From Bacillota bacterium (lineage in GTDB: Bacteria; Bacillota; DTU065), in NCBI GenBank assembly GCA_018435125.1, contig JAHDNZ010000036.1:31014-95013 (forward strand): a DNA stretch of 64,000 nucleotides, written 5' to 3'. Below, one piece after another: positions 1-64,000 of the stretch. The notes under the pieces were generated by a model. That model was given only the letters and a program-made list of their open reading frames with translations. It was not told where the DNA came from and ran no database searches. How positions within the stretch are numbered: the stretch's first letter is position 1; the number at the start of each line of letters is the position of its first letter. The translations under genes and the position numbers were made by a program.

Positions 1-1
1 A

Positions 2-523
2 GCCATAGAAGACCTTAAAGATCTGATTTTTAAAGAATGCGGCCCCGAAGCTATTGCCGATATTAAAAACGCCTCCGAAAGTTTAAATGAAATACGGCAG
101 TTTACTGATATCTTTCTCAAGATACTAGGCGTTTTGGCTTTTTTTGCTGTAGTTGTCAGTTCAATTGGGATACTCAGTATTATGCTGGTAAATATCTTGG
201 AACGCACACGAGAAATAGGTATAAGACGTTCTTTGGGAACTAGTCAAAGAGCTGTCTTTTTTCAAATACTAATTGAATCAATGGTTCTTTCTTTAGGTGG
301 TGGTATATTGGGGGTAATCTTGGCCTTTATAATCACCTGTCTGTTCAATGTCTCTAATATCTTTGCTGTCTTTAACGAAATTTTTGCCTTACCAAATTTG
401 GGATTCAACATCGAAGCAGTTTTGGTGTCCTTAGCTCTAAGTTGTGTTGTCGGTGGTCTTTTTGGCATCTACCCTGCCTACCAAGCTGCTAAACTACCAC
501 CGGTTGAAGCCTTACAAGAATAA
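2..523 (+). CDS. ABC transporter permease, FtsX/MacB-type, C-terminal part (5' end lies outside window)
   Basis: Open frame runs from window edge with no stop. C-terminal 4-TM FtsX-like sequence with ERTREIGIRRSLG motif typical of MacB/FtsX permeases. Followed in operon by HlyD and ABC ATPase genes. Confidence 0.7.
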   Translation, partial: AIEDLKDLIFKECGPEAIADIKNASESLNEIRQFTDIFLKILGVLAFFAVVVSSIGILSIMLVNILERTREIGIRRSLGTSQRAVFFQILIESMVLSLGGGILGVILAFIITCLFNVSNIFAVFNEIFALPNLGFNIEAVLVSLALSCVVGGLFGIYPAYQAAKLPPVEALQE

Positions 524-542
524 TAAGGTTAGGAGGATAATA

Positions 543-1838
543 ATGCCCAAAGATAAGCCTATAATCAAAGAAAAGCCACATAGTAAAAAAACCCAGCGTG
601 AGCTGGGCCTAACCTGGTTTGTCCTTATTATTTTGGCCTTTTTAATCGGTGTCCCGGCTTATATATTTTTACCTAAGCATAAAACCTATAAGCTGGCCAA
701 TTATACCTACGCTACCGTGGGTGAAGCAACTTTTCGCGAGCTTATTCGGGGAACCGGCTCCTTAAAACCTCAAATCGGTCTTGAGATAACCAATAAATAT
801 AAAGGCATAGTTAAATCAGTCTCAGTTGAGTCTCTTTCTGATGTAACCAAAGGTGATCTCCTGCTTAAGATAGACTCACCCGAACTAAACAATAGCCGAA
901 AAGAACAAGAAGAACTTTTAGTCAAGGCTCAAACCGAACTGGAAAAAGTACTGATCGATAGGGAGCTGGAGCTGCAAAAACTTAACTGGTCAATCAGAGA
1001 ACAGCAAAAGGTAGTAAATGATAACCAAGACACACTTGAAGAGAAAGAACTGATGTATAAATTAGGTACTGTCAGTCAAAAAAGTTTAGAGGAAGCCAAA
1101 CTTAATGTGTTAAACAGTCAAGAAGAATTAGCTATGCGTGAAAAAAACCTAGCCAAAGTCGAAATCACTACCTCACTTGCTGTCGATACAGCTAACAAAC
1201 AAATAAAAACCATTACCGAAAAAATCCACGAGATCGAAAAAAGCATCCGAGAAAACACTTATACTGCCCCCATCACCGGTAAAGTCCTTGAAGTTTTCGT
1301 AAAACCGAGTTCGGAAATAAACGCCGGAACAACTCTCTTAAAAATAGTCAGTGTGGATGATCCTTATGTGGAAATAAAAATTGCCTCCCAAGATGCTGAA
1401 CGCATCGAAGAAGGTTTGCCTGCTCTGTTAAAAATAGCCGGACGCTCTCACCATGGAGAAGTTGCTAAACTCTCTTATGCCACTAGTCTAGAGCAAGGCA
1501 TTCCCTACCTATTGGCAGAAATTGTTTTTATAAACAATCCGGGTTTTATTCTACCCCATACCGAGGTTCAAGTAGAGATTGAAACTTCAAAAAGAGACCA
1601 GGTAGTATGTCTACCCCGCGGACCCTTTTTATCAAGCGGACAAAGTATGTTTGTCTATAAAATCGAAGGGGCTAAAGCATACCGTACTGATATAAAGTAC
1701 GGTGGATATGATGGTAACCTCATTGAAATCAAAACCGGTCTAAATCCCGGTGATAAAATTATCACCAGTTCTTATGAGGCTTTCAAGGATGAAAAAGAAA
1801 TCATTTTAAATCCTGAAGGAGGCAGAGCAGATGATTGA
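543..1838 (+). CDS. HlyD-family membrane fusion protein (periplasmic adaptor of tripartite efflux pump)
   Basis: ATG at 543 is preceded by AGGAGG at 531-536. One N-terminal TM helix, a long coiled-coil segment and a C-terminal beta-barrel-like region. Operon position between permease and ATPase. The ORF-track start at 444 is rejected because it overlaps the permease and has no RBS. Confidence 0.75.
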   Translation: MPKDKPIIKEKPHSKKTQRELGLTWFVLIILAFLIGVPAYIFLPKHKTYKLANYTYATVGEATFRELIRGTGSLKPQIGLEITNKYKGIVKSVSVESLSDVTKGDLLLKIDSPELNNSRKEQEELLVKAQTELEKVLIDRELELQKLNWSIREQQKVVNDNQDTLEEKELMYKLGTVSQKSLEEAKLNVLNSQEELAMREKNLAKVEITTSLAVDTANKQIKTITEKIHEIEKSIRENTYTAPITGKVLEVFVKPSSEINAGTTLLKIVSVDDPYVEIKIASQDAERIEEGLPALLKIAGRSHHGEVAKLSYATSLEQGIPYLLAEIVFINNPGFILPHTEVQVEIETSKRDQVVCLPRGPFLSSGQSMFVYKIEGAKAYRTDIKYGGYDGNLIEIKTGLNPGDKIITSSYEAFKDEKEIILNPEGGRADD

Positions 1839-2556
1839 ACTTAAGGACATTAAGAAGATTTATCAGTTAGGCCATAACAAGATTGAGGCCTTAGGCGGAG
1901 TTTCTTTGAAGATCAACCGCGGAGAAATGCTGGCTGTTATGGGTCCTTCCGGCTCCGGAAAATCAACTTTACTCCATATTCTAGGTTGTCTGGATCTCCC
2001 GGAAAGTGGTCAATATTTGCTTGAAGATACTGATATTACAAACCTCAGTGATAAAGAACTATCTCGTATTCGCAATGAGCACTTTGGCTTTGTATTTCAG
2101 GCCTATAATCTGCTTCCAGAGCTAAAAGCCTGGGAAAATGTAGCTTTACCGATGGTAATTAACCATGTTAAAAAAGCTGAACGTAAAGAACGTGCTGTAG
2201 CCCTGCTGCATAAAGTTGGCCTAAAAGAGCGTCTGAATCACTTCCCCAACCAGCTCTCCGGCGGTGAACAGCAAAGAGTAGCTATTGCCAGAGCTTTAGC
2301 TAATGATCCGGACCTCATTTTGGGTGATGAACCCACGGGTAACCTCTCTACTGTTCAATCTGACGAAATCTTAGAGATGCTTTGCCAGTTAAATGAAGAA
2401 GGCGTAACTGTAGTTCTGGTTACTCACGATTCAAATGTCGGAGCCAAAGCTAAAAGATTGGTAACACTTCAAGATGGTTTATTAGTACGTGATGTCCCTA
2501 TTGAAAAACGCCACTCTGCAGAGTACATTACAACCTTGTTGCAAGCTGCCAATTAA
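1831..2556 (+). CDS. ABC transporter ATP-binding protein (MacB/LolD-type ATPase)
   Basis: Walker [13 protein letters not shown] signature [15 protein letters not shown], Walker [13 protein letters not shown]-loop THD. GGAGG RBS 8 nt upstream. 8-nt overlap with the HlyD stop. Confidence 0.9.
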
Positions 2557-2582
2557 AACAACTACTAACGGAGGTTTGGCTT

Positions 2583-3659
2583 ATGAAAAAAGCTTATCAG
2601 CTAGTATCTTTAATCTTCACTGTTGTCTTTCTTTTCTCGGCGATTGCCTTTTCGGAGGTAAAGCCTCTTTCCCTTTCAGAGTTTACTCAGCTGGTATTAA
2701 ATAATAGCCCTGAATTGAAAAAGACTAAGATCACCTTGGAAATAAAAGAGATTGACTATACCAAAGCAAAATATCAATCCCATAACCTAGCCTTAAAAAC
2801 TCTTAATGAAAAAGAAACTACTCTCTCTTTGGCTAAAGAAACAGTTGCTTCTACTAAAACACAGGTTATCCTAGATGCTAGTGAACAGCTCCTAAGTTTT
2901 TTGGATGCTAAAGCTAATTTACTGGAAAAAGAATTGCTCCTTGTAAAAAGTCAAAGAGATCTTACCTTATTCGAGTTTAGATTTGAAAAAGGTTTAATTT
3001 CAAAATCTGAACTTGAAAGCCATAAAGAACAAGTCAATCAAAACGAACAAGGCAAAAAGCAAGCAGAATACAGTTTAAAACTTCAAGTTATGAAGCTCAA
3101 CCACTTAGCCGGTCTACCTCTAGAAGATGAACTTGAGTTAGATATACCTCTCCTACCCCTACCTAAATTACCTGATAAAGATGAGCTTTACAAGGTTTTA
3201 CTCCAAGGAAATACTGCTCTAAAGCAATTGAAAAGCCAAATGGATGAAGCATCTCTGGCTTTAGAACTGCTTCATCTCCAACATGAAGCCGCCTTGACCA
3301 TAAGAGAAAAAGAGCTCCAACTAGAGGAATTGCAGCTTGATTTTAAAACTAAAGAAAGTGAAATTCTCTTTTTAGCTGAACAAGAATATGCTAACCTTTT
3401 GGAACAACTAAGAAGAACCGAATCCTTTCTAAAAGAAATAACCGCTTCCCTCTCTAAAGTAACAGAAGTTACAGAGCAGTATAAGTTAGGTCTAATTGCC
3501 CAAAATGAGCTGGAAGAAGCAAAATCCCAGGTTAAACTAACAGAATTAAAGGCTCAAAAAGGGGTTTTTGCCCTTACCATTGCACTTGGACATTTAGGGC
3601 TCCTTCCTGAAAGCTCTTCTTTAGATAATTTTTCCCTAGCAGGTGGGCCTAATGACTAA
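2583..3659 (+). CDS. TolC-family outer membrane efflux protein (short)
   Basis: Signal peptide (MKKAYQLVSLIFTVVFLFSAIAFS). Extensive coiled-coil/alpha-helical repeat character typical of outer membrane efflux proteins. C-terminal ALTIALGHLGLL resembles the TolC repeat ending. GGAGG RBS. Confidence 0.55.
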   Translation: MKKAYQLVSLIFTVVFLFSAIAFSEVKPLSLSEFTQLVLNNSPELKKTKITLEIKEIDYTKAKYQSHNLALKTLNEKETTLSLAKETVASTKTQVILDASEQLLSFLDAKANLLEKELLLVKSQRDLTLFEFRFEKGLISKSELESHKEQVNQNEQGKKQAEYSLKLQVMKLNHLAGLPLEDELELDIPLLPLPKLPDKDELYKVLLQGNTALKQLKSQMDEASLALELLHLQHEAALTIREKELQLEELQLDFKTKESEILFLAEQEYANLLEQLRRTESFLKEITASLSKVTEVTEQYKLGLIAQNELEEAKSQVKLTELKAQKGVFALTIALGHLGLLPESSSLDNFSLAGGPND

Positions 3660-4923
3660 ATTAAAACCCCAATCAATTCTTAGCTTTACAATAGTTGTTT
3701 TAATTTGTTTTTTGTTATTTCCAGGTTCCAAAATCCTCGCTCTTACCTTTCCCGAAGCATTTAACCTGGCCAAAAGTAATTCTAAGGGGCAGCTTAGTCA
3801 ACTTGAAACCGAAATAGCTCGACTCTCTCAAGCTCCAACTTCATTTATAGGTAAACTGTTAGCCACTACTGAGATTAACCTAAAAGCAGATACCTCGGGC
3901 AGTAAAGATAGTACTAACCTAAGTTTATCCGCCTTAAGCCAGGCCGATAATTTAACCCTGGCTTCAATCACCTATAACCCTCTGACTTCCGGGATTTCTT
4001 TTGCTCTATCCATACAACTCTATCCCCTAAAAACCAACGCCTCCTTAGCCAAACAAAAGCTTTCCCCAGATGAACTGGAAATAAAAATCCACACAGCCAG
4101 ATTGTTTTTTGCGGTATTTATTGGCCGCCTTGAAGTACCTTTAATAGAAAAAGACTGTCAGCTAAAAGAAGAGCATTTATCCTTACAGAAAGAAAAATTT
4201 TCTTTAGGTTTAATCTCTTTTGCGGAGGTAAAAAATGCCGCTAAGAATTCGAGTACTCTGCAAACGGAACTGAAATTAGCTAGAGAAAAACTAGTCAAAG
4301 ATGAAAATGCTTTAAAAAAACTGCTCGGGCTGTCTAACTTAAATGATCTTGACTTACAATTAGAACAGAATTGGCCACATATAGAGCAACTAGAGATTAA
4401 TCCTGAGCTTATAGCGGCCTTAGATCTACACCTTTTACAAGCCCAATCCGAATTAAGCCAGCTGGAAAAACAAAAAAAACCGCAAGTTTTTGCCAGCTTA
4501 AATCTCAATCATTTACCAAAAAACCAAAATTTTTTAACTCAGATTAGTTTTAGTCACAATCTTTATAAACCTCAACATACAAAACAGATAGCTCTTGCTA
4601 AACTAGAAGTTACAAAGCAAGAAATTCTTCTTAACGAAAAAAAAGAGGCTTTTTATGAGGAGGTTAAGGAAGCCCTAAACAGTTATAAAAAGGCTCAAGA
4701 GACCTGGCAAAATGCCGCATCTTCCCTTGCAGAAACCACTGAACTACTCGATTTAGCCAATACAGGTGCTTCTTTGGGTATCATATCTGAAGGAGAAATT
4801 CAAGAAATCGCTCTCGAATATGAGTGGGCTAAGGTTAAGGTAAGTAAAACTGCCTTAGATTGTCTACTTAGTTACTTTAATCTGCAAAAATATTCTGCTT
4901 CTCTTCCAGAGCTTAGCCTGTAA
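3652..4923 (+). CDS. TolC-family outer membrane efflux protein (second tandem copy)
   Basis: ATG at 3652 with AGGTGG just upstream. The track's GTG at 3643 sits inside that RBS. Signal peptide, helical repeat composition. Overlaps the previous gene's end, so the two are translationally coupled. Confidence 0.5.
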   Translation: MTKLKPQSILSFTIVVLICFLLFPGSKILALTFPEAFNLAKSNSKGQLSQLETEIARLSQAPTSFIGKLLATTEINLKADTSGSKDSTNLSLSALSQADNLTLASITYNPLTSGISFALSIQLYPLKTNASLAKQKLSPDELEIKIHTARLFFAVFIGRLEVPLIEKDCQLKEEHLSLQKEKFSLGLISFAEVKNAAKNSSTLQTELKLAREKLVKDENALKKLLGLSNLNDLDLQLEQNWPHIEQLEINPELIAALDLHLLQAQSELSQLEKQKKPQVFASLNLNHLPKNQNFLTQISFSHNLYKPQHTKQIALAKLEVTKQEILLNEKKEAFYEEVKEALNSYKKAQETWQNAASSLAETTELLDLANTGASLGIISEGEIQEIALEYEWAKVKVSKTALDCLLSYFNLQKYSASLPELSL

Positions 4924-4967
4924 ACAACTTATAGCAATTTAGATCCCCAAAATTAAAAGCAGAAAAA

Positions 4968-5017
4968 TTAAGGTTAAAAACTTTGGCTTAACCTTAATTT
5001 TTTAATCTTTTTTTCTG
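4968..5017 (+). terminator. Rho-independent terminator of efflux operon
   Basis: Perfect inverted repeat TTAAGGTTAA / TTAACCTTAA (4968-4977 and 4990-4999) followed by TTTTTTAATCTTTTTTT. Confidence 0.8.
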
Positions 5018-5135
5018 TTATTGCAGTGGCAATCTCTCTCTTTATTCTTAAAAAGCCTTGTAAGAAAAAGGACAATTGATACCCTCAGCGAAGAAATTTG
5101 TGGTAGGAAGAACGATTTAAGAAAGGAGTTTATCA

Positions 5136-6872
5136 ATGCCAAGAACTTTACAGCGAGTATTTCTACTCCTTTTATTACTGCTCTCATTTAGCGTTCTTAC
5201 CTTTGCAGATTTTATGCCCACTAGGATTAAGGAACTAAGCTTAGAAATAAGCAGTCTGGAAAAATCAATGGAAACAGCAAAGTTAGAAATGCGACGCTTA
5301 AACTACGATTTTCTTGAAGAAAAAATAAACCTTTTGCAACTAAACTTAGAAAAGGCTACCTTACTTGCTAAAAACAACCCTGATAGCCAAGAAGCCATCC
5401 AATTATTAGCAGACATCACTTTTATGCTAAAAGAAATCTCACCTTTTTTGTATGAGTCTTTACCAGTTGAAACCAGAGGGATTTGGCTTGACAATGCAAC
5501 TGTTGATAGTTTTTTTACTAGAGAAGATATAAGCAATTACCTGGATAAATTAAAAGCAATTAATGTTAATATAATCTTTCCCGATGTATATGGAAAAGGA
5601 TCAGCCATCTACCCTAGCGATGTAGTCCCTCAAAACTGGCGTTTTAAAACCATGTACAATGGCAAAGATATTCTTAAGGACCTAATTACCGAAGCACATA
5701 AAAGGAATATTGAAGTGCATCCACTGGTTAGGGTTTTTGCTCTGCATAATGATCCCGAACATTTTTTGGCAAGCCATATAGATTGGCTAGATAAAACCAA
5801 AGCAAATAACTATACCCTAGCCAATGGATTTTATTGGCTTTCACCGGTACATCCTGGGGTAAGGGAATATCTAATTGCTATGTTGGTTGAGCTGGCTAAT
5901 AATTATGATATCGATGGTGTCCATTTAGACTATATTCGCTTTGATTCAGATTATGGCTACAACGAATATACTCGCAATCTCTATAAAAAGTTATTTGGAT
6001 TAGATCCCCTAGATTTTAAAACTCCGAAACAAGAAGAAGATTTCATTATTTTCAAAACCCAATTCATTAATAGATTTGTGGAACGTAGTTTTAAGGAATT
6101 AAAAGCCATTAAACCGTCTTTAATAATATCGGCTGCTGCTTGCTCTCCGTACGCCTGGTATAAGTTAGAAAAGGGCCAGGACTGGTTAAGTTGGATGCAA
6201 AATAGAACTGTCCATTTTTGTACGCCTATGTCTTACCGCAAGACTGCCACCGAATATCTAGCTGTAGTAAATAGTGATCTAAACTCCGTGGCCCAATCAG
6301 GTTATCTCTTCACCGGATTAGGGGTTTATCTTTTTAACGATACCGTTTTACTAGAACAGATAGCCGCTGGTAGAAAAGCTGCCCTGACCGGGCAGATGAT
6401 TTTTTCAACTACCAACATGAAACTTTCACACTTTGATGTCTTACAAAAGGGTCCCTGGAGTAAACCCTCCATGCCAACATACCGTGACCCTATGGAAGCA
6501 GCTTATCAAATTTTAATCGACTTATGTCAAAGAATTATTGAGTTTAAACCAGTCCTTGGTAACTATTCTTTACAACTTGAAAAGTATATTTCTACCATTG
6601 AAAAACTAGCTAAGCAAGTTAAGGATTTAGAACTTAAACCCTGGGATACAAGAGATCTGAGGGAAGAATCGCCAATGGATGTAACCCAACTAGAACCCAT
6701 AATAAAGGCCATTGAAAGTTTTATTTTACAGCTTAAGCGTGAGAGTAAGAATGAAAACCTTATTCCGGTTATAACGGCTGAAAGAATAATTACCGATTTA
6801 AGTTGGGTAAATAGTCTACTCCTACCACTTCTTTATACCAGTAAACCCTACAAATTTATAGCTACAAAGTAG
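5136..6872 (+). CDS. Secreted glycoside-hydrolase-like family 10 (GHL10, YngK-like) protein
   Basis: AAAGGAG RBS. N-terminal signal/TM segment. Central region (IFPDVYGKGSAIYPSD...GVHLDYIRF) resembles the family-10-like glycosyl hydrolase domain of Bacillus YngK-type lipoproteins. Confidence 0.5.
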   Translation: MPRTLQRVFLLLLLLLSFSVLTFADFMPTRIKELSLEISSLEKSMETAKLEMRRLNYDFLEEKINLLQLNLEKATLLAKNNPDSQEAIQLLADITFMLKEISPFLYESLPVETRGIWLDNATVDSFFTREDISNYLDKLKAINVNIIFPDVYGKGSAIYPSDVVPQNWRFKTMYNGKDILKDLITEAHKRNIEVHPLVRVFALHNDPEHFLASHIDWLDKTKANNYTLANGFYWLSPVHPGVREYLIAMLVELANNYDIDGVHLDYIRFDSDYGYNEYTRNLYKKLFGLDPLDFKTPKQEEDFIIFKTQFINRFVERSFKELKAIKPSLIISAAACSPYAWYKLEKGQDWLSWMQNRTVHFCTPMSYRKTATEYLAVVNSDLNSVAQSGYLFTGLGVYLFNDTVLLEQIAAGRKAALTGQMIFSTTNMKLSHFDVLQKGPWSKPSMPTYRDPMEAAYQILIDLCQRIIEFKPVLGNYSLQLEKYISTIEKLAKQVKDLELKPWDTRDLREESPMDVTQLEPIIKAIESFILQLKRESKNENLIPVITAERIITDLSWVNSLLLPLLYTSKPYKFIATK

Positions 6873-6941
6873 ATAACAACCTAAAACTAATCCCTTCCTT
6901 AAGTTTGTGCGTTTTGCTAGGCAATTGCTTAACAAATAGCT

Positions 6942-6970
6942 TTGACAAGAGCCCTAGGCTCAGGTATAAT
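6942..6970 (+). promoter_or_regulatory. Consensus sigma-A promoter for tRNA-Pro
   Basis: TTGACA (6942-6947), 17-nt spacer, TATAAT (6965-6970). Mature tRNA 5' end is at 6981. Confidence 0.75.
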
Positions 6971-6980
6971 TATTTTGTTT

Positions 6981-7057
6981 CGGAGTGTGGCTCAGTTTGG
7001 TAGAGCGCTGCGTTCGGGACGCAGAGGCCCGGGGTTCAAATCCCCGCACTCCGACCA
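6981..7057 (+). tRNA. tRNA-Pro (anticodon CGG)
   Basis: Cloverleaf by eye. Acceptor CGGAGTG/CACTCCG, D-arm GCTC..GAGC, anticodon stem CTGCG/CGCAG with loop TTCGGGA (CGG, G37), T-arm CGGGG TTCAAAT CCCCG, encoded CCA. Confidence 0.9.
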
Positions 7058-7072
7058 TATAAAACCATTGAT

Positions 7073-7113
7073 AGCCCTCACTTTGTACAAATTTTAAAGT
7101 GAGGGCTTTTTGT
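7073..7113 (+). terminator. Rho-independent terminator after tRNA-Pro
   Basis: AGCCCTCACTTT ... AAAGTGAGGGCT hairpin followed by TTTTT. Confidence 0.8.
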
Positions 7114-7136
7114 ACACAAACAGAAAAATGTAGCCA

Positions 7137-7602
7137 TCATGTAGCCAACGGCATTCTAGGGCAGGAAGTCTCAATTACTCGATTAAAATACTTATACCAA
7201 AGACTAAGAAGCCACCGGCCATTTAACGAGTTGTTTCTTTGCATGGCTACCTTAACTATGACTCCGCCAAACAACCTCAAAAGGTTTCTCTTCCTTCGGT
7301 TCTTCTTTTGGCAATGCCGTTTAGCTCTAGCTGAAGGTGTTAGACCAAACTCGAAAGCGATTACTCGCATTTGATCGAAGAGCTGTTTTTTCTTAGTTAG
7401 GAGCGGATTTGGTATACTGTTGGTCTCTCCAGCCTTGTTGGCTTATTCAATTACAAATCCTTCTTTGCCGATGATCTCTGTAAATTCTTGGTAGCTGACA
7501 TAAACGTCTAAGTAGGTTGCTAGCATATCCACATAAACATTGGACATTAAGTCAACTTCCTGTAGCTCCTTCGCAATTCGGTTGAATGCTTTCTGTCTAA
7601 CA
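7137..7602 (-). pseudogene. Phage terminase small subunit (P27-family-like) remnant, N-terminally truncated and interrupted
   Basis: Minus-strand frame 7443-7602 reads ...KAFNRIAKELQEVDLMSNVYVDMLATYLDVYVSYQEFTEIIGKEGFVIE then a stop. The downstream ORF 7137-7370 begins with EFGLTPSARAK, which is the characteristic C-terminal motif of P27 terminase small subunits. The two pieces are broken by a stop or frame change. Confidence 0.4.
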
Positions 7603-7633
7603 ATCAACCCTTCTTTAATCTTATAGAATTTAG

Positions 7634-8150
7634 CTACTGTTTTAATCTGGAATACTGGTCATAGATCATGTGTGTCTCCATGTGGTCTTTGCAGTATTGG
7701 TACTCCGAAAACCGATTACATCCTATAGCTTTACCGGGTCTTAAAGCTTGTTTAAGCACATTGAAGAAGGAGTAGACCAACGTCTCTATCTTGCCGAGTA
7801 TATTCAGAATCTGACCATACATCCCATTCATCATATCTTCTCTTAATTAACCCTTCCAAAACTTTACCATTACTCCTTACCCATGATAAAAAATTCTTTA
7901 GTTCGACAGCAGCTGTCTTACCAGACTTTATAATCTTCCACATGTCCGACCTATCTATAATGTTTCCTATTCCAATATTAAATACAAAACTAACAATGGC
8001 GTCAAACTCCTGATGTTTTAGATCTACATTAATGGTCTCAAACAAGTCATTAGGTTCCTTTACTCTACTTTGAAGATCCTTCGTGAATAAATCCTTAGCA
8101 GCTTCAGGTGTAATACCGCGGGCGGAAACCCACTCACGCTGTATAACCAC
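7634..8150 (-). pseudogene. Phage-type lysozyme (GH24/Phage_lysozyme family) gene disrupted by a frameshift
   Basis: ORF 7752-8150 contains the QEFDAIVSFVFNIGIGN and GLIKRR motifs of phage lysozymes. The C-terminal continuation lies in another frame (7634-7834). No functional full-length frame. Confidence 0.55.
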
Positions 8151-8321
8151 TGTTTGTCCGACTATATTAATCGCTTGCAGGTGCGGAGATGGTCGCCGTG
8201 CGTGTAGTGGAGGAAACTGATAAGAAACAATGGAATGTAATTATGTATTTTCAAGTCAATACTACACACCATGTAAAGCAAAAAACTTTCCGTTGTCGAT
8301 TATCGTGAAAGCGAGGAAACT

Positions 8322-8909
8322 ATGAAAAAGCCTTTTGTTATCAGCATTTCTGGCATATCTGGCAGCGGTAAAACCACAATCGCTAACGCGCTGAAGAAAC
8401 GGGTTGCAAATACTGAAGTCATTAACTTCGATAATATTTCGGGAGATTTGCCCGGCCAAGATTACTGCGAATGGTCGGAATCAGGAGCAGACTGCAACGA
8501 ATGGATACTTACTCCAATAATTGATGAAATAGAGCGCTTATGCTCCGATCCGCTTGAATATATTGTTCTTGATTATCCCTTTGGGACAGCTCACCGTAAG
8601 GTTGGAGCATATGTAGATATTTCTGTTTGGATAGATATACCGCTTGATATATCACTTGCACGACGTATACTGCGTGACTTTACACGCTGCTCAAAAATAC
8701 GCCATCCACTAAAAGGACATGTAGCGGAAGAAGTATCATCATATCTTGATTATTACCTTGCTCGACATAGGGACACATATTTACGCCATATTGAAACAAT
8801 TAGACCATTTGTCGATTTAATTGTTGACGGTACAAATACGCCAGAAGAAATTACAGATGAGATATTGTCCTATATCAATACCCGTAACCATTTACGATGC
8901 CCTCATTGA
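8322..8909 (+). CDS. P-loop NTPase / small-molecule (nucleoside-type) kinase family protein
   Basis: N-terminal Walker A ISGISGSGKTT. About 195 aa. Noticeably higher GC than flanks. First gene of a tightly packed 4-gene cassette. Confidence 0.5.
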   Translation: MKKPFVISISGISGSGKTTIANALKKRVANTEVINFDNISGDLPGQDYCEWSESGADCNEWILTPIIDEIERLCSDPLEYIVLDYPFGTAHRKVGAYVDISVWIDIPLDISLARRILRDFTRCSKIRHPLKGHVAEEVSSYLDYYLARHRDTYLRHIETIRPFVDLIVDGTNTPEEITDEILSYINTRNHLRCPH

Positions 8910-9480
8910 TGAAATCAACGACCCCGTCTGCGACCCGGTACTGCTAAGAGAATATATGGACAAATGGGACGGCGAAGTATTCATTGAAGTACTGCAGTTT
9001 TCGCCGGACAAGACAGTTTTAGAAGTAGGCATTGGAACAGGGCGGCTTGCGGTGCGCATTTGCGGTAAATGCGAACGTTTCACCGGCATTGATATATCAC
9101 CGAAAACCATTGAGAGAGCAAAAGAAAACCTCCGGGGTTTTAATAACGTTTCTCTTATTTGCGGCAACTTTCTTACTTATCAGTTTAATGAGAGATTTGA
9201 TATAATCTACTCATCTCTCACTTTTATGCACATTCAGAATAAGCGAGCGGCAATTCAGAGAGCAGCAATCCTTCTTAATCCCGGTGGTCGGTTTGTATTG
9301 TCTATTGATAAAAACCAGCAGATGGAAATTGATTATGCAAGTGGCTATGGTAGTCGGAAAATTGTTGTTTATCCCGACACACCGGAGGAAATCACCGCTT
9401 TAATTACCGAAGCTGGATTAAATATCGAGAAACAATTTGAAACCGAGTTTGCTTTGATTATCACTGCAAGGAAAGGATGA
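8857..9480 (+). CDS. Class I SAM-dependent methyltransferase
   Basis: Motif I VLEVGIGTGRLA plus post-I acidic residue. Start is ambiguous: TTG 8821, ATG 8857 or ATG 8956. The 5' end overlaps the kinase gene in another frame. Confidence 0.55.
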   Translation: MRYCPISIPVTIYDALIDEINDPVCDPVLLREYMDKWDGEVFIEVLQFSPDKTVLEVGIGTGRLAVRICGKCERFTGIDISPKTIERAKENLRGFNNVSLICGNFLTYQFNERFDIIYSSLTFMHIQNKRAAIQRAAILLNPGGRFVLSIDKNQQMEIDYASGYGSRKIVVYPDTPEEITALITEAGLNIEKQFETEFALIITARKG

Positions 9481-10079
9481 TAAAAACCATGCATCTTGAA
9501 ATCAAGCCTCTAACCCCCGAACTTGCTGCTGATTTCTTTGACTTCTTCGAAAATCGAGCGTTCACAGATAATTCCCCATATCGGTGTTATTGCCAGTTCT
9601 ATCAAATGACCAAGGAACAGGAGAAAGCAGCGTTCGACAAAGTAGACGGGCCTGATATCGGTCGCGTGGCTCGAAAAGTAGCCGAGCGACAGATCGATTC
9701 AGGCATCCTGCAGGGATATCTTGCGTTTGCTGACGGCGTGACTATCGGCTGGTGCAACGCGAACGACAAAGCGAACTTTCCCATAGAATCGTGTACCGGT
9801 GAGCGTTTTTACGCGCCAGCCAAAAAGCGAGAAAAGGCCGTGGTGTGTTTCGAAATTGCCCCGGAATTTCGCGGGAAGGGTGTCGCCACCGCTCTTTTGC
9901 TGCGGGTCGTTGCCGACGCAAAAGCCGAAGGCTATATCGCCATCGAGGGTTTCCCCGTTGTGCGCAACAAACGATATGAATGGGATAACGCCGGCCCCAT
10001 TCGGTTATACGAAAAGGTCGGGTTTATAAAAGTAGCGGAAACGGAAAAAAATGCGGTCATGCGAAAGGAATTAAGATAA
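9477..10079 (+). CDS. GNAT family N-acetyltransferase
   Basis: Acetyl-CoA binding motif VCFEIAPEFRGKGVATALL. ATGA overlap with the methyltransferase stop. Higher-GC cassette. Confidence 0.7.
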   Translation: MIKTMHLEIKPLTPELAADFFDFFENRAFTDNSPYRCYCQFYQMTKEQEKAAFDKVDGPDIGRVARKVAERQIDSGILQGYLAFADGVTIGWCNANDKANFPIESCTGERFYAPAKKREKAVVCFEIAPEFRGKGVATALLLRVVADAKAEGYIAIEGFPVVRNKRYEWDNAGPIRLYEKVGFIKVAETEKNAVMRKELR

Positions 10080-10528
10080 TGAAATACGAATTTGATGCAG
10101 AAATCAAACGGCTTGAGGGTAAAATCCAGTGGAGCGTCTTTTATTTTCCCGAATCTGCTGTAGACTGTTTTGGCTCAAAGGGTAACATTCCTGTCAAAAT
10201 CATGGTGGATGGACACCCCTTTGAACACACGCTCTTGAGTTCTCGAAACGGACATTATCTCGTTTACAACGAATTTATTCGCCGCGCTGTCGGCAAAGAA
10301 ATGGGTGACAGTGTACACGTTACTTTGGAGAAAGACGAACAACCGAGAATTTTTACGGTTCCGGCTTATCTCGAAACGATTCTCAGGGATGGAGGCGTTT
10401 TGGAGACCTTTCTGAAACAGCCGGATTATTTGAAGCGCGAGCAAATCAACAAAATCGAATTGGCTAAGAAAGAAGAAACCAAGGCGAATCGGATTAAAAA
10501 GCTAATTACAGAGTTGGGAGATATCTAA
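10079..10528 (+). CDS. DUF1905 / YdeI-like domain protein
   Basis: TAATG overlap with the GNAT gene. Sequence pattern (KIQWSVFYFP...GNIPVKIMVDGHPFEHTLL) resembles the DUF1905 beta-barrel domain often fused or adjacent to YdeI/OmdA. Confidence 0.45.
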   Translation: MKYEFDAEIKRLEGKIQWSVFYFPESAVDCFGSKGNIPVKIMVDGHPFEHTLLSSRNGHYLVYNEFIRRAVGKEMGDSVHVTLEKDEQPRIFTVPAYLETILRDGGVLETFLKQPDYLKREQINKIELAKKEETKANRIKKLITELGDI

Positions 10529-10613
10529 AATGATTTGTCAAAACTGTAAGAAAAACATCCGCTAAATAGAGATATATGTCCCGATTGTCGGCTATCCTGT
10601 AAAACCAATCCCT

Positions 10614-10960
10614 GTGCCACCTGGTGGTAAAATCAACTTCGGCAACTTCGACTGGTTCGTGCCGTATATACAGGACGATAAGACGCTCATTATCACTGAG
10701 AAGGTAATCGAAAAGAGGATGTATCACAGTGAAGAAGCTTCCATCACATGGGAAACGTACGCTATGCGGAAATATCTGAACAGCGAGTTTTATAATTCGT
10801 TCAACGAAGCCGACTGCTAACAAGATATTTTTGCTGAGTATTAGTGAGATCCTCAAATATTATGGTGACAGCGGACAGATAAAAGCATGGTATATGTACC
10901 CGAATTGCGAATGATGCAAGGATAAGTTTTTGCCGTGGATTGATGACCAATAACATCAAC
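10614..10960 (+). pseudogene. DUF6273-like domain gene fragment, frameshifted
   Basis: Frame 10614-10820 reads ...ITWETYAMRKYLNSEFYNSFNEADC. The continuation ...KIFLLSISEILKYYGDSGQIKAWYMYPNCE lies in a different frame. No start context and no intact ORF. Confidence 0.4.
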
Positions 10961-10985
10961 CGCCACGCTGTGGAAGTAAAAAGAA

Positions 10986-11025
10986 CCCCTGCTAGAAGTG
11001 CAGGGGTATTTGTTATTTATTTATT
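10986..11025. terminator. Bidirectional Rho-independent terminator
   Basis: CCCCTGC tagaagt GCAGGGG hairpin (10986-11006) with a T-rich tract on the plus side and TTCTTTTT on the minus side. Lies between convergent units. Confidence 0.7.
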
Positions 11026-11767
11026 CCGTGCTTTCAAAACGCTCATTCATAATTAAATTTCTACAGTAAGTATATTCATCATCCCCGCAACCTTGCAAAA
11101 TTATCACATCTTCGCTATATGACTTTACACTCCAAAAAATCCCTTGATCTTTTATTGAACAAGATCCGGTATGAAAATTAGAAGAATCGACATCAGGTAT
11201 AATTACATCTTCACCCAGAAAGGAATAGAACCCACAATATGGTTCACTATTGTCTTGATAGTTTCTAATTCGAAAATATTGTCGTCCTCCGAATAGTCCT
11301 TTATCACAAGAAACAGTAACAGATGCTCCGCAGTAAATGTTTTCATCCTTGTTTCGAAGTAGAAAAACAAACTCCAGCTTATTGGTATTCATTGTAAAGA
11401 ACATCTCATCTTCAGATACCGTTGGCATATATCTATCAGGAGCTGCCAAACAGATTATGTCTTTTCTTAAATACGCTGATAAATCAACAGTCTGAAAACT
11501 TCGATTAAGTCTTTGTTTTAGCTTGAAATTATTACCAGAAGCTTCTCCAAGTGAATTAATAAATGCATATCCTGTAGCTGCTTCACTTTGATAGCGTTCA
11601 CAAATGCCGATCAGTTTATGTTCGGTACTATCTCCAATATATAATGCTGCTCCGAGAATATCATTGTCCAAATTATATAGTTCAAAAACAAATTGACGAG
11701 TTATTACTAGCTCTCTATTAGAAGATGAATACACCCCATATGGTATTGTGTGATTCATTTTTCTCAC
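11021..11767 (-). CDS. Hypothetical cytoplasmic Cys-rich protein (about 248 aa), no recognisable domain
   Basis: AGGAGGTGA RBS 5 nt upstream of ATG. No signal peptide. Several Cys residues in the C-terminal half. Island context. Confidence 0.5.
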   Translation of the reverse strand: MRKMNHTIPYGVYSSSNRELVITRQFVFELYNLDNDILGAALYIGDSTEHKLIGICERYQSEAATGYAFINSLGEASGNNFKLKQRLNRSFQTVDLSAYLRKDIICLAAPDRYMPTVSEDEMFFTMNTNKLEFVFLLRNKDENIYCGASVTVSCDKGLFGGRQYFRIRNYQDNSEPYCGFYSFLGEDVIIPDVDSSNFHTGSCSIKDQGIFWSVKSYSEDVIILQGCGDDEYTYCRNLIMNERFESTE

Positions 11768-12251
11768 CTCCTAGCAACAAATATCTAGAAATTTGCTCTT
11801 TACAAACTAAATAGTCTTGGTTTTCCCTTCTTGTCCAGCTTTTTACTTTGCTACAACTAATAGTTATGTTTTTGCACAAGTAATCTTTCCAATATTAGTT
11901 CAATAAAAGATGGTCTTAACAAGTATAAAACAGCATTAAGATAAGCTAACACCTTAGCTAAATTTCCATCAACCTAGTTTAGCTTTTCTACCATCTTCGT
12001 TTAGTAACTGACGTGGATGTTAATTTTCTTAAAATAGAGAACTCTAATGTTTCTTGCCATGAATTAGACAGTTGAGTTCGTCCCCTTGCCTATTTCCTAA
12101 AAACTCAATGTTTCGGTTTGAACAGGTTTAGCTAATTAAGGGTATTCATTTCCATCTTCTTTCTATAAACAACTTTTAGGCAGGAATATACATTCCTTTA
12201 TCTAAAGATCAATATGGTACATTTTTACCAGCAAACAAGGAGTTGAATTCC

Positions 12252-12881
12252 ATGGATATCAGTGGCCTTTTATCTTTGACATATATGTTAGCATATCTAG
12301 AAATCAAAAACCCTCAGAATAAACAGCTAAATAATATGTTTACTTCTTTATCTAAAACTCGGATTGCAGTAGTTGGTGCAATCTCAGGGTTTTTGGTGCC
12401 ACTGGCTATATGTCTGCCCGCTTTATTGTATTTAGGAGCTGGTTTTTTATATACAATTATGGCTGAAACTCTAATCCCTGGAATAACAGGATTTCAAGGC
12501 GAACCCTTTACAAACATATTTACGCAAAACCTTAGTTTTTTTAGCCAGATACTGGTTTTAATTCTAAAATATACAGCTCTGCCATCAATATTAATGGGTT
12601 TATGTGATATTACTTTGCGTCACAGATTTTTTAATAACCCCCAAAATAATGTATGGCCGTGGCTTTACAAACATTGTGCAGCCCCTATTTCTGCTTTTTT
12701 TATTATTATATCTATTTTAACATGGTCCTCTCGGAAAGCGATGTTTGGCATAGCCGGCTTGTTAGTTATCAACAGTCTTCCAGCTGTTTTTTTGGGATTA
12801 CTATACCGAGGTATTCTGCTTGCAACACTAGACAAGCAATTACTCATAATAACCAAATTTAAAAACCTTAGGTCTAGTTAG
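12252..12881 (+). CDS. Hypothetical polytopic membrane protein
   Basis: AAGGAG 10 nt upstream of ATG 12252. The TTG at 12243 in the track is too close to the RBS. Five to six predicted hydrophobic helices. Confidence 0.5.
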   Translation: MDISGLLSLTYMLAYLEIKNPQNKQLNNMFTSLSKTRIAVVGAISGFLVPLAICLPALLYLGAGFLYTIMAETLIPGITGFQGEPFTNIFTQNLSFFSQILVLILKYTALPSILMGLCDITLRHRFFNNPQNNVWPWLYKHCAAPISAFFIIISILTWSSRKAMFGIAGLLVINSLPAVFLGLLYRGILLATLDKQLLIITKFKNLRSS

Positions 12882-13186
12882 AACTCAGTTAACCATTTTC
12901 ACTAATATGCATACCAACTAATACTAAACTGAGAGCTTCTCCTTATAAGAGTTGGTAACTAAATTGTTATCGTCTTGATTGTGTGTAAGTTTTCAAATTA
13001 TCTGACTTAATCTTTGGACTATGTTCCTAGCACGTCTTTATTCATTGTTTAACTGAAAAAAGAAGTGTAATCTTCTATCATTTGACCTTCGGTGATTGTT
13101 GCGATTGCTGCTTTCTTTCTTAAGATTGATGAGACTGCAAATATCGGTAAGACCATGTCCAAAATGTCTTTAAAAAAGTAGCTTCC

Positions 13187-13225
13187 CCCTATTACAGGGA
13201 AAAGCTACTTTATTAATATTTAAAG
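13187..13225. terminator. Rho-independent terminator (serves the small minus-strand peptide gene; bidirectional shape)
   Basis: AAAAAAGTAGCTTCCCC ctattaca GGGAAAAGCTACTTTATTAATATTT. Confidence 0.6.
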
Positions 13226-13242
13226 AGGGATTTTACCCTGCT

Positions 13243-13344
13243 TTACCAACCGCATCCGCCGCCGTTCATAGTCATAATGACCAAAAGAATCAGTATTAAA
13301 AACAAGCCTGCTGCTTCTTGGCCATTTGAAGCCTTATCTACCAT
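13243..13344 (-). CDS. Small hydrophobic peptide, 33 aa (MVDKASNGQEAAGLFLILILLVIMTMNGGGCGW), YjcZ-like
   Basis: Below the ORF-track cutoff, found by eye. GGGAGG RBS 8 nt upstream of ATG 13344. The terminator hairpin lies 20 nt past the stop. Architecture is a hydrophobic core with a Gly/Cys-rich tail, as in YjcZ-family sporulation peptides. Confidence 0.45.
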   Translation of the reverse strand: MVDKASNGQEAAGLFLILILLVIMTMNGGGCGW

Positions 13345-13597
13345 AGCTGATCCTCCCTTCTAGAAAGGTTACTATAACTTATGCTGCGTTTTCAAAATCG
13401 CCATGAACTATTTAACTCATCTTATTGTTTTTTTAAAACCTGCCATCGAGTTCTAGAAGAGATTACCGGATTTCTAAAACTGAAGTTAGTACCTTTAATG
13501 TTCTGCTGATTTTCTCAAGACCTTTAACCTTGAAAAAACACAACTTTTGCAGGTCAAATTGTTTTTATGTCCAAATCCATCTACAGGAGGGAGCCAA

Positions 13598-14422
13598 ATG
13601 AAGCTAGCAGAGATAGTTGTGGAAAATGTAAGGAGTTTTAAAAAACTATTAAAAATTGACTTTACCGATCACTACACCGGTTTACCTAATGATCGTTTGG
13701 TTATTGTAGGTACTAATGCCTCTGGTAAAACTACACTTTTAGAAATAACTATTTCACTCTTAAAAGCTTTTTATCATGAGCAAGATTCTCTCTATAAGGA
13801 ACTTAGCTCAGCCGGAGTAGCTACCAAGGTGGTTTTTCTAGATCAAAACGATAACCGGCTTGCTCTTGAACTTAAAGATGGCAGGCTTTCACTAGAAGGT
13901 AAGAGTGAGCTTTTACCCTTTTATTTGTATTTCCCGGCGGAGCGCTATTTTTCTGAGCCAGCTCAATCAGAGCCAATAAAAATAAACCCTTGGGGCTATG
14001 AGTATAAAAACGGAGAAGAATACTTTACTAACTATTTAGATAATAGCTTTTCTGAGTTAGCCACCCGTTTTTTTTCAGGACGTATACTGGCTAAAACAGA
14101 TGATCAGTACACACTATCGGCTTCTGCCAACGATCCCACCCCGATACCATTAAAAAGACTACCTTCTGGCGAAAAGCAAGCCTTAATTTTGCTTACGATC
14201 ATTGCTAAGCATCTTAAAAGGAGATCGCTGGTGATGATTGATGAATTTGAACTTAGCCTTCATCCTACAGCTCAAAGAAAGCTTTACTATCTTCTCAGTG
14301 CTTATCTTAAAGAGAGAGATTCGCAACTAATTGTGGCCACTCATTCTCTAGAAATTGTCCGTGCATCCCTGGAAACAGAAGTTTTTAGTCTAGACGAAAT
14401 CTTAGGGGGGCTAAAGACATGA
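13598..14422 (+). CDS. AAA_21/ABC-type ATPase (AriA/AbiLi-like), short form, about 274 aa
   Basis: GGAGGG RBS 6 nt before ATG 13598. RecF/SMC-like N-terminal strand MKLAEIVVENVRSFKK, Walker A GTNASGKTT, signature-like LPSGEKQAL, Walker B/H-loop VMIDEFELSLHP (the DEPE..LHP hallmark of AAA_21). Confidence 0.65.
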   Translation: MKLAEIVVENVRSFKKLLKIDFTDHYTGLPNDRLVIVGTNASGKTTLLEITISLLKAFYHEQDSLYKELSSAGVATKVVFLDQNDNRLALELKDGRLSLEGKSELLPFYLYFPAERYFSEPAQSEPIKINPWGYEYKNGEEYFTNYLDNSFSELATRFFSGRILAKTDDQYTLSASANDPTPIPLKRLPSGEKQALILLTIIAKHLKRRSLVMIDEFELSLHPTAQRKLYYLLSAYLKERDSQLIVATHSLEIVRASLETEVFSLDEILGGLKT

Positions 14423-15273
14423 GCTACTTATCATTAGATCAACTGCTCCTTAGAATCCGCTCTGGGAAGGGACTAGCTATAGTCATTGAAGGCATTAAAA
14501 ACGGTGATGATGAGTGGGTATACTCCCAGTGGTTTGGTAATTTAGCTCATTTAGTAACTTTTTACCCCCAGGATGGTTATAGCCGTGTCTATGATGCGGT
14601 TGAAAATCTCAGAAATAAAAGCCCTCACAAACTTATTGCCGGCATTATCGATCGTGACTTCGCAACTGAAATTGAAGTTAAAGCACAGTTTGAAGCAGAT
14701 TATGCGCAACATGTCTATCGCACTAAACGTTATACCTTAGAAAATTATCTTTTAGAACCGGAAGGTTGGCTAGAGATAGCCTCTCTTTTTTGGCGTCATA
14801 AACATCCTGTGGGTTTTCGAACTTTGGAAGAATGCAGCCAAACTATTGAGTTGGTTTTTAAATCATTTTTACCTGCTGCAGCTTATAATTGGCTTGTCTG
14901 GGATTTAGGGCAAAAATACGGGCCCAAATATTATCTGAATTATAAAGACACTCCTAATCTAGATCCGGAAAAACTTTATTTTGATCTTCGTATCTACTGC
15001 CAAAGAGAAGGTCTGCCTAGTCCTGATGAATATGAATTAAGACTTAATCTCCTTCGAAGGAAAAAAGAGCTCTGGCATCAAAAGGTTAGTGGCAAAATGG
15101 TTTTTAATTATCTGATCGAAAACATTCCGGTTCCTAGAAGCCGCCCGGATAAACATCTTTTTATAAACTATTATGTATCCAGAACGGAAGCTCCAAAAGA
15201 GCTAAACCGCCTGGTTAATTTTCTGATCACTAAATATCTTAAGGAAGCATCTCTTGCCAAGAGTGCAATCTAG
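14419..15273 (+). CDS. DUF4435/Toprim-like protein (AriB/OLD-C-terminal-like), putative nuclease partner
   Basis: ATGA overlap with the ATPase stop. Acidic motifs VIEGIKNGDDEWVY and GIIDRDF are compatible with the Toprim E...DxD pattern of DUF4435. About 284 aa, matching the typical size of that family. Confidence 0.45.
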   Translation: MSYLSLDQLLLRIRSGKGLAIVIEGIKNGDDEWVYSQWFGNLAHLVTFYPQDGYSRVYDAVENLRNKSPHKLIAGIIDRDFATEIEVKAQFEADYAQHVYRTKRYTLENYLLEPEGWLEIASLFWRHKHPVGFRTLEECSQTIELVFKSFLPAAAYNWLVWDLGQKYGPKYYLNYKDTPNLDPEKLYFDLRIYCQREGLPSPDEYELRLNLLRRKKELWHQKVSGKMVFNYLIENIPVPRSRPDKHLFINYYVSRTEAPKELNRLVNFLITKYLKEASLAKSAI

Positions 15274-16411
15274 AAGGTTCGCCATCTAAAAATACACTGT
15301 AAAGGTTTTGATTTGCCATTTGCCAGGTTACTATATCATCATCTAGCTGCAGTTCGCCTTTTTCGGCAATCGAATAGGTTTTTCCTGACAACCTTCGCAA
15401 AAATCGCTCTAGATCATTTCTTTCCAGTGTTAATTTGCTAGACTCTCTTGCCCCAACAACCTTGATCATTTCCGAGATTAGCTCAGAGAGAGGACGTTTG
15501 GTAACCGCAACAATCTCTGCCAGTAAAAGACCAAGCCAAAGCCCATCTCCTACACCTAAATGGGGTCTATAGATAATCTCGTCGCCTACAAAAAAATCTG
15601 CCTCTTTTTCTACATCAAGACCTGCTCTTTCTGCCACACGATCAAAAAAGCGTGACCTATCCCAGGCTCTGGCTACACTTTTTAAACTTCCCTGTTCCTT
15701 AAGATAGCGAGCTATTAGAGCTGCTACAACTTCAACCTTTAGAACCTCCCCGGTGTCAGCGACAAATTCAGCCTTTGTACCTAAACTATTAAGTTTTAGG
15801 CCTAAATCAGCTCGTAAACGCAAGACTGATTCTCCTACTGTATTTATAGATATATCTCCATCTGAGCGAACTCGCCATAGACCTTTAAAAGTTATTATCT
15901 GTGAGAGTAAACTAAACAATTTAGCATCTTCCAGTCCACCCAAAGCTAAAAAAATCGACCCTAGCTTATCAGCTGCAGTTTCTCGACGCAGATGCCTAAT
16001 ATACTCTCTTTGTACATCTAAACGCATAGTTTTGCCACGTTTTCTTCTTTCCAAGCGTTTGATTGAAAAAGTGCCTTCAACATAACTTCCGGTTGTAGTT
16101 AAAAAAGTATAACTATTATCTTCTACATAACATGCTGAAGCACTAAGTCTTCTTGCCATAAGAGAGAGTTCTGGCAACAAACATTCTCCGGTTTGGGCTA
16201 CATCAAAACCGTTTGCCAGCAAAAGATCTACAGCTTGCAAAGCATAAACAGGAACCCCAATACTCTTGCTAGGGTCTTTATAACCGACAAGAGCTAATCC
16301 ACTTTGGGTTTTTTCTTTAAGGTAATCGGCCAAGTGTCCCCTTACCATAGGTGTATCATCTACAAGCTTTCCACTTTTAACCAAGTAGCCGTCTTTTACA
16401 GCCTCGTTCAC
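15239..16411 (-). CDS. Hypothetical protein with weak alpha-D-phosphohexomutase-like features (divergent active-site loops)
   Basis: GTG start with an AGGAGG RBS. Its start region overlaps the stop of the upstream CotS-like gene (TAATGTG). RLSASACYVE resembles the TASHNP loop with HNP lost. RSDGDISI resembles the DGDGDR metal loop. The 3' end overlaps the convergent gene by 35 nt. Confidence 0.3.
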   Translation of the reverse strand: MNEAVKDGYLVKSGKLVDDTPMVRGHLADYLKEKTQSGLALVGYKDPSKSIGVPVYALQAVDLLLANGFDVAQTGECLLPELSLMARRLSASACYVEDNSYTFLTTTGSYVEGTFSIKRLERRKRGKTMRLDVQREYIRHLRRETAADKLGSIFLALGGLEDAKLFSLLSQIITFKGLWRVRSDGDISINTVGESVLRLRADLGLKLNSLGTKAEFVADTGEVLKVEVVAALIARYLKEQGSLKSVARAWDRSRFFDRVAERAGLDVEKEADFFVGDEIIYRPHLGVGDGLWLGLLLAEIVAVTKRPLSELISEMIKVVGARESSKLTLERNDLERFLRRLSGKTYSIAEKGELQLDDDIVTWQMANQNLYSVFLDGEPSRLHSWQEMLP

Positions 16412-16412
16412 A

Positions 16413-17456
16413 TTACCACCTCCTAGTAGGTAGCTTAGGGAAAGGTTTCCAGGCTAGGGTTTCTTTAGGTTTGGTTTTTTCATCCACTGCAAGTTTTTTT
16501 TCACTTGCTTCTAATTCAGAATCTACACTAGTGGCATCATTAAAAGCTTCTGGTGCCTCCCCTTGGTAGCTTATTTCTTCTGGGCAAGGCATAAGCGCAT
16601 CAAGCGAACTAGTTTCAATTTCTTCCGGTTTACTAAGTGTCACAGATTCATTCTCGGTAACACTACTTTTTGCAGGTAAGATACTTTGTGTTTCTAAGTA
16701 TTCACTTACAGGTACACTAAGCTCACTTACCGGCAAATTGCTATATTCCTGCGTTGCTATAAGAGGCCATAGCATTTCCATTAACTCCTGTAACTTTTCC
16801 AAAGATGGCTCAACAGTGTCCTTTTTTGGTCCTATTTGTCCTAAAAGAATAGCACTATCCCAAATTAATTGTTCAGCCTGGACTAACTCCGTAGTGTTTA
16901 CAGGCAAGACCTCCTTATATTTTTGCAACACAAATTCTCTCGTTTTTTCATTGGCGCAATCGTAGAGAAGATGGGCTAAACTTAAGAGAGGATTTTCTAC
17001 CCGCAGATTCTCAAAAGCTCCCAGAGTCAATTCTCCGTATCTACCTACATATAAAGAATCGGGCATAATGTGAATCGAAAGCACATTACCATGAATCTCA
17101 AAAAGTGCAAGCTTATGGAGTCTGGCTAGCAATTTAGCTGCACGTTCCAAATCGAGCAAATTGGTTAAATCCAGAGCTCTTCCTTGAGGTTGATCGACAA
17201 GATAATAATAATTATCTAAAAGATAACCATTATCTGCTCCTTTATAAGGCAAAACCACCTTTACTAAGCCTGTTTTTGCAAGTTGAAGAGCTCGCTTTTG
17301 AGCCTCGTTAAAATCGCCTTTTTCCCAGGTTTTAAGTAAACGATTGCCACGTGATGTCTCCCATAAATTGCCTTCATATCTATAGACTTCAACTTGCCAG
17401 TAGGCTGCTGCCTTGCTTACCTCGTTATAGAGACGCAATTCCTCTGCAAAGTTCAT
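16413..17456 (-). CDS. CotS-family (spore-coat kinase-like, phosphotransferase fold) protein
   Basis: GGGAGGAAGG RBS. N-terminal YWQVEVYRYEGNLWE and a kinase-like core with an HxD-type region IHGNVLSIHIMPD, as in CotS/YutH-like proteins. Confidence 0.45.
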   Translation of the reverse strand: MNFAEELRLYNEVSKAAAYWQVEVYRYEGNLWETSRGNRLLKTWEKGDFNEAQKRALQLAKTGLVKVVLPYKGADNGYLLDNYYYLVDQPQGRALDLTNLLDLERAAKLLARLHKLALFEIHGNVLSIHIMPDSLYVGRYGELTLGAFENLRVENPLLSLAHLLYDCANEKTREFVLQKYKEVLPVNTTELVQAEQLIWDSAILLGQIGPKKDTVEPSLEKLQELMEMLWPLIATQEYSNLPVSELSVPVSEYLETQSILPAKSSVTENESVTLSKPEEIETSSLDALMPCPEEISYQGEAPEAFNDATSVDSELEASEKKLAVDEKTKPKETLAWKPFPKLPTRRW

Positions 17457-17576
17457 GTTCCTTCCTCCCCAAACTAAGCTAATAACAGTCTATGATACGA
17501 AGGTCCCCCATGTGACTAAAGCATCAAGACAAAAAAAGGCCTCTGCCAATTTATGTATGTGAATAGCAGAGGTCTT

Positions 17577-18335
17577 TTACTTTTTGATGCTTTGCCTTAG
17601 AATCTCTCTTTTGGCAATATTTAAAAATTGAGTATTTGTAGGACAACAATTACTGGCTAAACTAGTAGGAAGTATCGAAAGAATATTCCTACTATTTGTC
17701 TTCCAGGCAGAATGCAATGCGCTACGGATAGCAGCTTCTACATTAACAGGTGAAGTATGATATTTTTTAGCTAAATTAGGATAAAGAGACTTAGTTAGTC
17801 CATCTATAAGATAAGCTTTGTTGCTTAATATTAAAAGCAAAGCTTCTTTGAGATAACTGTGGCCTTTTAACTGACTCTTAATCCCTATGTTTTTCAAGAA
17901 CTCTTCTACGCAGTATGTTAGTGTATGATCATCGACTACTATACCTATCAGACTTTTATCAAGGACAATCTCTTCTTTAAAGGCACAAACCTCTCTGATA
18001 GTTTTTTCTAAGGCAGTTAAATAAAAGGGCTTTACTAAACAATAGCTAGCACCCTTTTTTATAGCTGTTTGTAAAATTTCTTCTTTGGAAAAAGCAGTGA
18101 TTACTAAAACCTTAGGTAGTTCGCTGCTTAAAGTATCCAATACCTCTAGTCCGTCTAATATGGGTAAACCCAGATCTAGAATTAAAAGTTCCGGTCTTAG
18201 TTCTCTTACTTTTTTAACTGCTTCTCTACCATCATGACCTACCCCGATTACCTCAAAATCAGGCTGAAAGGAAAGATACTGCACCATGATGTCACAAAGA
18301 GCATGATTTTTATCAACTACTAAAATAGAGACCAT
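17577..18335 (-). CDS. spo0A: Sporulation master regulator Spo0A (receiver domain plus Spo0A_C DNA-binding domain)
   Basis: Receiver domain with conserved Asp residues (VVDKN...LILDLGLP). C-terminal Spo0A-specific motifs LKGHSYLKEAL, LTKSLYPNLAKKYHTSPVNVEAAIRSALHSAW and CPTNTQFL. Start set at ATG 18335 (AAGGGGG RBS) rather than the track's 18368. Confidence 0.8.
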   Translation of the reverse strand: MVSILVVDKNHALCDIMVQYLSFQPDFEVIGVGHDGREAVKKVRELRPELLILDLGLPILDGLEVLDTLSSELPKVLVITAFSKEEILQTAIKKGASYCLVKPFYLTALEKTIREVCAFKEEIVLDKSLIGIVVDDHTLTYCVEEFLKNIGIKSQLKGHSYLKEALLLILSNKAYLIDGLTKSLYPNLAKKYHTSPVNVEAAIRSALHSAWKTNSRNILSILPTSLASNCCPTNTQFLNIAKREILRQSIKK

Positions 18336-18385
18336 AGATAACCCCCTTAATTTGAAACTAAAGTCCAATCAGATTGTTTGAGCTG

Positions 18386-19696
18386 TTATCTTTTACGTAA
18401 GCGACAATAATAAAATCCATCGGTATCTGTTTTATGCGAATAGCTTTGATAACCGTACTTATCTCGGTACAATCCCCTAATAAGAGGTATTTCTTCTTCA
18501 TAAAAATTATTGTTCTCTTTAAGGAACAATTCTATAACGTTTGAGTTTTCCCTCTTTTCTGTTGTACATGAACTATAAACTAATATTCCACCAGGTTTTA
18601 AAAGATAAGCTGCTCTTTCTAAGATCGACAATTGCAACTTAGGTAACTCTAGAAGACTAGCCTCTGTCTTATGATATCTGGCATCCGGTCTATGACTAAG
18701 TGTACCAAGACCAGAACAAGGAACATCAACTAAGATCCTGTCCTGTAAAGGCAAGTTAACTTGAGTTGCATCTGCAACAAGAAACTCAACATTTTTCACT
18801 TTTAGCCGTTCTAAATTTTTTTTGGCTAGATCTAAACGGTCCAAACTTAGATCTATAGCGGTGATATGACCAGTATTTAGCATCAATTCAGCTAGATATC
18901 CTGTTTTTGTCCCCGGTGCGGCACAAAGATCGGCTATCATCTCTCCTGGTTTAGGATCAAGTGCTATAGCAGCCAGCATACTAGCCTTAGACTGGGGTTG
19001 TATTGCTCCCTCGGAAAAATGGGGCATTTCTAAGACTGAGCCACTTTTGGCTATATATAAAGCTTGTTTAATCTCCGGATCTACTCTAAAAGCAATCCCC
19101 AAGTCAGTAAGAACTCGACTATATTCTTCAGGTGTTGTTACCAAGGTATTAACCCTTACACAAAGATCATGGCGTTTGTTGTTCCATTTAAGTAGATCTT
19201 CTGTTTCTCTAACGCCTAAATCCTGATACCATCTTTTAACAAGCCAAAGTGGATGCGAATATTGGATAGATAATCTTTCTAAAGTTGCTTCAGGTAAAGT
19301 CCACCTTTTTTCACGTAAAACACTATTTAAAACACCACTTACAAGACGTTGTACACCTTTATGACCAAAACGTCCCGCCAGCCTAACTGCATCATAGATA
19401 ACCTTTTTGGGTGGCATGCGATCTAAGAATTGCAGCTGGTAGAGAGAACTTCTTAAGATGTTTCTAATCTGGGGAGTTAGTTTTTGCAGTGGATATTCTA
19501 AATAAAATCCCAAGATATAATCTAAAAGCAGCTTATTTTGCAATGTCCCATAAGTTATTTCCGTGCTAAGAGCTTTATCTCCTGAATCTGTAAATTTGTC
19601 TAGCGCCTCTTTAGCCCAAAGCCCTTCTTCAATAGAAACAAGGGCAAGGAGAGCTTCCTCCCTTGCCCTGTAGTATTTATTAGTATTAGTCATCAC
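18386..19696 (-). CDS. rsmB: 16S rRNA (cytosine967-C5)-methyltransferase RsmB (Sun)
   Basis: N-terminal NusB-like domain. SAM-binding site, PCSG and C-terminal catalytic Cys motifs (DAPCSG..., VYSSCT). Confidence 0.85.
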   Translation of the reverse strand: MMTNTNKYYRAREEALLALVSIEEGLWAKEALDKFTDSGDKALSTEITYGTLQNKLLLDYILGFYLEYPLQKLTPQIRNILRSSLYQLQFLDRMPPKKVIYDAVRLAGRFGHKGVQRLVSGVLNSVLREKRWTLPEATLERLSIQYSHPLWLVKRWYQDLGVRETEDLLKWNNKRHDLCVRVNTLVTTPEEYSRVLTDLGIAFRVDPEIKQALYIAKSGSVLEMPHFSEGAIQPQSKASMLAAIALDPKPGEMIADLCAAPGTKTGYLAELMLNTGHITAIDLSLDRLDLAKKNLERLKVKNVEFLVADATQVNLPLQDRILVDVPCSGLGTLSHRPDARYHKTEASLLELPKLQLSILERAAYLLKPGGILVYSSCTTEKRENSNVIELFLKENNNFYEEEIPLIRGLYRDKYGYQSYSHKTDTDGFYYCRLRKR

Positions 19697-20384
19697 GTGA
19701 ACCTCGCAATATAATCAATCTTAATAACTGAGCAGCTGCCATAGCTACAGCAGCTATATAGGTCATTGCTGCAGCTGTAAGAACCTTCTTGGCTTTGCTA
19801 GTCTCGTTTGAAGTAAGATATTCTCCTTCATTTAAAAGAGCTAAAGCTTTTGAAGAGGCATTAAACTCAACAGGTAAGGTAATTAATTGAAAAGCTAACG
19901 CTCCTAAAAAGAGATATATACCAAGAGTCATCATGGTATAGCCAATGTTACTCCCAAAAAGAAAACCTATAAAGAAAATGGGAAACGCAGCTTGTGAACC
20001 AAAAGCAGCCACTGGAAAAATAGCGTTTCTGACATTTAAAAAAGTATAGCCTTCCAAATGCTGAATCGCATGACCTGTCTCATGAGCAGCTACACCTAAG
20101 GCTGCAATGGAGTTGCTGTTATAAACCTCAGGAGAGAGACGCATCACTCTTTTAGTAGGATCATAATGATCCGTAAGTTTTCCCTGGGTAAGCTCAACCG
20201 GAACATCACTAAGACCTACTCTATCAAGAATATCTCTAGCTACTTGAGCTCCGGTATAACCCTTTTGACTTTTTTCCTTTGAATATTTTCTAAAAGCACT
20301 TTGAACCATGCCTTGAGCTATAAAAGCAAAGATTAAAGCAGGAATCAATAAGATATATGTTGGATCTCCATATGGAAACATCAA
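19686..20384 (-). CDS. Membrane zinc metallopeptidase (Zn_peptidase_2-like, HEXXH)
   Basis: HETGHAIQH motif, flanking TM helices. Sits between fmt and rsmB. Confidence 0.7.
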   Translation of the reverse strand: MMFPYGDPTYILLIPALIFAFIAQGMVQSAFRKYSKEKSQKGYTGAQVARDILDRVGLSDVPVELTQGKLTDHYDPTKRVMRLSPEVYNSNSIAALGVAAHETGHAIQHLEGYTFLNVRNAIFPVAAFGSQAAFPIFFIGFLFGSNIGYTMMTLGIYLFLGALAFQLITLPVEFNASSKALALLNEGEYLTSNETSKAKKVLTAAAMTYIAAVAMAAAQLLRLIILRGSRDD

Positions 20385-20400
20385 GGACCCTCCTTTACTA

Positions 20401-21360
20401 TCAATTCTCTTCTTTAAGTGGTTCGAAAAAATCCCCTACCCTAAGGTTGTAGCCATTTAAATATTCCTCTACCCGCATAAGACGCCGTCCCTGAGGCTTT
20501 ATGGCTGCAAATCTAATTGTCTGGTCACTACAGCTAACTGCAAAGTATTCCGGAGTAACTTCAGTAACAGACCCAGGCCTCGGTTTTTTGCTTTCTAACC
20601 TAGAGCCAAGGCTAATTTCTTCTAAACTGAGTTCTCTATTATTATGAATAAACTTGATCCCCGGCCAAGGCAAAAGCGCCCTTAAGTGGTTGAATACAGT
20701 TAGAGCACTTCTATCCCAACTTATTATTTGATCAGCTTTGGTAATTTTAGGTGCATTGGTAGCTTTGGCATGATCTTGGGGTAGTGGTGTAATTTCTTTG
20801 TTGGACAGTTTTTCTAAAGTTTCAATTAGTAAGTTCGCTCCAGCTAACATCATTTTATCATGCATGGTACCGGCTGTATCTTCTAGTTCAATCGGCAGCT
20901 CACATTTTAAAAGCATATCACCTGTATCCCAGCCCTCATCCATAAGCATTGTTGTAAGACCGGTTTTGCTCTCACCGTTCATTATAGCCCTTTGGATTGG
21001 TGCCGCACCCCTGTATTTTGGCAGTAGTGAGCCATGCAGGTTAATACAGCCATAGGGTGCAAGTTCTAAAATCTCCAGTGGTATTTTTTGACCAAAAGCT
21101 ACAACAACAATGGCTTCTGGTCTCAACTCTTTTAGTTTAGCTATTATTTCCGGCTTATTTATTCTCTCAGGTTGCAAAAGGGGGAGATTACACTCTGTAG
21201 CTACCACTTTGACAGGAGGAGGTGTAAGTTTGTAACCCCTGCCAAAAGGCCTGTCTGGTTGGGTAACAACCAAAGCTACCTCATGAGATTGGCTAAGCTT
21301 TAAAAGAGAGTGGGCTGCAAATTCCGGTGTCCCCATAAAAACTATTCTCAAAACCAACAC
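20401..21360 (-). CDS. fmt: Methionyl-tRNA formyltransferase
   Basis: IVFMGTPEFA N-terminus, formyltransferase core HGSLLPKYRGAAPIQ, C-terminal domain. Confidence 0.9.
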   Translation of the reverse strand: MLVLRIVFMGTPEFAAHSLLKLSQSHEVALVVTQPDRPFGRGYKLTPPPVKVVATECNLPLLQPERINKPEIIAKLKELRPEAIVVVAFGQKIPLEILELAPYGCINLHGSLLPKYRGAAPIQRAIMNGESKTGLTTMLMDEGWDTGDMLLKCELPIELEDTAGTMHDKMMLAGANLLIETLEKLSNKEITPLPQDHAKATNAPKITKADQIISWDRSALTVFNHLRALLPWPGIKFIHNNRELSLEEISLGSRLESKKPRPGSVTEVTPEYFAVSCSDQTIRFAAIKPQGRRLMRVEEYLNGYNLRVGDFFEPLKEEN

Positions 21361-21370
21361 CCTCTCTATA

Positions 21371-21808
21371 TTAATCTACTTTATCAATAAACAGTATACC
21401 ATCCAAATGATCGATCTCGTGTTGCAAACAGCGTGCGAATAAATTTTCAGCCTCATAATGGACTGGTTTTTCGTCTTGATCCATACCCTCTACAACAACT
21501 CTAAGTGCTCTTTTTACATAGCCTTTCTCTCCCGGTACAGAGAGACAACCCTCGACATCAATGGCTTCACCTGCGGCTTTTATTATCACCGGATTAACAA
21601 TCGCCAAAGGGCCCTCACCAACATCAATTACAATAATTCTTTCAGAAACACCTACCTGAGGAGCTGCAAGGCCAATGCCGTCTGCTTTATACATAGTTTC
21701 TAACATATCTCGTATTAACTTTTTCCTTTTTTTAGTAACCTTATCTACTGTTACTGCCTTAGTTCTTAGTATATCATCACCGATTTTATTAATAGGTAAC
21801 AAGGCCAT
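21371..21808 (-). CDS. def: Peptide deformylase
   Basis: Motifs GIGLAAPQVG, EGCLSVPG and HEIDHLDG. Start set at MALLPIN (ATG 21808, AAGGGTGG RBS) rather than 21850. Confidence 0.9.
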   Translation of the reverse strand: MALLPINKIGDDILRTKAVTVDKVTKKRKKLIRDMLETMYKADGIGLAAPQVGVSERIIVIDVGEGPLAIVNPVIIKAAGEAIDVEGCLSVPGEKGYVKRALRVVVEGMDQDEKPVHYEAENLFARCLQHEIDHLDGILFIDKVD

Positions 21809-21827
21809 GATTAACACCACCCTTAGA

Positions 21828-24212
21828 TTAAAGTACAGAGCTTGGATCAAGGCGCAGTTGCAGCTTAACCTTTTTTTTCGCAGCTATTTCTTCCATAAGA
21901 GGCTTTTTAGCTCTAAAAAAATCTGTTGTCACTTCCCAACTCGGTGCACGGAACAAGATATTGTATCTATATAATTTTCTTAATCTTTTAAGAGGTGCAG
22001 GACCTCTTCTAATAATTTCAAGACTTTGTGGTAGAACTGGCATACAAAGAGCATTAGTTTCAAGCATCGCATCTCTTACTTTCAATTCATCGACACCTTC
22101 AAAAAGTAGCTGTGCCAGGTGATAATAAGGTGGATACGAAGCTTTTTTTCTAAATCTATTTTCCTTTTCATAAAAGCTGAGGTAATCGTGATCTTTAGCA
22201 CACAAAATAGCATAATGATCAGGTGTATAGGTCTGCACTACCACCTCACCGGGATAATCTCCTCTACCAGCCCTGCCGGAGACCTGTGTCAATAGCTGAA
22301 ATGTCTTTTCATAGGCTCTGTAATCTCCTATGTTAAGCGATGTATCTGCAGTGACTACACCTACTAAGGTAACATTGGGAATATCTAGACCTTTAGCTAC
22401 CATTTGGGTACCAATTAATACATCGGCTTTATGAGCCTGAAACTTATCCAAAATTTGCTGATGAGCGTTTTTGCGTCTTGTTGTATCGATATCCATCCTT
22501 AAGGTACGTACACCCGGGAAAAGTGCTAGTACCTCGGTCTCTATTCTCTCGGTACCAATACCGAAATGTTTGATATATACCGAACGACATCTTGGACACC
22601 TAGGCGGCGGTTTTATCTCTAAATTACAGTAGTGACAAGTAAGCATATTGTTCTCTAAATGATAAGTTAAGGCCACATCGCAGTTAGAACAGTTTATCAC
22701 AAATCCACATTCTCTGCAAATAACAAAGCTGGAAAAACCACGTCGGTTTAAAAACAGAATAGCCTGTCTTTGTTGTTCTAAGTGAACCTGAAGTGCCTCC
22801 TTTAGTTTAGAAGAAAAGATAGTCAAGTTGCCTTTTTTTAATTCTTCTCGCATATCAACTATATGAACCTCAGGTAGAGTCTGCTTAGTGGCGCGATTTT
22901 TCAATCTACCTAAAGCTATTTTACCCTCAAGTGCTTTATGATAGGTTGTAATATCTGGGGTAGCACTTCCTAAAACCAATCTTATCTGGTGCCATTTAGC
23001 CCTAAATTCAGCTAATTCCTTGGCATGATAGAAAGGTTGTTTATCATCTTGCTGATAGCTATCTTCATGCTCTTCGTCTAAAACTATAATACCCAGATTA
23101 TCTATCGGTGCAAATACCGCCGATCTTGCCCCAATAACAACATCAGCATCGGCGTTTTTGACCCTTTGCCACTCATCATAACGTTCTCCTAAACCCAGAC
23201 TACTATGCAAAACAGCTACGCGAGTACCAAAGCGACCCACAAATCGATCTACCATCTGCGTGGTTAAGGCTATCTCGGGTACTAAAACAAGGGCTTTTTT
23301 ACTCTGCTTAAGGAAATGATCAATCGCCTGCAGATAAACTTCAGTTTTACCGCTGCCTGTAATACCAAAAAGCAAATAGACTCCCTGACCACTAACAATA
23401 TCGGTAAGTGCTTTTTGTTGTTCTTCATTTAGAGAATAAGCTTGGCTGCTTGCGATATTGCGTAAACTTAATGGATCTCGCCTTGTGGGGATATTTAGTT
23501 CCTCAATAACTTGGTTCTTAGTCAGAGTTTTTAAAACTGCAGTCGAGACACCGGTCTTTTGTAATATTTCCTCCTGGGTTAGAGGACCTGCTTTTAAAAG
23601 CTCGCTAACCAAAACTTGTTTTTTTGTTTTCACACCCTTTAGATCTTTTAGCAGATAGCCTTTTTTAGTCTTATCCCTGACACCCTTTTGACGCCATTCT
23701 TCCTTGAAATAGATTAAATCTAAACGCAATAGACGCTTGATAATATCCTCGCTAACCTTTTCCAGAGTAGAACCTCTTTTTACAGCAACATAAATTGCTT
23801 CCATATCTTCAGCGAGAAAAAGACCCGGGTCTTTGCTTTGAATAATATTATCCCAAGCTTCTTTTTTAAGGAAGTAAAAACGGGTACAGACAAGGTCCAT
23901 ACCCGCAGGAATCATTGCAAATACACAAGCCCCAAGCGGGGACAGATAGCGATTGTGCATCCAGATTGCCAGATCCACAAGTTCCTCTGACAACAGAGGT
24001 TCACTCTCTAGAATTTTAGTAACTGCTTTTAGTTCGGTGTAGATAGATGTCGCAACTATCTCTACCACAATTCCTTCCTTTTTACTTTTTCCAAAAGGCA
24101 CTATTACCCTTTGGCCTCTTTTTATCTTCATTTCAGGTAAGATAGTATAATCATAAACTTTGTCTAGGGCCTGCGTTGTTCTTACTACTACTCTTGCAAT
24201 CATATCAATCAC
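21828..24212 (-). CDS. priA: Primosomal protein N' (replication restart helicase PriA)
   Basis: 794 aa. Walker [14 protein letters not shown] box, Cys-rich zinc-binding region ([20 protein letters not shown]...CHYC...CPRC), C-terminal helicase domain. Confidence 0.9.
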
Positions 24213-25387
24213 TTATAGCTGGCTAAAATTTCAGCCTTGTCCGTTTTTTCCCAGCTAAGATTGAGGTCTTCTCTACCAAAGTGCCCATAAGCTGCTACTT
24301 GTTGATAGATAGGTCTTCTTAGATCGAGTTTCTGAATAATAGCTGCTGGCCTTAAATCAAAATTTTCTTTAACAATTGCTTCTATTTTGCTATCCGGCAA
24401 GACACCTGTGCCGTAGGTATTAACCCTAATAGAAACTGGATTAGCTACACCAATAGCATAAGCAATCTGTAGTTCACAACGACTAGCCAGCCCGGCTTTA
24501 ACTATGTTTTTAGCGACATATCTAGCAGCATAGCTCGCTGAACGGTCTACCTTGGTAGGATCCTTACCTGAAAAAGCCCCTCCTCCATGAGGTGCAGCTC
24601 CACCATAAGTGTCAACAATAATTTTTCTTCCGGTAAGACCAGTATCTCCCTGGGGACCACCCACAACAAAACGCCCGGTCGGATTTATTAAGAATTTGGT
24701 TTTCTCATCAAGTAGATCAGGGGAAATAACCTCTTGGATAACCTTTTCAATAATATCCTTTTTAAGCTCATTATAGGATATATCCGGACTATGCTGTGTA
24801 GATATCACTACTGTATCCACTCTTCGCGGAATACCATCTACATATTCTACCGTAACTTGGCTCTTGCCATCAGGACGAATATAGGGTAAAAGACCGGTTT
24901 TACGCACTACAGCCAGCTTTTTAGCCAGTTTATGTGCCAAAGAAATAGGAAGTGGCATTAGCTCTGGAGTTTCATCACAGGCATAGCCAAACATTAAACC
25001 TTGATCTCCTGCACCAAGTTCCAAACCTTTAGAACCTTGTCCTCTGATCTCCAGAGCTTCATCCACACCCATAGCAATATCGGGAGACTGTTCATGGACC
25101 GTTGTTAAAACAGCACAAGTCTCTCCGTCAAACCCATATTTAGCACGCGTATAGCCAATGCCAACAACTGTATCTCTAATAATAGCTGGAATATCCACAT
25201 AACAATTAGTTGTAATTTCACCTGAAACTAAGACTAGACCGGTTGTAAGAAGGGTTTCACAAGCTACTCTACTCAACGGATCTTTGGCTAGAATAGCATC
25301 TAATATAGCATCTGAAATCTGATCGGCCATTTTATCTGGATGACCTTCAGTAACCGACTCAGATGTAAACAGATAACGTTCAGACAT
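24209..25387 (-). CDS. metK: S-adenosylmethionine synthetase
   Basis: [20 protein letters not shown] and GGGAFSGKD motifs. Start moved to ATG 25387 (AAGGAGTGA RBS); the GTG at 25396 lies inside that RBS. Confidence 0.95.
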
Positions 25388-25408
25388 TTCAATCACTCCT
25401 TGGAATTT

Positions 25409-26611
25409 TTAGAGCCATATTTCTACGAGTGTATCCATAATTTTATGGGCTGTCTCCTCTTTAGATAGAAGATTCAATTCACGTTTGAAATTTTTACCAA
25501 GTATTACAACCTGGTTGGTATCGACAGCAAAACCAGTGTCTTGACGCGAGATATCATTAGCTATAATTAGATCTAATTCTTTTTGGTCAAGTTTATGGTT
25601 CGCATTTCGAATCAAATCTTCAGATTCAGCTGCAAATCCTACTATAATCTGATGCACCCGTTTTTTTGTTAGTGAAGCTAAAATATCGGGATTGGGAATT
25701 AAAGGCCAATTTACCTTTTCACCCCAAATCTCCCTTTTTACCTTGCCGGAAAAACGTTTCTCAATACGGAAATCAGAAACAGCAGCTGCACCGATTACAA
25801 CATCAGCTTGCTCAAAAAGACTAGCTGCTGTATTTAGCATCTCCATAGCATCTGTTACCCGGTAGACATTAATCCCCCTAGGGACTTCGATCTGACTTGG
25901 TCCAAGTACTAGATCCACATTGGCCCCTCTTAGTTTAGCGGCCTTAGCCAAAGCTAAACCCATTTTACCAGTCGAAGGATTAGAGATATAACGGAAATCG
26001 TCTACATATTCCCTCGTCGGGCCGGCTGTGATGAGAAACCTTTTTTTGGCAAGATCCTGGGGCCAGAGTAGGCTTTCTAACTCAAAAAGAATAGTCTCCT
26101 CTTTGGGTAAACGGCCTTTACCAATCTGACCACAGGCAAGATGCCCAGTTTCGGGCTCAATTACTTTAATTCCATGTTGCCTTAATTGGGCAATATTATC
26201 CTTAACCACAGAGTTTTCCCACATCTTACTATTCATAGCTGGAGCTACGGCTAGGGGAGTAGCTAAAGCCATCAAAGTAGTGGTAAGCAGATCGTCTGCA
26301 ATGCCATGAGCTAGTTTGCCAATAATATTAGCGGTAGCTGGAGCTACTAAGGCTAGATCTGCTTCCTCACTAAGGGATATATGAGCCATATCATAACTTT
26401 GAGGCTCTTGCCACATATCATAATAGACAGGGGCATTAGCTACCTCTCTAAAAGTGAGCGGGGTAACAAAACGTGTGGCATTTTCAGTCATAATAATCCG
26501 AAGTTTTGCTCCGGATTTTCTAAGTGTACTAGCTAGTTCCACTGCCTTATAAGCAGCAATACCACCACTGACACCTAATAGAATAACTTTATCTTGCCAG
26601 ACGCTTGTCAT
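25409..26611 (-). CDS. coaBC: Bifunctional phosphopantothenoylcysteine decarboxylase / phosphopantothenate-cysteine ligase
   Basis: N-terminal flavoprotein domain (GVSGGIAAYK) and C-terminal DFP/CoaB domain (AAVSDF). Confidence 0.9.
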   Translation of the reverse strand: MTSVWQDKVILLGVSGGIAAYKAVELASTLRKSGAKLRIIMTENATRFVTPLTFREVANAPVYYDMWQEPQSYDMAHISLSEEADLALVAPATANIIGKLAHGIADDLLTTTLMALATPLAVAPAMNSKMWENSVVKDNIAQLRQHGIKVIEPETGHLACGQIGKGRLPKEETILFELESLLWPQDLAKKRFLITAGPTREYVDDFRYISNPSTGKMGLALAKAAKLRGANVDLVLGPSQIEVPRGINVYRVTDAMEMLNTAASLFEQADVVIGAAAVSDFRIEKRFSGKVKREIWGEKVNWPLIPNPDILASLTKKRVHQIIVGFAAESEDLIRNANHKLDQKELDLIIANDISRQDTGFAVDTNQVVILGKNFKRELNLLSKEETAHKIMDTLVEIWL

Positions 26612-26626
26612 TTTTGCTCCCCCTGT

Positions 26627-26881
26627 CTATTCCATATCTTCAAACTCCTGAATAGTGCGAGTATTGCTTTCGGGTTTTTTGGTAAATGTTTTTTCAACAA
26701 TCTTAATTTTTTTGTTCAAAATATCCCACATGGCAATTGATACTGGCTTAACTACACCAGGGTAATCAGATTCATTGTTCTCTTCCATAATTTGCCTGGC
26801 TCTTTTGGCTACTCCAATTACCATGTTATATCTGCTGGGTACGACCTTTTCTAAGTCATCAAGATAAGGTTGACTACGCAT
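26627..26881 (-). CDS. rpoZ: DNA-directed RNA polymerase subunit omega
   Basis: Small protein with VVPSRYNMVIGVAKRARQI motif. Position between gmk and coaBC. Confidence 0.8.
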   Translation of the reverse strand: MRSQPYLDDLEKVVPSRYNMVIGVAKRARQIMEENNESDYPGVVKPVSIAMWDILNKKIKIVEKTFTKKPESNTRTIQEFEDME

Positions 26882-27506
26882 TTAACCCCTCCTTGAGAGA
26901 AGATATCACCAAATCCCAGTTAATTCGTTTTACTTTGAAAGACTCAGCTTGTCTAATTGCTTCTAGTTCAAGGACTGTTTTCTCGGTGTTATCATGAACC
27001 AGATAGTAGTCATACATACGTCCTACATCCATTTCAATAAGAGCTTGCTTCAAGCGAGCCTCAATTTCTTCACTAGTCTCTGTTTTGCGGTTTTTTATTC
27101 GCCTAGCCAGCTCTTCAAGGGATGGTGGCACTAAAAAGATCAAAACAGCTTCAGGCCATTTTTCACTGACTTGTTTTGCTCCTTGAATCTCAATATCCAT
27201 AATAACATCATACCCATCTGCCAAAGCTTCTTCAATAGGCTTGATGGGAGTACCGTAATAGTTGCCACAAAACTCAGCCCATTCTAAAAATGCTTCTTCT
27301 TCAATCATGTTACAAAATTGTTCTTGCGAAAGGAAATAGTAGTCAATATTGTCCTTTTCATGATTGCGTGGTTTACGGGTAGTTGCAGATATTGAATAGC
27401 GGATGTCTTTATTGCGATTTAAAAACATATCGATCAAAGTGTTTTTGCCAACACCACTTGGACCTGATAGTACTAATAAAGTCCCTTTTTTTTGCTCCTC
27501 AATCAT
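26874..27506 (-). CDS. gmk: Guanylate kinase
   Basis: P-loop [11 protein letters not shown], guanylate kinase signature ATTRKPR...E.DG.DY.F. Confidence 0.9.
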
Positions 27507-27762
27507 CTACGTTTTCATCATCCTTATCGTTTAACCTATGAGCCACTGTCTCAGGTTGAACTGCCGAAAGGATTACATGATCACTATCTGTGATAACAAC
27601 AGCACGAGTTCTGCGTCCATAGGTAGCATCAATTAGCATACCTCGTTCGCGGGCTTCTTGAATAATCCTTTTAATTGGTGCAGATTCCGGACTAACTATT
27701 GCAATAATGCGATTAGCAGCTACAATGTTACCAAAACCAATATTAATTAGCTTAATTTCCAT
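27499..27762 (-). CDS. remA: RemA/DUF370-family regulator (YlzA-like)
   Basis: 87 aa with conserved IGFGN and AxVITDSD segments. Canonical position between yicC and gmk. Confidence 0.75.
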
Positions 27763-27777
27763 ACAAACATCTCCTTC

Positions 27778-28086
27778 CTATCTAATCTTTTTTAATAGTT
27801 CCTCTTTTTGTCTTGTCCCAAGCCCCTGTACTCTTCGACTTTCAGTAATACCAATCTCTTCCATGATCTTTTGGGCAGTAACCTTGCCAATTTGCGGTAA
27901 AGATTCGAGCAAATAATTGACTCGCATTTTAGTTATGACTTCATTTTCTGTATCATTTAATACTTCATCTAAAGTAATTTCCCCGGCTTTAAGTTTAGCT
28001 CTCAACTCAGCACGTTTTTTTCGCATTAACTGTGCCTTCTCAAGTGCTTCACGACGTTGTTTGGGGGATAGTGATGGAATACCCAT
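27778..28086 (-). CDS. mihF: mIHF-like integration host factor (helix-hairpin-helix DNA-binding protein)
   Basis: Sequence SPKQRREALEKAQLMRKKRAELRAKLK...LPQIGKVTAQKIMEEIGITESRRVQGLG closely matches actinobacterial mIHF. Canonical location upstream of gmk-rpoZ. Confidence 0.65.
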   Translation of the reverse strand: MGIPSLSPKQRREALEKAQLMRKKRAELRAKLKAGEITLDEVLNDTENEVITKMRVNYLLESLPQIGKVTAQKIMEEIGITESRRVQGLGTRQKEELLKKIR

Positions 28087-28111
28087 AAAAACACCTCCGG
28101 AAACTTTCTAT

Positions 28112-28990
28112 TTATTCAATGTTTTGTATTTGCTCGCGGATCTTTTCTAACTCACTTTTTACTTCAACCACCAGACGACTAATAGCTAAGCTAGAGGACT
28201 TAGACCCTGTGGTATTTATTTCTCTGTTCATCTCCTGTAAAAGAAAATCAAGTTTCCTACCAACACTAGTATCCTCAGTCATGATCTGTAAAAATCCATC
28301 ACAATGGCTTTTTAATCTGACTAATTCTTCAGTGACACTCATCCTATCAGCCATTAAAGCAACTTCTTGTTCCAAACGATCTTCAGCCAGATTTACCCCT
28401 AATTCTGCTATACGTTCGGACAACCTTTCCCGGTATTCGTTAGTAACAAGTGGTGATAGAAGTTCAAGCTCAGATACTTTATTCTTAATAAAATTGATTC
28501 TTTTTACTATATCCTCAGAAAGTCTTTGCCCTTCACTTTGCCGCATCAAATAAAGCTGTTGCAAAGCTCCTTGTAAGGCTTCTTTAAGTAAAAGCCAGAT
28601 CTCTTCTAGGTCCTCTTCTGGTTTTTCTACTTTAAGTACACCTTCTACAGCCAAAAGATCAGCAAAACTAAGTGGCTCTGAAAGGCCGACTTTTGTCTCA
28701 ACTTTAGCATGTGCCTCTTTAACACTCTCCAGTAGTTCCCAATCAATAGAGAGTTTGGCATCACTTTGGATATAGTGAGCTATAATATTAACTTCTATTC
28801 TGCCTCTTGAGAGCTTTGCTGTAATCATCTCACGCAAGCGCTCTTCAAGTTCTCCCCACATAGGTGGCATTTTAAACTTTAGTTCTAAATACCGGCTATT
28901 AACTGAACGCATCTCAATTGTAATTGATAATTTCCCAGAGCTAACCGAACTTTGTCCATAACCTGTCATACTGAAGATAGGATACTGCAT
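28112..28990 (-). CDS. yicC: YicC/YloC-family stress-induced protein
   Basis: SMTGYG N-terminal motif and DUF1732-type C-terminus. Start chosen at ATG 28990 (TAGGAG RBS) rather than 29023. Confidence 0.8.
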   Translation of the reverse strand: MQYPIFSMTGYGQSSVSSGKLSITIEMRSVNSRYLELKFKMPPMWGELEERLREMITAKLSRGRIEVNIIAHYIQSDAKLSIDWELLESVKEAHAKVETKVGLSEPLSFADLLAVEGVLKVEKPEEDLEEIWLLLKEALQGALQQLYLMRQSEGQRLSEDIVKRINFIKNKVSELELLSPLVTNEYRERLSERIAELGVNLAEDRLEQEVALMADRMSVTEELVRLKSHCDGFLQIMTEDTSVGRKLDFLLQEMNREINTTGSKSSSLAISRLVVEVKSELEKIREQIQNIE

Positions 28991-29152
28991 TAAGCGAACA
29001 ACTCCTAAAGGTAGCAGTTTCAAAATACCTTGGTATTTCGAAGCAATTATACCATATAGTTTCTGTCAAATCTAGGAAAAATGTTTATTAAGCTCAGCAT
29101 TTCTCTTTCAGGCTTGATTATGCTTGTTTTTTGAAGTAAAGCACATAATTCT

Positions 29153-29905
29153 TTAGTTAAGAACACTTTCAGCTAGCCATTTTTGCTTAAGTGTCTTGGC
29201 TTCTTCTAAAAAACTATCAAGTTCTAAGGCTCTATCTAGCTGCTGTAAGCCTTTATCTTTAACTCCTGAAGCATAAAGCGCTTTTGCATACCAAAGATGA
29301 TTTTGTGCTGAACCACGATCTTTTTCTACCGCCACAGCAAAATGCTGACTTGCCTCAACATATTTTTTAAGTACATATTCAACCTGGCCGGCAGAGATCA
29401 ATGTTTCTACACGCTCCGGATTAAGTTCTAAAGCTTGGAGATAAAAACTTAGAGCTTCGTTTAATTTATTGTCTTGCTCTCTAACTTTACCAATACCTAT
29501 ATAAGCCATTACAGACTTAGGTTGTTTTTTTAAAGCTTTTTTATAATACTCCTCTGCCTTTTTACTGTTTTTCATCCTCCTAAATAGATCGCCCTGCAAC
29601 ATATAAATTCCTACCGTAGGAGTTGCTCTTTCAGCACTATTAAGAAATTTAGTGGCTTGTGAATCGTCCCCTAACACAGATAAAAAAGCACCGATAAATG
29701 TCAAGAGTTCTGGTTCGTTGGCATCTTCTTTTAAGGCGTTATTAAGTTCTGGGGTAACTTTATCCCAACGCCCGGTGCTAAAATAAAGCAAAGCTCTTTC
29801 AAAAGCTGTTGGATACAAGTTAGTAAGTGTTTCTCCCAAAACAAATGGTGATAGAGAGAGTGTGCATATACAGATAGCTAGATAAATCGTGATAGTTTTA
29901 CGCAT
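29153..29905 (-). CDS. Secreted tetratricopeptide-repeat protein
   Basis: Signal peptide followed by several 34-residue TPR-like helical repeats (AEEYYKKALKKQPKS..., ALSFYLQALELNPER...). Confidence 0.6.
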   Translation of the reverse strand: MRKTITIYLAICICTLSLSPFVLGETLTNLYPTAFERALLYFSTGRWDKVTPELNNALKEDANEPELLTFIGAFLSVLGDDSQATKFLNSAERATPTVGIYMLQGDLFRRMKNSKKAEEYYKKALKKQPKSVMAYIGIGKVREQDNKLNEALSFYLQALELNPERVETLISAGQVEYVLKKYVEASQHFAVAVEKDRGSAQNHLWYAKALYASGVKDKGLQQLDRALELDSFLEEAKTLKQKWLAESVLN

Positions 29906-30037
29906 AAAATAACCTCCCCTTTTGGTAGAGAACCTAAGCTAAATCGATTAAAAGATAAAGTTACCATTAAACTTTTCATTCGACAATTCACCCCTTAATG
30001 CCTTCTCATGGTATACTTTAGTTTGGGAGGGATTTAA

Positions 30038-31732
30038 ATGTCTTTTAATGCTTTTTTATTACAATCAATTGCCGTTGAACTTAATAAAACCATCCGCGGA
30101 GCCAGGGTAGAAAAAATCCACCAGCCTGAAAATGCCACCCTCACCTTAGAACTTAGATTACCAGGCAGACATCTCTCTCTCTTGCTGTCAGCACATCCGG
30201 TTTTAGCTAGATTCTATCTTACAGAATACAAATTTACTAATCCGATAGTACCAAGTAGCTTTTGTATGCTGCTTCGAAAACATTTGGAAAAATATCGTCT
30301 CGATACCATAACGTCAGTTACTTTTGAGAGGATTGTGCGTCTTGATTTCAGTCGTGAAGAAGATTATGGCCGTTCCAGGGAGAAAAAAAGCCTGATTCTA
30401 GAGATCATGGGTAAACACTCTAACTTAATCTTAGTTGATGAATCAGATGTAATTATCGATGCCTACTATAGAATCGATGAATCAAAAAGCCGAGTAAGGC
30501 AGGTTTTGCCAAAACTCGCCTACACTTTACCACCTGAACAAAAAAAGATAAGTCCGGATAAATTAACTGTAAAGCAACTAGCCTGGTTTTTAGAGGTAGC
30601 TGATCCTAGTAATTTAGCCAAAGCTTTAGTTAAAAATATCAAAGCTCTTAGCCCAGAGCTTGCAGAACAAATAATTCGAGTAGTTTATAATCCTAAAGAA
30701 AACCCAGATGCTATCTTAAATATCCTGCAACAATTACAGCAAAAAGCATCTGGGGGTCTTTTGGTTCCAACTATTCAAAACAATGAGCTTTCTTTTTATC
30801 CTTTAGCTGAAGGCTCTGTAAATCAAGTTGTCGATCAGTTTTATACCGGTATCTACTTAAATGAAAAAACTGCGCACATAAAACGCAGTCTCACTACTAG
30901 TTTAAATGCTCAAATCGAAAGAGTTGATAAAAAACTGGATCTGCGAAATGATGCCCATCAACAAGCTCTCCTAGCAGACGATTTGCGTAAAAAAGGCGAC
31001 CTGCTTACAGCCAGCCTTTATCTTCTTCAAAGGGGGGAATACCTAGCAAAGATCCCTGATTATTATACTGAGGGGCAACCCCTGATTGAAATAGAACTTA
31101 ATCCTCGCCTTGGGCCAAATGAAAACGCCCAAAGTTATTATAAACGTTATAACAAAGCTCGCTCAGCCTTAAAAAGCCTTGATAAACTACTAACAGAAAC
31201 TAAAACTGAATTGGACTACTTAAAAGAGGTTAGGGGTCTTATTGAAGCTGCCAAAGATTTAGATGATCTTGACTCTTTAACTGATGAACTAATTAAAGAA
31301 GGTTATATCAAAGAAAAAATTACCAAACAAGTAACCAGATCTAAAGATCAAAAAACAGTTATAAAACCCAGATGCTTTTTAACCTCATCTGGAAAAGAGA
31401 TTGTTGTCGGACGAAATAATAAGCAAAATGATGCTATTCGCAGACAAAACTCTGGTGACTTCGTGTGGTTTCATGCCCAAAAGATACCTGGTTCACATGT
31501 AGTATTAAAAGATAATAATCCCATTGATAATGATCTGCTTTTAGCTGCAACTCTGGCTGCTATTTTTTCCAAAGGCAGCACCGACAGTTATGTTGCTGTA
31601 GATAGTGCCAGGCTAAAACATGTTAGAAAGCCTAGCGGTGCTAAGCCAGGTTTTGTTCTTTATGATAATGAACGTACTTTTATTATCTCTCCTGATGAAT
31701 CGATATTTACACAATTAAAGGTTATCGAATAA
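30038..31732 (+). CDS. rqcH: NFACT-family ribosome quality-control protein RqcH (FbpA-like)
   Basis: 564 aa. N-terminal NFACT-N/FbpA domain (IMGKHSNLILVD), coiled coil, C-terminal NFACT-R with DYVAVDSARLKHV. Confidence 0.8.
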   Translation: MSFNAFLLQSIAVELNKTIRGARVEKIHQPENATLTLELRLPGRHLSLLLSAHPVLARFYLTEYKFTNPIVPSSFCMLLRKHLEKYRLDTITSVTFERIVRLDFSREEDYGRSREKKSLILEIMGKHSNLILVDESDVIIDAYYRIDESKSRVRQVLPKLAYTLPPEQKKISPDKLTVKQLAWFLEVADPSNLAKALVKNIKALSPELAEQIIRVVYNPKENPDAILNILQQLQQKASGGLLVPTIQNNELSFYPLAEGSVNQVVDQFYTGIYLNEKTAHIKRSLTTSLNAQIERVDKKLDLRNDAHQQALLADDLRKKGDLLTASLYLLQRGEYLAKIPDYYTEGQPLIEIELNPRLGPNENAQSYYKRYNKARSALKSLDKLLTETKTELDYLKEVRGLIEAAKDLDDLDSLTDELIKEGYIKEKITKQVTRSKDQKTVIKPRCFLTSSGKEIVVGRNNKQNDAIRRQNSGDFVWFHAQKIPGSHVVLKDNNPIDNDLLLAATLAAIFSKGSTDSYVAVDSARLKHVRKPSGAKPGFVLYDNERTFIISPDESIFTQLKVIE

Positions 31733-31774
31733 AAACAGCTGTGACACAAAAGTCACAGCTGTTTGTTTTAATTG

Positions 31775-32524
31775 TTATTTTTTAGGAGCTTTAAATGAAG
31801 CAATTAAAAGATCCCACATACGTTTTAAACCAACTAGAGCTTTAGGAGTTGATTTATGAGCCTCTGTAAAAGCAAAATAGTCAAAATCAATTCCTCCACC
31901 ACGACTAGTAAGCCTTACACGATACTCTTTATCTTTTTCTAGATAAAAAAGATAGGGTTCTTCAACAAACTGATCAAGCTGAGCTTTGATCTTTTGTACT
32001 GTCCAATCATAGAAAGGATCTCCTAAAACTTGTGAAGATCCAGGCATTGTCTCGCCTTTGGGCAGAGTTAGTCTGCCAGCTTGAGCAAATGGCTCTTCTT
32101 CGTTAAGCGTTAATGCTCTAACAAAAACGCCTGTATCTCTTTCACTTCTAGGAATACGATAAACAAATGTAATGCTGTATAAACCTGTTTGAGGTACTTT
32201 TACCATATATTCAAGATAATGATAACGTTCCTTCCAATTGGTTACATAGGTAACAACCTTGTCACCTTTTTCTTGTTTCTCAGTAACAATTTCAACCTTT
32301 GGAATTTCACCGCTTCTTGGTTCTCTTTCCATACCCTCATTAATAAAACTCTCAGCCTCTACGATTACAGGCGTCTTAAGTTTGGTAAGCCTCTTATAGC
32401 CTTTAGCTTTATAAGCTTCAAGAGCTTCCTGGTAAGAACCGTACTCTTCGGCAAAAACTATTGTACCAGTGCTTAGAATCAAAAAAGCCAGTAAAAATAA
32501 GCATAATTTGGATAACTTCTTCAT
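31775..32524 (-). CDS. Secreted hypothetical protein with beta-sandwich/CBM-like C-terminus
   Basis: Signal peptide. C-terminal GGGIDFDYFAF resembles carbohydrate-binding-module endings. Confidence 0.4.
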   Translation of the reverse strand: MKKLSKLCLFLLAFLILSTGTIVFAEEYGSYQEALEAYKAKGYKRLTKLKTPVIVEAESFINEGMEREPRSGEIPKVEIVTEKQEKGDKVVTYVTNWKERYHYLEYMVKVPQTGLYSITFVYRIPRSERDTGVFVRALTLNEEEPFAQAGRLTLPKGETMPGSSQVLGDPFYDWTVQKIKAQLDQFVEEPYLFYLEKDKEYRVRLTSRGGGIDFDYFAFTEAHKSTPKALVGLKRMWDLLIASFKAPKK

Positions 32525-32642
32525 AGGCCAAAATGCCCCCTCTCAAAGAATAGTTCAAGCCATAATAATAACAGGTTTTTTTGTAAGTCAGTTATAAACA
32601 ACACTAACCTACCAATCACTAAATAGACTTCTCCCTTTTCTC

Positions 32643-33230
32643 TCAGAATCCTTCTCGCTTATACTTTATTTGAGAACCTCTAGAGTTATCTTTGTCTATC
32701 AATTTTAAATTCGAACCAAATTTTATTAGAACTGTCTCTCTAGCTAAACCCGCTTGGTAAAAAAGAATTAGCTTACCGCCAAAAGGTTTATAAAGCTGAA
32801 TATGAACCAGATAAATATTCTCTAAAACTTCTGCCCATTCTTTGAATAGCACTTCCTCGGTACAAAGTGGCCAGACTGTTGCCAAACTAATTTGTTTTAA
32901 GCCATGATCATTAGCAATAAAAATACCTTCTTTAATCTCAGAAGATTTAATGCTTGAAAGATGCACCAGGTCGTTAGCTTCAAGTTGCTCTTGTGCCAGA
33001 TGATACATTAACTGCTCTAATTTGTAAACACAATCCCCGGTATCTCTATCAGGTTTCCACCTCAGGGCGTAAAGTTTTCTTAATTCTTGTAAGGAAATAT
33101 TATTTTCATATAAAACTGTACGTACATAACGAGCTGTAGTATCTGCTAAAGTAGCAATTTTTTCAACCGTTAAAAAGGGATCGTCTTTAGCAAGATGTAC
33201 TATTTTTTCTCTTTTAAACTCTTTTTCCAT
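32643..33230 (-). CDS. Hypothetical protein with N-terminal HTH-like segment
   Basis: LTVEKIATLADTTARYVRTVLYEN looks like a helix-turn-helix. No further assignment. 30-nt overlap with the upstream lytic transglycosylase gene. Confidence 0.4.
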   Translation of the reverse strand: MEKEFKREKIVHLAKDDPFLTVEKIATLADTTARYVRTVLYENNISLQELRKLYALRWKPDRDTGDCVYKLEQLMYHLAQEQLEANDLVHLSSIKSSEIKEGIFIANDHGLKQISLATVWPLCTEEVLFKEWAEVLENIYLVHIQLYKPFGGKLILFYQAGLARETVLIKFGSNLKLIDKDNSRGSQIKYKREGF

Positions 33231-33826
33231 ACTACCAGCTCCCTAGACAATTGATTGTTATAAAGATAGTTGTACCACTTCTCCAAAATAACAACCTTAA
33301 TAACAAAATCTCTGGTTTCGTAAAATGGGATATCCGCTCTTTTTTCCCAGCTGCCATCCCAAGTTTCTTCATTAATCCATCTCTCTACATTGCCTCTGCC
33401 CGCATTATAAGCAGCTATAGCGGAAATTTTTCCCAAATCGTTAACTAGAGTTTTTAGATAATATGAACCTAAGCTAATATTAATAACAGGATCATATAAA
33501 GAATCTGCGGTTAGTTTGATACCTTTTACTTCGGCTAGCCAGGCAGCTGTAGATGGCATAAGCTGCATCAAGCCTACAGCTCCCTTAGGAGAGACTGCTT
33601 CCTTGCGATAATTACTCTCCACCTTAATAAGGCTGGCAATAAGATAGGGGTTAATCTCGTTTTCCTTGGCTAAAATCCAGATCTCTTCTTGATACTTTAA
33701 CGGACAAAACCTAGCCATAAAAGGTTTGTGCAAGAGAGCAAAGATAAAAACAATAATCATAAGTGCTTTTAGAAATCTCTTTAGCTTCATCTGCCCTCTC
33801 CTTTTAACTATCTTATTTTTTGGCAT
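33200..33826 (-). CDS. Lytic transglycosylase domain (SLT) protein, membrane anchored
   Basis: N-terminal TM helix. SLT catalytic motifs ES ([27 protein letters not shown]) and AYNAG. Confidence 0.75.
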
Positions 33827-34211
33827 TTTGTAATATTTCCTCAGCTAAAGAAACCAAAAGAATCTCAGCTGTAGCTTCATTTGTGGCAACCGGAATATTG
33901 TGTACATCACAAACTCTTAAAAGAGCTGAAATATCCGGTTCATGAGGCTGAGCTGTTAGCGGGTCACGTAAAAATATTACCAGATCTATCTGTCCTCCGG
34001 CAATTTTAGCCCCAATCTGTTGATCTCCACCATAGGGACCTGATAGCATTTTCTCCACCTGCAACCCAGTGTTTTCCTCTATTAACTTCCCAGTAGTACC
34101 TGTGGTAACTATTTCCATGCTTTTAAGTATGCCGACATGTTTACGCGCAAACTTTATCATCTGTGGTTTCATCCGATCGTGTGCTACTAGTGCAATTCTA
34201 ATTTGTCTCAT
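33813..34211 (-). CDS. mgsA: Methylglyoxal synthase
   Basis: IALVAHD, TTGTTG and GGDQQ motifs. Start set at ATG 34211 (GGAGGT RBS), giving a 14-nt overlap with coaE. Confidence 0.85.
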
Positions 34212-34788
34212 TTTTACCTCCAATATGCGCCAAAATCTCTTCAAGCTGTGCGATAGTCTCTGGCCACTTGCCAGAATTATCAATAATATAATCCGCTTGT
34301 CTTGCTTTTATTTCTTGAGCCATTTGAGATTGCAGGCGTTTTTTTGCATCTTCTTCAGTTACTGAGTCTCTTTCCATTATTCTTCTTAATCTAATATCGT
34401 CATCTGCTCTTACTAAGATAACTTTATCAAAACGATCTTGCCAGTTAATTTCGTATAAAAGAGGGAGCTCTACCACTACAATCTCTCTTCCTTGCATTTG
34501 TTCTATTAACTTACTCCAAATCAAGGGGTGAAGAATAGCTTCCAACTTCTTTTTTTTATGTTTGTCGCTAAAGATAATTATGCCTAATCTTTTTCGATCT
34601 AGGGAGCCATCTTCTTTGATTATCTCAGGCCCAAAAGTCTCTCTGATAATATCTAATGCTTTGGAACCTGGTTTTACCACCTCTCTGGCTAAAATATCCG
34701 TATCGATTACATAAAAGCCTTTTTTTTGCAAGTGTTTACCTATCTCTGTTTTGCCAGAACCTATATTTCCTGTAAGAGCGATTCTCAT
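34198..34788 (-). CDS. coaE: Dephospho-CoA kinase
   Basis: Walker [10 protein letters not shown], CoaE core, about 196 aa. Confidence 0.9.
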
Positions 34789-34989
34789 AATAACCCTCTA
34801 TTCCACACGTCCACGCGCTTATGCGTGGTACAAATAGTAATGATAAAATCTTTCAAGCTATTACAACAACGTTACTTTGAAGAGAGAAATACACAGCGAG
34901 ACATGTTATAGACTGCTCTTATCAATTTTATCTATTCTCTTTAGAGCAGGTTTTTACCTTTACCTTACAAAAATTGCATTGTAACTTCT

Positions 34990-35030
34990 GTAAAAAAAAA
35001 GAGTTAGGGTAATAAATACCCCAACTCTTT
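34990..35030 (-). terminator. Rho-independent terminator of lipoprotein gene 35044-36465
   Basis: On the minus strand: AGAGTTGGGGTA tttat TACCCTAACTCT followed by a T9 run. Confidence 0.75.
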
Positions 35031-35043
35031 AGCCTACTTAATT

Positions 35044-36465
35044 TTAGTAATTATAGACACTGATTTCGTCAATCTCAATACCACCATTAAATTCGATAAA
35101 TACTCCACCTTTAGTGTGGAAATAATTTGCATCTGTTTCAGTCATTTGATTTATCAAAGCGCCATTTTTGTAATATTTAAGAGTATTTCCCTGAACAACT
35201 ACAGCTGCTGTCACCCATGTACCGTCTTCAGTAAATAAGGGTTGGGATGAAGGAGGTGTAACAGGAGATGTTTTCTTAAATTTCGGGGTTTGATCGTGAC
35301 CATACCAAGTCCAATTAGCCAGATCAAAGCTACCAGTTGAGGCGTTCAAAGCATATCCATCAGCCCATACGCTGGCATTGTTTCTAACTTGAATACGTAG
35401 ACCAGCAATAACACCTTGACGAACTTCAGTTGTTCTTGCCTTAACAATTACAATAGCATCGGTAATTTCAAGATCTTTAATTTTTAGACCACTTGTATAG
35501 CTACCTTTTTCTGTAGGTTCAAAATCTCTAGTTAAAACACCATTTACTACTTTGGGAGCGGGTTTAGACATAGCCCAAGCATTTAAGTCCCAAGCTTCTT
35601 CTCCAACCCATTTGGTTAGAGTTCCAGTGAAATTGTCATAAAATAGACGCTTGTCATTAACGTCAAACTTCAACTCAGTCGCAGTACCAATTACAGCAGT
35701 CTTTGTAAAAGAATAACTATGGTCAGTACCTGCCAATAGTAGGTTAACAGCTACGTCTGCTGAACCAGCTGGCGCAATAAAACTAAGCAAACCTGCCCCA
35801 TTAGTTTTTACTGTATCCTCAAATGCGCCAAGTTTTATAGTAGCATTTATAGCAGCGTGGCCTTCGCCTTTATCATTTTTTAGTGTTAGTGATCTTTCGG
35901 CCAACTCAGCAATTGTTAATTTTTCTTCTTTGATTGTTTCTGCTGGCATATCGTAGGTGTCATTAACTGTTTTACTGAAGCCTTTATAGGTTACTTTTAA
36001 AACTTGCTCACCGGGAAGAACAACCATATAATATTTACCATCTTTATCCACAGTATTAGATACTGCACCTAGTGTTACTGAAGCCCCTACTAAAGGTTTC
36101 TCATCAGAAGTTTTTACTGTCCCAGTTAAAATAGCTAAGCCAGTAACTTTAAGAGGTTCTTTCAACTCATTAATTGCACCATTTTTGATCTCTATAGCCT
36201 GAGCTTGTGAAGATTTCCCTTGAAACTCAGCATGGACATTATACTTACCTGGTTTTAGAACAAGTGAAAATTTCCCGTCTTTATCAGCTGTTGCTACTTC
36301 TTTGTCACCAAGAAAAACTTTTGCATTTATTGGTGTTTCCCCATCACCCATAGTTACTTTTGCAATTAGTCTACCATTTTTTGCAGAGAATAGAGTACAG
36401 CCACTTAACACAATCACAGCTAGCATTAGAGACATGAAAATATAAGCCTTTTTTCTAAACTTCAT
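35044..36465 (-). CDS. Lipoprotein with tandem carboxypeptidase-regulatory-like (transthyretin-like beta-sandwich) domains and a C-terminal DUF1080/ConA-like domain
   Basis: Lipobox LSGC after the signal peptide. Repeated about 80-aa beta-sandwich modules (GKFSLVLKPGKYNVHAEF, GKYYMVVLPGEQVLKVTY). C-terminal region ends GGIEIDEISVYNY, resembling the 3-keto-disaccharide-hydrolase-like DUF1080 fold. Confidence 0.55.
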   Translation of the reverse strand: MKFRKKAYIFMSLMLAVIVLSGCTLFSAKNGRLIAKVTMGDGETPINAKVFLGDKEVATADKDGKFSLVLKPGKYNVHAEFQGKSSQAQAIEIKNGAINELKEPLKVTGLAILTGTVKTSDEKPLVGASVTLGAVSNTVDKDGKYYMVVLPGEQVLKVTYKGFSKTVNDTYDMPAETIKEEKLTIAELAERSLTLKNDKGEGHAAINATIKLGAFEDTVKTNGAGLLSFIAPAGSADVAVNLLLAGTDHSYSFTKTAVIGTATELKFDVNDKRLFYDNFTGTLTKWVGEEAWDLNAWAMSKPAPKVVNGVLTRDFEPTEKGSYTSGLKIKDLEITDAIVIVKARTTEVRQGVIAGLRIQVRNNASVWADGYALNASTGSFDLANWTWYGHDQTPKFKKTSPVTPPSSQPLFTEDGTWVTAAVVVQGNTLKYYKNGALINQMTETDANYFHTKGGVFIEFNGGIEIDEISVYNY

Positions 36466-37094
36466 CTTCTAATTGCCCCCCCTAATTTTTCTTGTTTTGA
36501 ACTTAAAATTAAGCTGTGGTATTGAATAATACCTTTGCTCTTACCCCTCTTATTTCCTCATCTTAAATGTTTTTCCTGCTTAAAAATCTTAATTTCTTAC
36601 TTAAATTGTAAAAAACACTATTTTCATCTAAACCCTCATCAGCCAAAAGACAATAGTCTTTCCATCATTTTCCTCAAAATATTATGATGTTAAAGGATTG
36701 CCTGATAATAGTTCTCCCGAAAGAACAGTTCACTTTCTTTCTATATACCCATATAAGTTAAACTTCGTTTTGTTAGATTTTATTACCACTAATCTCCCCC
36801 ATTAAACTATCATTATTCATTCAAAAAACAAAACAACCCTCACACACTTAACAATAACAATATTCTCTACACTTATATTTAAATCCTTCCTTTAAATAAA
36901 TAGAAGATAAATAACAAAAAGTCTTCGAGCTGTAACAATCTTCCAAAGATGTTTTGGCTATCAAAGCTTTTCTCCCACTAACTCTTTTATAGTTTTAACT
37001 AACTGTTTTCTTTTAGCTTCGTAATCTTTGCTGTATTCCACAAATACTTATTTGCATCAAAAAAAGCTAGGAATAACAGGAAATTACAAAGCTA

Positions 37095-37135
37095 CCCCAA
37101 GACCTAATTTACAAGTCTTCGGGGCAGTTTTTTTT
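37095..37135. terminator. Strong hairpin plus T8 terminator in the intergenic spacer (T-run on plus strand; also usable by the upstream minus-strand gene)
   Basis: CCCCAAGAC ctaatttacaa GTCTTcGGGG followed by TTTTTTTT (37128-37135). Preceded by an A-run, so bidirectional in form. Confidence 0.55.
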
Positions 37136-37279
37136 ATACTTAACTTATCTAGTTGGAAGTCTCTTTTCCGTCTAGATCACTTACAGAGTTATCGTGTTTA
37201 GAATTGATTATTTCAAAAGCACTCTGGTTTTTGTAAGAAAAATAATTTTAATCATCACCAGAGTGCTTAACACTAATTA

Positions 37280-38836
37280 TTATACGGCTGGTGCAATTTC
37301 GTCGACAAAGATATTTTTGAACTTAGTATTATTAAAACCTCTAAAGCCTAAATAGCCATCTCTATAGAGGTTATCTGTACCTGGCAGGACTGCTTTATCT
37401 AAAATAACTTCGCCATTATCTAAATTCGTAATTGTTACTTCTACAGAGTTATCTTGTTTCATAACCATTAAAATGTTTACCCATTTATCATTAGGAACAA
37501 CACAATCAGTTTGATTTTCTTTTAACGAACCTACTGTTGTGTGGCTTCTTATGGCAAATTTCCCTAATTTACTATCAACAGTAACAGCTCCATTATAATA
37601 AGCATTCGCTACTTGATGAGCAATAGACGGACTATAGCGAGCACCATATAAGACATCAACTGAATAGGCATAATGACCCGTGACACGAATATTGCTAATA
37701 AAGCGACACTCTGAAGCAGCTGTGGCAATAAACTCACCATTGTTTTCTTCCCAAGTCCCTGTTTTATAGAGATTGTCTCCGAAATCCGCAAAGCTTGTAA
37801 AGGCCCTTAAGGAAGCTAATTTAATTGTTTCTGTTTTTTTCTTAGATTCAACCGTAATTGCATTAAGGTTTCTGTTATATGCTGAGCCGATTATGGCCAC
37901 CGGTGTTTTTTTCCCTACTCCAATAAGACCCTGGAATGATCCTTCCCCTACTTTAATTAAAGCTTTACCCTCAACTTTAATTTCCTTTACTTGTACAGGT
38001 TTACCATTTTTGTCAACAACAGTTATGGTGTATAGGCCAAAATCATTAATTACATAATTTAATTCTTTTGTGAGATCAACAGCCACCTTAGTAAAGACTT
38101 GATCTAAATAACTAATACTTACATCAGCTGTATTTTCTTTAAGATACATTACAAACTTACCGTCTTCATCAGTTTCTTTTTCTGTAGTTCCTACTTTAAC
38201 TTTTGCTTTTTCTACTTTAGTTCCATCCGCAAAAGCAACTGTTCCTTTAAATTCGTTAACCTCAAGACTTATCTGTTTGGCCAATTTACCACTAGGAACA
38301 ACTAAGTCTTCGAGTTCAGACTCAATTCCCATATTCTCTGCTTTTACCTGGTAAGTACCTTTTTTCATATAAAATGCTGCCACACCTTCGGCATTAGTTT
38401 GTTTAGTATAGGTCTTGTCTCCATCAATTATTACCACATTACTTTTACCAATAGGATTACCTGATGTAGCATGCACCACAGTGGCAGTTACTCTTCCTAG
38501 AGCTTCGTCCAATATGGTTTCTTTAGTCAAATCACCAGATTTAATACCTACTTTTCTTGAAATCGAATAAGTTGAATTATCTATTAACACGATATTAGCC
38601 TTTAAAGAATACTCGCCTGGAGCTAGAACAAATTTTACAAATCCATTTTTATCAGTTGTTGCTTTAGCAGAAGTTTTCCCTAAAGTCATTGTTACTTCGA
38701 CTCCGTCAATTGCCATACCATCTTTTAATTGCATAGTTAAATTTACAGAACCGTTTTTTTTAGCAAATAAAGTACAACCTGATAATAAAACCGTAACTAC
38801 AGCCAACAAAATTAAACACTTGTTTTTCCCCTTCAC
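37280..38836 (-). CDS. Paralogous lipoprotein: carboxypeptidase-regulatory-like beta-sandwich repeats plus C-terminal DUF1080/ConA-like domain
   Basis: Lipobox LSGC. Same domain order and several shared local motifs with 35044-36465 (GEYSLKANI / GKYNVHAEF; KNIFVDEI / IEIDEI endings). Confidence 0.55.
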   Translation of the reverse strand: MKGKNKCLILLAVVTVLLSGCTLFAKKNGSVNLTMQLKDGMAIDGVEVTMTLGKTSAKATTDKNGFVKFVLAPGEYSLKANIVLIDNSTYSISRKVGIKSGDLTKETILDEALGRVTATVVHATSGNPIGKSNVVIIDGDKTYTKQTNAEGVAAFYMKKGTYQVKAENMGIESELEDLVVPSGKLAKQISLEVNEFKGTVAFADGTKVEKAKVKVGTTEKETDEDGKFVMYLKENTADVSISYLDQVFTKVAVDLTKELNYVINDFGLYTITVVDKNGKPVQVKEIKVEGKALIKVGEGSFQGLIGVGKKTPVAIIGSAYNRNLNAITVESKKKTETIKLASLRAFTSFADFGDNLYKTGTWEENNGEFIATAASECRFISNIRVTGHYAYSVDVLYGARYSPSIAHQVANAYYNGAVTVDSKLGKFAIRSHTTVGSLKENQTDCVVPNDKWVNILMVMKQDNSVEVTITNLDNGEVILDKAVLPGTDNLYRDGYLGFRGFNNTKFKNIFVDEIAPAV

Positions 38837-39485
38837 AATTCTTCCCCCTTAATAAAGAGTTAGTGAAGCAGTTTAAGAAATATGTTGTGGTGTTAGTTTG
38901 GTTTTTAAGCATACTTTATCATTTTTTTGCTATTTTTTGCTTCTATGTTTAAAATTATTTGTGAATAAAATTTTTCCTTCATAACATAGGTTCATTTTTT
39001 TATTTTTTTAGTACTTTTGTTTTCTTAAGATAGTTTTTGGCAACTATCCTATGTAAATAAAAAGAAGCTCTTTATAATTAGGTATATGTTTTGTGACAGC
39101 CAAAACAAACCCTTATTAGAAGGACCTCTCTATATCTCTAATCCAAAGCTTAAGTATTTGTAGCACTTTTGTTATCCTTGCTGGCGACACCTTATCAAAC
39201 TGAATTGTCATAGTTATTATTCTTAGAGATACTTACTGGAAACCCCCACCACTTTAGTTATTCTCGTAATGTTTATTATCAGTCTTTAGAGACAAAATAT
39301 TGTAAATAAATAGTCCTCATTTTCTGATATCGTTGTTTTGTAGTATTGTTTGTAAAGATGCTCGCAAATTTTGCATATTATACAGTAAATCATCATCGTT
39401 ACCAGTGACGATTTTACCTTGGTTGTTTTCTAATAAAGATTTTCTTTAAATTAATCTACCCCATATATGCCAACCTAACTAAAAA

Positions 39486-39513
39486 AAGACTGCAGGCATT
39501 TGCCCACAGTCTT
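39486..39513 (-). terminator. Rho-independent terminator of OMP gene
   Basis: AAGACTG...CAGTCTT hairpin 15 nt past the stop, followed on the minus strand by a T7 run. Confidence 0.75.
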
Positions 39514-39527
39514 TTGTACCTTAAGTC

Positions 39528-41375
39528 TTAGAAGCTTGCACTATAGGATACTTTCACGAAAGTATCGGCAGTGCCAGCTTTTTCAGCAAAGTTATCTGGG
39601 AATGAATATTTAGCAGCAAAACCAATACCGTTAGGTGCTTTATAACTAGCTGAAATATCCATATAAAGAGGATGTTTTCTTGTTTCCCAGCGGCCAGAAG
39701 TTGTGTTAATAGTAACACTACGTCCTTCAATATATCCGCCGTAGCGGTTATCAAAGTTTAGACCAGCACTAAGACCAATACCTTTAGCCTTTAACACATC
39801 AACTGTAGTACCTAGAGCAAGACGCTGCCAGGTCGTAAAGAAGATACCATTTTGCTGATCGCCAGCAGGAAGAATAGGATTGACTTTATTAGCATTTGCA
39901 AGCCAGTACTCTGAAGTGTAATCAACTGAAATAGGAGTATTTAAGCCAGGAACAGCTAATTTATAACCGTTGTAGTTCAAATCAACTCTGTGCCAAGTTG
40001 GCTTAACACCACTAACTAAGTCTTTATCCCAAATTAATGCGTATTTAGCAACTGCATCAGCTTTGAAAAGCTTTGTAGCGGCTGATAGATTTGCTCTAAC
40101 AGCATAAGAAGTACCAGCCGAATAATTTTGTGTTGATATGACATAGAACATCTCGTTAGGATCAGCATTATCGGCAGCAGCGAATTTGTTATCAGTTACC
40201 CATTTTCTTGAACCATCCTTTTTGTTGGTAACTGCGAATGAACTGCCAGCATCTAACTTAATGCCATTGATTGTGTAGCTTGCGCTACCATTTAGACTAT
40301 CAACTGTCTGTAGGAAATCAAGATCGATATTTTTAAACCAGTTAAAGCCATCTCTCTTAACAGCAGACCAGTTGTAGCCGCCTGAGAGAGCAACTCCAGC
40401 AACCTTAGTTGATGCTGATAGACCATACTTAATCTGACCACGATCAGCCATCAAGTTTGTTTGACGGTTTCCTCCTGCCCATCCAGCTTGTGCATAACGC
40501 CACTCTGGAGCAAAGAAAGGATGGACATCAGAAGCGGACAATGTAAAGGAAACATTTGGAATTAGCTTATCAAAAGTTGTAGAAACTCTGGCTACATAAG
40601 GTTTAGAACCTACTAATTTTCCTGCATTGTCAGTATTGACAATAACAGCACTTTCAAGATTCATGTTGCCGATTGTACCGAGTTTCTGTTTGTAAAGCGC
40701 GCGTGCGAGGTTAGTGGATTTGCCTGTAAAGACCTTGTTTTTATTACCGTCTGGGCGATCTACATTTTTGAACTCTTTTAAACCACGCACCAGAGCTAGA
40801 TCAAGGTTATAACCTTTTACAACATCGCCGGCAACCTTAACACCGAAGATAGGTCTTGACTGTGCATTTCTAGAAGCTGAAGTATCATAAGCATAAACGC
40901 CTTCAGCAGTCATTTTAGCAATCTTTAGGCCTTCAATTTTCCAACCATAGTAAGAGCCGCCATCAATATTTTCCCAAGGAGCTTCGTTTTTCTTAAAATA
41001 TTGGGCACCCCAGTCAATTGCCAAAGGTCCAATTGTGGTTGTAACTTTTTGACCATCGGTAACAAAAGGTCCTGTAATGGTTAACTTACCATAGTTGTGA
41101 CTAAAATTATTTAATTTGCCACCGTTAAGAGGATAGCTGTTATGGAACCAGTTTTCTTGGCCACCCATAGCGCCGTCCCAAACCAGCTTAAGTCCGCCTT
41201 TGTCAATGTTTATAGCACTAGTAAAAGTATACTTCATCCAGGACTCAAGGTTTCCTTCGGGAGTCCAGCGCATATCAGCAGTTAAGCTACCTGAAAATTG
41301 TAGTGGTACTACAGCAAAAGCAGAAGCTGTCAGCGCTAGAGCCACTACTAGCACCATCAAATTCTTTTTACTCAT
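39528..41375 (-). CDS. Outer-membrane beta-barrel protein (porin-like), 615 aa
   Basis: Signal peptide MSKKNLMVLVVALALTASAFA. Alternating amphipathic beta-strand composition rich in G/Y/N/S/T. C-terminal ...VSYSASF with terminal Phe, typical of BAM-dependent OMPs. No SLH motif seen. Confidence 0.55.
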   Translation of the reverse strand: MSKKNLMVLVVALALTASAFAVVPLQFSGSLTADMRWTPEGNLESWMKYTFTSAINIDKGGLKLVWDGAMGGQENWFHNSYPLNGGKLNNFSHNYGKLTITGPFVTDGQKVTTTIGPLAIDWGAQYFKKNEAPWENIDGGSYYGWKIEGLKIAKMTAEGVYAYDTSASRNAQSRPIFGVKVAGDVVKGYNLDLALVRGLKEFKNVDRPDGNKNKVFTGKSTNLARALYKQKLGTIGNMNLESAVIVNTDNAGKLVGSKPYVARVSTTFDKLIPNVSFTLSASDVHPFFAPEWRYAQAGWAGGNRQTNLMADRGQIKYGLSASTKVAGVALSGGYNWSAVKRDGFNWFKNIDLDFLQTVDSLNGSASYTINGIKLDAGSSFAVTNKKDGSRKWVTDNKFAAADNADPNEMFYVISTQNYSAGTSYAVRANLSAATKLFKADAVAKYALIWDKDLVSGVKPTWHRVDLNYNGYKLAVPGLNTPISVDYTSEYWLANANKVNPILPAGDQQNGIFFTTWQRLALGTTVDVLKAKGIGLSAGLNFDNRYGGYIEGRSVTINTTSGRWETRKHPLYMDISASYKAPNGIGFAAKYSFPDNFAEKAGTADTFVKVSYSASF

Positions 41376-41644
41376 TTTTTTTCCTCCTTAAATAACCGTG
41401 AAATAACCGAAGCATTCGTGTTTTTTTTACAAATACCTCCTAATGCAAGTTGCCGTGTTTCCTTGCAAAAGATTGCACTTGTTTCTTAAAACACACACCT
41501 GATACTTTATGACTGCAGGAGGACCCTCCTTTCCTCGTCTGATATAGCTTCAGGCCATATGTTTCGGTCTTCACCTTATTATTCATCATCTGTAAATAAA
41601 CTCCTTCTGAAATACTAACTTTTCTAACAAAAACCTGTAGAATT

Positions 41645-44164
41645 TTAAACTTTTTCCATTTCGAGCCAATTTTCCCCGACCTGAATATCTACCACAAGCT
41701 TAGTTTCTAAATTATAAGTATGGTTTAACACTTCTCTTACTAACGCACAGGTCTTTTCCAAATCCTCATCGGCTACCTCTAACACCAATTCATCGTGTAC
41801 CTGTAAAAGCATCCTCGCTTTAAGATCCCTTGTTTGCAATTCTCTATCTATCTTAAGCATAGCAAGCTTCATAATATCAGCAGCAGTTCCTTGAATTGGT
41901 GTGTTTAAGGCCATCCTCTCCGACAGGCTTCTTTTTAAAAAGTTACTGCTGTTAATATCAGGAAGGTATCTTCTTCGCCCTAGAAGAGTTGTTACATAGC
42001 CTTGTTTTTTAGCTGTTTGAATGATCTCATCCATGTATTGTTTTACCTTAGGATAACGGTTAAGATATTTTTCAATATATTTGTCCGCTTCTTTCTTACT
42101 AAGATCAGTGTTGCGAGCTAAGCCAAAACCACTAATACCATAAATAATTCCAAAATTGATGGCTTTAGCCCAACTTCTTTCTTCTTTTGTTATGCTGTCT
42201 ATATCTTTTTCTAGTACTTCGGCTGCAGTCCTCAGATGAATATCTTCATTGCGTCTGAACGTGTTTATAAGATCAGGATCTTCGGCGATATGGGCGAGTA
42301 TCCTAAGTTCAATTTGCGAATAATCGGCTGATATAAGAACAGAACCTCTCTCAGGAACAAAGCAGTGTCTTATCTTGGCACCTTCTTCAGTTCTTACAGG
42401 AATATTTTGCAGATTGGGGTTACTGCTTGAAAGTCTTCCGGTAGCTGTCACCAGCTGGTTAAAACTAGTATGAATTCTACCGGTAAGAGGGTTTATAAGA
42501 TCCTGCAGAGCATCGGTATAGGTGCTTTTTAGTTTCTGTAATTGTCTATACTCGATTACAAGCTGGGGTAAGGGATGAATGGGAGCCAACTTTTCTAAAA
42601 CCTCAGCTGAGGTTGAATAACCGGTTTTGGTTTTTTTATAAGCAGGCAAGCCGAGTTTGGCAAACAGGATCTCCCCTAGTTGCTTGGAAGAGTTAATATT
42701 AAACCTTTCGCCAGCCAGAGCAAAGATACTCTCTTCCAGCTCGTCCATCCTTAGAGAAAACTCTTTAGATAACTTAGCTAACTCCTTTTTATCAACTTTG
42801 ATACCAGTTCTCTCCATCTTTGCTAATACTTTGCTTAAAGGTAGTTCAACTTCTTTATATAAATAGCTTAGTTCTTTATCTTTAATCTCATTTTCCATTA
42901 TATCTTTTAACTTCCAAGCTACGGCAGCTCTTGCTCCCAGAGAATCATTTAAGTCCAAATTTAGGTATCTTTCAGTCAAAGCCTTAAATTCATGCGAAAA
43001 ATCCGGATCTAAAAGGTAGCCTGCAATCTCTAAATCAGAAGCAATTAATAGTTCGGGCTCTGAAAGATACAGCTCTTTGGCGCCATGGGTAAAGACACTT
43101 CTGCCTCTGACAAGCTCTAAAATATTAATGTTCTCTTCGGCAAAGAGAGTCTGGTTTTTTTTAGGCAGAGTAATATACCAGGTTTGGCTAGCAAGAAGAT
43201 AAACCTCATTTAAATCCTCCAGGAAAACTGTCTTTTCTTCTTCTAATAGCTCTGTAGTAAGTTTGTCTATGCGAGGAAGTTCTAAAACTTGAGCCTTTTT
43301 TCTTGTATCTTCCGGCAATTTCTTTAGAAAAGAAGTGAATTCCAGTCTTTGATAAAAATCCCGTAGAGGTTCAATTTCCGGTTCTTTTAATCTGGCCATC
43401 TCCAGTTTGACAGGGAGCTTAAGATCGGTCTTGATCGTTGCCAGTTCCTTACTTAAAAGGGCAATTTCTTCCTGACCGGATAGCTTTCTCGCAATACTTG
43501 GTGGCAGATTGTTTATGTTTTTTAAAACATTTTCCACACTTTCATAGTCGGCTATTAGTTTTACGGCAGTTTTATCACCAATGCCTTTAACTCCCGGAAT
43601 ATTATCAGACGGATCACCCACTAGGCCTTTATAATCAGGTACTTGCTCAGGTGTAATAGAAAAATCTTTTATAACCGTTTCTTTATCGTAAAACCTTATC
43701 TCTGAGATACCTTTTTTGGTTAATAAAACATAGCAGTTATCGTTAACTAACTGGAGCGAGTCTTTGTCCCCTGTTAAAATAAGATACTCTAGTCCCCACT
43801 CCTTAGCCATTATAGAAACAGCTCCGATGAGATCGTCAGCTTCTATTCCATCTAAAGCGATATGAGGTATTCCCAAATAATCTAGGAGTTCCTTGGTAAG
43901 ATCTAGCTGAGAAACAAGTTCATCTGGCATAGGCGGTCGTTTAGCCTTATACTCTTTATACTGCTTATGCCGAAAAGTAGGTTTCCCAGAGTCAAAGGCT
44001 ACATAAATATAATCTGGTTTATAATCGGCCAGGATCTTCTCTAACATCAGGTTAAAACCATATACAGCTCCCGTGCTTTGCCCTGTGGCAGTAGTAAAAC
44101 CAGGCAAAGCATAAAAAGCTCGATATAAGAGACTGTGTCCATCGATGGCTATCATGCGTTTCAT
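41645..44164 (-). CDS. polA: DNA polymerase I
   Basis: 839 aa. 5'-3' exonuclease N-terminus, polymerase motifs A (DYSQIELR), B (RRxAKxxNFGxxYG) and C (VHDE). Confidence 0.95.
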   Translation of the reverse strand: MKRMIAIDGHSLLYRAFYALPGFTTATGQSTGAVYGFNLMLEKILADYKPDYIYVAFDSGKPTFRHKQYKEYKAKRPPMPDELVSQLDLTKELLDYLGIPHIALDGIEADDLIGAVSIMAKEWGLEYLILTGDKDSLQLVNDNCYVLLTKKGISEIRFYDKETVIKDFSITPEQVPDYKGLVGDPSDNIPGVKGIGDKTAVKLIADYESVENVLKNINNLPPSIARKLSGQEEIALLSKELATIKTDLKLPVKLEMARLKEPEIEPLRDFYQRLEFTSFLKKLPEDTRKKAQVLELPRIDKLTTELLEEEKTVFLEDLNEVYLLASQTWYITLPKKNQTLFAEENINILELVRGRSVFTHGAKELYLSEPELLIASDLEIAGYLLDPDFSHEFKALTERYLNLDLNDSLGARAAVAWKLKDIMENEIKDKELSYLYKEVELPLSKVLAKMERTGIKVDKKELAKLSKEFSLRMDELEESIFALAGERFNINSSKQLGEILFAKLGLPAYKKTKTGYSTSAEVLEKLAPIHPLPQLVIEYRQLQKLKSTYTDALQDLINPLTGRIHTSFNQLVTATGRLSSSNPNLQNIPVRTEEGAKIRHCFVPERGSVLISADYSQIELRILAHIAEDPDLINTFRRNEDIHLRTAAEVLEKDIDSITKEERSWAKAINFGIIYGISGFGLARNTDLSKKEADKYIEKYLNRYPKVKQYMDEIIQTAKKQGYVTTLLGRRRYLPDINSSNFLKRSLSERMALNTPIQGTAADIMKLAMLKIDRELQTRDLKARMLLQVHDELVLEVADEDLEKTCALVREVLNHTYNLETKLVVDIQVGENWLEMEKV

Positions 44165-44332
44165 TAATTTTCTCCCCTTAAACCTAAACTTTCCTCTAAT
44201 TGCTATCTTTCGTCACTAAAACAAAGCTTACCTGCTTATAAAGGCATTGCTTTTTCTGCTCTAAACTACATCAAGGGTTTAAGAATAATAGCTAGAAAAG
44301 ATCAGACGAAGCTATATTGAGGAGGATATTAA

Positions 44333-45112
44333 ATGAAAAAAACCATTTTTATATTGCTTGCCATCTGCATTCTCAGCGCTGTAGTTCTTACAGTAGTGGT
44401 AATAAAAACAAAGAACAATTCGCTTAAAGAAACTAATCAAAATACATCCATTGAAAAAGAGGAGGTTATAACACCCCCCCTACCCAAACCAACCAACAAA
44501 GAAATAATTGCCAAAAACCTTACTCTCGATAATTTGACCCCCGAAGAGGTTGCTCTTTTTCTTGAGCTAAACCCCGAAAAAGAAGCAGAATCTCCTGATG
44601 TACTAGCTAGACAGGTAGCCAGGCTGACTACTTTTTCCGGCCTGCTTCAAGCTGCCAATGATCAGTCGGTAACTATTGCTCCCTTGTTTAATGCTCCTGA
44701 TAGTTTTACTCTAGTCGAAAATAGTGTTATTGAAAGAAACAACGAGAAAAACACCTGGCACAAACTTGTTAAAGGTGACCGAGTCGATCTAATCACTCTT
44801 GACGGGCAGGTTGTTAAACTTGTCTCCTCCGGTCTTATCACTAAGGCTGATCTTAAAGATACTGTCAGTGAAGCAACCTCTTTGCCACCAGAACTAGTCG
44901 AAAAAATCCTTTCCGGTGATACCAAAGATCTTGAAAAAGATGCTATCACCCGTATTAAAACTTACCTCACCAGCTATTATGGTATCCCAGCAGGGACTCT
45001 TGATGCCTTGTTTAACGGTAATTTTCAAATAAGCCGAGAAATGATCGAACAGTTAGTTCTAGGTCGGCTTCTGGGGTCACTGGCCACTAATGATTCCTCG
45101 AATTCAGTCTAA
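44333..45112 (+). CDS. Hypothetical membrane-anchored protein
   Basis: GAGGAGG RBS. Single N-terminal TM helix. No recognisable domain. Confidence 0.5.
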   Translation: MKKTIFILLAICILSAVVLTVVVIKTKNNSLKETNQNTSIEKEEVITPPLPKPTNKEIIAKNLTLDNLTPEEVALFLELNPEKEAESPDVLARQVARLTTFSGLLQAANDQSVTIAPLFNAPDSFTLVENSVIERNNEKNTWHKLVKGDRVDLITLDGQVVKLVSSGLITKADLKDTVSEATSLPPELVEKILSGDTKDLEKDAITRIKTYLTSYYGIPAGTLDALFNGNFQISREMIEQLVLGRLLGSLATNDSSNSV

Positions 45113-45125
45113 TACCTTATCCTAA

Positions 45126-46562
45126 TTAATAAGCTATTTCCATTAAGTCGGTATGATTTAGGTCCTGACAATTGTCATCTCCTATAATTATACCGACACT
45201 TTCTATTTTAACTTCCAGACCCAAGACAGAGGTCACATCATCAACCGCTAGGTAAAAATTATTACCTCTAGCCCTATTGGCCTCCATAACAGACTCGCCT
45301 ATCTTAACTCTTTCTAAAATCCGATCCACCCAGTCTGGAATAAAGCCTAGCTGTTCTAATGCGCTAAGCGGTAGATAGGCTTTCTGCTTGTAAATGTAAC
45401 CGTTCTCATTAAACTCAGTGCCAAATAAGAACACAGGTATAGACCCCACTGTGGCGGTATAATTCTCTGTATCCCACACTACACCTAAAGCTAAATAGTC
45501 TGCTAGCTCAGCTTCACTTAGAAAGAGTGTGCCCTGATAGAACCTAGGAGCTGTAATAAGCTGACCATCTAGCATAGCAGCGTTTAATTCGGAATTAATA
45601 AAAAGTGATATTGATAATAGCTTGGCAATTTGAGTAGCATTAAAGAGGTATTCCCCTCGATATAAAACTCGGCCAAGGCTTTGGCCTTCAAAGTAAGATT
45701 GGTAAAACTCTAAAGAGAGTTCTGTTTCATTAGTAACTTTAAGCCAGAGGGAGTTGTCTAAATCACTTAAATAGCTAAAAGCTACTTTATTGCCTACTAC
45801 AGGATTAATTGGGCTAGCTTCTATAAAATAGCCTGCTTGCTCCTTAGAAACATTTAGGTTGCCATGCCTTAAAGCTACTAGTGGCAGAGCTATATCACCA
45901 GCAATCTCATAGCCAAATCCGGCTAGTACCCCGTTTATTCTAAGGTCCTTTGCTTTAGGTAATGAGTAGGCCTGACCCTCAGACTTTTTTAGATATTCAT
46001 TTAACACCCAATTAGGTGCTTCTAAACTATAGCCATAAAAAGCAGCTATATTTCTAAGGTTGTTGGGTGTATTAATACCTAAATCATAGAGATCGTCAAA
46101 GACTGCGATCTTAAATAAAGAATCCTCAAAAAAAGCCACCAAAGGCTCATAACGAAGTCTAACCGGTGTTCCCTTTTGAACTTTACCGGCTAGATACTTT
46201 ACATCTTCATTGTGCATCCGAATACAACCTTTGGATTGAGCTTTGCCAATAGATGCAGGTGAATTGTTGCCATGAATGCCATACCCGGGATAATTAAGAC
46301 CTAACCACCAAGGTCCTAAAGGATTATCCTCTCCCGGAGGAACGGGATCTTTACCTTGAGGATACCAAGTGGGATTTTTAACTATAGTTGCGATCTGAAA
46401 ATCACCTAAGATCGAAGGAGTAACAGATTTTCCCACCGCGATAGGATAAATTGCAACTAAGATATCATCTTCATAGAGTCTTAATTTATATTCAGGAATA
46501 TTGATATCAATAAGATAGCTAGCAACCCCAAAATAAGAAGCTGCTACCAAAAGCACTGCCAT
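45126..46562 (-). CDS. L,D-transpeptidase (YkuD domain) protein with C-terminal extension
   Basis: Catalytic motif HGNNSPASIGKAQSKGCIRMHNEDV. N-terminal TM MAVLLVAASYFGV. Start placed at ATG 46562. The track's 46700 start would overlap the next gene. Confidence 0.6.
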   Translation of the reverse strand: MAVLLVAASYFGVASYLIDINIPEYKLRLYEDDILVAIYPIAVGKSVTPSILGDFQIATIVKNPTWYPQGKDPVPPGEDNPLGPWWLGLNYPGYGIHGNNSPASIGKAQSKGCIRMHNEDVKYLAGKVQKGTPVRLRYEPLVAFFEDSLFKIAVFDDLYDLGINTPNNLRNIAAFYGYSLEAPNWVLNEYLKKSEGQAYSLPKAKDLRINGVLAGFGYEIAGDIALPLVALRHGNLNVSKEQAGYFIEASPINPVVGNKVAFSYLSDLDNSLWLKVTNETELSLEFYQSYFEGQSLGRVLYRGEYLFNATQIAKLLSISLFINSELNAAMLDGQLITAPRFYQGTLFLSEAELADYLALGVVWDTENYTATVGSIPVFLFGTEFNENGYIYKQKAYLPLSALEQLGFIPDWVDRILERVKIGESVMEANRARGNNFYLAVDDVTSVLGLEVKIESVGIIIGDDNCQDLNHTDLMEIAY

Positions 46563-46614
46563 TTTAATGAATTTAATCAAAACGCTCACCCCGAATATTA
46601 GTTTATCTGGCAGT

Positions 46615-47151
46615 CTAATTACCAAAAGTTCTTTTAATGACCCTGATTCTACGCCCGTGGGCCACAATATCGTCGATGCGTTCAAGGGGTAGATTGTCAA
46701 CTAAAGCACAAAGTTCTGTTTTTAAATCTATCCAATAAAGAATTTTACCTTGATAAGGATTAAGATAATCATAATCATGGAGGACTGTCACAATGCTACG
46801 CTGAAATTCAGTAGTATCAAGGGTAATATCCTGAGAGAAGTCTCCCCTTAAATGCGATATTTTATAACGTGCAAGGGTCAATACAAGATATTCCTCGTCA
46901 AGTTTTACCGCTTCATAGATAAGTTTTGGTACCGGAAAAGGTAAAAGAGGTAATTTTTCAAAGCTTTGGGCAATAACCTCTCCCATGATGGGCAAAACAA
47001 CTGCTAAATAGTCATTATGTCCTAGACCATCTAGAATATCTTCATGGTAAAATATGGTACCAAGTTGTTTTTCAGCTTTAAGTATCTGATTTAATTCCTC
47101 TTCCTTAACCTGATAAAACTCACACAGTTCGTTTCTTGTTAAATAAAGCAT
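46615..47151 (-). CDS. Hypothetical protein (about 178 aa)
   Basis: GGGGGG-type RBS before ATG 47151. No domain recognised. Divergent from the 47181 gene, with start codons only 30 nt apart. Confidence 0.45.
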   Translation of the reverse strand: MLYLTRNELCEFYQVKEEELNQILKAEKQLGTIFYHEDILDGLGHNDYLAVVLPIMGEVIAQSFEKLPLLPFPVPKLIYEAVKLDEEYLVLTLARYKISHLRGDFSQDITLDTTEFQRSIVTVLHDYDYLNPYQGKILYWIDLKTELCALVDNLPLERIDDIVAHGRRIRVIKRTFGN

Positions 47152-47180
47152 TAATATACCCCCCAAAGGAGTGGTAGACA

Positions 47181-47594
47181 TTGGAGAGATACCTGCCGGA
47201 AAATCAGTTTATAAATACTTTGATTTATTATGCCAAAAGGCGAGGTGTGAAATTTTCTCACAGCCGGACACCTCTTTGGTACTACCGCCCTGATACAAGA
47301 ACCATCTATCTTTGGAAAGAGGACCTTAGATCTCAGCCTTTGGAGTTTTTAATAACTGCGCTAGCACATGAAATCGGACATGTGGTAGATTTTGATCTAA
47401 ATCCAGATAAAGCACGTGTCATCGCCTGCCTTGGCGTTGATGAAGTGCCAGAAGAAGTAGAAATCAATGCCTTTTTGATCGGTTTTAAAATAATCAGGGA
47501 TCTTAAAATTCCCTTTTCAGTATCTCATTATGTGCAGTGGATCTCAGAACCCCTAAAAAAGAGAGTTATCTCTTTTTTAGTGAATCCAATTTAG
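47181..47594 (+). CDS. Small HExxH protein with ImmA/IrrE-like motif (putative zinc metallopeptidase)
   Basis: AAAGGAG RBS. ITALAHEIGHVVDFD matches the tlAHElGH core of the DUF955/ImmA family. 137 aa. Confidence 0.4.
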   Translation: MERYLPENQFINTLIYYAKRRGVKFSHSRTPLWYYRPDTRTIYLWKEDLRSQPLEFLITALAHEIGHVVDFDLNPDKARVIACLGVDEVPEEVEINAFLIGFKIIRDLKIPFSVSHYVQWISEPLKKRVISFLVNPI

Positions 47595-47621
47595 TATATC
47601 CTCTCTAGCTTAAGATATGTT

Positions 47622-47656
47622 AAAAAGGGCGAAAGTTGTTCTTTCGCCCTTTTTAC
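47622..47656. terminator. Bidirectional Rho-independent terminator between convergent genes
   Basis: AAAAA GGGCGAAAG ttgtt CTTTCGCCC TTTTT. Confidence 0.8.
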
Positions 47657-47892
47657 TACGATATAATAGCAATTATAATACTAAGCACTATAAAACCTAC
47701 AGCCAGATAGGTAGTCATCTTATCAAGCAGACCTTCTAGGCCACCACTTCTTCCGGCAAAGACCTGCGAGTTTCCTCCCAAAGCACCTAAACCAGCTTCT
47801 TTACTTGGCTGAATTATAACCACAATGGTTAAGGCAATAGCTACGATGATATCTAATACTGTAAGGAAAGTTAACACCCACCTCACCTCCAA
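47656..47892 (-). CDS. secG: Preprotein translocase subunit SecG
   Basis: 78 aa, two TM helices, Gly-rich central loop LGALGGNSQVFAGRSGG. Confidence 0.85.
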   Translation of the reverse strand: MEVRWVLTFLTVLDIIVAIALTIVVIIQPSKEAGLGALGGNSQVFAGRSGGLEGLLDKMTTYLAVGFIVLSIIIAIIS

Positions 47893-47940
47893 TTATGAAG
47901 ATATTTTATCATATTAATAACTTAGTCACAATAACTAAGA

Positions 47941-47974
47941 GGAGGCTTATTTTGACTTAGCAAAATGAGCCTCC
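47941..47974. other. 13-bp interrupted stem-loop between eno and secG
   Basis: GGAGGCTtATTTTG acttag CAAAATgAGCCTCC. T-run only on the plus side. Possible eno 3' stabiliser or weak terminator. Confidence 0.35.
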
Positions 47975-47990
47975 CTTTTTAGAGTCGCAA

Positions 47991-49343
<1,353 letters not shown>

Positions 49344-50870
49344 CTACTTTAGTAAAAGTGATTTCCCAGTCATCTCAGCCGGTGCCACAAGTTCCATTAG
49401 CTCAAGCAATGTAGGAGCCACATCAGCTAGAACCCCGGTTTTTTCTAGCTTATATTTTTGCCGGCTTACTAAAATCACAGGCACTTCGTTTAAGGTGTGA
49501 GCAGTATAGGGTTCTGCGGTAAAATAATCTACCATCTGCTCACAATTGCCGTGATCAGCGGTAATTAGCACTGTACCATCTTTCTCAAGTACACTAGCTA
49601 CGATCTTACCGACACAGCTATCTACCGTTTCGACAGCTCTTATGGCTGCAAGTAACATCCCGGTATGCCCAACCATATCACCGTTTGCAAAGTTAAGAAT
49701 GATACAGTCATATTTATCGCTTTCAATGGCATCGATAGCTTTGCCGGTTACCTCATAAGCACTCATCTCAGGTTTCATATCATAGGTAGCTACCTTGGGA
49801 GAGGGTACTAAGATGCGATCTTCCAAGGCAAAAGGATTTTCTTCCAAACCATTAAAAAAGAAAGTTACATGAGCATACTTCTCGGTTTCAGCAATCCTTA
49901 GCTGTCTTTTACCGTTTTTAGACAGCCACTCGCCTAAAGTGTTTTTGTTTTCCAGAGGTTTATAAGCAAAAGGAGCGGCTATTTTTTCATCGTAACGAGT
50001 CATACAAAGAAAATTAACAGCTAATCTTTCTCTTTCAAAACCGGCAAAATCTTCGTCTACAAAAGCTCTGGTCAGTTGTCTGGCTCTGTCAAAACGGAAA
50101 TTAAAGAAAATAACTCCATCACCGTTATTGACAACAGCTGTCGGCTTGCCGTCTTTTATTACTACTGTAGGCAGGACAAACTCGTCGGTTACATCTTCGC
50201 GATATGAATTTTCCAAAGCTTCCAGAGCGGAATCAGCCTCTCTCCCAGCTCCCAAAGTAATAGCTTGATAGGCTTTCTGAGTTCTTTCCCAGCGATTATC
50301 CCTATCCATCGCATAATAACGCCCGGAGATAGTGGCAATAGCTCCCACACCTATCTCGCTAAGCTTTTCTTGCAGTTCTAAAAGATATTCTTTAGCCGAG
50401 GCAGGAGGCACATCGCGTCCATCTAAAAAGGCGTGGATATAGACTTTTTTGAGACCTTTTTTCTTGGCCAGTTCAAGTAAAGCATATAAGTGTTTGGTAT
50501 GAGAGTGAACACCACCCGGAGAAACAAGTCCCATTAAATGGAGTGCACTGCCTTGTTTTCCCACCTTATCCATAACTCGAACTATTTCAGGGTTTTTAAA
50601 AAACTCACCCGAATCGACAGCTTTAGAAAGCCTTACCAAGTCTTGATAGACAATGCGACCGGCTCCTAGATTTAGATGGCCTACGTTGGAATCGCCCATC
50701 TGACCTTCCATAATCCCGACAGCTTCGCCACTGGCTTTAAGACTAGCAGTTGGATATTCTAAAGCCAGTCTGTCTAAATTAGGTGTCTTACTTAAAAATA
50801 CCGCGTTACCTTCTTTTTTAGGATTTTGACCCCAGCCATCCATAATTAGCAACATTACTGGTTTAGCCAT
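49344..50870 (-). CDS. gpmI: 2,3-bisphosphoglycerate-independent phosphoglycerate mutase
   Basis: 508 aa. LIMDGWG, catalytic Ser region, metal-binding DGRD and ADHGN motifs. Confidence 0.95.
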   Translation of the reverse strand: MAKPVMLLIMDGWGQNPKKEGNAVFLSKTPNLDRLALEYPTASLKASGEAVGIMEGQMGDSNVGHLNLGAGRIVYQDLVRLSKAVDSGEFFKNPEIVRVMDKVGKQGSALHLMGLVSPGGVHSHTKHLYALLELAKKKGLKKVYIHAFLDGRDVPPASAKEYLLELQEKLSEIGVGAIATISGRYYAMDRDNRWERTQKAYQAITLGAGREADSALEALENSYREDVTDEFVLPTVVIKDGKPTAVVNNGDGVIFFNFRFDRARQLTRAFVDEDFAGFERERLAVNFLCMTRYDEKIAAPFAYKPLENKNTLGEWLSKNGKRQLRIAETEKYAHVTFFFNGLEENPFALEDRILVPSPKVATYDMKPEMSAYEVTGKAIDAIESDKYDCIILNFANGDMVGHTGMLLAAIRAVETVDSCVGKIVASVLEKDGTVLITADHGNCEQMVDYFTAEPYTAHTLNEVPVILVSRQKYKLEKTGVLADVAPTLLELMELVAPAEMTGKSLLLK

Positions 50871-50884
50871 TAATAGACCTCCAA

Positions 50885-51634
50885 TTAGAACTTTACAATT
50901 GCTGTAAAGGAATCAGCCTTTAGACTAGCTCCTCCAACTAAAGCTCCATCGATATCGCTTTGCGTCAAGATTTCATGAGCATTGTCAGGTTTTACGCTCC
51001 CGCCATACTGAATGCGAATCGAATTTGCTTCTAAAGGAGAATACATCTCTTTTACAGTGTTGCGAATTAAAGCAATCACACGATTAGCTTCCGTACTAGT
51101 AGCTGTCTTGCCAGTGCCGATAGCCCATATTGGCTCATAGGCGATGACTATATTCTTTAGCTGATATGGTTCAATACCATCTAAGTCACGGAAAACTTGT
51201 TTTCTTACCAGTGTTTCGGTTTCGCCGGCTTCGCGCTGTTCAAGACTTTCACCTACACAGATTATAGGTTTTAAACCCTTTAATAGTAAAGCTTTTGCTT
51301 TCTTATTGATGAGATCGTCATTTTCGTTAAAATAGCCACGTCTTTCCGAGTGTCCTATAACTACATATTCTACCCCGATATTTTTTAACATCAGTGGCGA
51401 AACTTCACCTGTAAAAGCACCTTCATCTTCAAAATAACAGTTTTGAGCCCCAAGTTTAATATTTGTCCCGGATAGCTCTTTATAAACAGTGTGCAAAGCC
51501 GTAAACGGAGGACAAACAACTATTTCCCGATTGTTTACATCGGCTAGTTTTTCTTTTAGCTCCCGCACTAAAGCTACTGCTTCATCTACGGTCTTGTACA
51601 TTTTCCAGTTGCCAGCGATAATTGGTATGCGCAT
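50885..51634 (-). CDS. tpiA: Triosephosphate isomerase
   Basis: AGNWKM, IGHSERR and AYEPIWAIGTG motifs. Confidence 0.95.
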   Translation of the reverse strand: MRIPIIAGNWKMYKTVDEAVALVRELKEKLADVNNREIVVCPPFTALHTVYKELSGTNIKLGAQNCYFEDEGAFTGEVSPLMLKNIGVEYVVIGHSERRGYFNENDDLINKKAKALLLKGLKPIICVGESLEQREAGETETLVRKQVFRDLDGIEPYQLKNIVIAYEPIWAIGTGKTATSTEANRVIALIRNTVKEMYSPLEANSIRIQYGGSVKPDNAHEILTQSDIDGALVGGASLKADSFTAIVKF

Positions 51635-51684
51635 ATAATCTCCTCCTAAATACCCAGCCAGAAGGTAGCTTCAAACATTCAAAA

Positions 51685-51705
51685 CCCCTCCCCAAACGGG
51701 AGGGG
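51685..51705 (-). other. GC-rich stem-loop between pgk and tpiA
   Basis: CCCCTCCC caaac GGGAGGGG, followed on the minus strand by UUUUGAAUGUUUG. Candidate attenuator or processing/stability element. Confidence 0.4.
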
Positions 51706-51730
51706 TAACCCAGAGAGCTTATTTAGCTAC

Positions 51731-52912
51731 CTACTTGTCTTTTAAGGCTTTTACCCCAGGTAATTCTTTACCTTCTAAAAATTCAAGACTGGCACCGCCG
51801 CCTGTAGAGACATGGGTAACTTTATCGGCAAAACCAAGCTGTTCTACTGCAGCAGCAGAGTCCCCTCCACCGACAATAGTCGTACCACTGCATTCGGATA
51901 GAGCTTTGGCTATGGCTTTGGTTCCTTCGGCAAATGCTTCCCACTCAAATACTCCCATAGGTCCATTCCAGACCACGGTTTTGGCTTTTAAAATTTCCTC
52001 ACTAAAGAGTTTTTGAGTTTTAGGTCCAATATCAAGACCTTCCCAATCAGTTGGAATATTATCGGCAGCCACTACCTTTTTATTGGCATCGGCTGCAAAG
52101 TTATCGGCTATCACTGTATCTAGGGGTAAAAGAAGTTTCACCTTTTGCCTTGCAGCTTTTAATAGCAACTCACTTGCAAGTGATATCTTATCTTCTTCAA
52201 GCAAAGATTTGCCTATCTCATAACCCTTTGCTTTTAAGAAGGTATACGCCATGCCACCACCGATTAAAAGAGTATCTACTTTACCGAGGAGATTTTCAAT
52301 GACACCGATTTTATCGGAAACTTTAGCTCCACCAAGAATGGCCACAAATGGATGCTCGGGGTTTTTTAGGGCATTTCCCATAACTTCAATTTCTTTTTGC
52401 ATCAAAAATCCAGCCACTGAAGGCAAAAATTCAGCCACACCATAGGTGGAAGAATGAGCTCTGTGAGCAGCGCCAAAAGCATCGTTAACAAATATTTCTC
52501 CTAAAGAAGCCAGGTTTTTACTAAATTCGGGATCGTTTTTAGTGTCATTGTAAAAACGCACATTTTCCAGAAGAATAATATCGCCAACTTGCATGGTCTG
52601 TACTTTACCTTCAACCTCAGGACCGACACAGTCATCAAGTTTTTGTACTGGGTGTTCCATAATCTCGCTTAAGCGTTCACCTAAGCGATCAACTTTCATG
52701 TCAGGATCAAAGGCTACCTTTGGGCGACCAAAGTGAGTCATTAAAATAACTTTGGCACCTTTATCAAGAAGATACTGAATTGTCGGCACTGCAGAGCGAA
52801 TCCTGCGATCATCTGTGATCATACCCTTATCATCTACAGGCACGTTAAAATCTACTCTCACTAGGACCCGTTTACCTTTAACATCGATATCTTTAATCGT
52901 CATCTTCTGCAC
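51731..52912 (-). CDS. pgk: Phosphoglycerate kinase
   Basis: Motifs RVDFNVP, GGGA and GGGDS. Start taken as GTG 52912 (GGAGGTGA RBS, 8-nt spacer), alternative ATG 52903. The track's 52942 start contains the RBS within its own coding frame and is rejected. Confidence 0.9.
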
Positions 52913-52933
52913 AGAAATCACCTCCAAAAAAGT

Positions 52934-52966
52934 GGCCCGCAAAAGGTAAGTCCCGGCGGGCCTTTT
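52934..52966 (-). terminator. Intrinsic terminator between gap and pgk
   Basis: GGCCCGC (15-nt loop) GCGGGCC followed on the minus strand by AC-TTTTTT and then immediately the pgk RBS. T8 on the plus side as well. Confidence 0.6.
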
Positions 52967-52984
52967 TTTTAAGACTTACAATTT

Positions 52985-54019
<1,035 letters not shown>

Positions 54020-54081
54020 TCACCTCCTAGAAATAAAGTGTATTGGCATCCTGTGTCTAAAGACACAGGTAAAACCCCAAT

Positions 54082-55116
54082 TCATTCAGCCAGCTTCCTG
54101 GCAACTCCTTCATCGGTAACTAAAATATCGATGGGAGCTAGTTTTAAGAAAGCTTTAATAGCTTCCGCCTTGCTGACTCCGCCACCAACAGCAATGGAGA
54201 TAGCAATGTTTCTTAAATCTTCAAGACGCAACCCTGCAGATGGTGTTGTATGCACAATCCTACCTTCGGCGTCAAAATAGTAACCGAAGGCTTCACCTAC
54301 TGCTTTGGAGTCTTGGATTTTTTTGAGAAATATCGGTTGAAGGCTACGTCTTCCTGCCATCTCCTCAGCAGTTCCGATACCATGCAATAAAATATCGGCA
54401 TGTTTTATCTTGTCAATTACCTCATTTATATAAGAACTTGTTAAAAGTGGTTTTAACAGCTCTTCTTCTAAAACATCCGGTATGTGTAACAACCTGTAAC
54501 TGCCCCCTAAAGATTTAGCCATTTTTGCAGCTACCGTATTGGCCTGTTTTTCAACATCCTCACCTAAGCCTCCCCTGGCAGGAACAACCGTAACAACCTT
54601 CGGCTCTGAAAAAGTGTCCATCGAATCAGCCACCATGGCCATGGTTGTACCACCAGATACTGCCAGAATCATACCGTTTTTTAGCTCTTGTTCCAAAACT
54701 CTGGCTGCAGCAGCAGACATTTCTTTTTTAGCTGTTAGATCTTTATCAGCATCGCCGGAAACAATAATTGTTCTCTTAAGATTATACCTTTGCGCAATTA
54801 GTTTTTCCAAGTTTTCAATACCCTTAATCTTCTCAATATATTCCTTTAATAACCACAGGGTATCGGAACCTTTTTTAGTAGTTATTAAACCCAAAGGTGT
54901 CGTTTGAAGTAAACCTTGTTGTTTCAATTCTTCTACCAGATTTCTTACTGTTCTTTCTCCGGTTAAAAGGTAGTCTGAAAGAGCACGGCGACCTATTGGT
55001 TGTAGAAAATAAATAGCCCTTAAAACACGATAACGCTCATCGAGTAGTTCTTCTAGATTAGGCAGGACTAGTTGTAAAAGTTCAAGCAGCATCTCCACAC
55101 TGTTTTTTTCTGGCAA
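54082..55116 (-). CDS. cggR: Central glycolytic genes regulator CggR (SorC family)
   Basis: N-terminal wHTH, C-terminal sugar-phosphate-binding SorC domain. Canonical position upstream of gap. Confidence 0.85.
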   Translation of the reverse strand: MPEKNSVEMLLELLQLVLPNLEELLDERYRVLRAIYFLQPIGRRALSDYLLTGERTVRNLVEELKQQGLLQTTPLGLITTKKGSDTLWLLKEYIEKIKGIENLEKLIAQRYNLKRTIIVSGDADKDLTAKKEMSAAAARVLEQELKNGMILAVSGGTTMAMVADSMDTFSEPKVVTVVPARGGLGEDVEKQANTVAAKMAKSLGGSYRLLHIPDVLEEELLKPLLTSSYINEVIDKIKHADILLHGIGTAEEMAGRRSLQPIFLKKIQDSKAVGEAFGYYFDAEGRIVHTTPSAGLRLEDLRNIAISIAVGGGVSKAEAIKAFLKLAPIDILVTDEGVARKLAE

Positions 55117-55213
55117 TACTTTTCCACCACCCGAGGGACCAATTATGTCCCACTAGTTATTATTTTGTCCCACCGGCCCCTAAAAGAAACCGGTTTTTAC
55201 CGGCTCCTTTATT

Positions 55214-56167
55214 TTATTCGCTATCAGTTTTATCTGTCCTGCTTAATTGGGAAATTTTTTCAGCCTCTTTTTCAATTTTTTTCAATCGATAACTGACAGC
55301 CGATTTACTTATACCTAGTAACTGGCCAATTTTTAAATAACTTGCATCGAAATTTTGCTTACGTATCTTAGCTACCTCTTGGAAACTTTTTGGCATTTTA
55401 GACAAGATTCCTTGTGCATCTAATGTTTCTATAGCTCTTAGTTGTTTTAGCGAAGCTGTTACGGTCTTATCTATGTTAGCGTCTTCACAATTTACCAAGC
55501 GATTGACATTATTTTTCATCTCTTTTATAATGCGAATATTTTCCATCTCCAAAAGCGATCTGTGAGCTTGAGTCATGGTAAGGAAAACAGCAATCGATTC
55601 ACCGTCTTTAAGATAAAGAAGGTATTCATTGCGTCTTTCAACGAGGCCAAATTTAAGTGGTGGAGCAATTTCATTTAAGTATTCTTGCAAACGTTCAGCA
55701 AAAACCTTATCAGCGATTCTAATCTCCAAATGATAGGTTTTTTCGGGATTTTGCAGTGAACCACTACCTAAAAACAAGCCTCTTAAATAGGAGCGGCGGC
55801 AACATTCTTCCTGTAACTTAGGTACATTTTTATCAAGAATATTCTCAACCACAGTCTGAGAAAAGACACTATCTATTTGTCCAACTTCGCTTCTTATCCG
55901 ATAGAGATTGCGTTTTTTTAATTTAGTTTCTTTCTCGACCACCAGCATTGTTTTGCCTTGGCTTAACTCTTTATATAAAGAAACCACTTTCCTGGCCAAA
56001 GCCGCATTTTCGGTTTTTATTTCTAAGGAAGGACCTTTAGTACTGATATTCAACACTCCTGCAGTCTGAATTAGTCCATACAGTTCGGCTTTTTTACACT
56101 CTTTATGAGATGGTTTTACACGTACCAGCTCACTTTTAACTTTCTGAGAAAAATTCACTAAAGCCAT
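55214..56167 (-). CDS. whiA: DNA-binding protein WhiA
   Basis: 317 aa. LAGLIDADG-like N-terminal domains, C-terminal HTH (ISKSAVSYRLKKI). Confidence 0.9.
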   Translation of the reverse strand: MALVNFSQKVKSELVRVKPSHKECKKAELYGLIQTAGVLNISTKGPSLEIKTENAALARKVVSLYKELSQGKTMLVVEKETKLKKRNLYRIRSEVGQIDSVFSQTVVENILDKNVPKLQEECCRRSYLRGLFLGSGSLQNPEKTYHLEIRIADKVFAERLQEYLNEIAPPLKFGLVERRNEYLLYLKDGESIAVFLTMTQAHRSLLEMENIRIIKEMKNNVNRLVNCEDANIDKTVTASLKQLRAIETLDAQGILSKMPKSFQEVAKIRKQNFDASYLKIGQLLGISKSAVSYRLKKIEKEAEKISQLSRTDKTDSE

Positions 56168-56250
56168 ACTTAATCTCCTTCCTTACTATCTTAACCAGTG
56201 ATAAAATTCTACAACTATAAATAAAAGCCTGCTTAAAACGCAGGCTCGGT

Positions 56251-56796
56251 TTAATCCTTGAAAGACTCAGGGATATTACGTTTGTACCAGATTAAAATTC
56301 TAGGAAAGATTAAAGCTGTAAATAAGATGTTAATAAAAGACTTTAAGAAATTAAAGGGAATAATCGCCGGTACTAAAAGCTTAAGCACAGCATCGCGAGG
56401 CATACCGTAAAAGATAGGATTTAACCAAACATTTAAAAGCGGCATCACTATGGTCATCGCAGTAGCTCCTAAAACCAAACCTCGACGAGCACTTTTAATT
56501 GTACCCTTATAAATAGATGCCGCCACTACAGATAAAATACCTGTTGCTATGATATGCATTATTACTCCAAAGACTGGGTTTAGATTAGCAACAAAAAGCC
56601 CAAGTAAAATGGAGATGGCTACAGTCATACCCATGGCTGCCAGTGGTCCAAAAAGCAGACCTCCAATTAAAATAGGTACATCACCAGGTTCATAGATTAA
56701 AAAAGGGGCTGTTGGAAATGGAATCTTAATCAATAAGGTAAGCACTGCACTAAGCGCAACCAAAACCGACATAACCGCAAGTTTTTGCAATTTCAT
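56251..56796 (-). CDS. ribU: ECF-transporter S component, riboflavin-specific (RibU-like)
   Basis: 181 aa, 5-6 TM helices. EPGDVPILIGGLLFGPLAAMG matches the RibU FSDVPALIGGFLFGPLAG signature. Immediately preceded by an FMN riboswitch. Confidence 0.7.
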   Translation of the reverse strand: MKLQKLAVMSVLVALSAVLTLLIKIPFPTAPFLIYEPGDVPILIGGLLFGPLAAMGMTVAISILLGLFVANLNPVFGVIMHIIATGILSVVAASIYKGTIKSARRGLVLGATAMTIVMPLLNVWLNPIFYGMPRDAVLKLLVPAIIPFNFLKSFINILFTALIFPRILIWYKRNIPESFKD

Positions 56797-56820
56797 TTTT
56801 TAAGACCTCCTAACAGGAAA

Positions 56821-56985
56821 CGCCCTGAAGGAGATCCTTCAGGGCGTAAAAAGCATTTACTTTAATGCCGATCTTTCTATCATCCGGACTTTACCGTCGG
56901 TCCTGGAATTGCACCAGGTCAGCTTGCGCTCGTGGACTTTTACCACCGGCCAGGAATTTCACCTTGCCCTGAAAGATCATTTATG
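56821..56985 (-). promoter_or_regulatory. FMN riboswitch (RFN element) with downstream 11-bp expression-platform hairpin
   Basis: Minus-strand RNA reads GAUCUUUCAGGGCAAGGUGAAAUUCCUGGCCGGUGGUAAAAGUCC...CUGGUGCAAUUCCAGGACCGACGGUAAAGUCCGGAUGAUAGAAAGAUC. P1 is GAUCUUUC/GAAAGAUC (56971-56978 with 56870-56877). The core is near-identical to the B. subtilis ribD RFN consensus (GGGCAGGGUGAAAUUCCCGACCGGCGGUA...GACAGUGAAAGUCUGGAUG). The hairpin CGCCCUGAAGG-aucu-CCUUCAGGGCG (56821-56846) is followed by UUUCCUGUU and then the ribU RBS. Confidence 0.85.
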
Positions 56986-57036
56986 GGGTTTTCCTGTTTT
57001 TTATTATACCTAACTTTACCAAAAAAATCAATCTAA

Positions 57037-58386
57037 CTAACGTCTTTTTAACTGTTTTACCTGTCTGGGACGTTGTTTAAAAGTCACATTGGCAAGGACA
57101 CTCATTATCGCAGAAGCGAGCTTGCCTGGATCGTGTCTGGCCAGATCATTGCTGTTTGCCAGTTCTTTGGCTATAACCTTAACTCCAAATGCTTCCAGTT
57201 TTTTGTTATCAACCGCAACTGGGGCAGCGCCTTGTCTTTCATAACGTTCCAAAATTGTGCGGTCAAAATCGCCAATATTGACAAGCACATAATCTATAAG
57301 CCTTTGAGGCTCTATATGTCTGAGGATTGTTTTGAGGTGATCGCTTGCCGAATAACCTGTGGTTTCTCCTGGCTCTGTCATCACATTAACTACATATATT
57401 ACCGGAACATTGTTTCTTTCAATAGCCTCAACAATACCCGGAACAAGGAGATTAGGCATAATTGATGTATAAAGGCTACCCGGGCCCAAAACAATGAGAT
57501 CTGCCTTTATAATGGCCTTAATGGCTGATGGATTAGGCTTGCAGTTAGGAGGTTCTAACTCCACTTTATGAATTTTTTCACCTTGCGACGAAATAGCTGA
57601 TTCGCCAAGAACTTCTGTGCCGTTTTCATAGATGGCTTTGAGGTTGATATTATTTAACGTTGAGGCCATTACCTGTCCTCTGACTTTTAAGACGCGGCTA
57701 AATTCCTGTACAGCTGTTTCAAAGTCTCCTGTAACCTCACTCATGGCTAAAATAAAGAGATTGCCAAAATTATGGCCTTCTAAACCTGCTCCACCAGTGA
57801 AGCGATAATCAAAAAGTGCATTCATTAAAGGTTCTGTGTCAGCTAATGCCAATAGACAGTTTCTTATATCTCCAGGCGGAACAAGGCCCCACTCGCGACG
57901 AATTCGCCCTGAAGAGCCACCATCATCAGCAGCTGTAACAATTGCAGTCAGATTGCTAGTATAGTTTTTTAAACCTCTAAGTAGGGCTGAAAGACCGGTT
58001 CCACCACCTATAACCACAATCTCAGGTCCTTGAGAGAGAAGCCTTCTTTTGTATAGCCCGTCAGCCATTTCGCCTAAATCAGCTTTTGTCATGGTCCCAA
58101 AAAGATGATTGATTGCTTTTTGAACCCCCAGCATAACTAAAAAAAGTCCACTTGCAAATAAGACAATAGCTAAAATATAGGAAATAAAAGGTGGTATTAA
58201 TAAAGCCAACTTACTCATTAGATAGCCAGAATAATCTTTAGGCAAAGACATTGAAGCAAGGAGAACAAGCATTGCTAAAGCAACGCTAGCCATGATTACA
58301 CCAAAAGCGCTAAGAATTATATAGCGTTTTACTCTAATCCCTGGATAAAACCAGCGTAAAAGTTTGTGCTTTGCCTTTTTATCCAT
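57037..58386 (-). CDS. yvcK: Gluconeogenesis factor YvcK (CofD-like) with an about 115-aa N-terminal membrane extension
   Basis: Core IVVIGGGTGLS...DGGSSGRIRRE motifs. Two to three N-terminal TM helices. Start ATG 58386 (GGAGTGA RBS) overlaps the rapZ stop as ATGGATAA. The track's 58422 start is rejected. Confidence 0.85.
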   Translation of the reverse strand: MDKKAKHKLLRWFYPGIRVKRYIILSAFGVIMASVALAMLVLLASMSLPKDYSGYLMSKLALLIPPFISYILAIVLFASGLFLVMLGVQKAINHLFGTMTKADLGEMADGLYKRRLLSQGPEIVVIGGGTGLSALLRGLKNYTSNLTAIVTAADDGGSSGRIRREWGLVPPGDIRNCLLALADTEPLMNALFDYRFTGGAGLEGHNFGNLFILAMSEVTGDFETAVQEFSRVLKVRGQVMASTLNNINLKAIYENGTEVLGESAISSQGEKIHKVELEPPNCKPNPSAIKAIIKADLIVLGPGSLYTSIMPNLLVPGIVEAIERNNVPVIYVVNVMTEPGETTGYSASDHLKTILRHIEPQRLIDYVLVNIGDFDRTILERYERQGAAPVAVDNKKLEAFGVKVIAKELANSNDLARHDPGKLASAIMSVLANVTFKQRPRQVKQLKRR

Positions 58387-59257
58387 TATCATCACTCCGA
58401 CTGGCAACATCTCTGTGTTCAACTACAGAATTATATCCTCTTTGCCTTAGAGAAACACCTAACCAGTCAGCAACAGAAACAGACCTATGTTTACCTCCCG
58501 TGCAACCGATAGCAATGCTAAGTTGGGCTTTACCTTCCTTGATGTAATAAGGTATTAAAAATAGGAGAAAGTTATTTAACTTATTCATGAATGTATTAGT
58601 GATGGGATATTTTACTAGATAATCCTTAATAATCTGCTCAGAACCAATATGGTTCCTTAATTCATCTATCCAATAAGGATTGGGTAAAAATCTCACATCA
58701 AAAACTAAATCTGCATCCAGAGGGAGACCATGTTTATATCCAAAGGAGATAATATTGATAAGCATCCGATCTTTCTCATCCTGTTCTAGCCATTTAGCTA
58801 GGACATTTTTAAACTCACTAATCCCTAAAGAAGATGTATCAATGATCTTGTTGGCTTTGCTTTTAATCTCTTGCAGTTTCTTTTTTTCCAGTTCTAATCC
58901 CTCTAGGATTCCTCCTTCAAGGCTAAGAGGGTGACGTCTGCGACTTTCTTTATAACGCCTAACCAACACTTCATCGCTGGCTTCTAGAAATAGAATTTCG
59001 TAACCAAAGCCCATTTCCTCGAGGGTTTGTAAAGCCTTGGCCAAATGATCGAAAAACTGGCCTCCGCGTACATCGCTAACCAAGGCTACTTTATTAATAT
59101 TGCCATTTGCTTGAGCTACTATTTCTGCAAACTTAGGGATTAATAGAGGTGGCAAGTTATCAACACAAAAATAGCCAAAGTCTTCTAAAACTTTAGCAGT
59201 TAACGATTTACCCGCGCCAGATAAACCTGTTACAATAATAAAATTTTTGCTCTCCAA
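58379..59257 (-). CDS. rapZ: RNase adapter protein RapZ (YvcJ)
   Basis: Walker A TGLSGAGKS at the N-terminus when started from TTG 59257 (AGGAGGG RBS, 6-nt spacer). The ATG at 59302 would add 15 residues with no RBS. Confidence 0.85.
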   Translation of the reverse strand: MESKNFIIVTGLSGAGKSLTAKVLEDFGYFCVDNLPPLLIPKFAEIVAQANGNINKVALVSDVRGGQFFDHLAKALQTLEEMGFGYEILFLEASDEVLVRRYKESRRRHPLSLEGGILEGLELEKKKLQEIKSKANKIIDTSSLGISEFKNVLAKWLEQDEKDRMLINIISFGYKHGLPLDADLVFDVRFLPNPYWIDELRNHIGSEQIIKDYLVKYPITNTFMNKLNNFLLFLIPYYIKEGKAQLSIAIGCTGGKHRSVSVADWLGVSLRQRGYNSVVEHRDVASRSDDNG

Positions 59258-59538
59258 CTTAATCCCTCCTCGTAGCCAAAAAGCTGTCCTTAACTTTACC
59301 ATATGCCAAAAGTCATATAAGGTGCTAAATCACTCCGTCTGTTTTTAACTTCTAAGAGTAATCTCATTGATTTTGAATTTTTAAGGTTTTTTTACTGTTT
59401 GTCCAGTCTAGAAATGCTACCCTAATCTATTTGAATGCTCAGTGAAGATGTTAAAATAAACTCTGCTTAAGCTGTTTATAGCATCTTTGGCTGTCTTAGT
59501 TTACAGATTAAAAAACTTATGGTTAAGACTAGCTTAGC

Positions 59539-60492
59539 TCAATCCTCTCCCCAAAGAAAAGCTTTGGCAGGATGGCTAATGAGCAAAATCTGCTCGTTTC
59601 CCTTGCCCAGAAAATCGCCGCTAGTGACCGCGACTAGGCCCCAGCCCACTGAAGGTAATTTATCTGTAAATTGCAAACTCCCACTGTTATCTAACTGGTA
59701 GATAAAAACCGAACCAGAATCGTCACCAACAAGTAGCTTACTGCCTTTAAAACTATTAAGGGCAAAGACCGGGTATTCTCTTAGGGTTTTGGAAGTAAGT
59801 GACTCGAAGTCTTGTAATACTGTTATAATCCCTTTTTTATAAGCTTGTCCTTCTTCGTAGACTATCTCCCAAATCCCATTACCATCAAGATCTAGACTGG
59901 TTATCGTTCTAATATTTCCTAGCCCCATTGTTTCGCTAAGCCTTTTTAAGCTTCCATCTTGGAATTTATAAACCACTATTTTTTTATCAACAGTTTTGTT
60001 TAGAAGTTTAGCCACAGATGTCACCAAAAGCTCACTATAACCATCACCATCTATATCGCCGGAGCTAACTTCCATAATGCCTGTGATATTACTACCTGAA
60101 TACTTTTCTTCCAGAGTGTTGTCACAAACTTTATAAAGCTTCCAACCGTAATCTGTAAGGATAATTACTTCTTGATCAAAAGAAGAAAAATTACCTGCAG
60201 CACACATGAGATTGCTGCCTCTTTCATATAGATTGGAGCTTTGCCAGAGAATTTCAACCTTTTGATTTATTAACTCAACCAGAGCCACTATAGCCTCTGC
60301 TTTTTCATAATTCTTACCCCATATAAGAAGTCTTCCCGGGGAATTTCCAATTGTTTCTATCCCTAAAACGGCATCAAAAATAAGCTTATCCTGTGACCAA
60401 AGCTTTTCCCAAGAAAGGGCTGGAAGTGATATTAATATAAATAATAATAAGATCAAATTTTTTCTAGTTTCTACTTTCTTAGAAAAAAGCAC
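59539..60492 (-). CDS. Secreted FG-GAP/beta-propeller-like repeat protein
   Basis: Signal peptide. Repeated calcium-binding-like loops DIDGDGYSEL and DLDGNGIWEI. Confidence 0.45.
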   Translation of the reverse strand: MLFSKKVETRKNLILLLFILISLPALSWEKLWSQDKLIFDAVLGIETIGNSPGRLLIWGKNYEKAEAIVALVELINQKVEILWQSSNLYERGSNLMCAAGNFSSFDQEVIILTDYGWKLYKVCDNTLEEKYSGSNITGIMEVSSGDIDGDGYSELLVTSVAKLLNKTVDKKIVVYKFQDGSLKRLSETMGLGNIRTITSLDLDGNGIWEIVYEEGQAYKKGIITVLQDFESLTSKTLREYPVFALNSFKGSKLLVGDDSGSVFIYQLDNSGSLQFTDKLPSVGWGLVAVTSGDFLGKGNEQILLISHPAKAFLWGED

Positions 60493-60654
60493 CTCTTCTC
60501 ATCCCTTTCGTAGATTAAATAAAACAAATAACTTATAAGTTTCAAATTCTTTTCTACAAAGGTTTTTTCCTGCTTTGAGTCTCCAATAAGCATAATTTGC
60601 CTGGTAATAGAGCCATAATACCATAGAGATCAATCTTTAGAAGGAGGCAGGACA

Positions 60655-61440
60655 GTGACATTTTCTCTGACCACACATAAACCTGACCTGTTTAAAAATG
60701 ATCTGAATCATCCTCTTAAATATAAAGGGCATGAGGCTGCACTGCCTTCAGGGTATGCCACCAATCGACTAATTGCTATGGTCCGTGATCCTTATTGGCT
60801 CTTTTGCTATTGGGACTTTGATAATAATTCTTGGGAAACAGTTAATCAATATATAAAACAGCCTTTTTTTCTAAGGCTTTTAACAGAGGAAAATGAATTA
60901 GCAAAAATTCCCATAAACCCGCAAGCTCGTAGTTGGTATATCAATACTTATGCCCCGGGAAAAACAATTTCCCTAGAGTTAGTTGTATGTACTGCTAGTG
61001 GCTTTTTAGTCTTATTAAAATCAAATTTGATTACTATGCCTACCGGCTCTGTCTCTTCATTCACCGATGAGCTTTGGCTTTCAATTAATGAACTTTACTC
61101 TGAAAAGTATTGTCTGAGTTTAGGTGGATCACCTCATTATTGGCAAAAGGAGGCAAAAAGGGAAGAAGCGCACTACTTAGCCAGCCCCATTCCTCAATTA
61201 TTACCCTCTGCAAAAGACCATTATTTGTGGCTCGATACCGAACTTATTATTTATGGGAAAACCACACCCGATGCTGTTTTATTACAAAATGACCAAGTTG
61301 TAGCCCTAGATCCGGAAGGTCAATTTCAATTGCATTTCAAACTCAATGATGGTAAGCAAAGCCTCAATTTCGAATCCTATGCTAAAAATGGCTTATCAAA
61401 AACCAAAGCTCTTACTGTAGAAAGGAGTTTACAGCCATGA
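60655..61440 (+). CDS. Hypothetical protein, possibly DUF4912-type partner of GH57 enzymes
   Basis: GAAGGAGG RBS. 4-nt overlap (ATGA) with the downstream GH57 gene. DUF4912 assignment rests on memory of the conserved GH57 neighbourhood only. Confidence 0.35.
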   Translation: MTFSLTTHKPDLFKNDLNHPLKYKGHEAALPSGYATNRLIAMVRDPYWLFCYWDFDNNSWETVNQYIKQPFFLRLLTEENELAKIPINPQARSWYINTYAPGKTISLELVVCTASGFLVLLKSNLITMPTGSVSSFTDELWLSINELYSEKYCLSLGGSPHYWQKEAKREEAHYLASPIPQLLPSAKDHYLWLDTELIIYGKTTPDAVLLQNDQVVALDPEGQFQLHFKLNDGKQSLNFESYAKNGLSKTKALTVERSLQP

Positions 61441-62999
61441 AAAAAGGCTACCTTGCCATTATTTTGCATGCCCATCTGCCTTATATCAGACACCTCAGTG
61501 ATGGAGACCTTGAAGAGGAATGGTTGTATGAGGCGATTATTGAAACCTATATTCCGCTTTTAAATTTGCTGGAAAACCTAGAAGCAGAGAGAGTGCCAGT
61601 TAGAATCGGTATCTCCCTAACTCCTCCTCTTTTAAATATGCTGGAAGATAAGACTTTGCTCAAACGCTTTAAAAAACGCTTGGAAGTATATTTAGAACTA
61701 GCTGATAAGGAAGTAAAACGGACTGAAAGAACCTATCCTTTCAATGAAACAGCTCAGTTATATAAAAACAATCTCCTTAATGTAAAGGCTAAGTTCGAGT
61801 TTTTTCAAGGCGACTTGATCGCTCCCTTTAAGCATTTTCAGTCTGTGGGCATGGTAGAACTATTAGCTTCGGCTGCTACTCATGGTTATCTGCCTTTAAT
61901 GGATTTAACACCAAACTGTCAGAAAGCTCAAATCGTTCAGGGTGTCTCTGAATATAAACGTTTTTTTGGTGTGGACCCCAAAGGGTTTTGGCTGCCGGAA
62001 TGTGGGTTTAGCCCGGGAATCGATACCTTTTTAGCGGCTAATGGTTTACGCTATTTTATTACCGATACTCATGCTCTCCTGCATGCTAATATTAAACCTC
62101 GCTATGCTAATTATGCTCCTATCTATACTCCAGGCAAAGTAGCTGCCTTTGGCAGAGATCAGGAATCTTCTAAACAGGTCTGGTCAGCTACTGAAGGTTA
62201 TCCCGGTGATTATGATTACCGTGACTTTTACCGTGATATCGGCTTTGATTTGGACTATGAGTATTTACATTTTATTTTAGAACCAGTAGGTAGCCGGAAG
62301 ATGACCGGTTTTAAGTATTATAAAATCACTAGCTCCTCTGATTATAAAGAACCTTATTATCCTGCTACAGCAAGAGCTAAAGCTAAGCTACATGCCGCTA
62401 ATTTTGTTTTCAACCGCGAAGCCCAAGTCAATTATCTGGCAACCATAACTGATAGGCCACCTATACTTGTAGCTCCTTACGATGCTGAATTATTTGGACA
62501 TTGGTGGTTTGAAGGGCCAATCTTTTTAGAAGAAGTGCTGCGTTTGGCAGCTAATTCCTCAGTTTTAGAACTTGTAACTCCCAAAGACTACCTAGAATAT
62601 CATCCCACCAATCAAATAGCTATCCCCTCTGCTTCAAGCTGGGGTTATAATGGTTATAACGAAGTTTGGCTGGAAGGATCAAATGACTGGATCTACCCTC
62701 ATCTGCATGCAGCCGGGTGGCATTTGGCTAATCTGGCAGCTCAAAAAGACCTGCCACAGTCAAAGCAACGGCGACTTAATCAAGCAGCTAGAGAGTTACT
62801 CTTAGCTGAAAGCTCCGACTGGGCTTTTATTATGAAAACAGGTACTTTCGCCGACTATGCCCGCAAAAGAACCAAAGAGCATTTGGCAAACTTTTGGCAG
62901 CTAACTACAAATCTTGATCAGCCTCTTAATGATCTGGTAGAAAAATTAGAAAAACTAAATCCAATCTTTCCTGAGATTGATTACCGTATATTTGCATAA
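61437..62999 (+). CDS. Glycoside hydrolase family 57 protein (1,4-alpha-glucan branching enzyme type)
   Basis: N-terminal YLAIILHAHLPYIRH (GH57 HxHxP motif), catalytic region ...PECGFSPG..., 520 aa. Confidence 0.8.
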   Translation: MKKGYLAIILHAHLPYIRHLSDGDLEEEWLYEAIIETYIPLLNLLENLEAERVPVRIGISLTPPLLNMLEDKTLLKRFKKRLEVYLELADKEVKRTERTYPFNETAQLYKNNLLNVKAKFEFFQGDLIAPFKHFQSVGMVELLASAATHGYLPLMDLTPNCQKAQIVQGVSEYKRFFGVDPKGFWLPECGFSPGIDTFLAANGLRYFITDTHALLHANIKPRYANYAPIYTPGKVAAFGRDQESSKQVWSATEGYPGDYDYRDFYRDIGFDLDYEYLHFILEPVGSRKMTGFKYYKITSSSDYKEPYYPATARAKAKLHAANFVFNREAQVNYLATITDRPPILVAPYDAELFGHWWFEGPIFLEEVLRLAANSSVLELVTPKDYLEYHPTNQIAIPSASSWGYNGYNEVWLEGSNDWIYPHLHAAGWHLANLAAQKDLPQSKQRRLNQAARELLLAESSDWAFIMKTGTFADYARKRTKEHLANFWQLTTNLDQPLNDLVEKLEKLNPIFPEIDYRIFA

Positions 63000-63030
63000 A
63001 AAACCGAGGCTTTTTAGGCCTCGGTTTTTA
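63000..63030. terminator. Bidirectional Rho-independent terminator between convergent genes
   Basis: AAAA CCGAGGC tttttag GCCTCGG TTTTT. Confidence 0.8.
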
Positions 63031-63958
63031 TGATTTCAGAAATTCTGGCGGCAAGTTCAGTAGCTAATTCCATGTTTTTACTTTCTACTTTTAGATGAAC
63101 GATGGGTTTAATATCATCTGGCTCAAGGTAAGCAAAGCCAGTTTCATCTCTGTAAAACAAACCTGCTTCTTTTTTGGAGTTCTCACCAAATGCCTCAGCA
63201 AACTTTAGCATGGTTTGGCTTCTCCTATCTAAAGAACATGGCAGCTCTTTGGTAATTTGGATCTTTAGGGGTATTTTTTTTAAGATTATACTTAGTGGCT
63301 CTTTACGATCGGTTGAAAATAAACTCAAAAGACGAAAAGCATCATGCCAGGGAATGGTTGACTCTTCGCTATAACAAAGTCCGGGTCTTACTCTTAAAAC
63401 CTTACTGCCGAATTCGGAGGCAATTTCTTCAACCGTACTGGTGGCACCTATGGGAACCTTGATTAAACCAGGTTCACTCTTTGAGTAAAAATAAACTGCC
63501 AAAGCCTCGATCTGTGCTGGAGTCAGTTCTTCCCCCTTTTCATCAAAGACTCGACAATCTTCTCCGGATGCAGATATCTGAGCTTTATAACCTAGTTGCT
63601 CCCGAGGAGATAAAACCTCTAGAACTCTTTTACCTGCTGGAGACTGACAGCTTATATCTTGTGTCAAAACCAGATTAGGATACTTTTTGAGATATTCCTG
63701 CAAATGGTTGGGGTTAAAAAAGAGGTGCCCTGGTTCTAAATCAGGGTGAAGTCCATCACTGGTTTTAATGAGGTTTTCTATTTTACGTTCTTTTCCCGAA
63801 TCAAGATAACAACCCTTTGAATCCAAAAAACGAACCACAATCTGTTCGCCTTCTAAAAACACATAGAACCCGCCGTTATATTTACCCTCAGAAAAGCTAA
63901 GCTTAAAAGCAGGTATTATTTGATCTCCCAAATCATACAAATCTGCTCCTTTGGCCAT
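63014..63958 (-). CDS. Hypothetical protein, possibly a degenerate phosphohexomutase-like C-terminal module
   Basis: Weak similarity of SASGEDCRVFDEKGEELTPAQIEALAVYF...GLIKVPIGATSTVEEIASEFGSKVLRV to PGM/PMM domains II-III. No SHNP active-site loop. Confidence 0.3.
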   Translation of the reverse strand: MAKGADLYDLGDQIIPAFKLSFSEGKYNGGFYVFLEGEQIVVRFLDSKGCYLDSGKERKIENLIKTSDGLHPDLEPGHLFFNPNHLQEYLKKYPNLVLTQDISCQSPAGKRVLEVLSPREQLGYKAQISASGEDCRVFDEKGEELTPAQIEALAVYFYSKSEPGLIKVPIGATSTVEEIASEFGSKVLRVRPGLCYSEESTIPWHDAFRLLSLFSTDRKEPLSIILKKIPLKIQITKELPCSLDRRSQTMLKFAEAFGENSKKEAGLFYRDETGFAYLEPDDIKPIVHLKVESKNMELATELAARISEIIKTEA

Positions 63959-64000
63959 TATGCCAGAGCTTATTATCCTTTTTACCAGTTTGGCTTTATC

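What the first reader, a model, noticed from the sequence alone, without database searches (positions are those of the whole stretch)
35044..41375. Envelope locus: two paralogous beta-sandwich + DUF1080 lipoproteins and a beta-barrel OMP, each its own transcription unit with long AT-rich leaders
Three consecutive minus-strand genes encode a 615-aa signal-peptide protein ending in ...YSASF (OMP barrel signature) and two lipobox (LSGC) proteins. Both lipoproteins have the same architecture: several transthyretin/carboxypeptidase-regulatory-like modules followed by a ConA-like DUF1080-type domain (the 3-keto-disaccharide hydrolase fold). Each gene is followed by its own strong terminator (39486-39513, 37095-37135, 34990-35030). 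Each is preceded by 0.7-0.8 kb of ORF-free, very AT-rich DNA. This suggests independently and possibly tightly regulated surface proteins, such as glycan capture or hydrolysis at an outer membrane, or phage-receptor/variable surface proteins. The architecture is common in Planctomycetes and Bacteroidetes but is unexpected beside spo0A.
Basis: partly seen in the sequence, partly recalled or inferred. Interest (0 to 1): 0.6.

Follow-up and report, generated by a model that had tools for sequence, protein, structure and literature searches.

The report
Hypervariable outer-membrane protein gene island
Between two housekeeping genes of an uncultured, spore-forming but two-membraned Firmicute lies a 7-kb stretch that encodes a large outer-membrane barrel of an undescribed porin-like family and two modular lipoproteins, and close relatives carry very different versions of these genes at the same spot, as expected for cell-surface proteins under pressure from phages or other enemies.

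Summary
The three minus-strand genes, their signal peptide and lipoboxes, and a strong terminator hairpin after each gene are real. The 615-aa protein models as a large all-beta transmembrane barrel. It has no curated family and is rare (12 profile hits among 1.84 billion cluster representatives). Distant relatives are 400-500-aa porin-like proteins in other uncultured Bacillota. Both lipoproteins carry CarboxypepD_reg-type beta-sandwich modules (3 and 4). Only lipo1 has a supported DUF1080 domain; the conserved C-terminal domain of lipo2 is unassigned. The host has Spo0A and TolC-like proteins, so it is a diderm Firmicute, and an outer-membrane protein is not anomalous. The 0.7-0.8 kb AT-rich spacers exist only upstream of the two lipoprotein genes. 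They show no conservation, no Rfam match and no gene remnants, so nothing supports structured leaders. The main new result is comparative. The whole polA-coaE interval (~41755-34790) is a replaceable island. Congeneric genomes with 87-90% identical flanks carry barrels unrecognisable by BLASTP and one or two different lipoproteins. Same-species contigs switch lipo1 allele exactly at 37215. A 19-nt element upstream of the barrel gene is conserved in all five lineages. Most likely these are surface or envelope cassettes under diversifying selection. Their function is inferred only.

The parts
34790..41755 (-). Hypervariable envelope island between the 3' end of polA and the start codon of coaE
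   Evidence: blastn against the congeneric loci L019 and L022 gives 87-90% identity up to window 41773/41755 and again from 34792/34787. Inside the interval there is only a 65.5% match over lipo1 (L019) or nothing (L022). L018, from an independent sample, is 100% identical to the window, so this is not an assembly artefact.
41376..41644 (-). polA-OMP spacer (269 bp, GC 0.36), the upstream region of the barrel gene, with the Shine-Dalgarno sequence AAGGAGG
   Evidence: Blocks are conserved among window, L002 and L007: 23/23 GCAAGGAAACACGGCAACTTGCA and 28/31 AGGAGTTTATTTACAGATGATGAATAATAAG. No Rfam family reaches threshold.
41446..41464 (-). Conserved 19-nt element AAGGAAACnnGGnnACTTG (5-bp inverted repeat, 12-nt conserved loop) upstream of the barrel gene
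   Evidence: It is invariant in all five lineages, although the surrounding spacer and the downstream gene are otherwise unalignable in L019 and L022. All 25 pair cells are paired, with one G-C to A-U double change in two sequences. It occurs once in the window; 19 of 100 shuffles give at least one match. Its role is unknown.
39528..41375 (-). 615-aa outer-membrane beta-barrel protein (type A allele) of an uncurated porin-like family
39484..39515 (-). Intrinsic terminator after the barrel gene
   Evidence: 14-bp stem followed by a T run. dG -20.6 kcal/mol, z -5.66. An equivalent hairpin is present in L002, L019 and L022.
38837..39527 (-). 691-bp AT-rich ORF-free spacer upstream of lipo2
   Evidence: GC 0.297 and no ORF of 60 aa or more. 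There is no significant blastn block against the orthologous 763-bp spacer of L002, no coding remnants and no Rfam hit. It is 98% identical in same-species contigs.
38935..38980 (-). Only semi-conserved block of that spacer (about 74% identity to L002 by my count), roughly 100-145 nt upstream of the lipo2 start; a candidate promoter or operator
   Evidence: MAFFT alignment columns 601-650. The identity was counted by eye and is not significant by blastn-short. This is a weak inference.
37280..38836 (-). lipo2: 518-aa lipoprotein with four CarboxypepD_reg-type beta-sandwich modules and an unassigned, conserved ~178-aa C-terminal domain
   Evidence: Lipobox LSGC. PF13620 scores 58.2 bits with 3 stretches. 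A module HMM finds four modules at 27-111, 113-194, 193-263 and 265-340, and also finds four in the independent L002 orthologue. The C-terminal domain is 79% identical to L002, against about 50% for the modules. It has no family match.
37212..37268 (-). Hairpin directly after the lipo2 stop codon; within-species recombination breakpoint at its 3' edge
   Evidence: dG -19.6, z -4.18. Similarity of L014-L017 (97.7-98.8%) ends exactly at window 37215.
37095..37135 (-). Second hairpin, terminator-like with an imperfect T tract, downstream of lipo2
   Evidence: dG -21.6, z -4.27. The consensus scan did not flag it.
36466..37279 (-). 814-bp AT-rich ORF-free spacer upstream of lipo1, specific to this allele
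   Evidence: GC 0.302 and no ORF longer than 57 aa. It is unalignable to the 393-bp spacer of same-species contigs L014/L015 and to the 381-bp spacer of L002, except for a 15-mer.
35044..36465 (-). lipo1: 473-aa lipoprotein with three beta-sandwich modules and a ConA-like DUF1080 (PF06439) domain; a strain-variable allele
   Evidence: Lipobox LSGC. PF13620 scores 61.6 bits and PF06439 37.4/40 bits. Modules lie at 29-100, 110-181 and 187-270. Same-species contigs carry a 494-aa allele with a different C-terminal domain. L019 carries a 52% identical orthologue.
34998..35030 (-). Intrinsic terminator after lipo1
   Evidence: 14-bp stem followed by T9. dG -20.2, z -6.48.

Best explanation
The interval between polA and coaE is a flexible envelope island in an uncultured, Spo0A-bearing diderm member of the Bacillota. 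It is built from self-contained cassettes, each with its own upstream region and its own terminator.

- Cassette 1 encodes a large, plug-less transmembrane beta-barrel. It belongs to an uncurated porin-like superfamily restricted to a few uncultured Bacillota lineages, and it most likely acts as a diffusion or uptake channel exposed at the cell surface.
- Cassettes 2 and 3 encode paralogous lipoproteins. Each has a stalk of 3-4 transthyretin-like beta-sandwich modules carrying a distal binding domain. This domain is ConA-like DUF1080 in lipo1 and an unassigned conserved domain in lipo2.

The cassettes are exchanged or replaced by recombination between strains and species, which is why close relatives carry unrecognisably different barrels and different lipoprotein sets at the same site. 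The long AT-rich spacers are unconstrained joints or promoter regions that travel with the cassettes, not structured leaders.

Shown: gene structures, fold class of the barrel, domain content, terminators, replacement pattern and breakpoints.

Inferred: surface exposure, channel function, carbohydrate binding, that phage or predator pressure drives the diversity, and that exchange rather than differential loss of paralogues produced it.
For: Diderm host: Spo0A together with two OEP/TolC-like proteins, HlyD and an ABC ATPase.

Barrel:
- Signal peptide and an aromatic C-terminal beta-signal.
- AF2 model with pLDDT 64.8, 28 antiparallel strands and no plug.
- Dyad amphipathicity is above nearly all shuffles.

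Family:
- Motifs are shared along the whole length with 400-507-aa relatives.
- Two of these relatives pass the Porin_4 gathering score, at 31.5 and 28.4 bits.

Lipoprotein architecture.

Island behaviour:
- Flanks are 87-90% identical at the DNA level in L019 and L022, and the interval is replaced.
- PolA is 88-89% and enolase 96-98% identical, yet the barrels give no BLASTP hit. L019 and L022 barrels are only 41% identical to each other.
- The L019 barrel still matches the family HMMs, at 73.5 and 65 bits.
- The more distant L002 (PolA 72%) has a barrel 53% identical to the window's, which is incongruent with the flanks.
- Lipoprotein number and order differ between lineages: 1 in L019; a DUF1080 type followed by a 517-aa type in L022.
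- A within-species allele switch occurs at 37215.

Cassette autonomy: a terminator follows every gene in all variants.

Host-like codon usage argues against recent import from an unrelated genome. The barrel leans slightly towards the glycolytic-gene pattern.
Against: - No transcript, localisation or binding data exist.
- The AF2 model is only of moderate confidence. TM-scores are 0.2-0.4, so strand number and barrel closure are uncertain.
- Adjacency of the three genes does not show that they work together, because the whole region is colinear among relatives.
- If this lineage lacks Lol, like other Terrabacteria (bioRxiv 10.1101/2021.05.31.446380), the lipoproteins would be tethered to the inner membrane and not surface-exposed. 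Their variability would then need another explanation.
- No phage, integrase or transposase gene is present in the island, so the exchange mechanism is presumed to be homologous recombination in the flanks.
Confidence: 0.6

Rival explanations
1. The three proteins form one glycan capture and uptake machine, functionally like SusCD or a maltoporin-type system. The lectin-like lipoproteins bind oligosaccharides and hand them to the large barrel.
For: - Lipo1 has a ConA-like PF06439 domain.
- Distant barrel-family members lie next to MalK/MsmX-type ATPases (L009, L011) or next to a LacI regulator, a sugar-binding protein and two permeases (L012).
- A barrel gene is accompanied by at least one such lipoprotein gene in every low-GC variant.
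Against: - The barrel has no TonB box, Plug or TonB_dep_Rec domain, and there is no SusD-like partner.
- The genes are separate terminated units.
- The lipoprotein set varies independently of the barrel type.
- The high-GC relatives have the porin without such lipoproteins.
- Export of lipoproteins to the outer membrane is unproven in this phylum.
Confidence: 0.2
2. The lipoproteins are inner-membrane-anchored, periplasm-spanning stalk proteins. Three or four Ig-like modules lift a distal domain towards the peptidoglycan or the outer membrane, for example as envelope spacers or tethers. They are unrelated in function to the barrel, and the three genes merely share a recombination-prone site.
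For: - Lol is reported as practically absent from Terrabacteria and LolA/B as absent from Negativicutes (PMC5007114; bioRxiv 10.1101/2021.05.31.446380).
- The mature N-terminus CTLF..K.G is conserved in the window and L002 paralogues.
- The C-terminal domain of lipo2 is 79% conserved between lineages whose PolA is 72% identical. This is unlike a domain under immune or phage evasion.
- The barrel lacks the SLH tether of OmpM.
Against: - Lipo1 alleles differ sharply within one species, and lipo2 is absent from L019. That is unusual for a structural housekeeping tether.
- There is no known precedent and no peptidoglycan-binding domain was detected.
Confidence: 0.25
3. The differences between relatives come from differential loss and rapid divergence of ancient tandem paralogues (two barrel types, several lipoprotein types), not from lateral cassette exchange.
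For: - Both barrel types belong to one superfamily.
- The lipoproteins are visibly a tandemly duplicated family.
- No mobility genes lie in the island.
- Codon usage is host-like.
Against: - Same-species contigs that are 98% identical up to 37215 switch abruptly to a 71-72% identical or unalignable allele. This is the signature of recombination.
- The window barrel is closer to that of the more distant L002 lineage (53%) than to congeneric ones (no hit).
- No genome seen here carries both barrel types side by side.
Confidence: 0.25
4. The long AT-rich spacers are transcribed regulatory leaders (riboswitch, attenuator or sRNA target) that give tight independent control.
For: - They are the longest and most AT-rich non-coding stretches in the window.
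- Long spacers (345-763 bp) recur in every variant of the island.
Against: - There are no conserved blocks between orthologous spacers, although a 23-mer is perfectly conserved in the neighbouring polA-OMP spacer at the same divergence.
- The lipo1 spacer is 814, 393 or 381 bp depending on the allele.
- There is no Rfam match at E <= 1 beyond chance-level hits and no conserved small ORF.
Confidence: 0.1
5. The genes encode sporulation-specific envelope or spore-membrane proteins expressed from sporulation sigma-factor promoters.
For: - The host has Spo0A.
- Diderm sporulators remodel membranes during sporulation (PMC13018214, abstract only).
- The semi-conserved block upstream of lipo2 contains CATAGA/TATAGA, loosely like SigE/SigK -10 boxes (my reading).
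Against: - No sporulation family was detected in any of the three proteins.
- The promoter resemblance is weak and untested.
- The barrel has a strong Shine-Dalgarno sequence and codon usage leaning towards highly expressed genes.
Confidence: 0.05

Closest known systems
Gram-negative general and specific porins (Pfam Porin_4 clan; maltoporin-type channels)
   Same: Signal peptide, an all-beta amphipathic barrel and a C-terminal aromatic residue. Distant family members reach the Porin_4 gathering score. Three distant members neighbour sugar ABC-uptake genes, as lamB neighbours malK in E. coli (own knowledge).
   Different: The window protein itself has no Porin_4 hit. At 594 mature residues and about 28 predicted strands it is far larger than 16-18-strand porins. 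The best structural alignments are with 24-26-strand barrels such as FimD, MtrB and LptD.
OmpM, the SLH-domain porin and tether of diderm Firmicutes (PMC10628300)
   Different: There is no SLH domain or coiled-coil stalk, and strands start right after the signal peptide. It is therefore not a peptidoglycan tether of the OmpM kind.
SusC/SusD-type glycan utilisation pairs of Bacteroidota
   Same: A barrel gene next to genes for lipoproteins with carbohydrate-binding-like domains. CarboxypepD_reg modules also occur at the N-terminus of SusC (own knowledge).
   Different: There is no TonB-dependent plug and no SusD fold. The modules sit in the lipoproteins, not in the barrel. The genes are separate transcription units.
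Hypervariable porin and surface-antigen loci, and 'flexible genomic islands' for cell-surface structures flanked by conserved genes (e.g. O-antigen islands, Neisseria porB, Campylobacter porA; constant-diversity model of phage predation). Own knowledge, not tested here.
   Same: Conserved housekeeping flanks, replacement of envelope genes between close relatives, sharp recombination breakpoints and no mobility genes.
   Different: The host is a spore-forming diderm Firmicute, the barrel family is uncurated, and the variable unit includes modular lipoproteins.
DUF1080 / 3-keto-disaccharide hydrolase (PF06439) domain proteins
   Same: The C-terminal domain of lipo1 matches 160 of 187 profile positions at 40 bits. 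The orthologous domains in L019 and L022 score 31.4 and 34 bits.
   Different: Here the domain is fused to a lipobox and three transthyretin-like modules. Catalytic residues were not examined. The lipoB-type and lipo2-type C-terminal domains do not reach the family threshold.

Membership tests
Transmembrane outer-membrane beta-barrel protein | N-terminal Sec signal peptide cleaved by signal peptidase I | tested here: met
   MSKKNLMVLVVALALTASAFA|VVP, read from the translation. The feature is conserved in the homologues.
Transmembrane outer-membrane beta-barrel protein | C-terminal beta-signal: a terminal aromatic residue with alternating hydrophobic residues | tested here: met
   ..V-K-V-S-Y-S-A-S-F. 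A terminal F or W is present in all family members.
Transmembrane outer-membrane beta-barrel protein | All-beta fold with amphipathic antiparallel strands matching solved barrels | tested here: met
Transmembrane outer-membrane beta-barrel protein | Closed barrel with a defined strand number | tested here: inconclusive
   The model has moderate confidence, with 161 residues below pLDDT 50 and TM-scores of 0.2-0.4.
Pfam Porin_4 (PF13609) | Score at or above the gathering threshold (27 bits) | tested here: not met
   The window protein has no hit. Only distant relatives pass: P0016 at 31.5 bits and the L010 protein at 28.4 bits.
OmpM (SLH porin of diderm Terrabacteria) | N-terminal SLH domain and stalk preceding the barrel | tested here: not met
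   No SLH hit at E <= 1. The first strand begins at residue 25.
TonB-dependent transporter / SusC | Plug domain and TonB box | tested here: not met
   No Plug or TonB_dep_Rec hit. The model has no N-terminal globular domain.
Bacterial lipoprotein | Lipobox [LVI][ASTVI][GAS]C at the end of a signal peptide | tested here: met
   VLSGC (lipo1) and LLSGC (lipo2). The lipobox is conserved in all allelic variants. Lipidation itself cannot be tested here.
CarboxypepD_reg (PF13620) beta-sandwich | Score above the gathering threshold (32.3 bits), repeated modules | tested here: met
   61.6 bits (lipo1) and 58.2 bits (lipo2). A module HMM finds 3 and 4 copies, and finds them also in the independent L002 orthologues.
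DUF1080 / 3keto-disac_hyd (PF06439), lipo1 | Score above the gathering threshold (26.8 bits) over most of the profile | tested here: met
   37.4 bits for the whole protein and 40 bits for the isolated domain, covering profile positions 10-170 of 187.
DUF1080 / 3keto-disac_hyd (PF06439), lipo2 | Score above the gathering threshold, or profile similarity to the lipo1-type domain | tested here: not met
   No hit at E <= 10. hhalign probability is 0.1-0.2%. The only hint is a 14.6-bit sub-threshold hit in the 26%-identical L022 homologue.
Known cis-regulatory RNA (riboswitch, leader) in the long spacers | Rfam covariance-model match | tested here: not met
   No match at gathering thresholds. Only chance-level hits at E 0.05-0.2.
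Flexible genomic island for envelope genes | Conserved flanks with replaced content among close relatives, and sharp breakpoints | tested here: met
Outer-membrane or surface lipoprotein | Presence of a lipoprotein export route (Lol or other) and outer-membrane localisation | not testable with these tools
   Only 64 kb of the genome is available. The literature reports Lol as largely absent from Terrabacteria (bioRxiv 10.1101/2021.05.31.446380) but LolA as present in Halanaerobiales (PMC5007114).

The most novel reading that the evidence does not exclude
The island encodes a previously unseen kind of surface receptor complex in a spore-forming diderm Firmicute. A plug-less barrel of about 26-28 strands would have its lumen or outer face occupied by the distal domain of a modular stalk lipoprotein. 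This would require lipoproteins to reach or cross the outer membrane in a lineage thought to lack Lol. The whole complex would be swapped as promoter-to-terminator cassettes, and the invariant 19-nt element would serve as a shared regulatory or recombination anchor.
Probability: 0.12. Interest if true: 0.75.

Novelty: new variant of a known kind. Interest (0 to 1): 0.45.

Why it matters
Outer membranes of diderm Firmicutes are central to the debate on how one-membraned bacteria arose. Their protein inventory, however, is known mainly from Veillonella (OmpM, BamA, TolC).

This locus contributes four things:
- An uncurated, very rare family of large barrels without an SLH tether.
- A family of stalk-like lipoproteins whose location bears on whether Terrabacteria place lipoproteins in or beyond the outer membrane.
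- Evidence that such envelope genes sit in a recombining, strain-variable island in anaerobic-digester populations. That pattern is usually attributed to phage pressure.
- Concrete handles for testing all of this: breakpoints, allele classes and a conserved 19-nt element.

The biology is nevertheless an extension of known themes (porins, modular lipoproteins, flexible surface islands), and every functional statement is inferred.

Tried and rejected
- AF2 with only the three close homologues failed (pLDDT 32). The 11-sequence alignment was needed.
- Searching the 5.8e9-protein index with the family alignment returned nothing new.
- The first genome-contig scan found nothing. An 8-sequence alignment was too diverse for that tool. 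The second scan gave three high-GC 'Bacillota bacterium' MAGs.
- A metagenome scan with the lipo2 C-terminal domain found nothing. The scan with the barrel found only the window's own species.
- The afdb50 fold library was unavailable.
- PDB sequence searches gave nothing useful for either lipoprotein.
- hhalign of the lipo2 C-terminus against the lipo1-type domain was negative twice.
- Pseudogene remnants in the spacers: none (tblastn and tblastx).
- Small ORFs in the spacers: not conserved.
- Repeats shared between the spacers: only short chance-level matches.
- The sigma-70 promoter scan was no better than shuffles (24 found against 22.4 expected), so no promoter is claimed.
- I considered ECF-type and sporulation-type promoter readings, and a cre-like reading, of the conserved elements. 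None fitted the consensus spacing, so I dropped them.
- Recent foreign origin of the genes: codon usage is host-like.
- The taxonomic class could not be fixed. Records say only 'Firmicutes/Bacillota bacterium'. Placement near the Limnochordia is a guess based on habitat, on the diderm trait and on the high-GC relatives (PMC11456536).

Full report
**What is in the sequence**

Three minus-strand ORFs occupy 39528-41375 (615 aa), 37280-38836 (518 aa, GTG start) and 35044-36465 (473 aa).
- The first has a classical signal peptide (..SAFA|VVP) and ends ..VKVSYSASF.
- The other two have LSGC lipoboxes.

Hairpins followed by T-rich tracts lie after each gene.

| Position | dG (kcal/mol) | z-score |
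|---|---|---|
| 39515-39484 | -20.6 | -5.7 |
| 37268-37212 | -19.6 | -4.2 |
| 37135-37095 | -21.6 | -4.3 |
| 35030-34998 | -20.2 | -6.5 |

The spacers upstream of the two lipoprotein genes are 691 and 814 bp long with GC 0.30, and they hold no ORF longer than 57 aa. They are the longest and most AT-rich true non-coding stretches of the window; the median gap is 130 bp, all gaps together have GC 0.36, and coding sequence has GC 0.39. The barrel gene has only 269 bp upstream, at GC 0.36.

**Host and neighbourhood**

The locus sits in a run of housekeeping genes. On one side are polA, a YkuD transpeptidase, secG, enolase and the glycolytic genes. On the other are coaE, mgsA, an SLT transglycosylase and an NFACT protein.

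Spo0A lies at 17577-18368. An HlyD-ABC pump with two OEP/TolC-like proteins lies at 444-4923. A Firmicute with Spo0A and TolC-like outer-membrane factors is a diderm Firmicute. Three such clades are known: Negativicutes, Halanaerobiales and Limnochordia (PMC5007114; bioRxiv 10.1101/2021.05.31.446380; PMC11456536). An outer-membrane protein is therefore expected, not anomalous.

Related contigs are labelled only 'Firmicutes/Bacillota bacterium' and come from digester and fermentation metagenomes. I could not determine the class.

**The 615-aa protein**

- It has no Pfam or NCBIfam match.
- It has only two close homologues besides itself among 5.8 billion proteins. A profile search of 1.84 billion cluster representatives gave 12 hits.
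- The distant hits are 400-507-aa proteins with a signal peptide and a terminal F. They share motifs along the whole length: GP..GGQ.VTTT.GDL..DYSP, F.P.YRD and APNG. Two of them pass the Porin_4 gathering score.
- With the 11-sequence alignment, AF2 gave a moderately confident model (pLDDT 64.8, pTM 0.57). It consists of 28 antiparallel strands with no plug or helical domain.
- The predicted strands show dyad hydrophobic alternation of 2.03, against 1.40 +/- 0.19 in shuffles. The protein has no cysteine and no hydrophobic helix.

I conclude that it is an outer-membrane barrel of an uncurated, porin-related superfamily, larger than classical porins and without the SLH tether of OmpM. Strand number and barrel closure remain uncertain.

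**The lipoproteins**

Both contain CarboxypepD_reg modules. A module HMM built from the window copies finds three modules in lipo1 and four in lipo2. It also finds the same numbers in the independent L002 orthologues. The two proteins align only over the signal peptide and modules (28% identity, E 4e-11).

The C-terminal domain of lipo1 is a PF06439 (DUF1080, ConA-like) domain, scoring 40 bits when scanned alone.

The C-terminal 178 residues of lipo2 are much better conserved than its modules: 79% against about 50% identity to L002. This domain matches no Pfam family and no PDB sequence. It shows no profile similarity to the lipo1-type domain. The only hint is a 14.6-bit sub-threshold PF06439 hit in a 26%-identical homologue. 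By eye its pattern is compatible with a jelly-roll (W..G.F....GYLGFRG.....F.N..V). That is a lead, not a result.

**The spacers**

At the divergence between the window and L002, the polA-OMP spacer keeps a perfect 23-mer and a 28/31 block. The two long spacers keep nothing significant. They contain no gene remnants, no conserved small ORF, and no Rfam match beyond chance.

One stretch of about 46 nt, roughly 100-145 nt upstream of lipo2, is about 74% identical to L002 by my count. It is a candidate promoter region. If so, the leader would be about 100 nt, not 700. Nothing supports long structured leaders.

**The unexpected part: comparison with relatives**

The same place in the genome was recovered from five lineages. 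The percentages in the first four data columns are identities to the window.

| Lineage | Flank DNA | PolA | Enolase | Barrel | Lipoprotein genes |
|---|---|---|---|---|---|
| Window; L018 is 100% identical, from an independent sample | - | - | - | 615 aa | lipo2 (518 aa), then lipo1 (473 aa, DUF1080) |
| L014-L017, same species | 97.7-98.8% through the barrel's 3' part, IG2 and lipo2 | not covered | not covered | same allele | lipo2 (99%), then a 393-bp spacer and a 494-aa allele |
| L019, congeneric | 87% | 88% | 96% | 638 aa | one, 466 aa (DUF1080, 52% to lipo1) |
| L022/L023, congeneric | 89-90% | 89% | 98% | 597 aa | 371 aa (DUF1080), then 517 aa (26% to lipo2) |
| L002 group, more distant | about 68-72% | 72% | 89% | 619 aa (53%) | 519 aa (60% to lipo2), then 485/495 aa (lipoB type) |

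Further points:
- In L014-L017, similarity to the window stops exactly at window 37215, the 3' edge of the hairpin after lipo2. The modules of the 494-aa allele are 61% identical to lipo1. Its C-terminal domain is of another type, the one also found in L002.
- DNA similarity of L019 and L022 to the window ends at 41773/41755 and resumes at 34792/34787, which is the coaE start codon.
- The L019 and L022 barrels give no BLASTP hit to the window barrel and are only 41% identical to each other.
- The L019 barrel nevertheless matches the family HMMs, including one built without the window clade (73.5 and 65 bits).

The barrel tree is therefore incongruent with the flanks, lipoprotein content varies, and a recombination breakpoint is visible within a species. 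Every cassette in every variant keeps its own terminator.

This is the behaviour of a flexible genomic island for envelope proteins. Such islands are commonly ascribed to selection by phages or other agents that recognise the cell surface (general knowledge, not tested here). Differential loss of ancient tandem paralogues could explain part of the pattern. It cannot easily explain the within-species switch.

**A conserved element**

Upstream of the barrel gene, the 19-mer AAGGAAACnnGGnnACTTG (window 41464-41446, minus strand) is invariant in all five lineages. It is conserved even where the surrounding spacer and the gene itself are unalignable. Its distance to the start codon varies from about 65 to about 280 nt.

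It forms a 5-bp inverted repeat. All 25 pair cells are paired, and there is one G-C to A-U double change. That support is weak, because the two changed sequences may share a single event. The element occurs once in the window. It could be an operator, a 5'-UTR hairpin, or an anchor for exchange. I cannot tell which.

**Function**

Indirect hints point to carbohydrate uptake.
- Lipo1 carries a lectin-like domain.
- Distant family members sit next to a MalK-type ATPase (L009, L011) or next to a LacI regulator, a binding protein and two permeases (L012).

Codon usage of the barrel leans slightly towards that of the glycolytic genes, whereas the lipoproteins resemble ordinary genes. Whether the lipoproteins reach the outer membrane is open. 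Lol is reported as largely absent from Terrabacteria (bioRxiv 10.1101/2021.05.31.446380), although Halanaerobiales have LolA (PMC5007114). If the lipoproteins are anchored in the inner membrane, their 3-4 modules would make a periplasm-spanning stalk.

**Verdict**

- The 'long leader' reading is unsupported.
- The 'beta-barrel OMP' and 'variable surface protein' readings are supported.
- The DUF1080 assignment holds for one lipoprotein only.

The thing itself is a new variant of known kinds: a porin-like barrel, modular lipoproteins and a flexible surface island, in an understudied host. Interest is moderate.

Noticed in passing
window 13547-15273 (+): Two adjacent genes match the PARIS anti-phage system: AriA (AAA_15 ATPase, 83 bits in PADLOC) and AriB (DUF4435, 37 bits). 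Neighbouring ORFs at 11021-11767 and 12243-12881 have no family.
   Followed up: partly
window 444-4923 (+): HlyD-family adaptor, ABC ATPase and two consecutive OEP/TolC-like proteins (358 and 426 aa, each with one OEP hit). They serve as evidence for an outer membrane. It is unclear why there are two short TolC-like genes instead of one two-repeat protein.
   Followed up: partly
L009 8318-11227; L011 5905-9271; L012 6001-12288: High-GC (56-69%) relatives of the barrel family lie next to sugar-type ABC uptake genes. These are a MalK/MsmX-like ATPase in L009 and L011, and a LacI regulator, a binding protein and two permeases in L012. The arrangement is reminiscent of malK-lamB.
   Followed up: partly
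window 33813-34788 (-); L001-L003 around 16205-17179: coaE and mgsA are separate, overlapping ORFs in the window, L019 and L022. In the L002 group they are called as one 324-aa CoaE-MGS fusion.
   Followed up: no
window 36476-36482 (-), also 38846-38850: The Shine-Dalgarno regions of the lipoprotein genes are G runs (G7 before lipo1, G5 before lipo2, G5-G6 in orthologues). A G7 tract could in principle slip and vary expression. No length variation was looked for.
   Followed up: no
mature N-termini of all lipoprotein alleles (window 36390-36400 and 38765-38775 regions): The residues after the lipidated Cys are conserved as C-T-L-F-(S/A)-x-K-x-G in window and L002 paralogues, and as C-N-L-F in L022. 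This may be a sorting signal or simply common descent.
   Followed up: no
P0006: A 7545-aa protein matched the barrel profile in 127 separate stretches (496 bits). It looks like a giant repetitive protein or an artefact built from barrel-like repeats. It was not examined.
   Followed up: no
window 56868-56980 (-); 6981-7054 (+); 7752-8150 (-): An FMN riboswitch (115 bits) lies upstream of a minus-strand gene. A tRNA gene is followed by a phage-lysozyme-family gene, possibly a prophage remnant or an integration site.
   Followed up: no
L019 12863-14779 and L022 13104-14897: The type B barrels carry an insertion of about 100 aa in the middle (e.g. ..YVISAHGTKNALIQTEDFAIGKKVNV..) that looks globular rather than strand-like. 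It has no Pfam match.
   Followed up: no

Follow-up and report, generated by a model that had tools for sequence, protein, structure and literature searches.

The stretch of DNA analysed here (the window, 64 kb) carries rapZ, yvcK and whiA co-oriented on the minus strand, followed downstream of whiA by cggR-gap-pgk-tpi-pgm-eno (Table 1). The corresponding yvcJ-glmR-yvcL cluster is highly conserved, and in Enterococcus faecalis it is co-transcribed and autoregulated by YvcL (PMC10986989). The window keeps the order and the common orientation of these three genes, but they are not contiguous. In contrast to the E. faecalis cluster and to the contiguous rapZ-yvcK-whiA genes of an outgroup locus (L131), where yvcK and whiA are 12 bp apart, yvcK and whiA in the window lie 869 bp apart and are parted by a promoter-like site, a riboswitch, ribU and two terminator-like hairpins. 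A reading made from the sequence alone (the sequence-only reading) had proposed that a riboflavin-uptake module was inserted between yvcK and whiA, and the comparison with the outgroup and with the published cluster agrees with this.

Table 1 Features of the yvcK-ribU-whiA region of the window
Feature	Coordinates	Strand	Evidence or remark
rapZ	58379-59302	-	NF003828, 347 bits
yvcK/glmR	57037-58422	-	TIGR01826, 389 bits
Intergenic region with riboswitch	56797-57036	-	between yvcK and ribU
Promoter-like site: -35 TTGATT (57031-57026), 17-nt spacer, -10 TATAAT (57008-57003)	57003-57031	-	10/12 consensus matches
5' leader element z, CAGGAAAACCCC	56985-56996	-	complementary to GGGCGUUUCCUG (56813-56824)
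FMN riboswitch aptamer (RFN element, RF00050)	56868-56980	-	115.4 bits; 109-118 bits at orthologous loci
Linker: small hairpin GGCAUU/AAUGCU, then UUUUUA	56847-56869	-	length differs among lineages, about 25-70 nt
Switching strand c, CGCCCUGAAGGAUC	56833-56846	-	pairs with a (antiterminator) or d (terminator)
Putative terminator hairpin A, 12 bp, loop AUCU	56820-56847	-	terminator scan, folding; 11-12/12 pairs in 8 lineages
Predicted SD-sequestering hairpin B: AGGAUCUCCU (56838-56829) with AGGAGGUCUU (56811-56802), inner stem CAGG/CCUG	56802-56838	-	9-10/10 outer pairs in all 9 lineages
Degenerate U-tract UUUCCUGUU, 9 nt between hairpin A and SD	56812-56820	-	sequence
ribU, predicted riboflavin-specific ECF S-component, 181 aa	56251-56796	-	Pfam, PDB sequence matches, AlphaFold/Foldseek
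Putative intrinsic terminator of ribU: GAGCCUGC-loop-GCAGGCUU, then UUAUUUAU	56225-56247	-	terminator scan; conserved
whiA	55214-56167	-	TIGR00647, 227 bits

A search with cmscan against Rfam 15 identifies an FMN (RF00050) match of 115.4 bits (E = 3.4e-26) in the ribU leader, where the gathering score is 66.2 bits. The match spans model positions 1-138 of 138 without truncation, and all upper-case consensus nucleotides of RF00050 are identical in the aptamer. The sequence-only reading had recognised here a textbook RFN element with GAUCUUUC (56978-56971) and GAAAGAUC (56877-56870) as the strands of P1, and both the element and its P1 are confirmed by the match. According to the structure line of the RF00050 alignment, P1 closes a six-stem junction with two pseudo-symmetric halves. 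These halves, GGUGAAAUUCC...GGUAAAAGUCC and GGUGCAAUUCC...GGUAAAGUCC, correspond to P2/P3 and P5/P6, so that their repeat-like appearance reflects the internal pseudo-symmetry of the aptamer, as had been supposed, and not a separate repeat. Stems P1-P6 are reproduced in the minimum free energy (MFE) fold of the leader, which has a z-score of -4.9 relative to dinucleotide shuffles.

Within the 5' leader, 72 nt separate the aptamer from ribU downstream, and the aptamer is followed by a platform with mutually exclusive folds; the ribU Shine-Dalgarno (SD) sequence, AGGAGG, is at 56811-56806 and the AUG at 56796. The promoter-like site begins 5 nt past the yvcK stop codon, and its TTG..N..TATAAT blocks are conserved in the leader alignment of nine lineages. 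Its sequence suggests that it functions as a promoter.

Distribution of the unit among Bacillota

In every clade member examined, RibU homologues that are 62-91% identical are encoded immediately upstream of whiA in a rapZ-(yvcK)-FMN-ribU-whiA-cggR-gap context, with an RF00050 match of 109-118 bits at each locus. Two further clade members, reached via WhiA, also have ribU. WhiA identity among clade members is 63-95% and then falls abruptly, from 63% to 42%, indicating an isolated deep clade. Lineage by lineage, RibU and WhiA identities fall broadly in parallel (91/94-95, 86/89, 73/71, 69/69, 66/63, and 62/67%), a pattern in favour of a single ancient acquisition with vertical inheritance thereafter. 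The named public genomes of the clade are 'Firmicutes bacterium UBA4881' and 'Clostridia bacterium DTU065', and a scan of JGI metagenomes returned only four close relatives, all of them duplicates of lineages in the set. DTU065 is a GTDB class that is sister to Limnochordia (PMC11456536). The insertion between yvcK and whiA is thus seen in relatives as well; it is not peculiar to this genome but fixed in the whole deep clade and inherited vertically.

In the DTU065 lineage (L001-L004, L012, L093, and L094), unlike in the yvcJ-glmR-yvcL cluster, yvcK is absent from the locus. Here about 240 nt of spacer come after rapZ (e.g. L001 4565-4802), then the FMN-ribU unit and whiA, and tblastn identified no yvcK remnant in the rapZ-riboswitch spacer of L001. 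The YvcK/GlmR homologue of the window is extended at its N terminus by a hydrophobic stretch of about 130 aa ahead of the CofD-like domain (Pfam residues 135-421 of 461). Its clade relatives have proteins of 429-445 aa versus the usual 317-aa form in the outgroup L131, and the extension suggests a membrane-anchored variant.

Outside the clade, an FMN aptamer is found less than 400 nt upstream of ribU in 68 of the 80 GTDB species RibU loci, so the FMN-ribU unit is standard. The same pairing of an FMN aptamer with a solitary ribU directly downstream is known from Bacillus subtilis ypaA and from Halanaerobiales and Clostridia (PMC4418817); those units lie outside rapZ-yvcK-whiA, unlike that of the window. 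The yvcK-ribU-whiA placement is absent from 77 of the 80 loci, with a rapZ/whiA context only in two clade members. A Syntrophothermus MAG (L064) with the order rapZ-yvcK-ORF-ribU was considered as a possible further case and rejected, as it has no FMN aptamer and no whiA in the remaining 600 bp. In this MAG yvcK is followed by a gene of about 180 aa (3428-3974) and then by a ribU homologue (39% identity) that has no riboswitch; the neighbourhood is independent and superficially similar. In another outgroup locus (L132, 2103-3941), yvcK and whiA are kept apart by an 87-aa ORF and a 463-aa Beta_elim_lyase protein; such unrelated cargo indicates that the yvcK-whiA junction has been interrupted more than once. 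Some other Bacillota have tandem ribU duplicates (L013 4001-5106; L046 3749-5392), and in L046 each ribU copy has its own FMN aptamer.

The locus therefore combines a very well-known kind of unit, ribU behind an FMN riboswitch, with a genomic position specific to the clade; it is real and ordinary in kind. It has little importance beyond annotation, and Rfam and Pfam would annotate it correctly. A literature search on ribU with either whiA or yvcK turned up no account of this arrangement. The unusual placement serves as a synteny marker throughout a deep, uncultured lineage of Bacillota (DTU065/UBA4881-like) and did not arise recently. In this lineage the rapZ-yvcK-whiA operon, normally transcribed as one and autoregulated by WhiA, is physically broken up, with one sub-lineage lacking yvcK at the locus, which implies that whiA is transcribed on its own in the clade.

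Alternative pairings in the ribU leader

The leader can form the mutually exclusive pairings a:b, a:c, c:d, and d:e. Strand a is the aptamer 5' strand GAUCUUUCAGGGC (56978-56966), which comprises the 5' P1 strand and J1/2, and strand c lies past the linker, itself possibly a pause or spacer element. Conserved pairings were counted in an alignment of nine orthologous leaders, which also has invariant blocks outside the aptamer. Each of the nine lineages keeps 13/13 pairs of the a:c helix, and covariation is seen at the terminal pair (C-G in six lineages, U-G in one, and U-A in two), a count that is descriptive only, like the other pair counts given here, since nine lineages with mostly invariant columns and few changes have little statistical power for covariation.

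Hairpin A, the GC-rich hairpin that the sequence-only reading had noted between aptamer and ribosome-binding site, is present 9 nt from the SD. Its arms, CGCCCUGAAGG and CCUUCAGGGCG, form 11 bp (12 with the flanking A-U), including 8 GC pairs, and pass the terminator scan. A G-C pair is changed to A-U in lineage L008 and to G-U in L126, and the hairpin is broken in L001. The tract after hairpin A consists of three U, then CC, then UGUU, whereas ribU leaders of other clades have stronger, UUUU(A/U)-rich tracts; termination efficiency at hairpin A is uncertain because of this poor U-tract. The loop and 3' arm of hairpin A together are also the first strand of hairpin B and double as an anti-SD. 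The sequence-only reading called the hairpin a terminator; it is terminator-like and more than that, the anti-SD made up by its loop and 3' arm being invariant. The free energy of hairpin B is -19.8 kcal/mol in the window and -17 to -21 kcal/mol among the lineages.

A further conserved element, z, lies in the 5' leader ahead of the aptamer, and its complement spans the last part of the terminator 3' arm and the U-tract, with which it pairs in folds where a:c is forced. Element z is conserved in eight of the nine lineages and is absent, along with the terminator, in L001. In L008, the z:u pairing has a compensatory change from AGGAAA/UUUCCU to AAGAAA/UUUCUU. Element z appears to act as a further clamp on the antiterminator state.

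Folding of the leader gave both the terminator (c:d) and the antiterminator (a:c) states that had been anticipated. When the nascent RNA extends just to c, a:c gives the MFE fold (-54.0 versus -47.4 kcal/mol), and once d is made, P1 plus the terminator is favoured (-66.5 versus -58.5 kcal/mol). This order is the pattern of a kinetic OFF switch, and the computed energies suggest transcriptional control of this type.

We consider it very probable that this is a canonical FMN riboswitch that turns off ribU when flavin is plentiful, in a self-contained unit that has a sigma-70-type promoter of its own and was acquired ancestrally between yvcK and whiA. FMN binding, termination, and riboflavin transport at this locus are what we infer from sequence, comparison, and folding. 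During transcription, strand c would emerge just past the aptamer. Without FMN, c would displace the 3' P1 strand and pair over 13 bp with the 5' P1 strand and J1/2, destroying the ligand pocket. The 5' leader element z would then clamp the other terminator arm and the U-tract, and with no terminator and an open SD, ribU would be expressed. Bound FMN would lock P1 and J1/2 during the short interval before d appears, so that c would pair with d to form the 12-bp terminator hairpin and transcription would stop at the U-tract. The anti-SD in the loop and 3' arm of hairpin A would offer a second, translational route of repression, predicted to be dominant where the terminator has decayed (L008 and L001/DTU065).

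The main output in the window organism may also be translational, with FMN freeing c and d for hairpin B, which would bury the SD, and with hairpin A as a folding intermediate. The outer stem of hairpin B (8-10 bp) is invariant across nine lineages, including GUCUU past the SD, which has no ribosome-binding role. Its stability across lineages, and the degenerate U-tract of hairpin A, are also consistent with a translational output. Hairpin B is the MFE in L008, and in L001 (DTU065), where the terminator and the 5' clamp have decayed, a sequestor of 10-14 bp is the only hairpin. In four lineages the SD is less accessible when P1 is forced (0.19-0.33) than when a:c is forced (0.55-0.72). However, in the window-type leader the platform fold with hairpin A exceeds that with hairpin B in stability by about 6 kcal/mol, and hairpin A forms first. 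Further, hairpin A has the compensatory changes in L008 and L126, and z, the clamp of its 3' arm and U-tract, is conserved only where hairpin A exists. The computed SD accessibility in the full-length window RNA is nearly equal in the two states (0.62 versus 0.64), so any regulation must be kinetic. A mainly translational output in the window organism thus appears unlikely, though well worth considering, and the main output is more likely to be termination, with possible reinforcement by partial occlusion of the SD. The reverse logic, in which FMN would activate ribU because, once P1 is formed, the hairpin A state leaves the SD formally free, was rejected as the primary reading on account of the U-tract after hairpin A, the nascent energetics, which fit an OFF switch, and the P1-formed state of L001, which buries the SD.

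Kinetic control of B. subtilis ribD was reportedly described by Wickiser et al. in 2005, and the nascent-chain energetics of the window unit also fit such control. The window unit shares the RF00050 aptamer with the riboswitches of B. subtilis ribD and the Lactococcus lactis rib operon. In models of these two, the antiterminator is a long-range one and the 3' P1 arm serves as anti-antiterminator (PMC8966005), and in the window, too, the terminator hairpin's 5' arm can pair long-range with the 5' side of the aptamer. Unlike those riboswitches, the window unit controls a transporter and not biosynthesis genes, a very compact platform spans the roughly 72 nt between its aptamer and the AUG, its U-tract is degenerate and 0 nt from the SD region, it has an extra 5' leader clamp on the 3' arm of the terminator, and its terminator doubles as an anti-SD. 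The ribU leaders of Halanaerobiales and Clostridia have the same GCCCUG...CAGGGC terminator, mimicking CAGGGC of the aptamer; in contrast to the window, their terminators have canonical U-tracts and lie 30-60 nt ahead of the SD. Pairing of the terminator 5' arm with the 5' rather than the 3' P1 strand was considered as a possible unusual architecture, an idea ruled out both by this shared design and by the published B. subtilis and L. lactis models.

For B. subtilis ypaA, SD sequestration is said to be the output (Winkler et al., in 2002), and it is also the predicted sole output in the DTU065 lineage. The folding models thus point to a platform with two overlapping outputs, terminator and anti-SD, in a family that would span transcriptional to translational control, with the orthologous leaders forming a natural series along which one and the same riboswitch moves from termination to SD sequestration as its output. 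A stronger version, which we regard as doubtful, is that this is a true dual-output FMN riboswitch, that the orthologous series records its stepwise conversion, and that residual read-through past the ribU terminator ties whiA to flavin supply. If so, one 32-nt segment would combine the roles of terminator and anti-SD and would also be what a two-part 5' clamp pairs with, and the series from the window type through L008 to L001/DTU065 would capture a transcriptional-to-translational conversion in a single vertically inherited locus.

Transcription of whiA and identity of the transporter

Directly 3' of ribU, a GCCUGC...GCAGGC stem and T-run are present in all eight lineages compared, the DTU065 lineage included. 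With its own promoter and its own terminator, ribU would be a monocistronic unit. The sequence-only reading had raised both read-through into whiA and insulation of whiA by the riboswitch terminator. The present evidence favours insulation, which would be due mainly to this second terminator (56247-56225) and not to the riboswitch hairpin. A riboswitch that couples whiA, and perhaps cggR-gap-pgk, to flavin by read-through, so that the insertion rewired a cell-division/glycolysis operon, would be in line with the co-directional ribU and whiA genes, which are 83 nt apart, with the arrangement being fixed across the clade, and with a scan that found no consensus sigma-70 promoter on the coding strand of the 83 nt between them. 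However, the canonical GC-rich hairpin and T-run past ribU are conserved, even in the DTU065 lineage, which makes flavin coupling of whiA unlikely; further, a motif downstream of this terminator could be a weak whiA promoter. We therefore think it quite improbable that whiA responds to flavin in this way. The motif, semi-conserved TTGTAG(A/G)A...N15-16...TAAGAT-like (56168-56224, minus strand), was noted by inspection in several lineages and fails the consensus promoter scan; it could alternatively be a WhiA autoregulatory site.

The 181-aa product of ribU matches PF12822 (69.1 bits, cut-off 30.7) and PF07155 (33.4 bits, cut-off 26.7). Among solved structures, a sequence search at E <= 1 returned only 3p5n (Staphylococcus aureus RibU, 1.5e-11) and 5kbw and 5kc0, both Thermotoga maritima RibU. 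The AlphaFold model has a pLDDT of 90.7, and its best Foldseek matches are T. maritima RibU (TM 0.83/0.88, rmsd 1.9 A) and S. aureus RibU (0.79/0.85), while other S-components (ThiT, FolT, BioY, and PanT) reach a TM of at most 0.73. Family, sequence, and predicted fold agree that the gene downstream of the aptamer encodes a RibU-type ECF S-component, as the sequence-only reading had it.

Variant FMN riboswitches of subtypes 1 and 2 are defined by G-to-A substitutions at ligand-contact nucleotides, and subtype 1 can precede COG3601 (RibU-family) genes (PMC6298564). A rare FMN-like variant with altered ligand specificity, or an S-component with a substrate other than riboflavin, is nevertheless very hard to reconcile with the locus: no RibU-specific NCBIfam model matched and the only hit, to a FolT-family model, is sub-threshold (23.3 bits, cut-off 60), but the RibU structure match is well above those to the other S-components, the PF07155 score exceeds its cut-off, and all highly conserved consensus positions of the aptamer match, with the J1/2 GGG and other conserved G residues kept and the variant-defining G-to-A changes absent, as judged by alignment inspection and not by position mapping to 3F2Q.

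A shared energising module is common among ECF transporters. This organisation has been described for RibU (PMC4418817). No EcfA/A'/T module and no rib biosynthesis genes were found within the 64-kb window, which fits a solitary S-component using a shared module encoded elsewhere. The single ABC ATPase in the window (1831-2556) belongs to an efflux cluster.

Elsewhere in the window, two overlapping ORFs (13547-15273, plus strand) resemble a PARIS-type anti-phage pair. The first, of 291 aa, matches Pfam AAA_15/AAA_21 and PADLOC AriA (8e-24) and is shorter than the matched AriA profiles; the second, of 284 aa, matches DUF4435 and PADLOC AriB (9e-10). A Spo0A homologue is encoded at 17577-18368 on the minus strand. 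The efflux cluster (444-4923, plus strand) has the order HlyD - ABC ATPase - OEP - OEP (TolC-like), and the presence of outer-membrane efflux proteins in a Firmicute fits the placement of the clade beside the diderm Limnochordia (PMC11456536).
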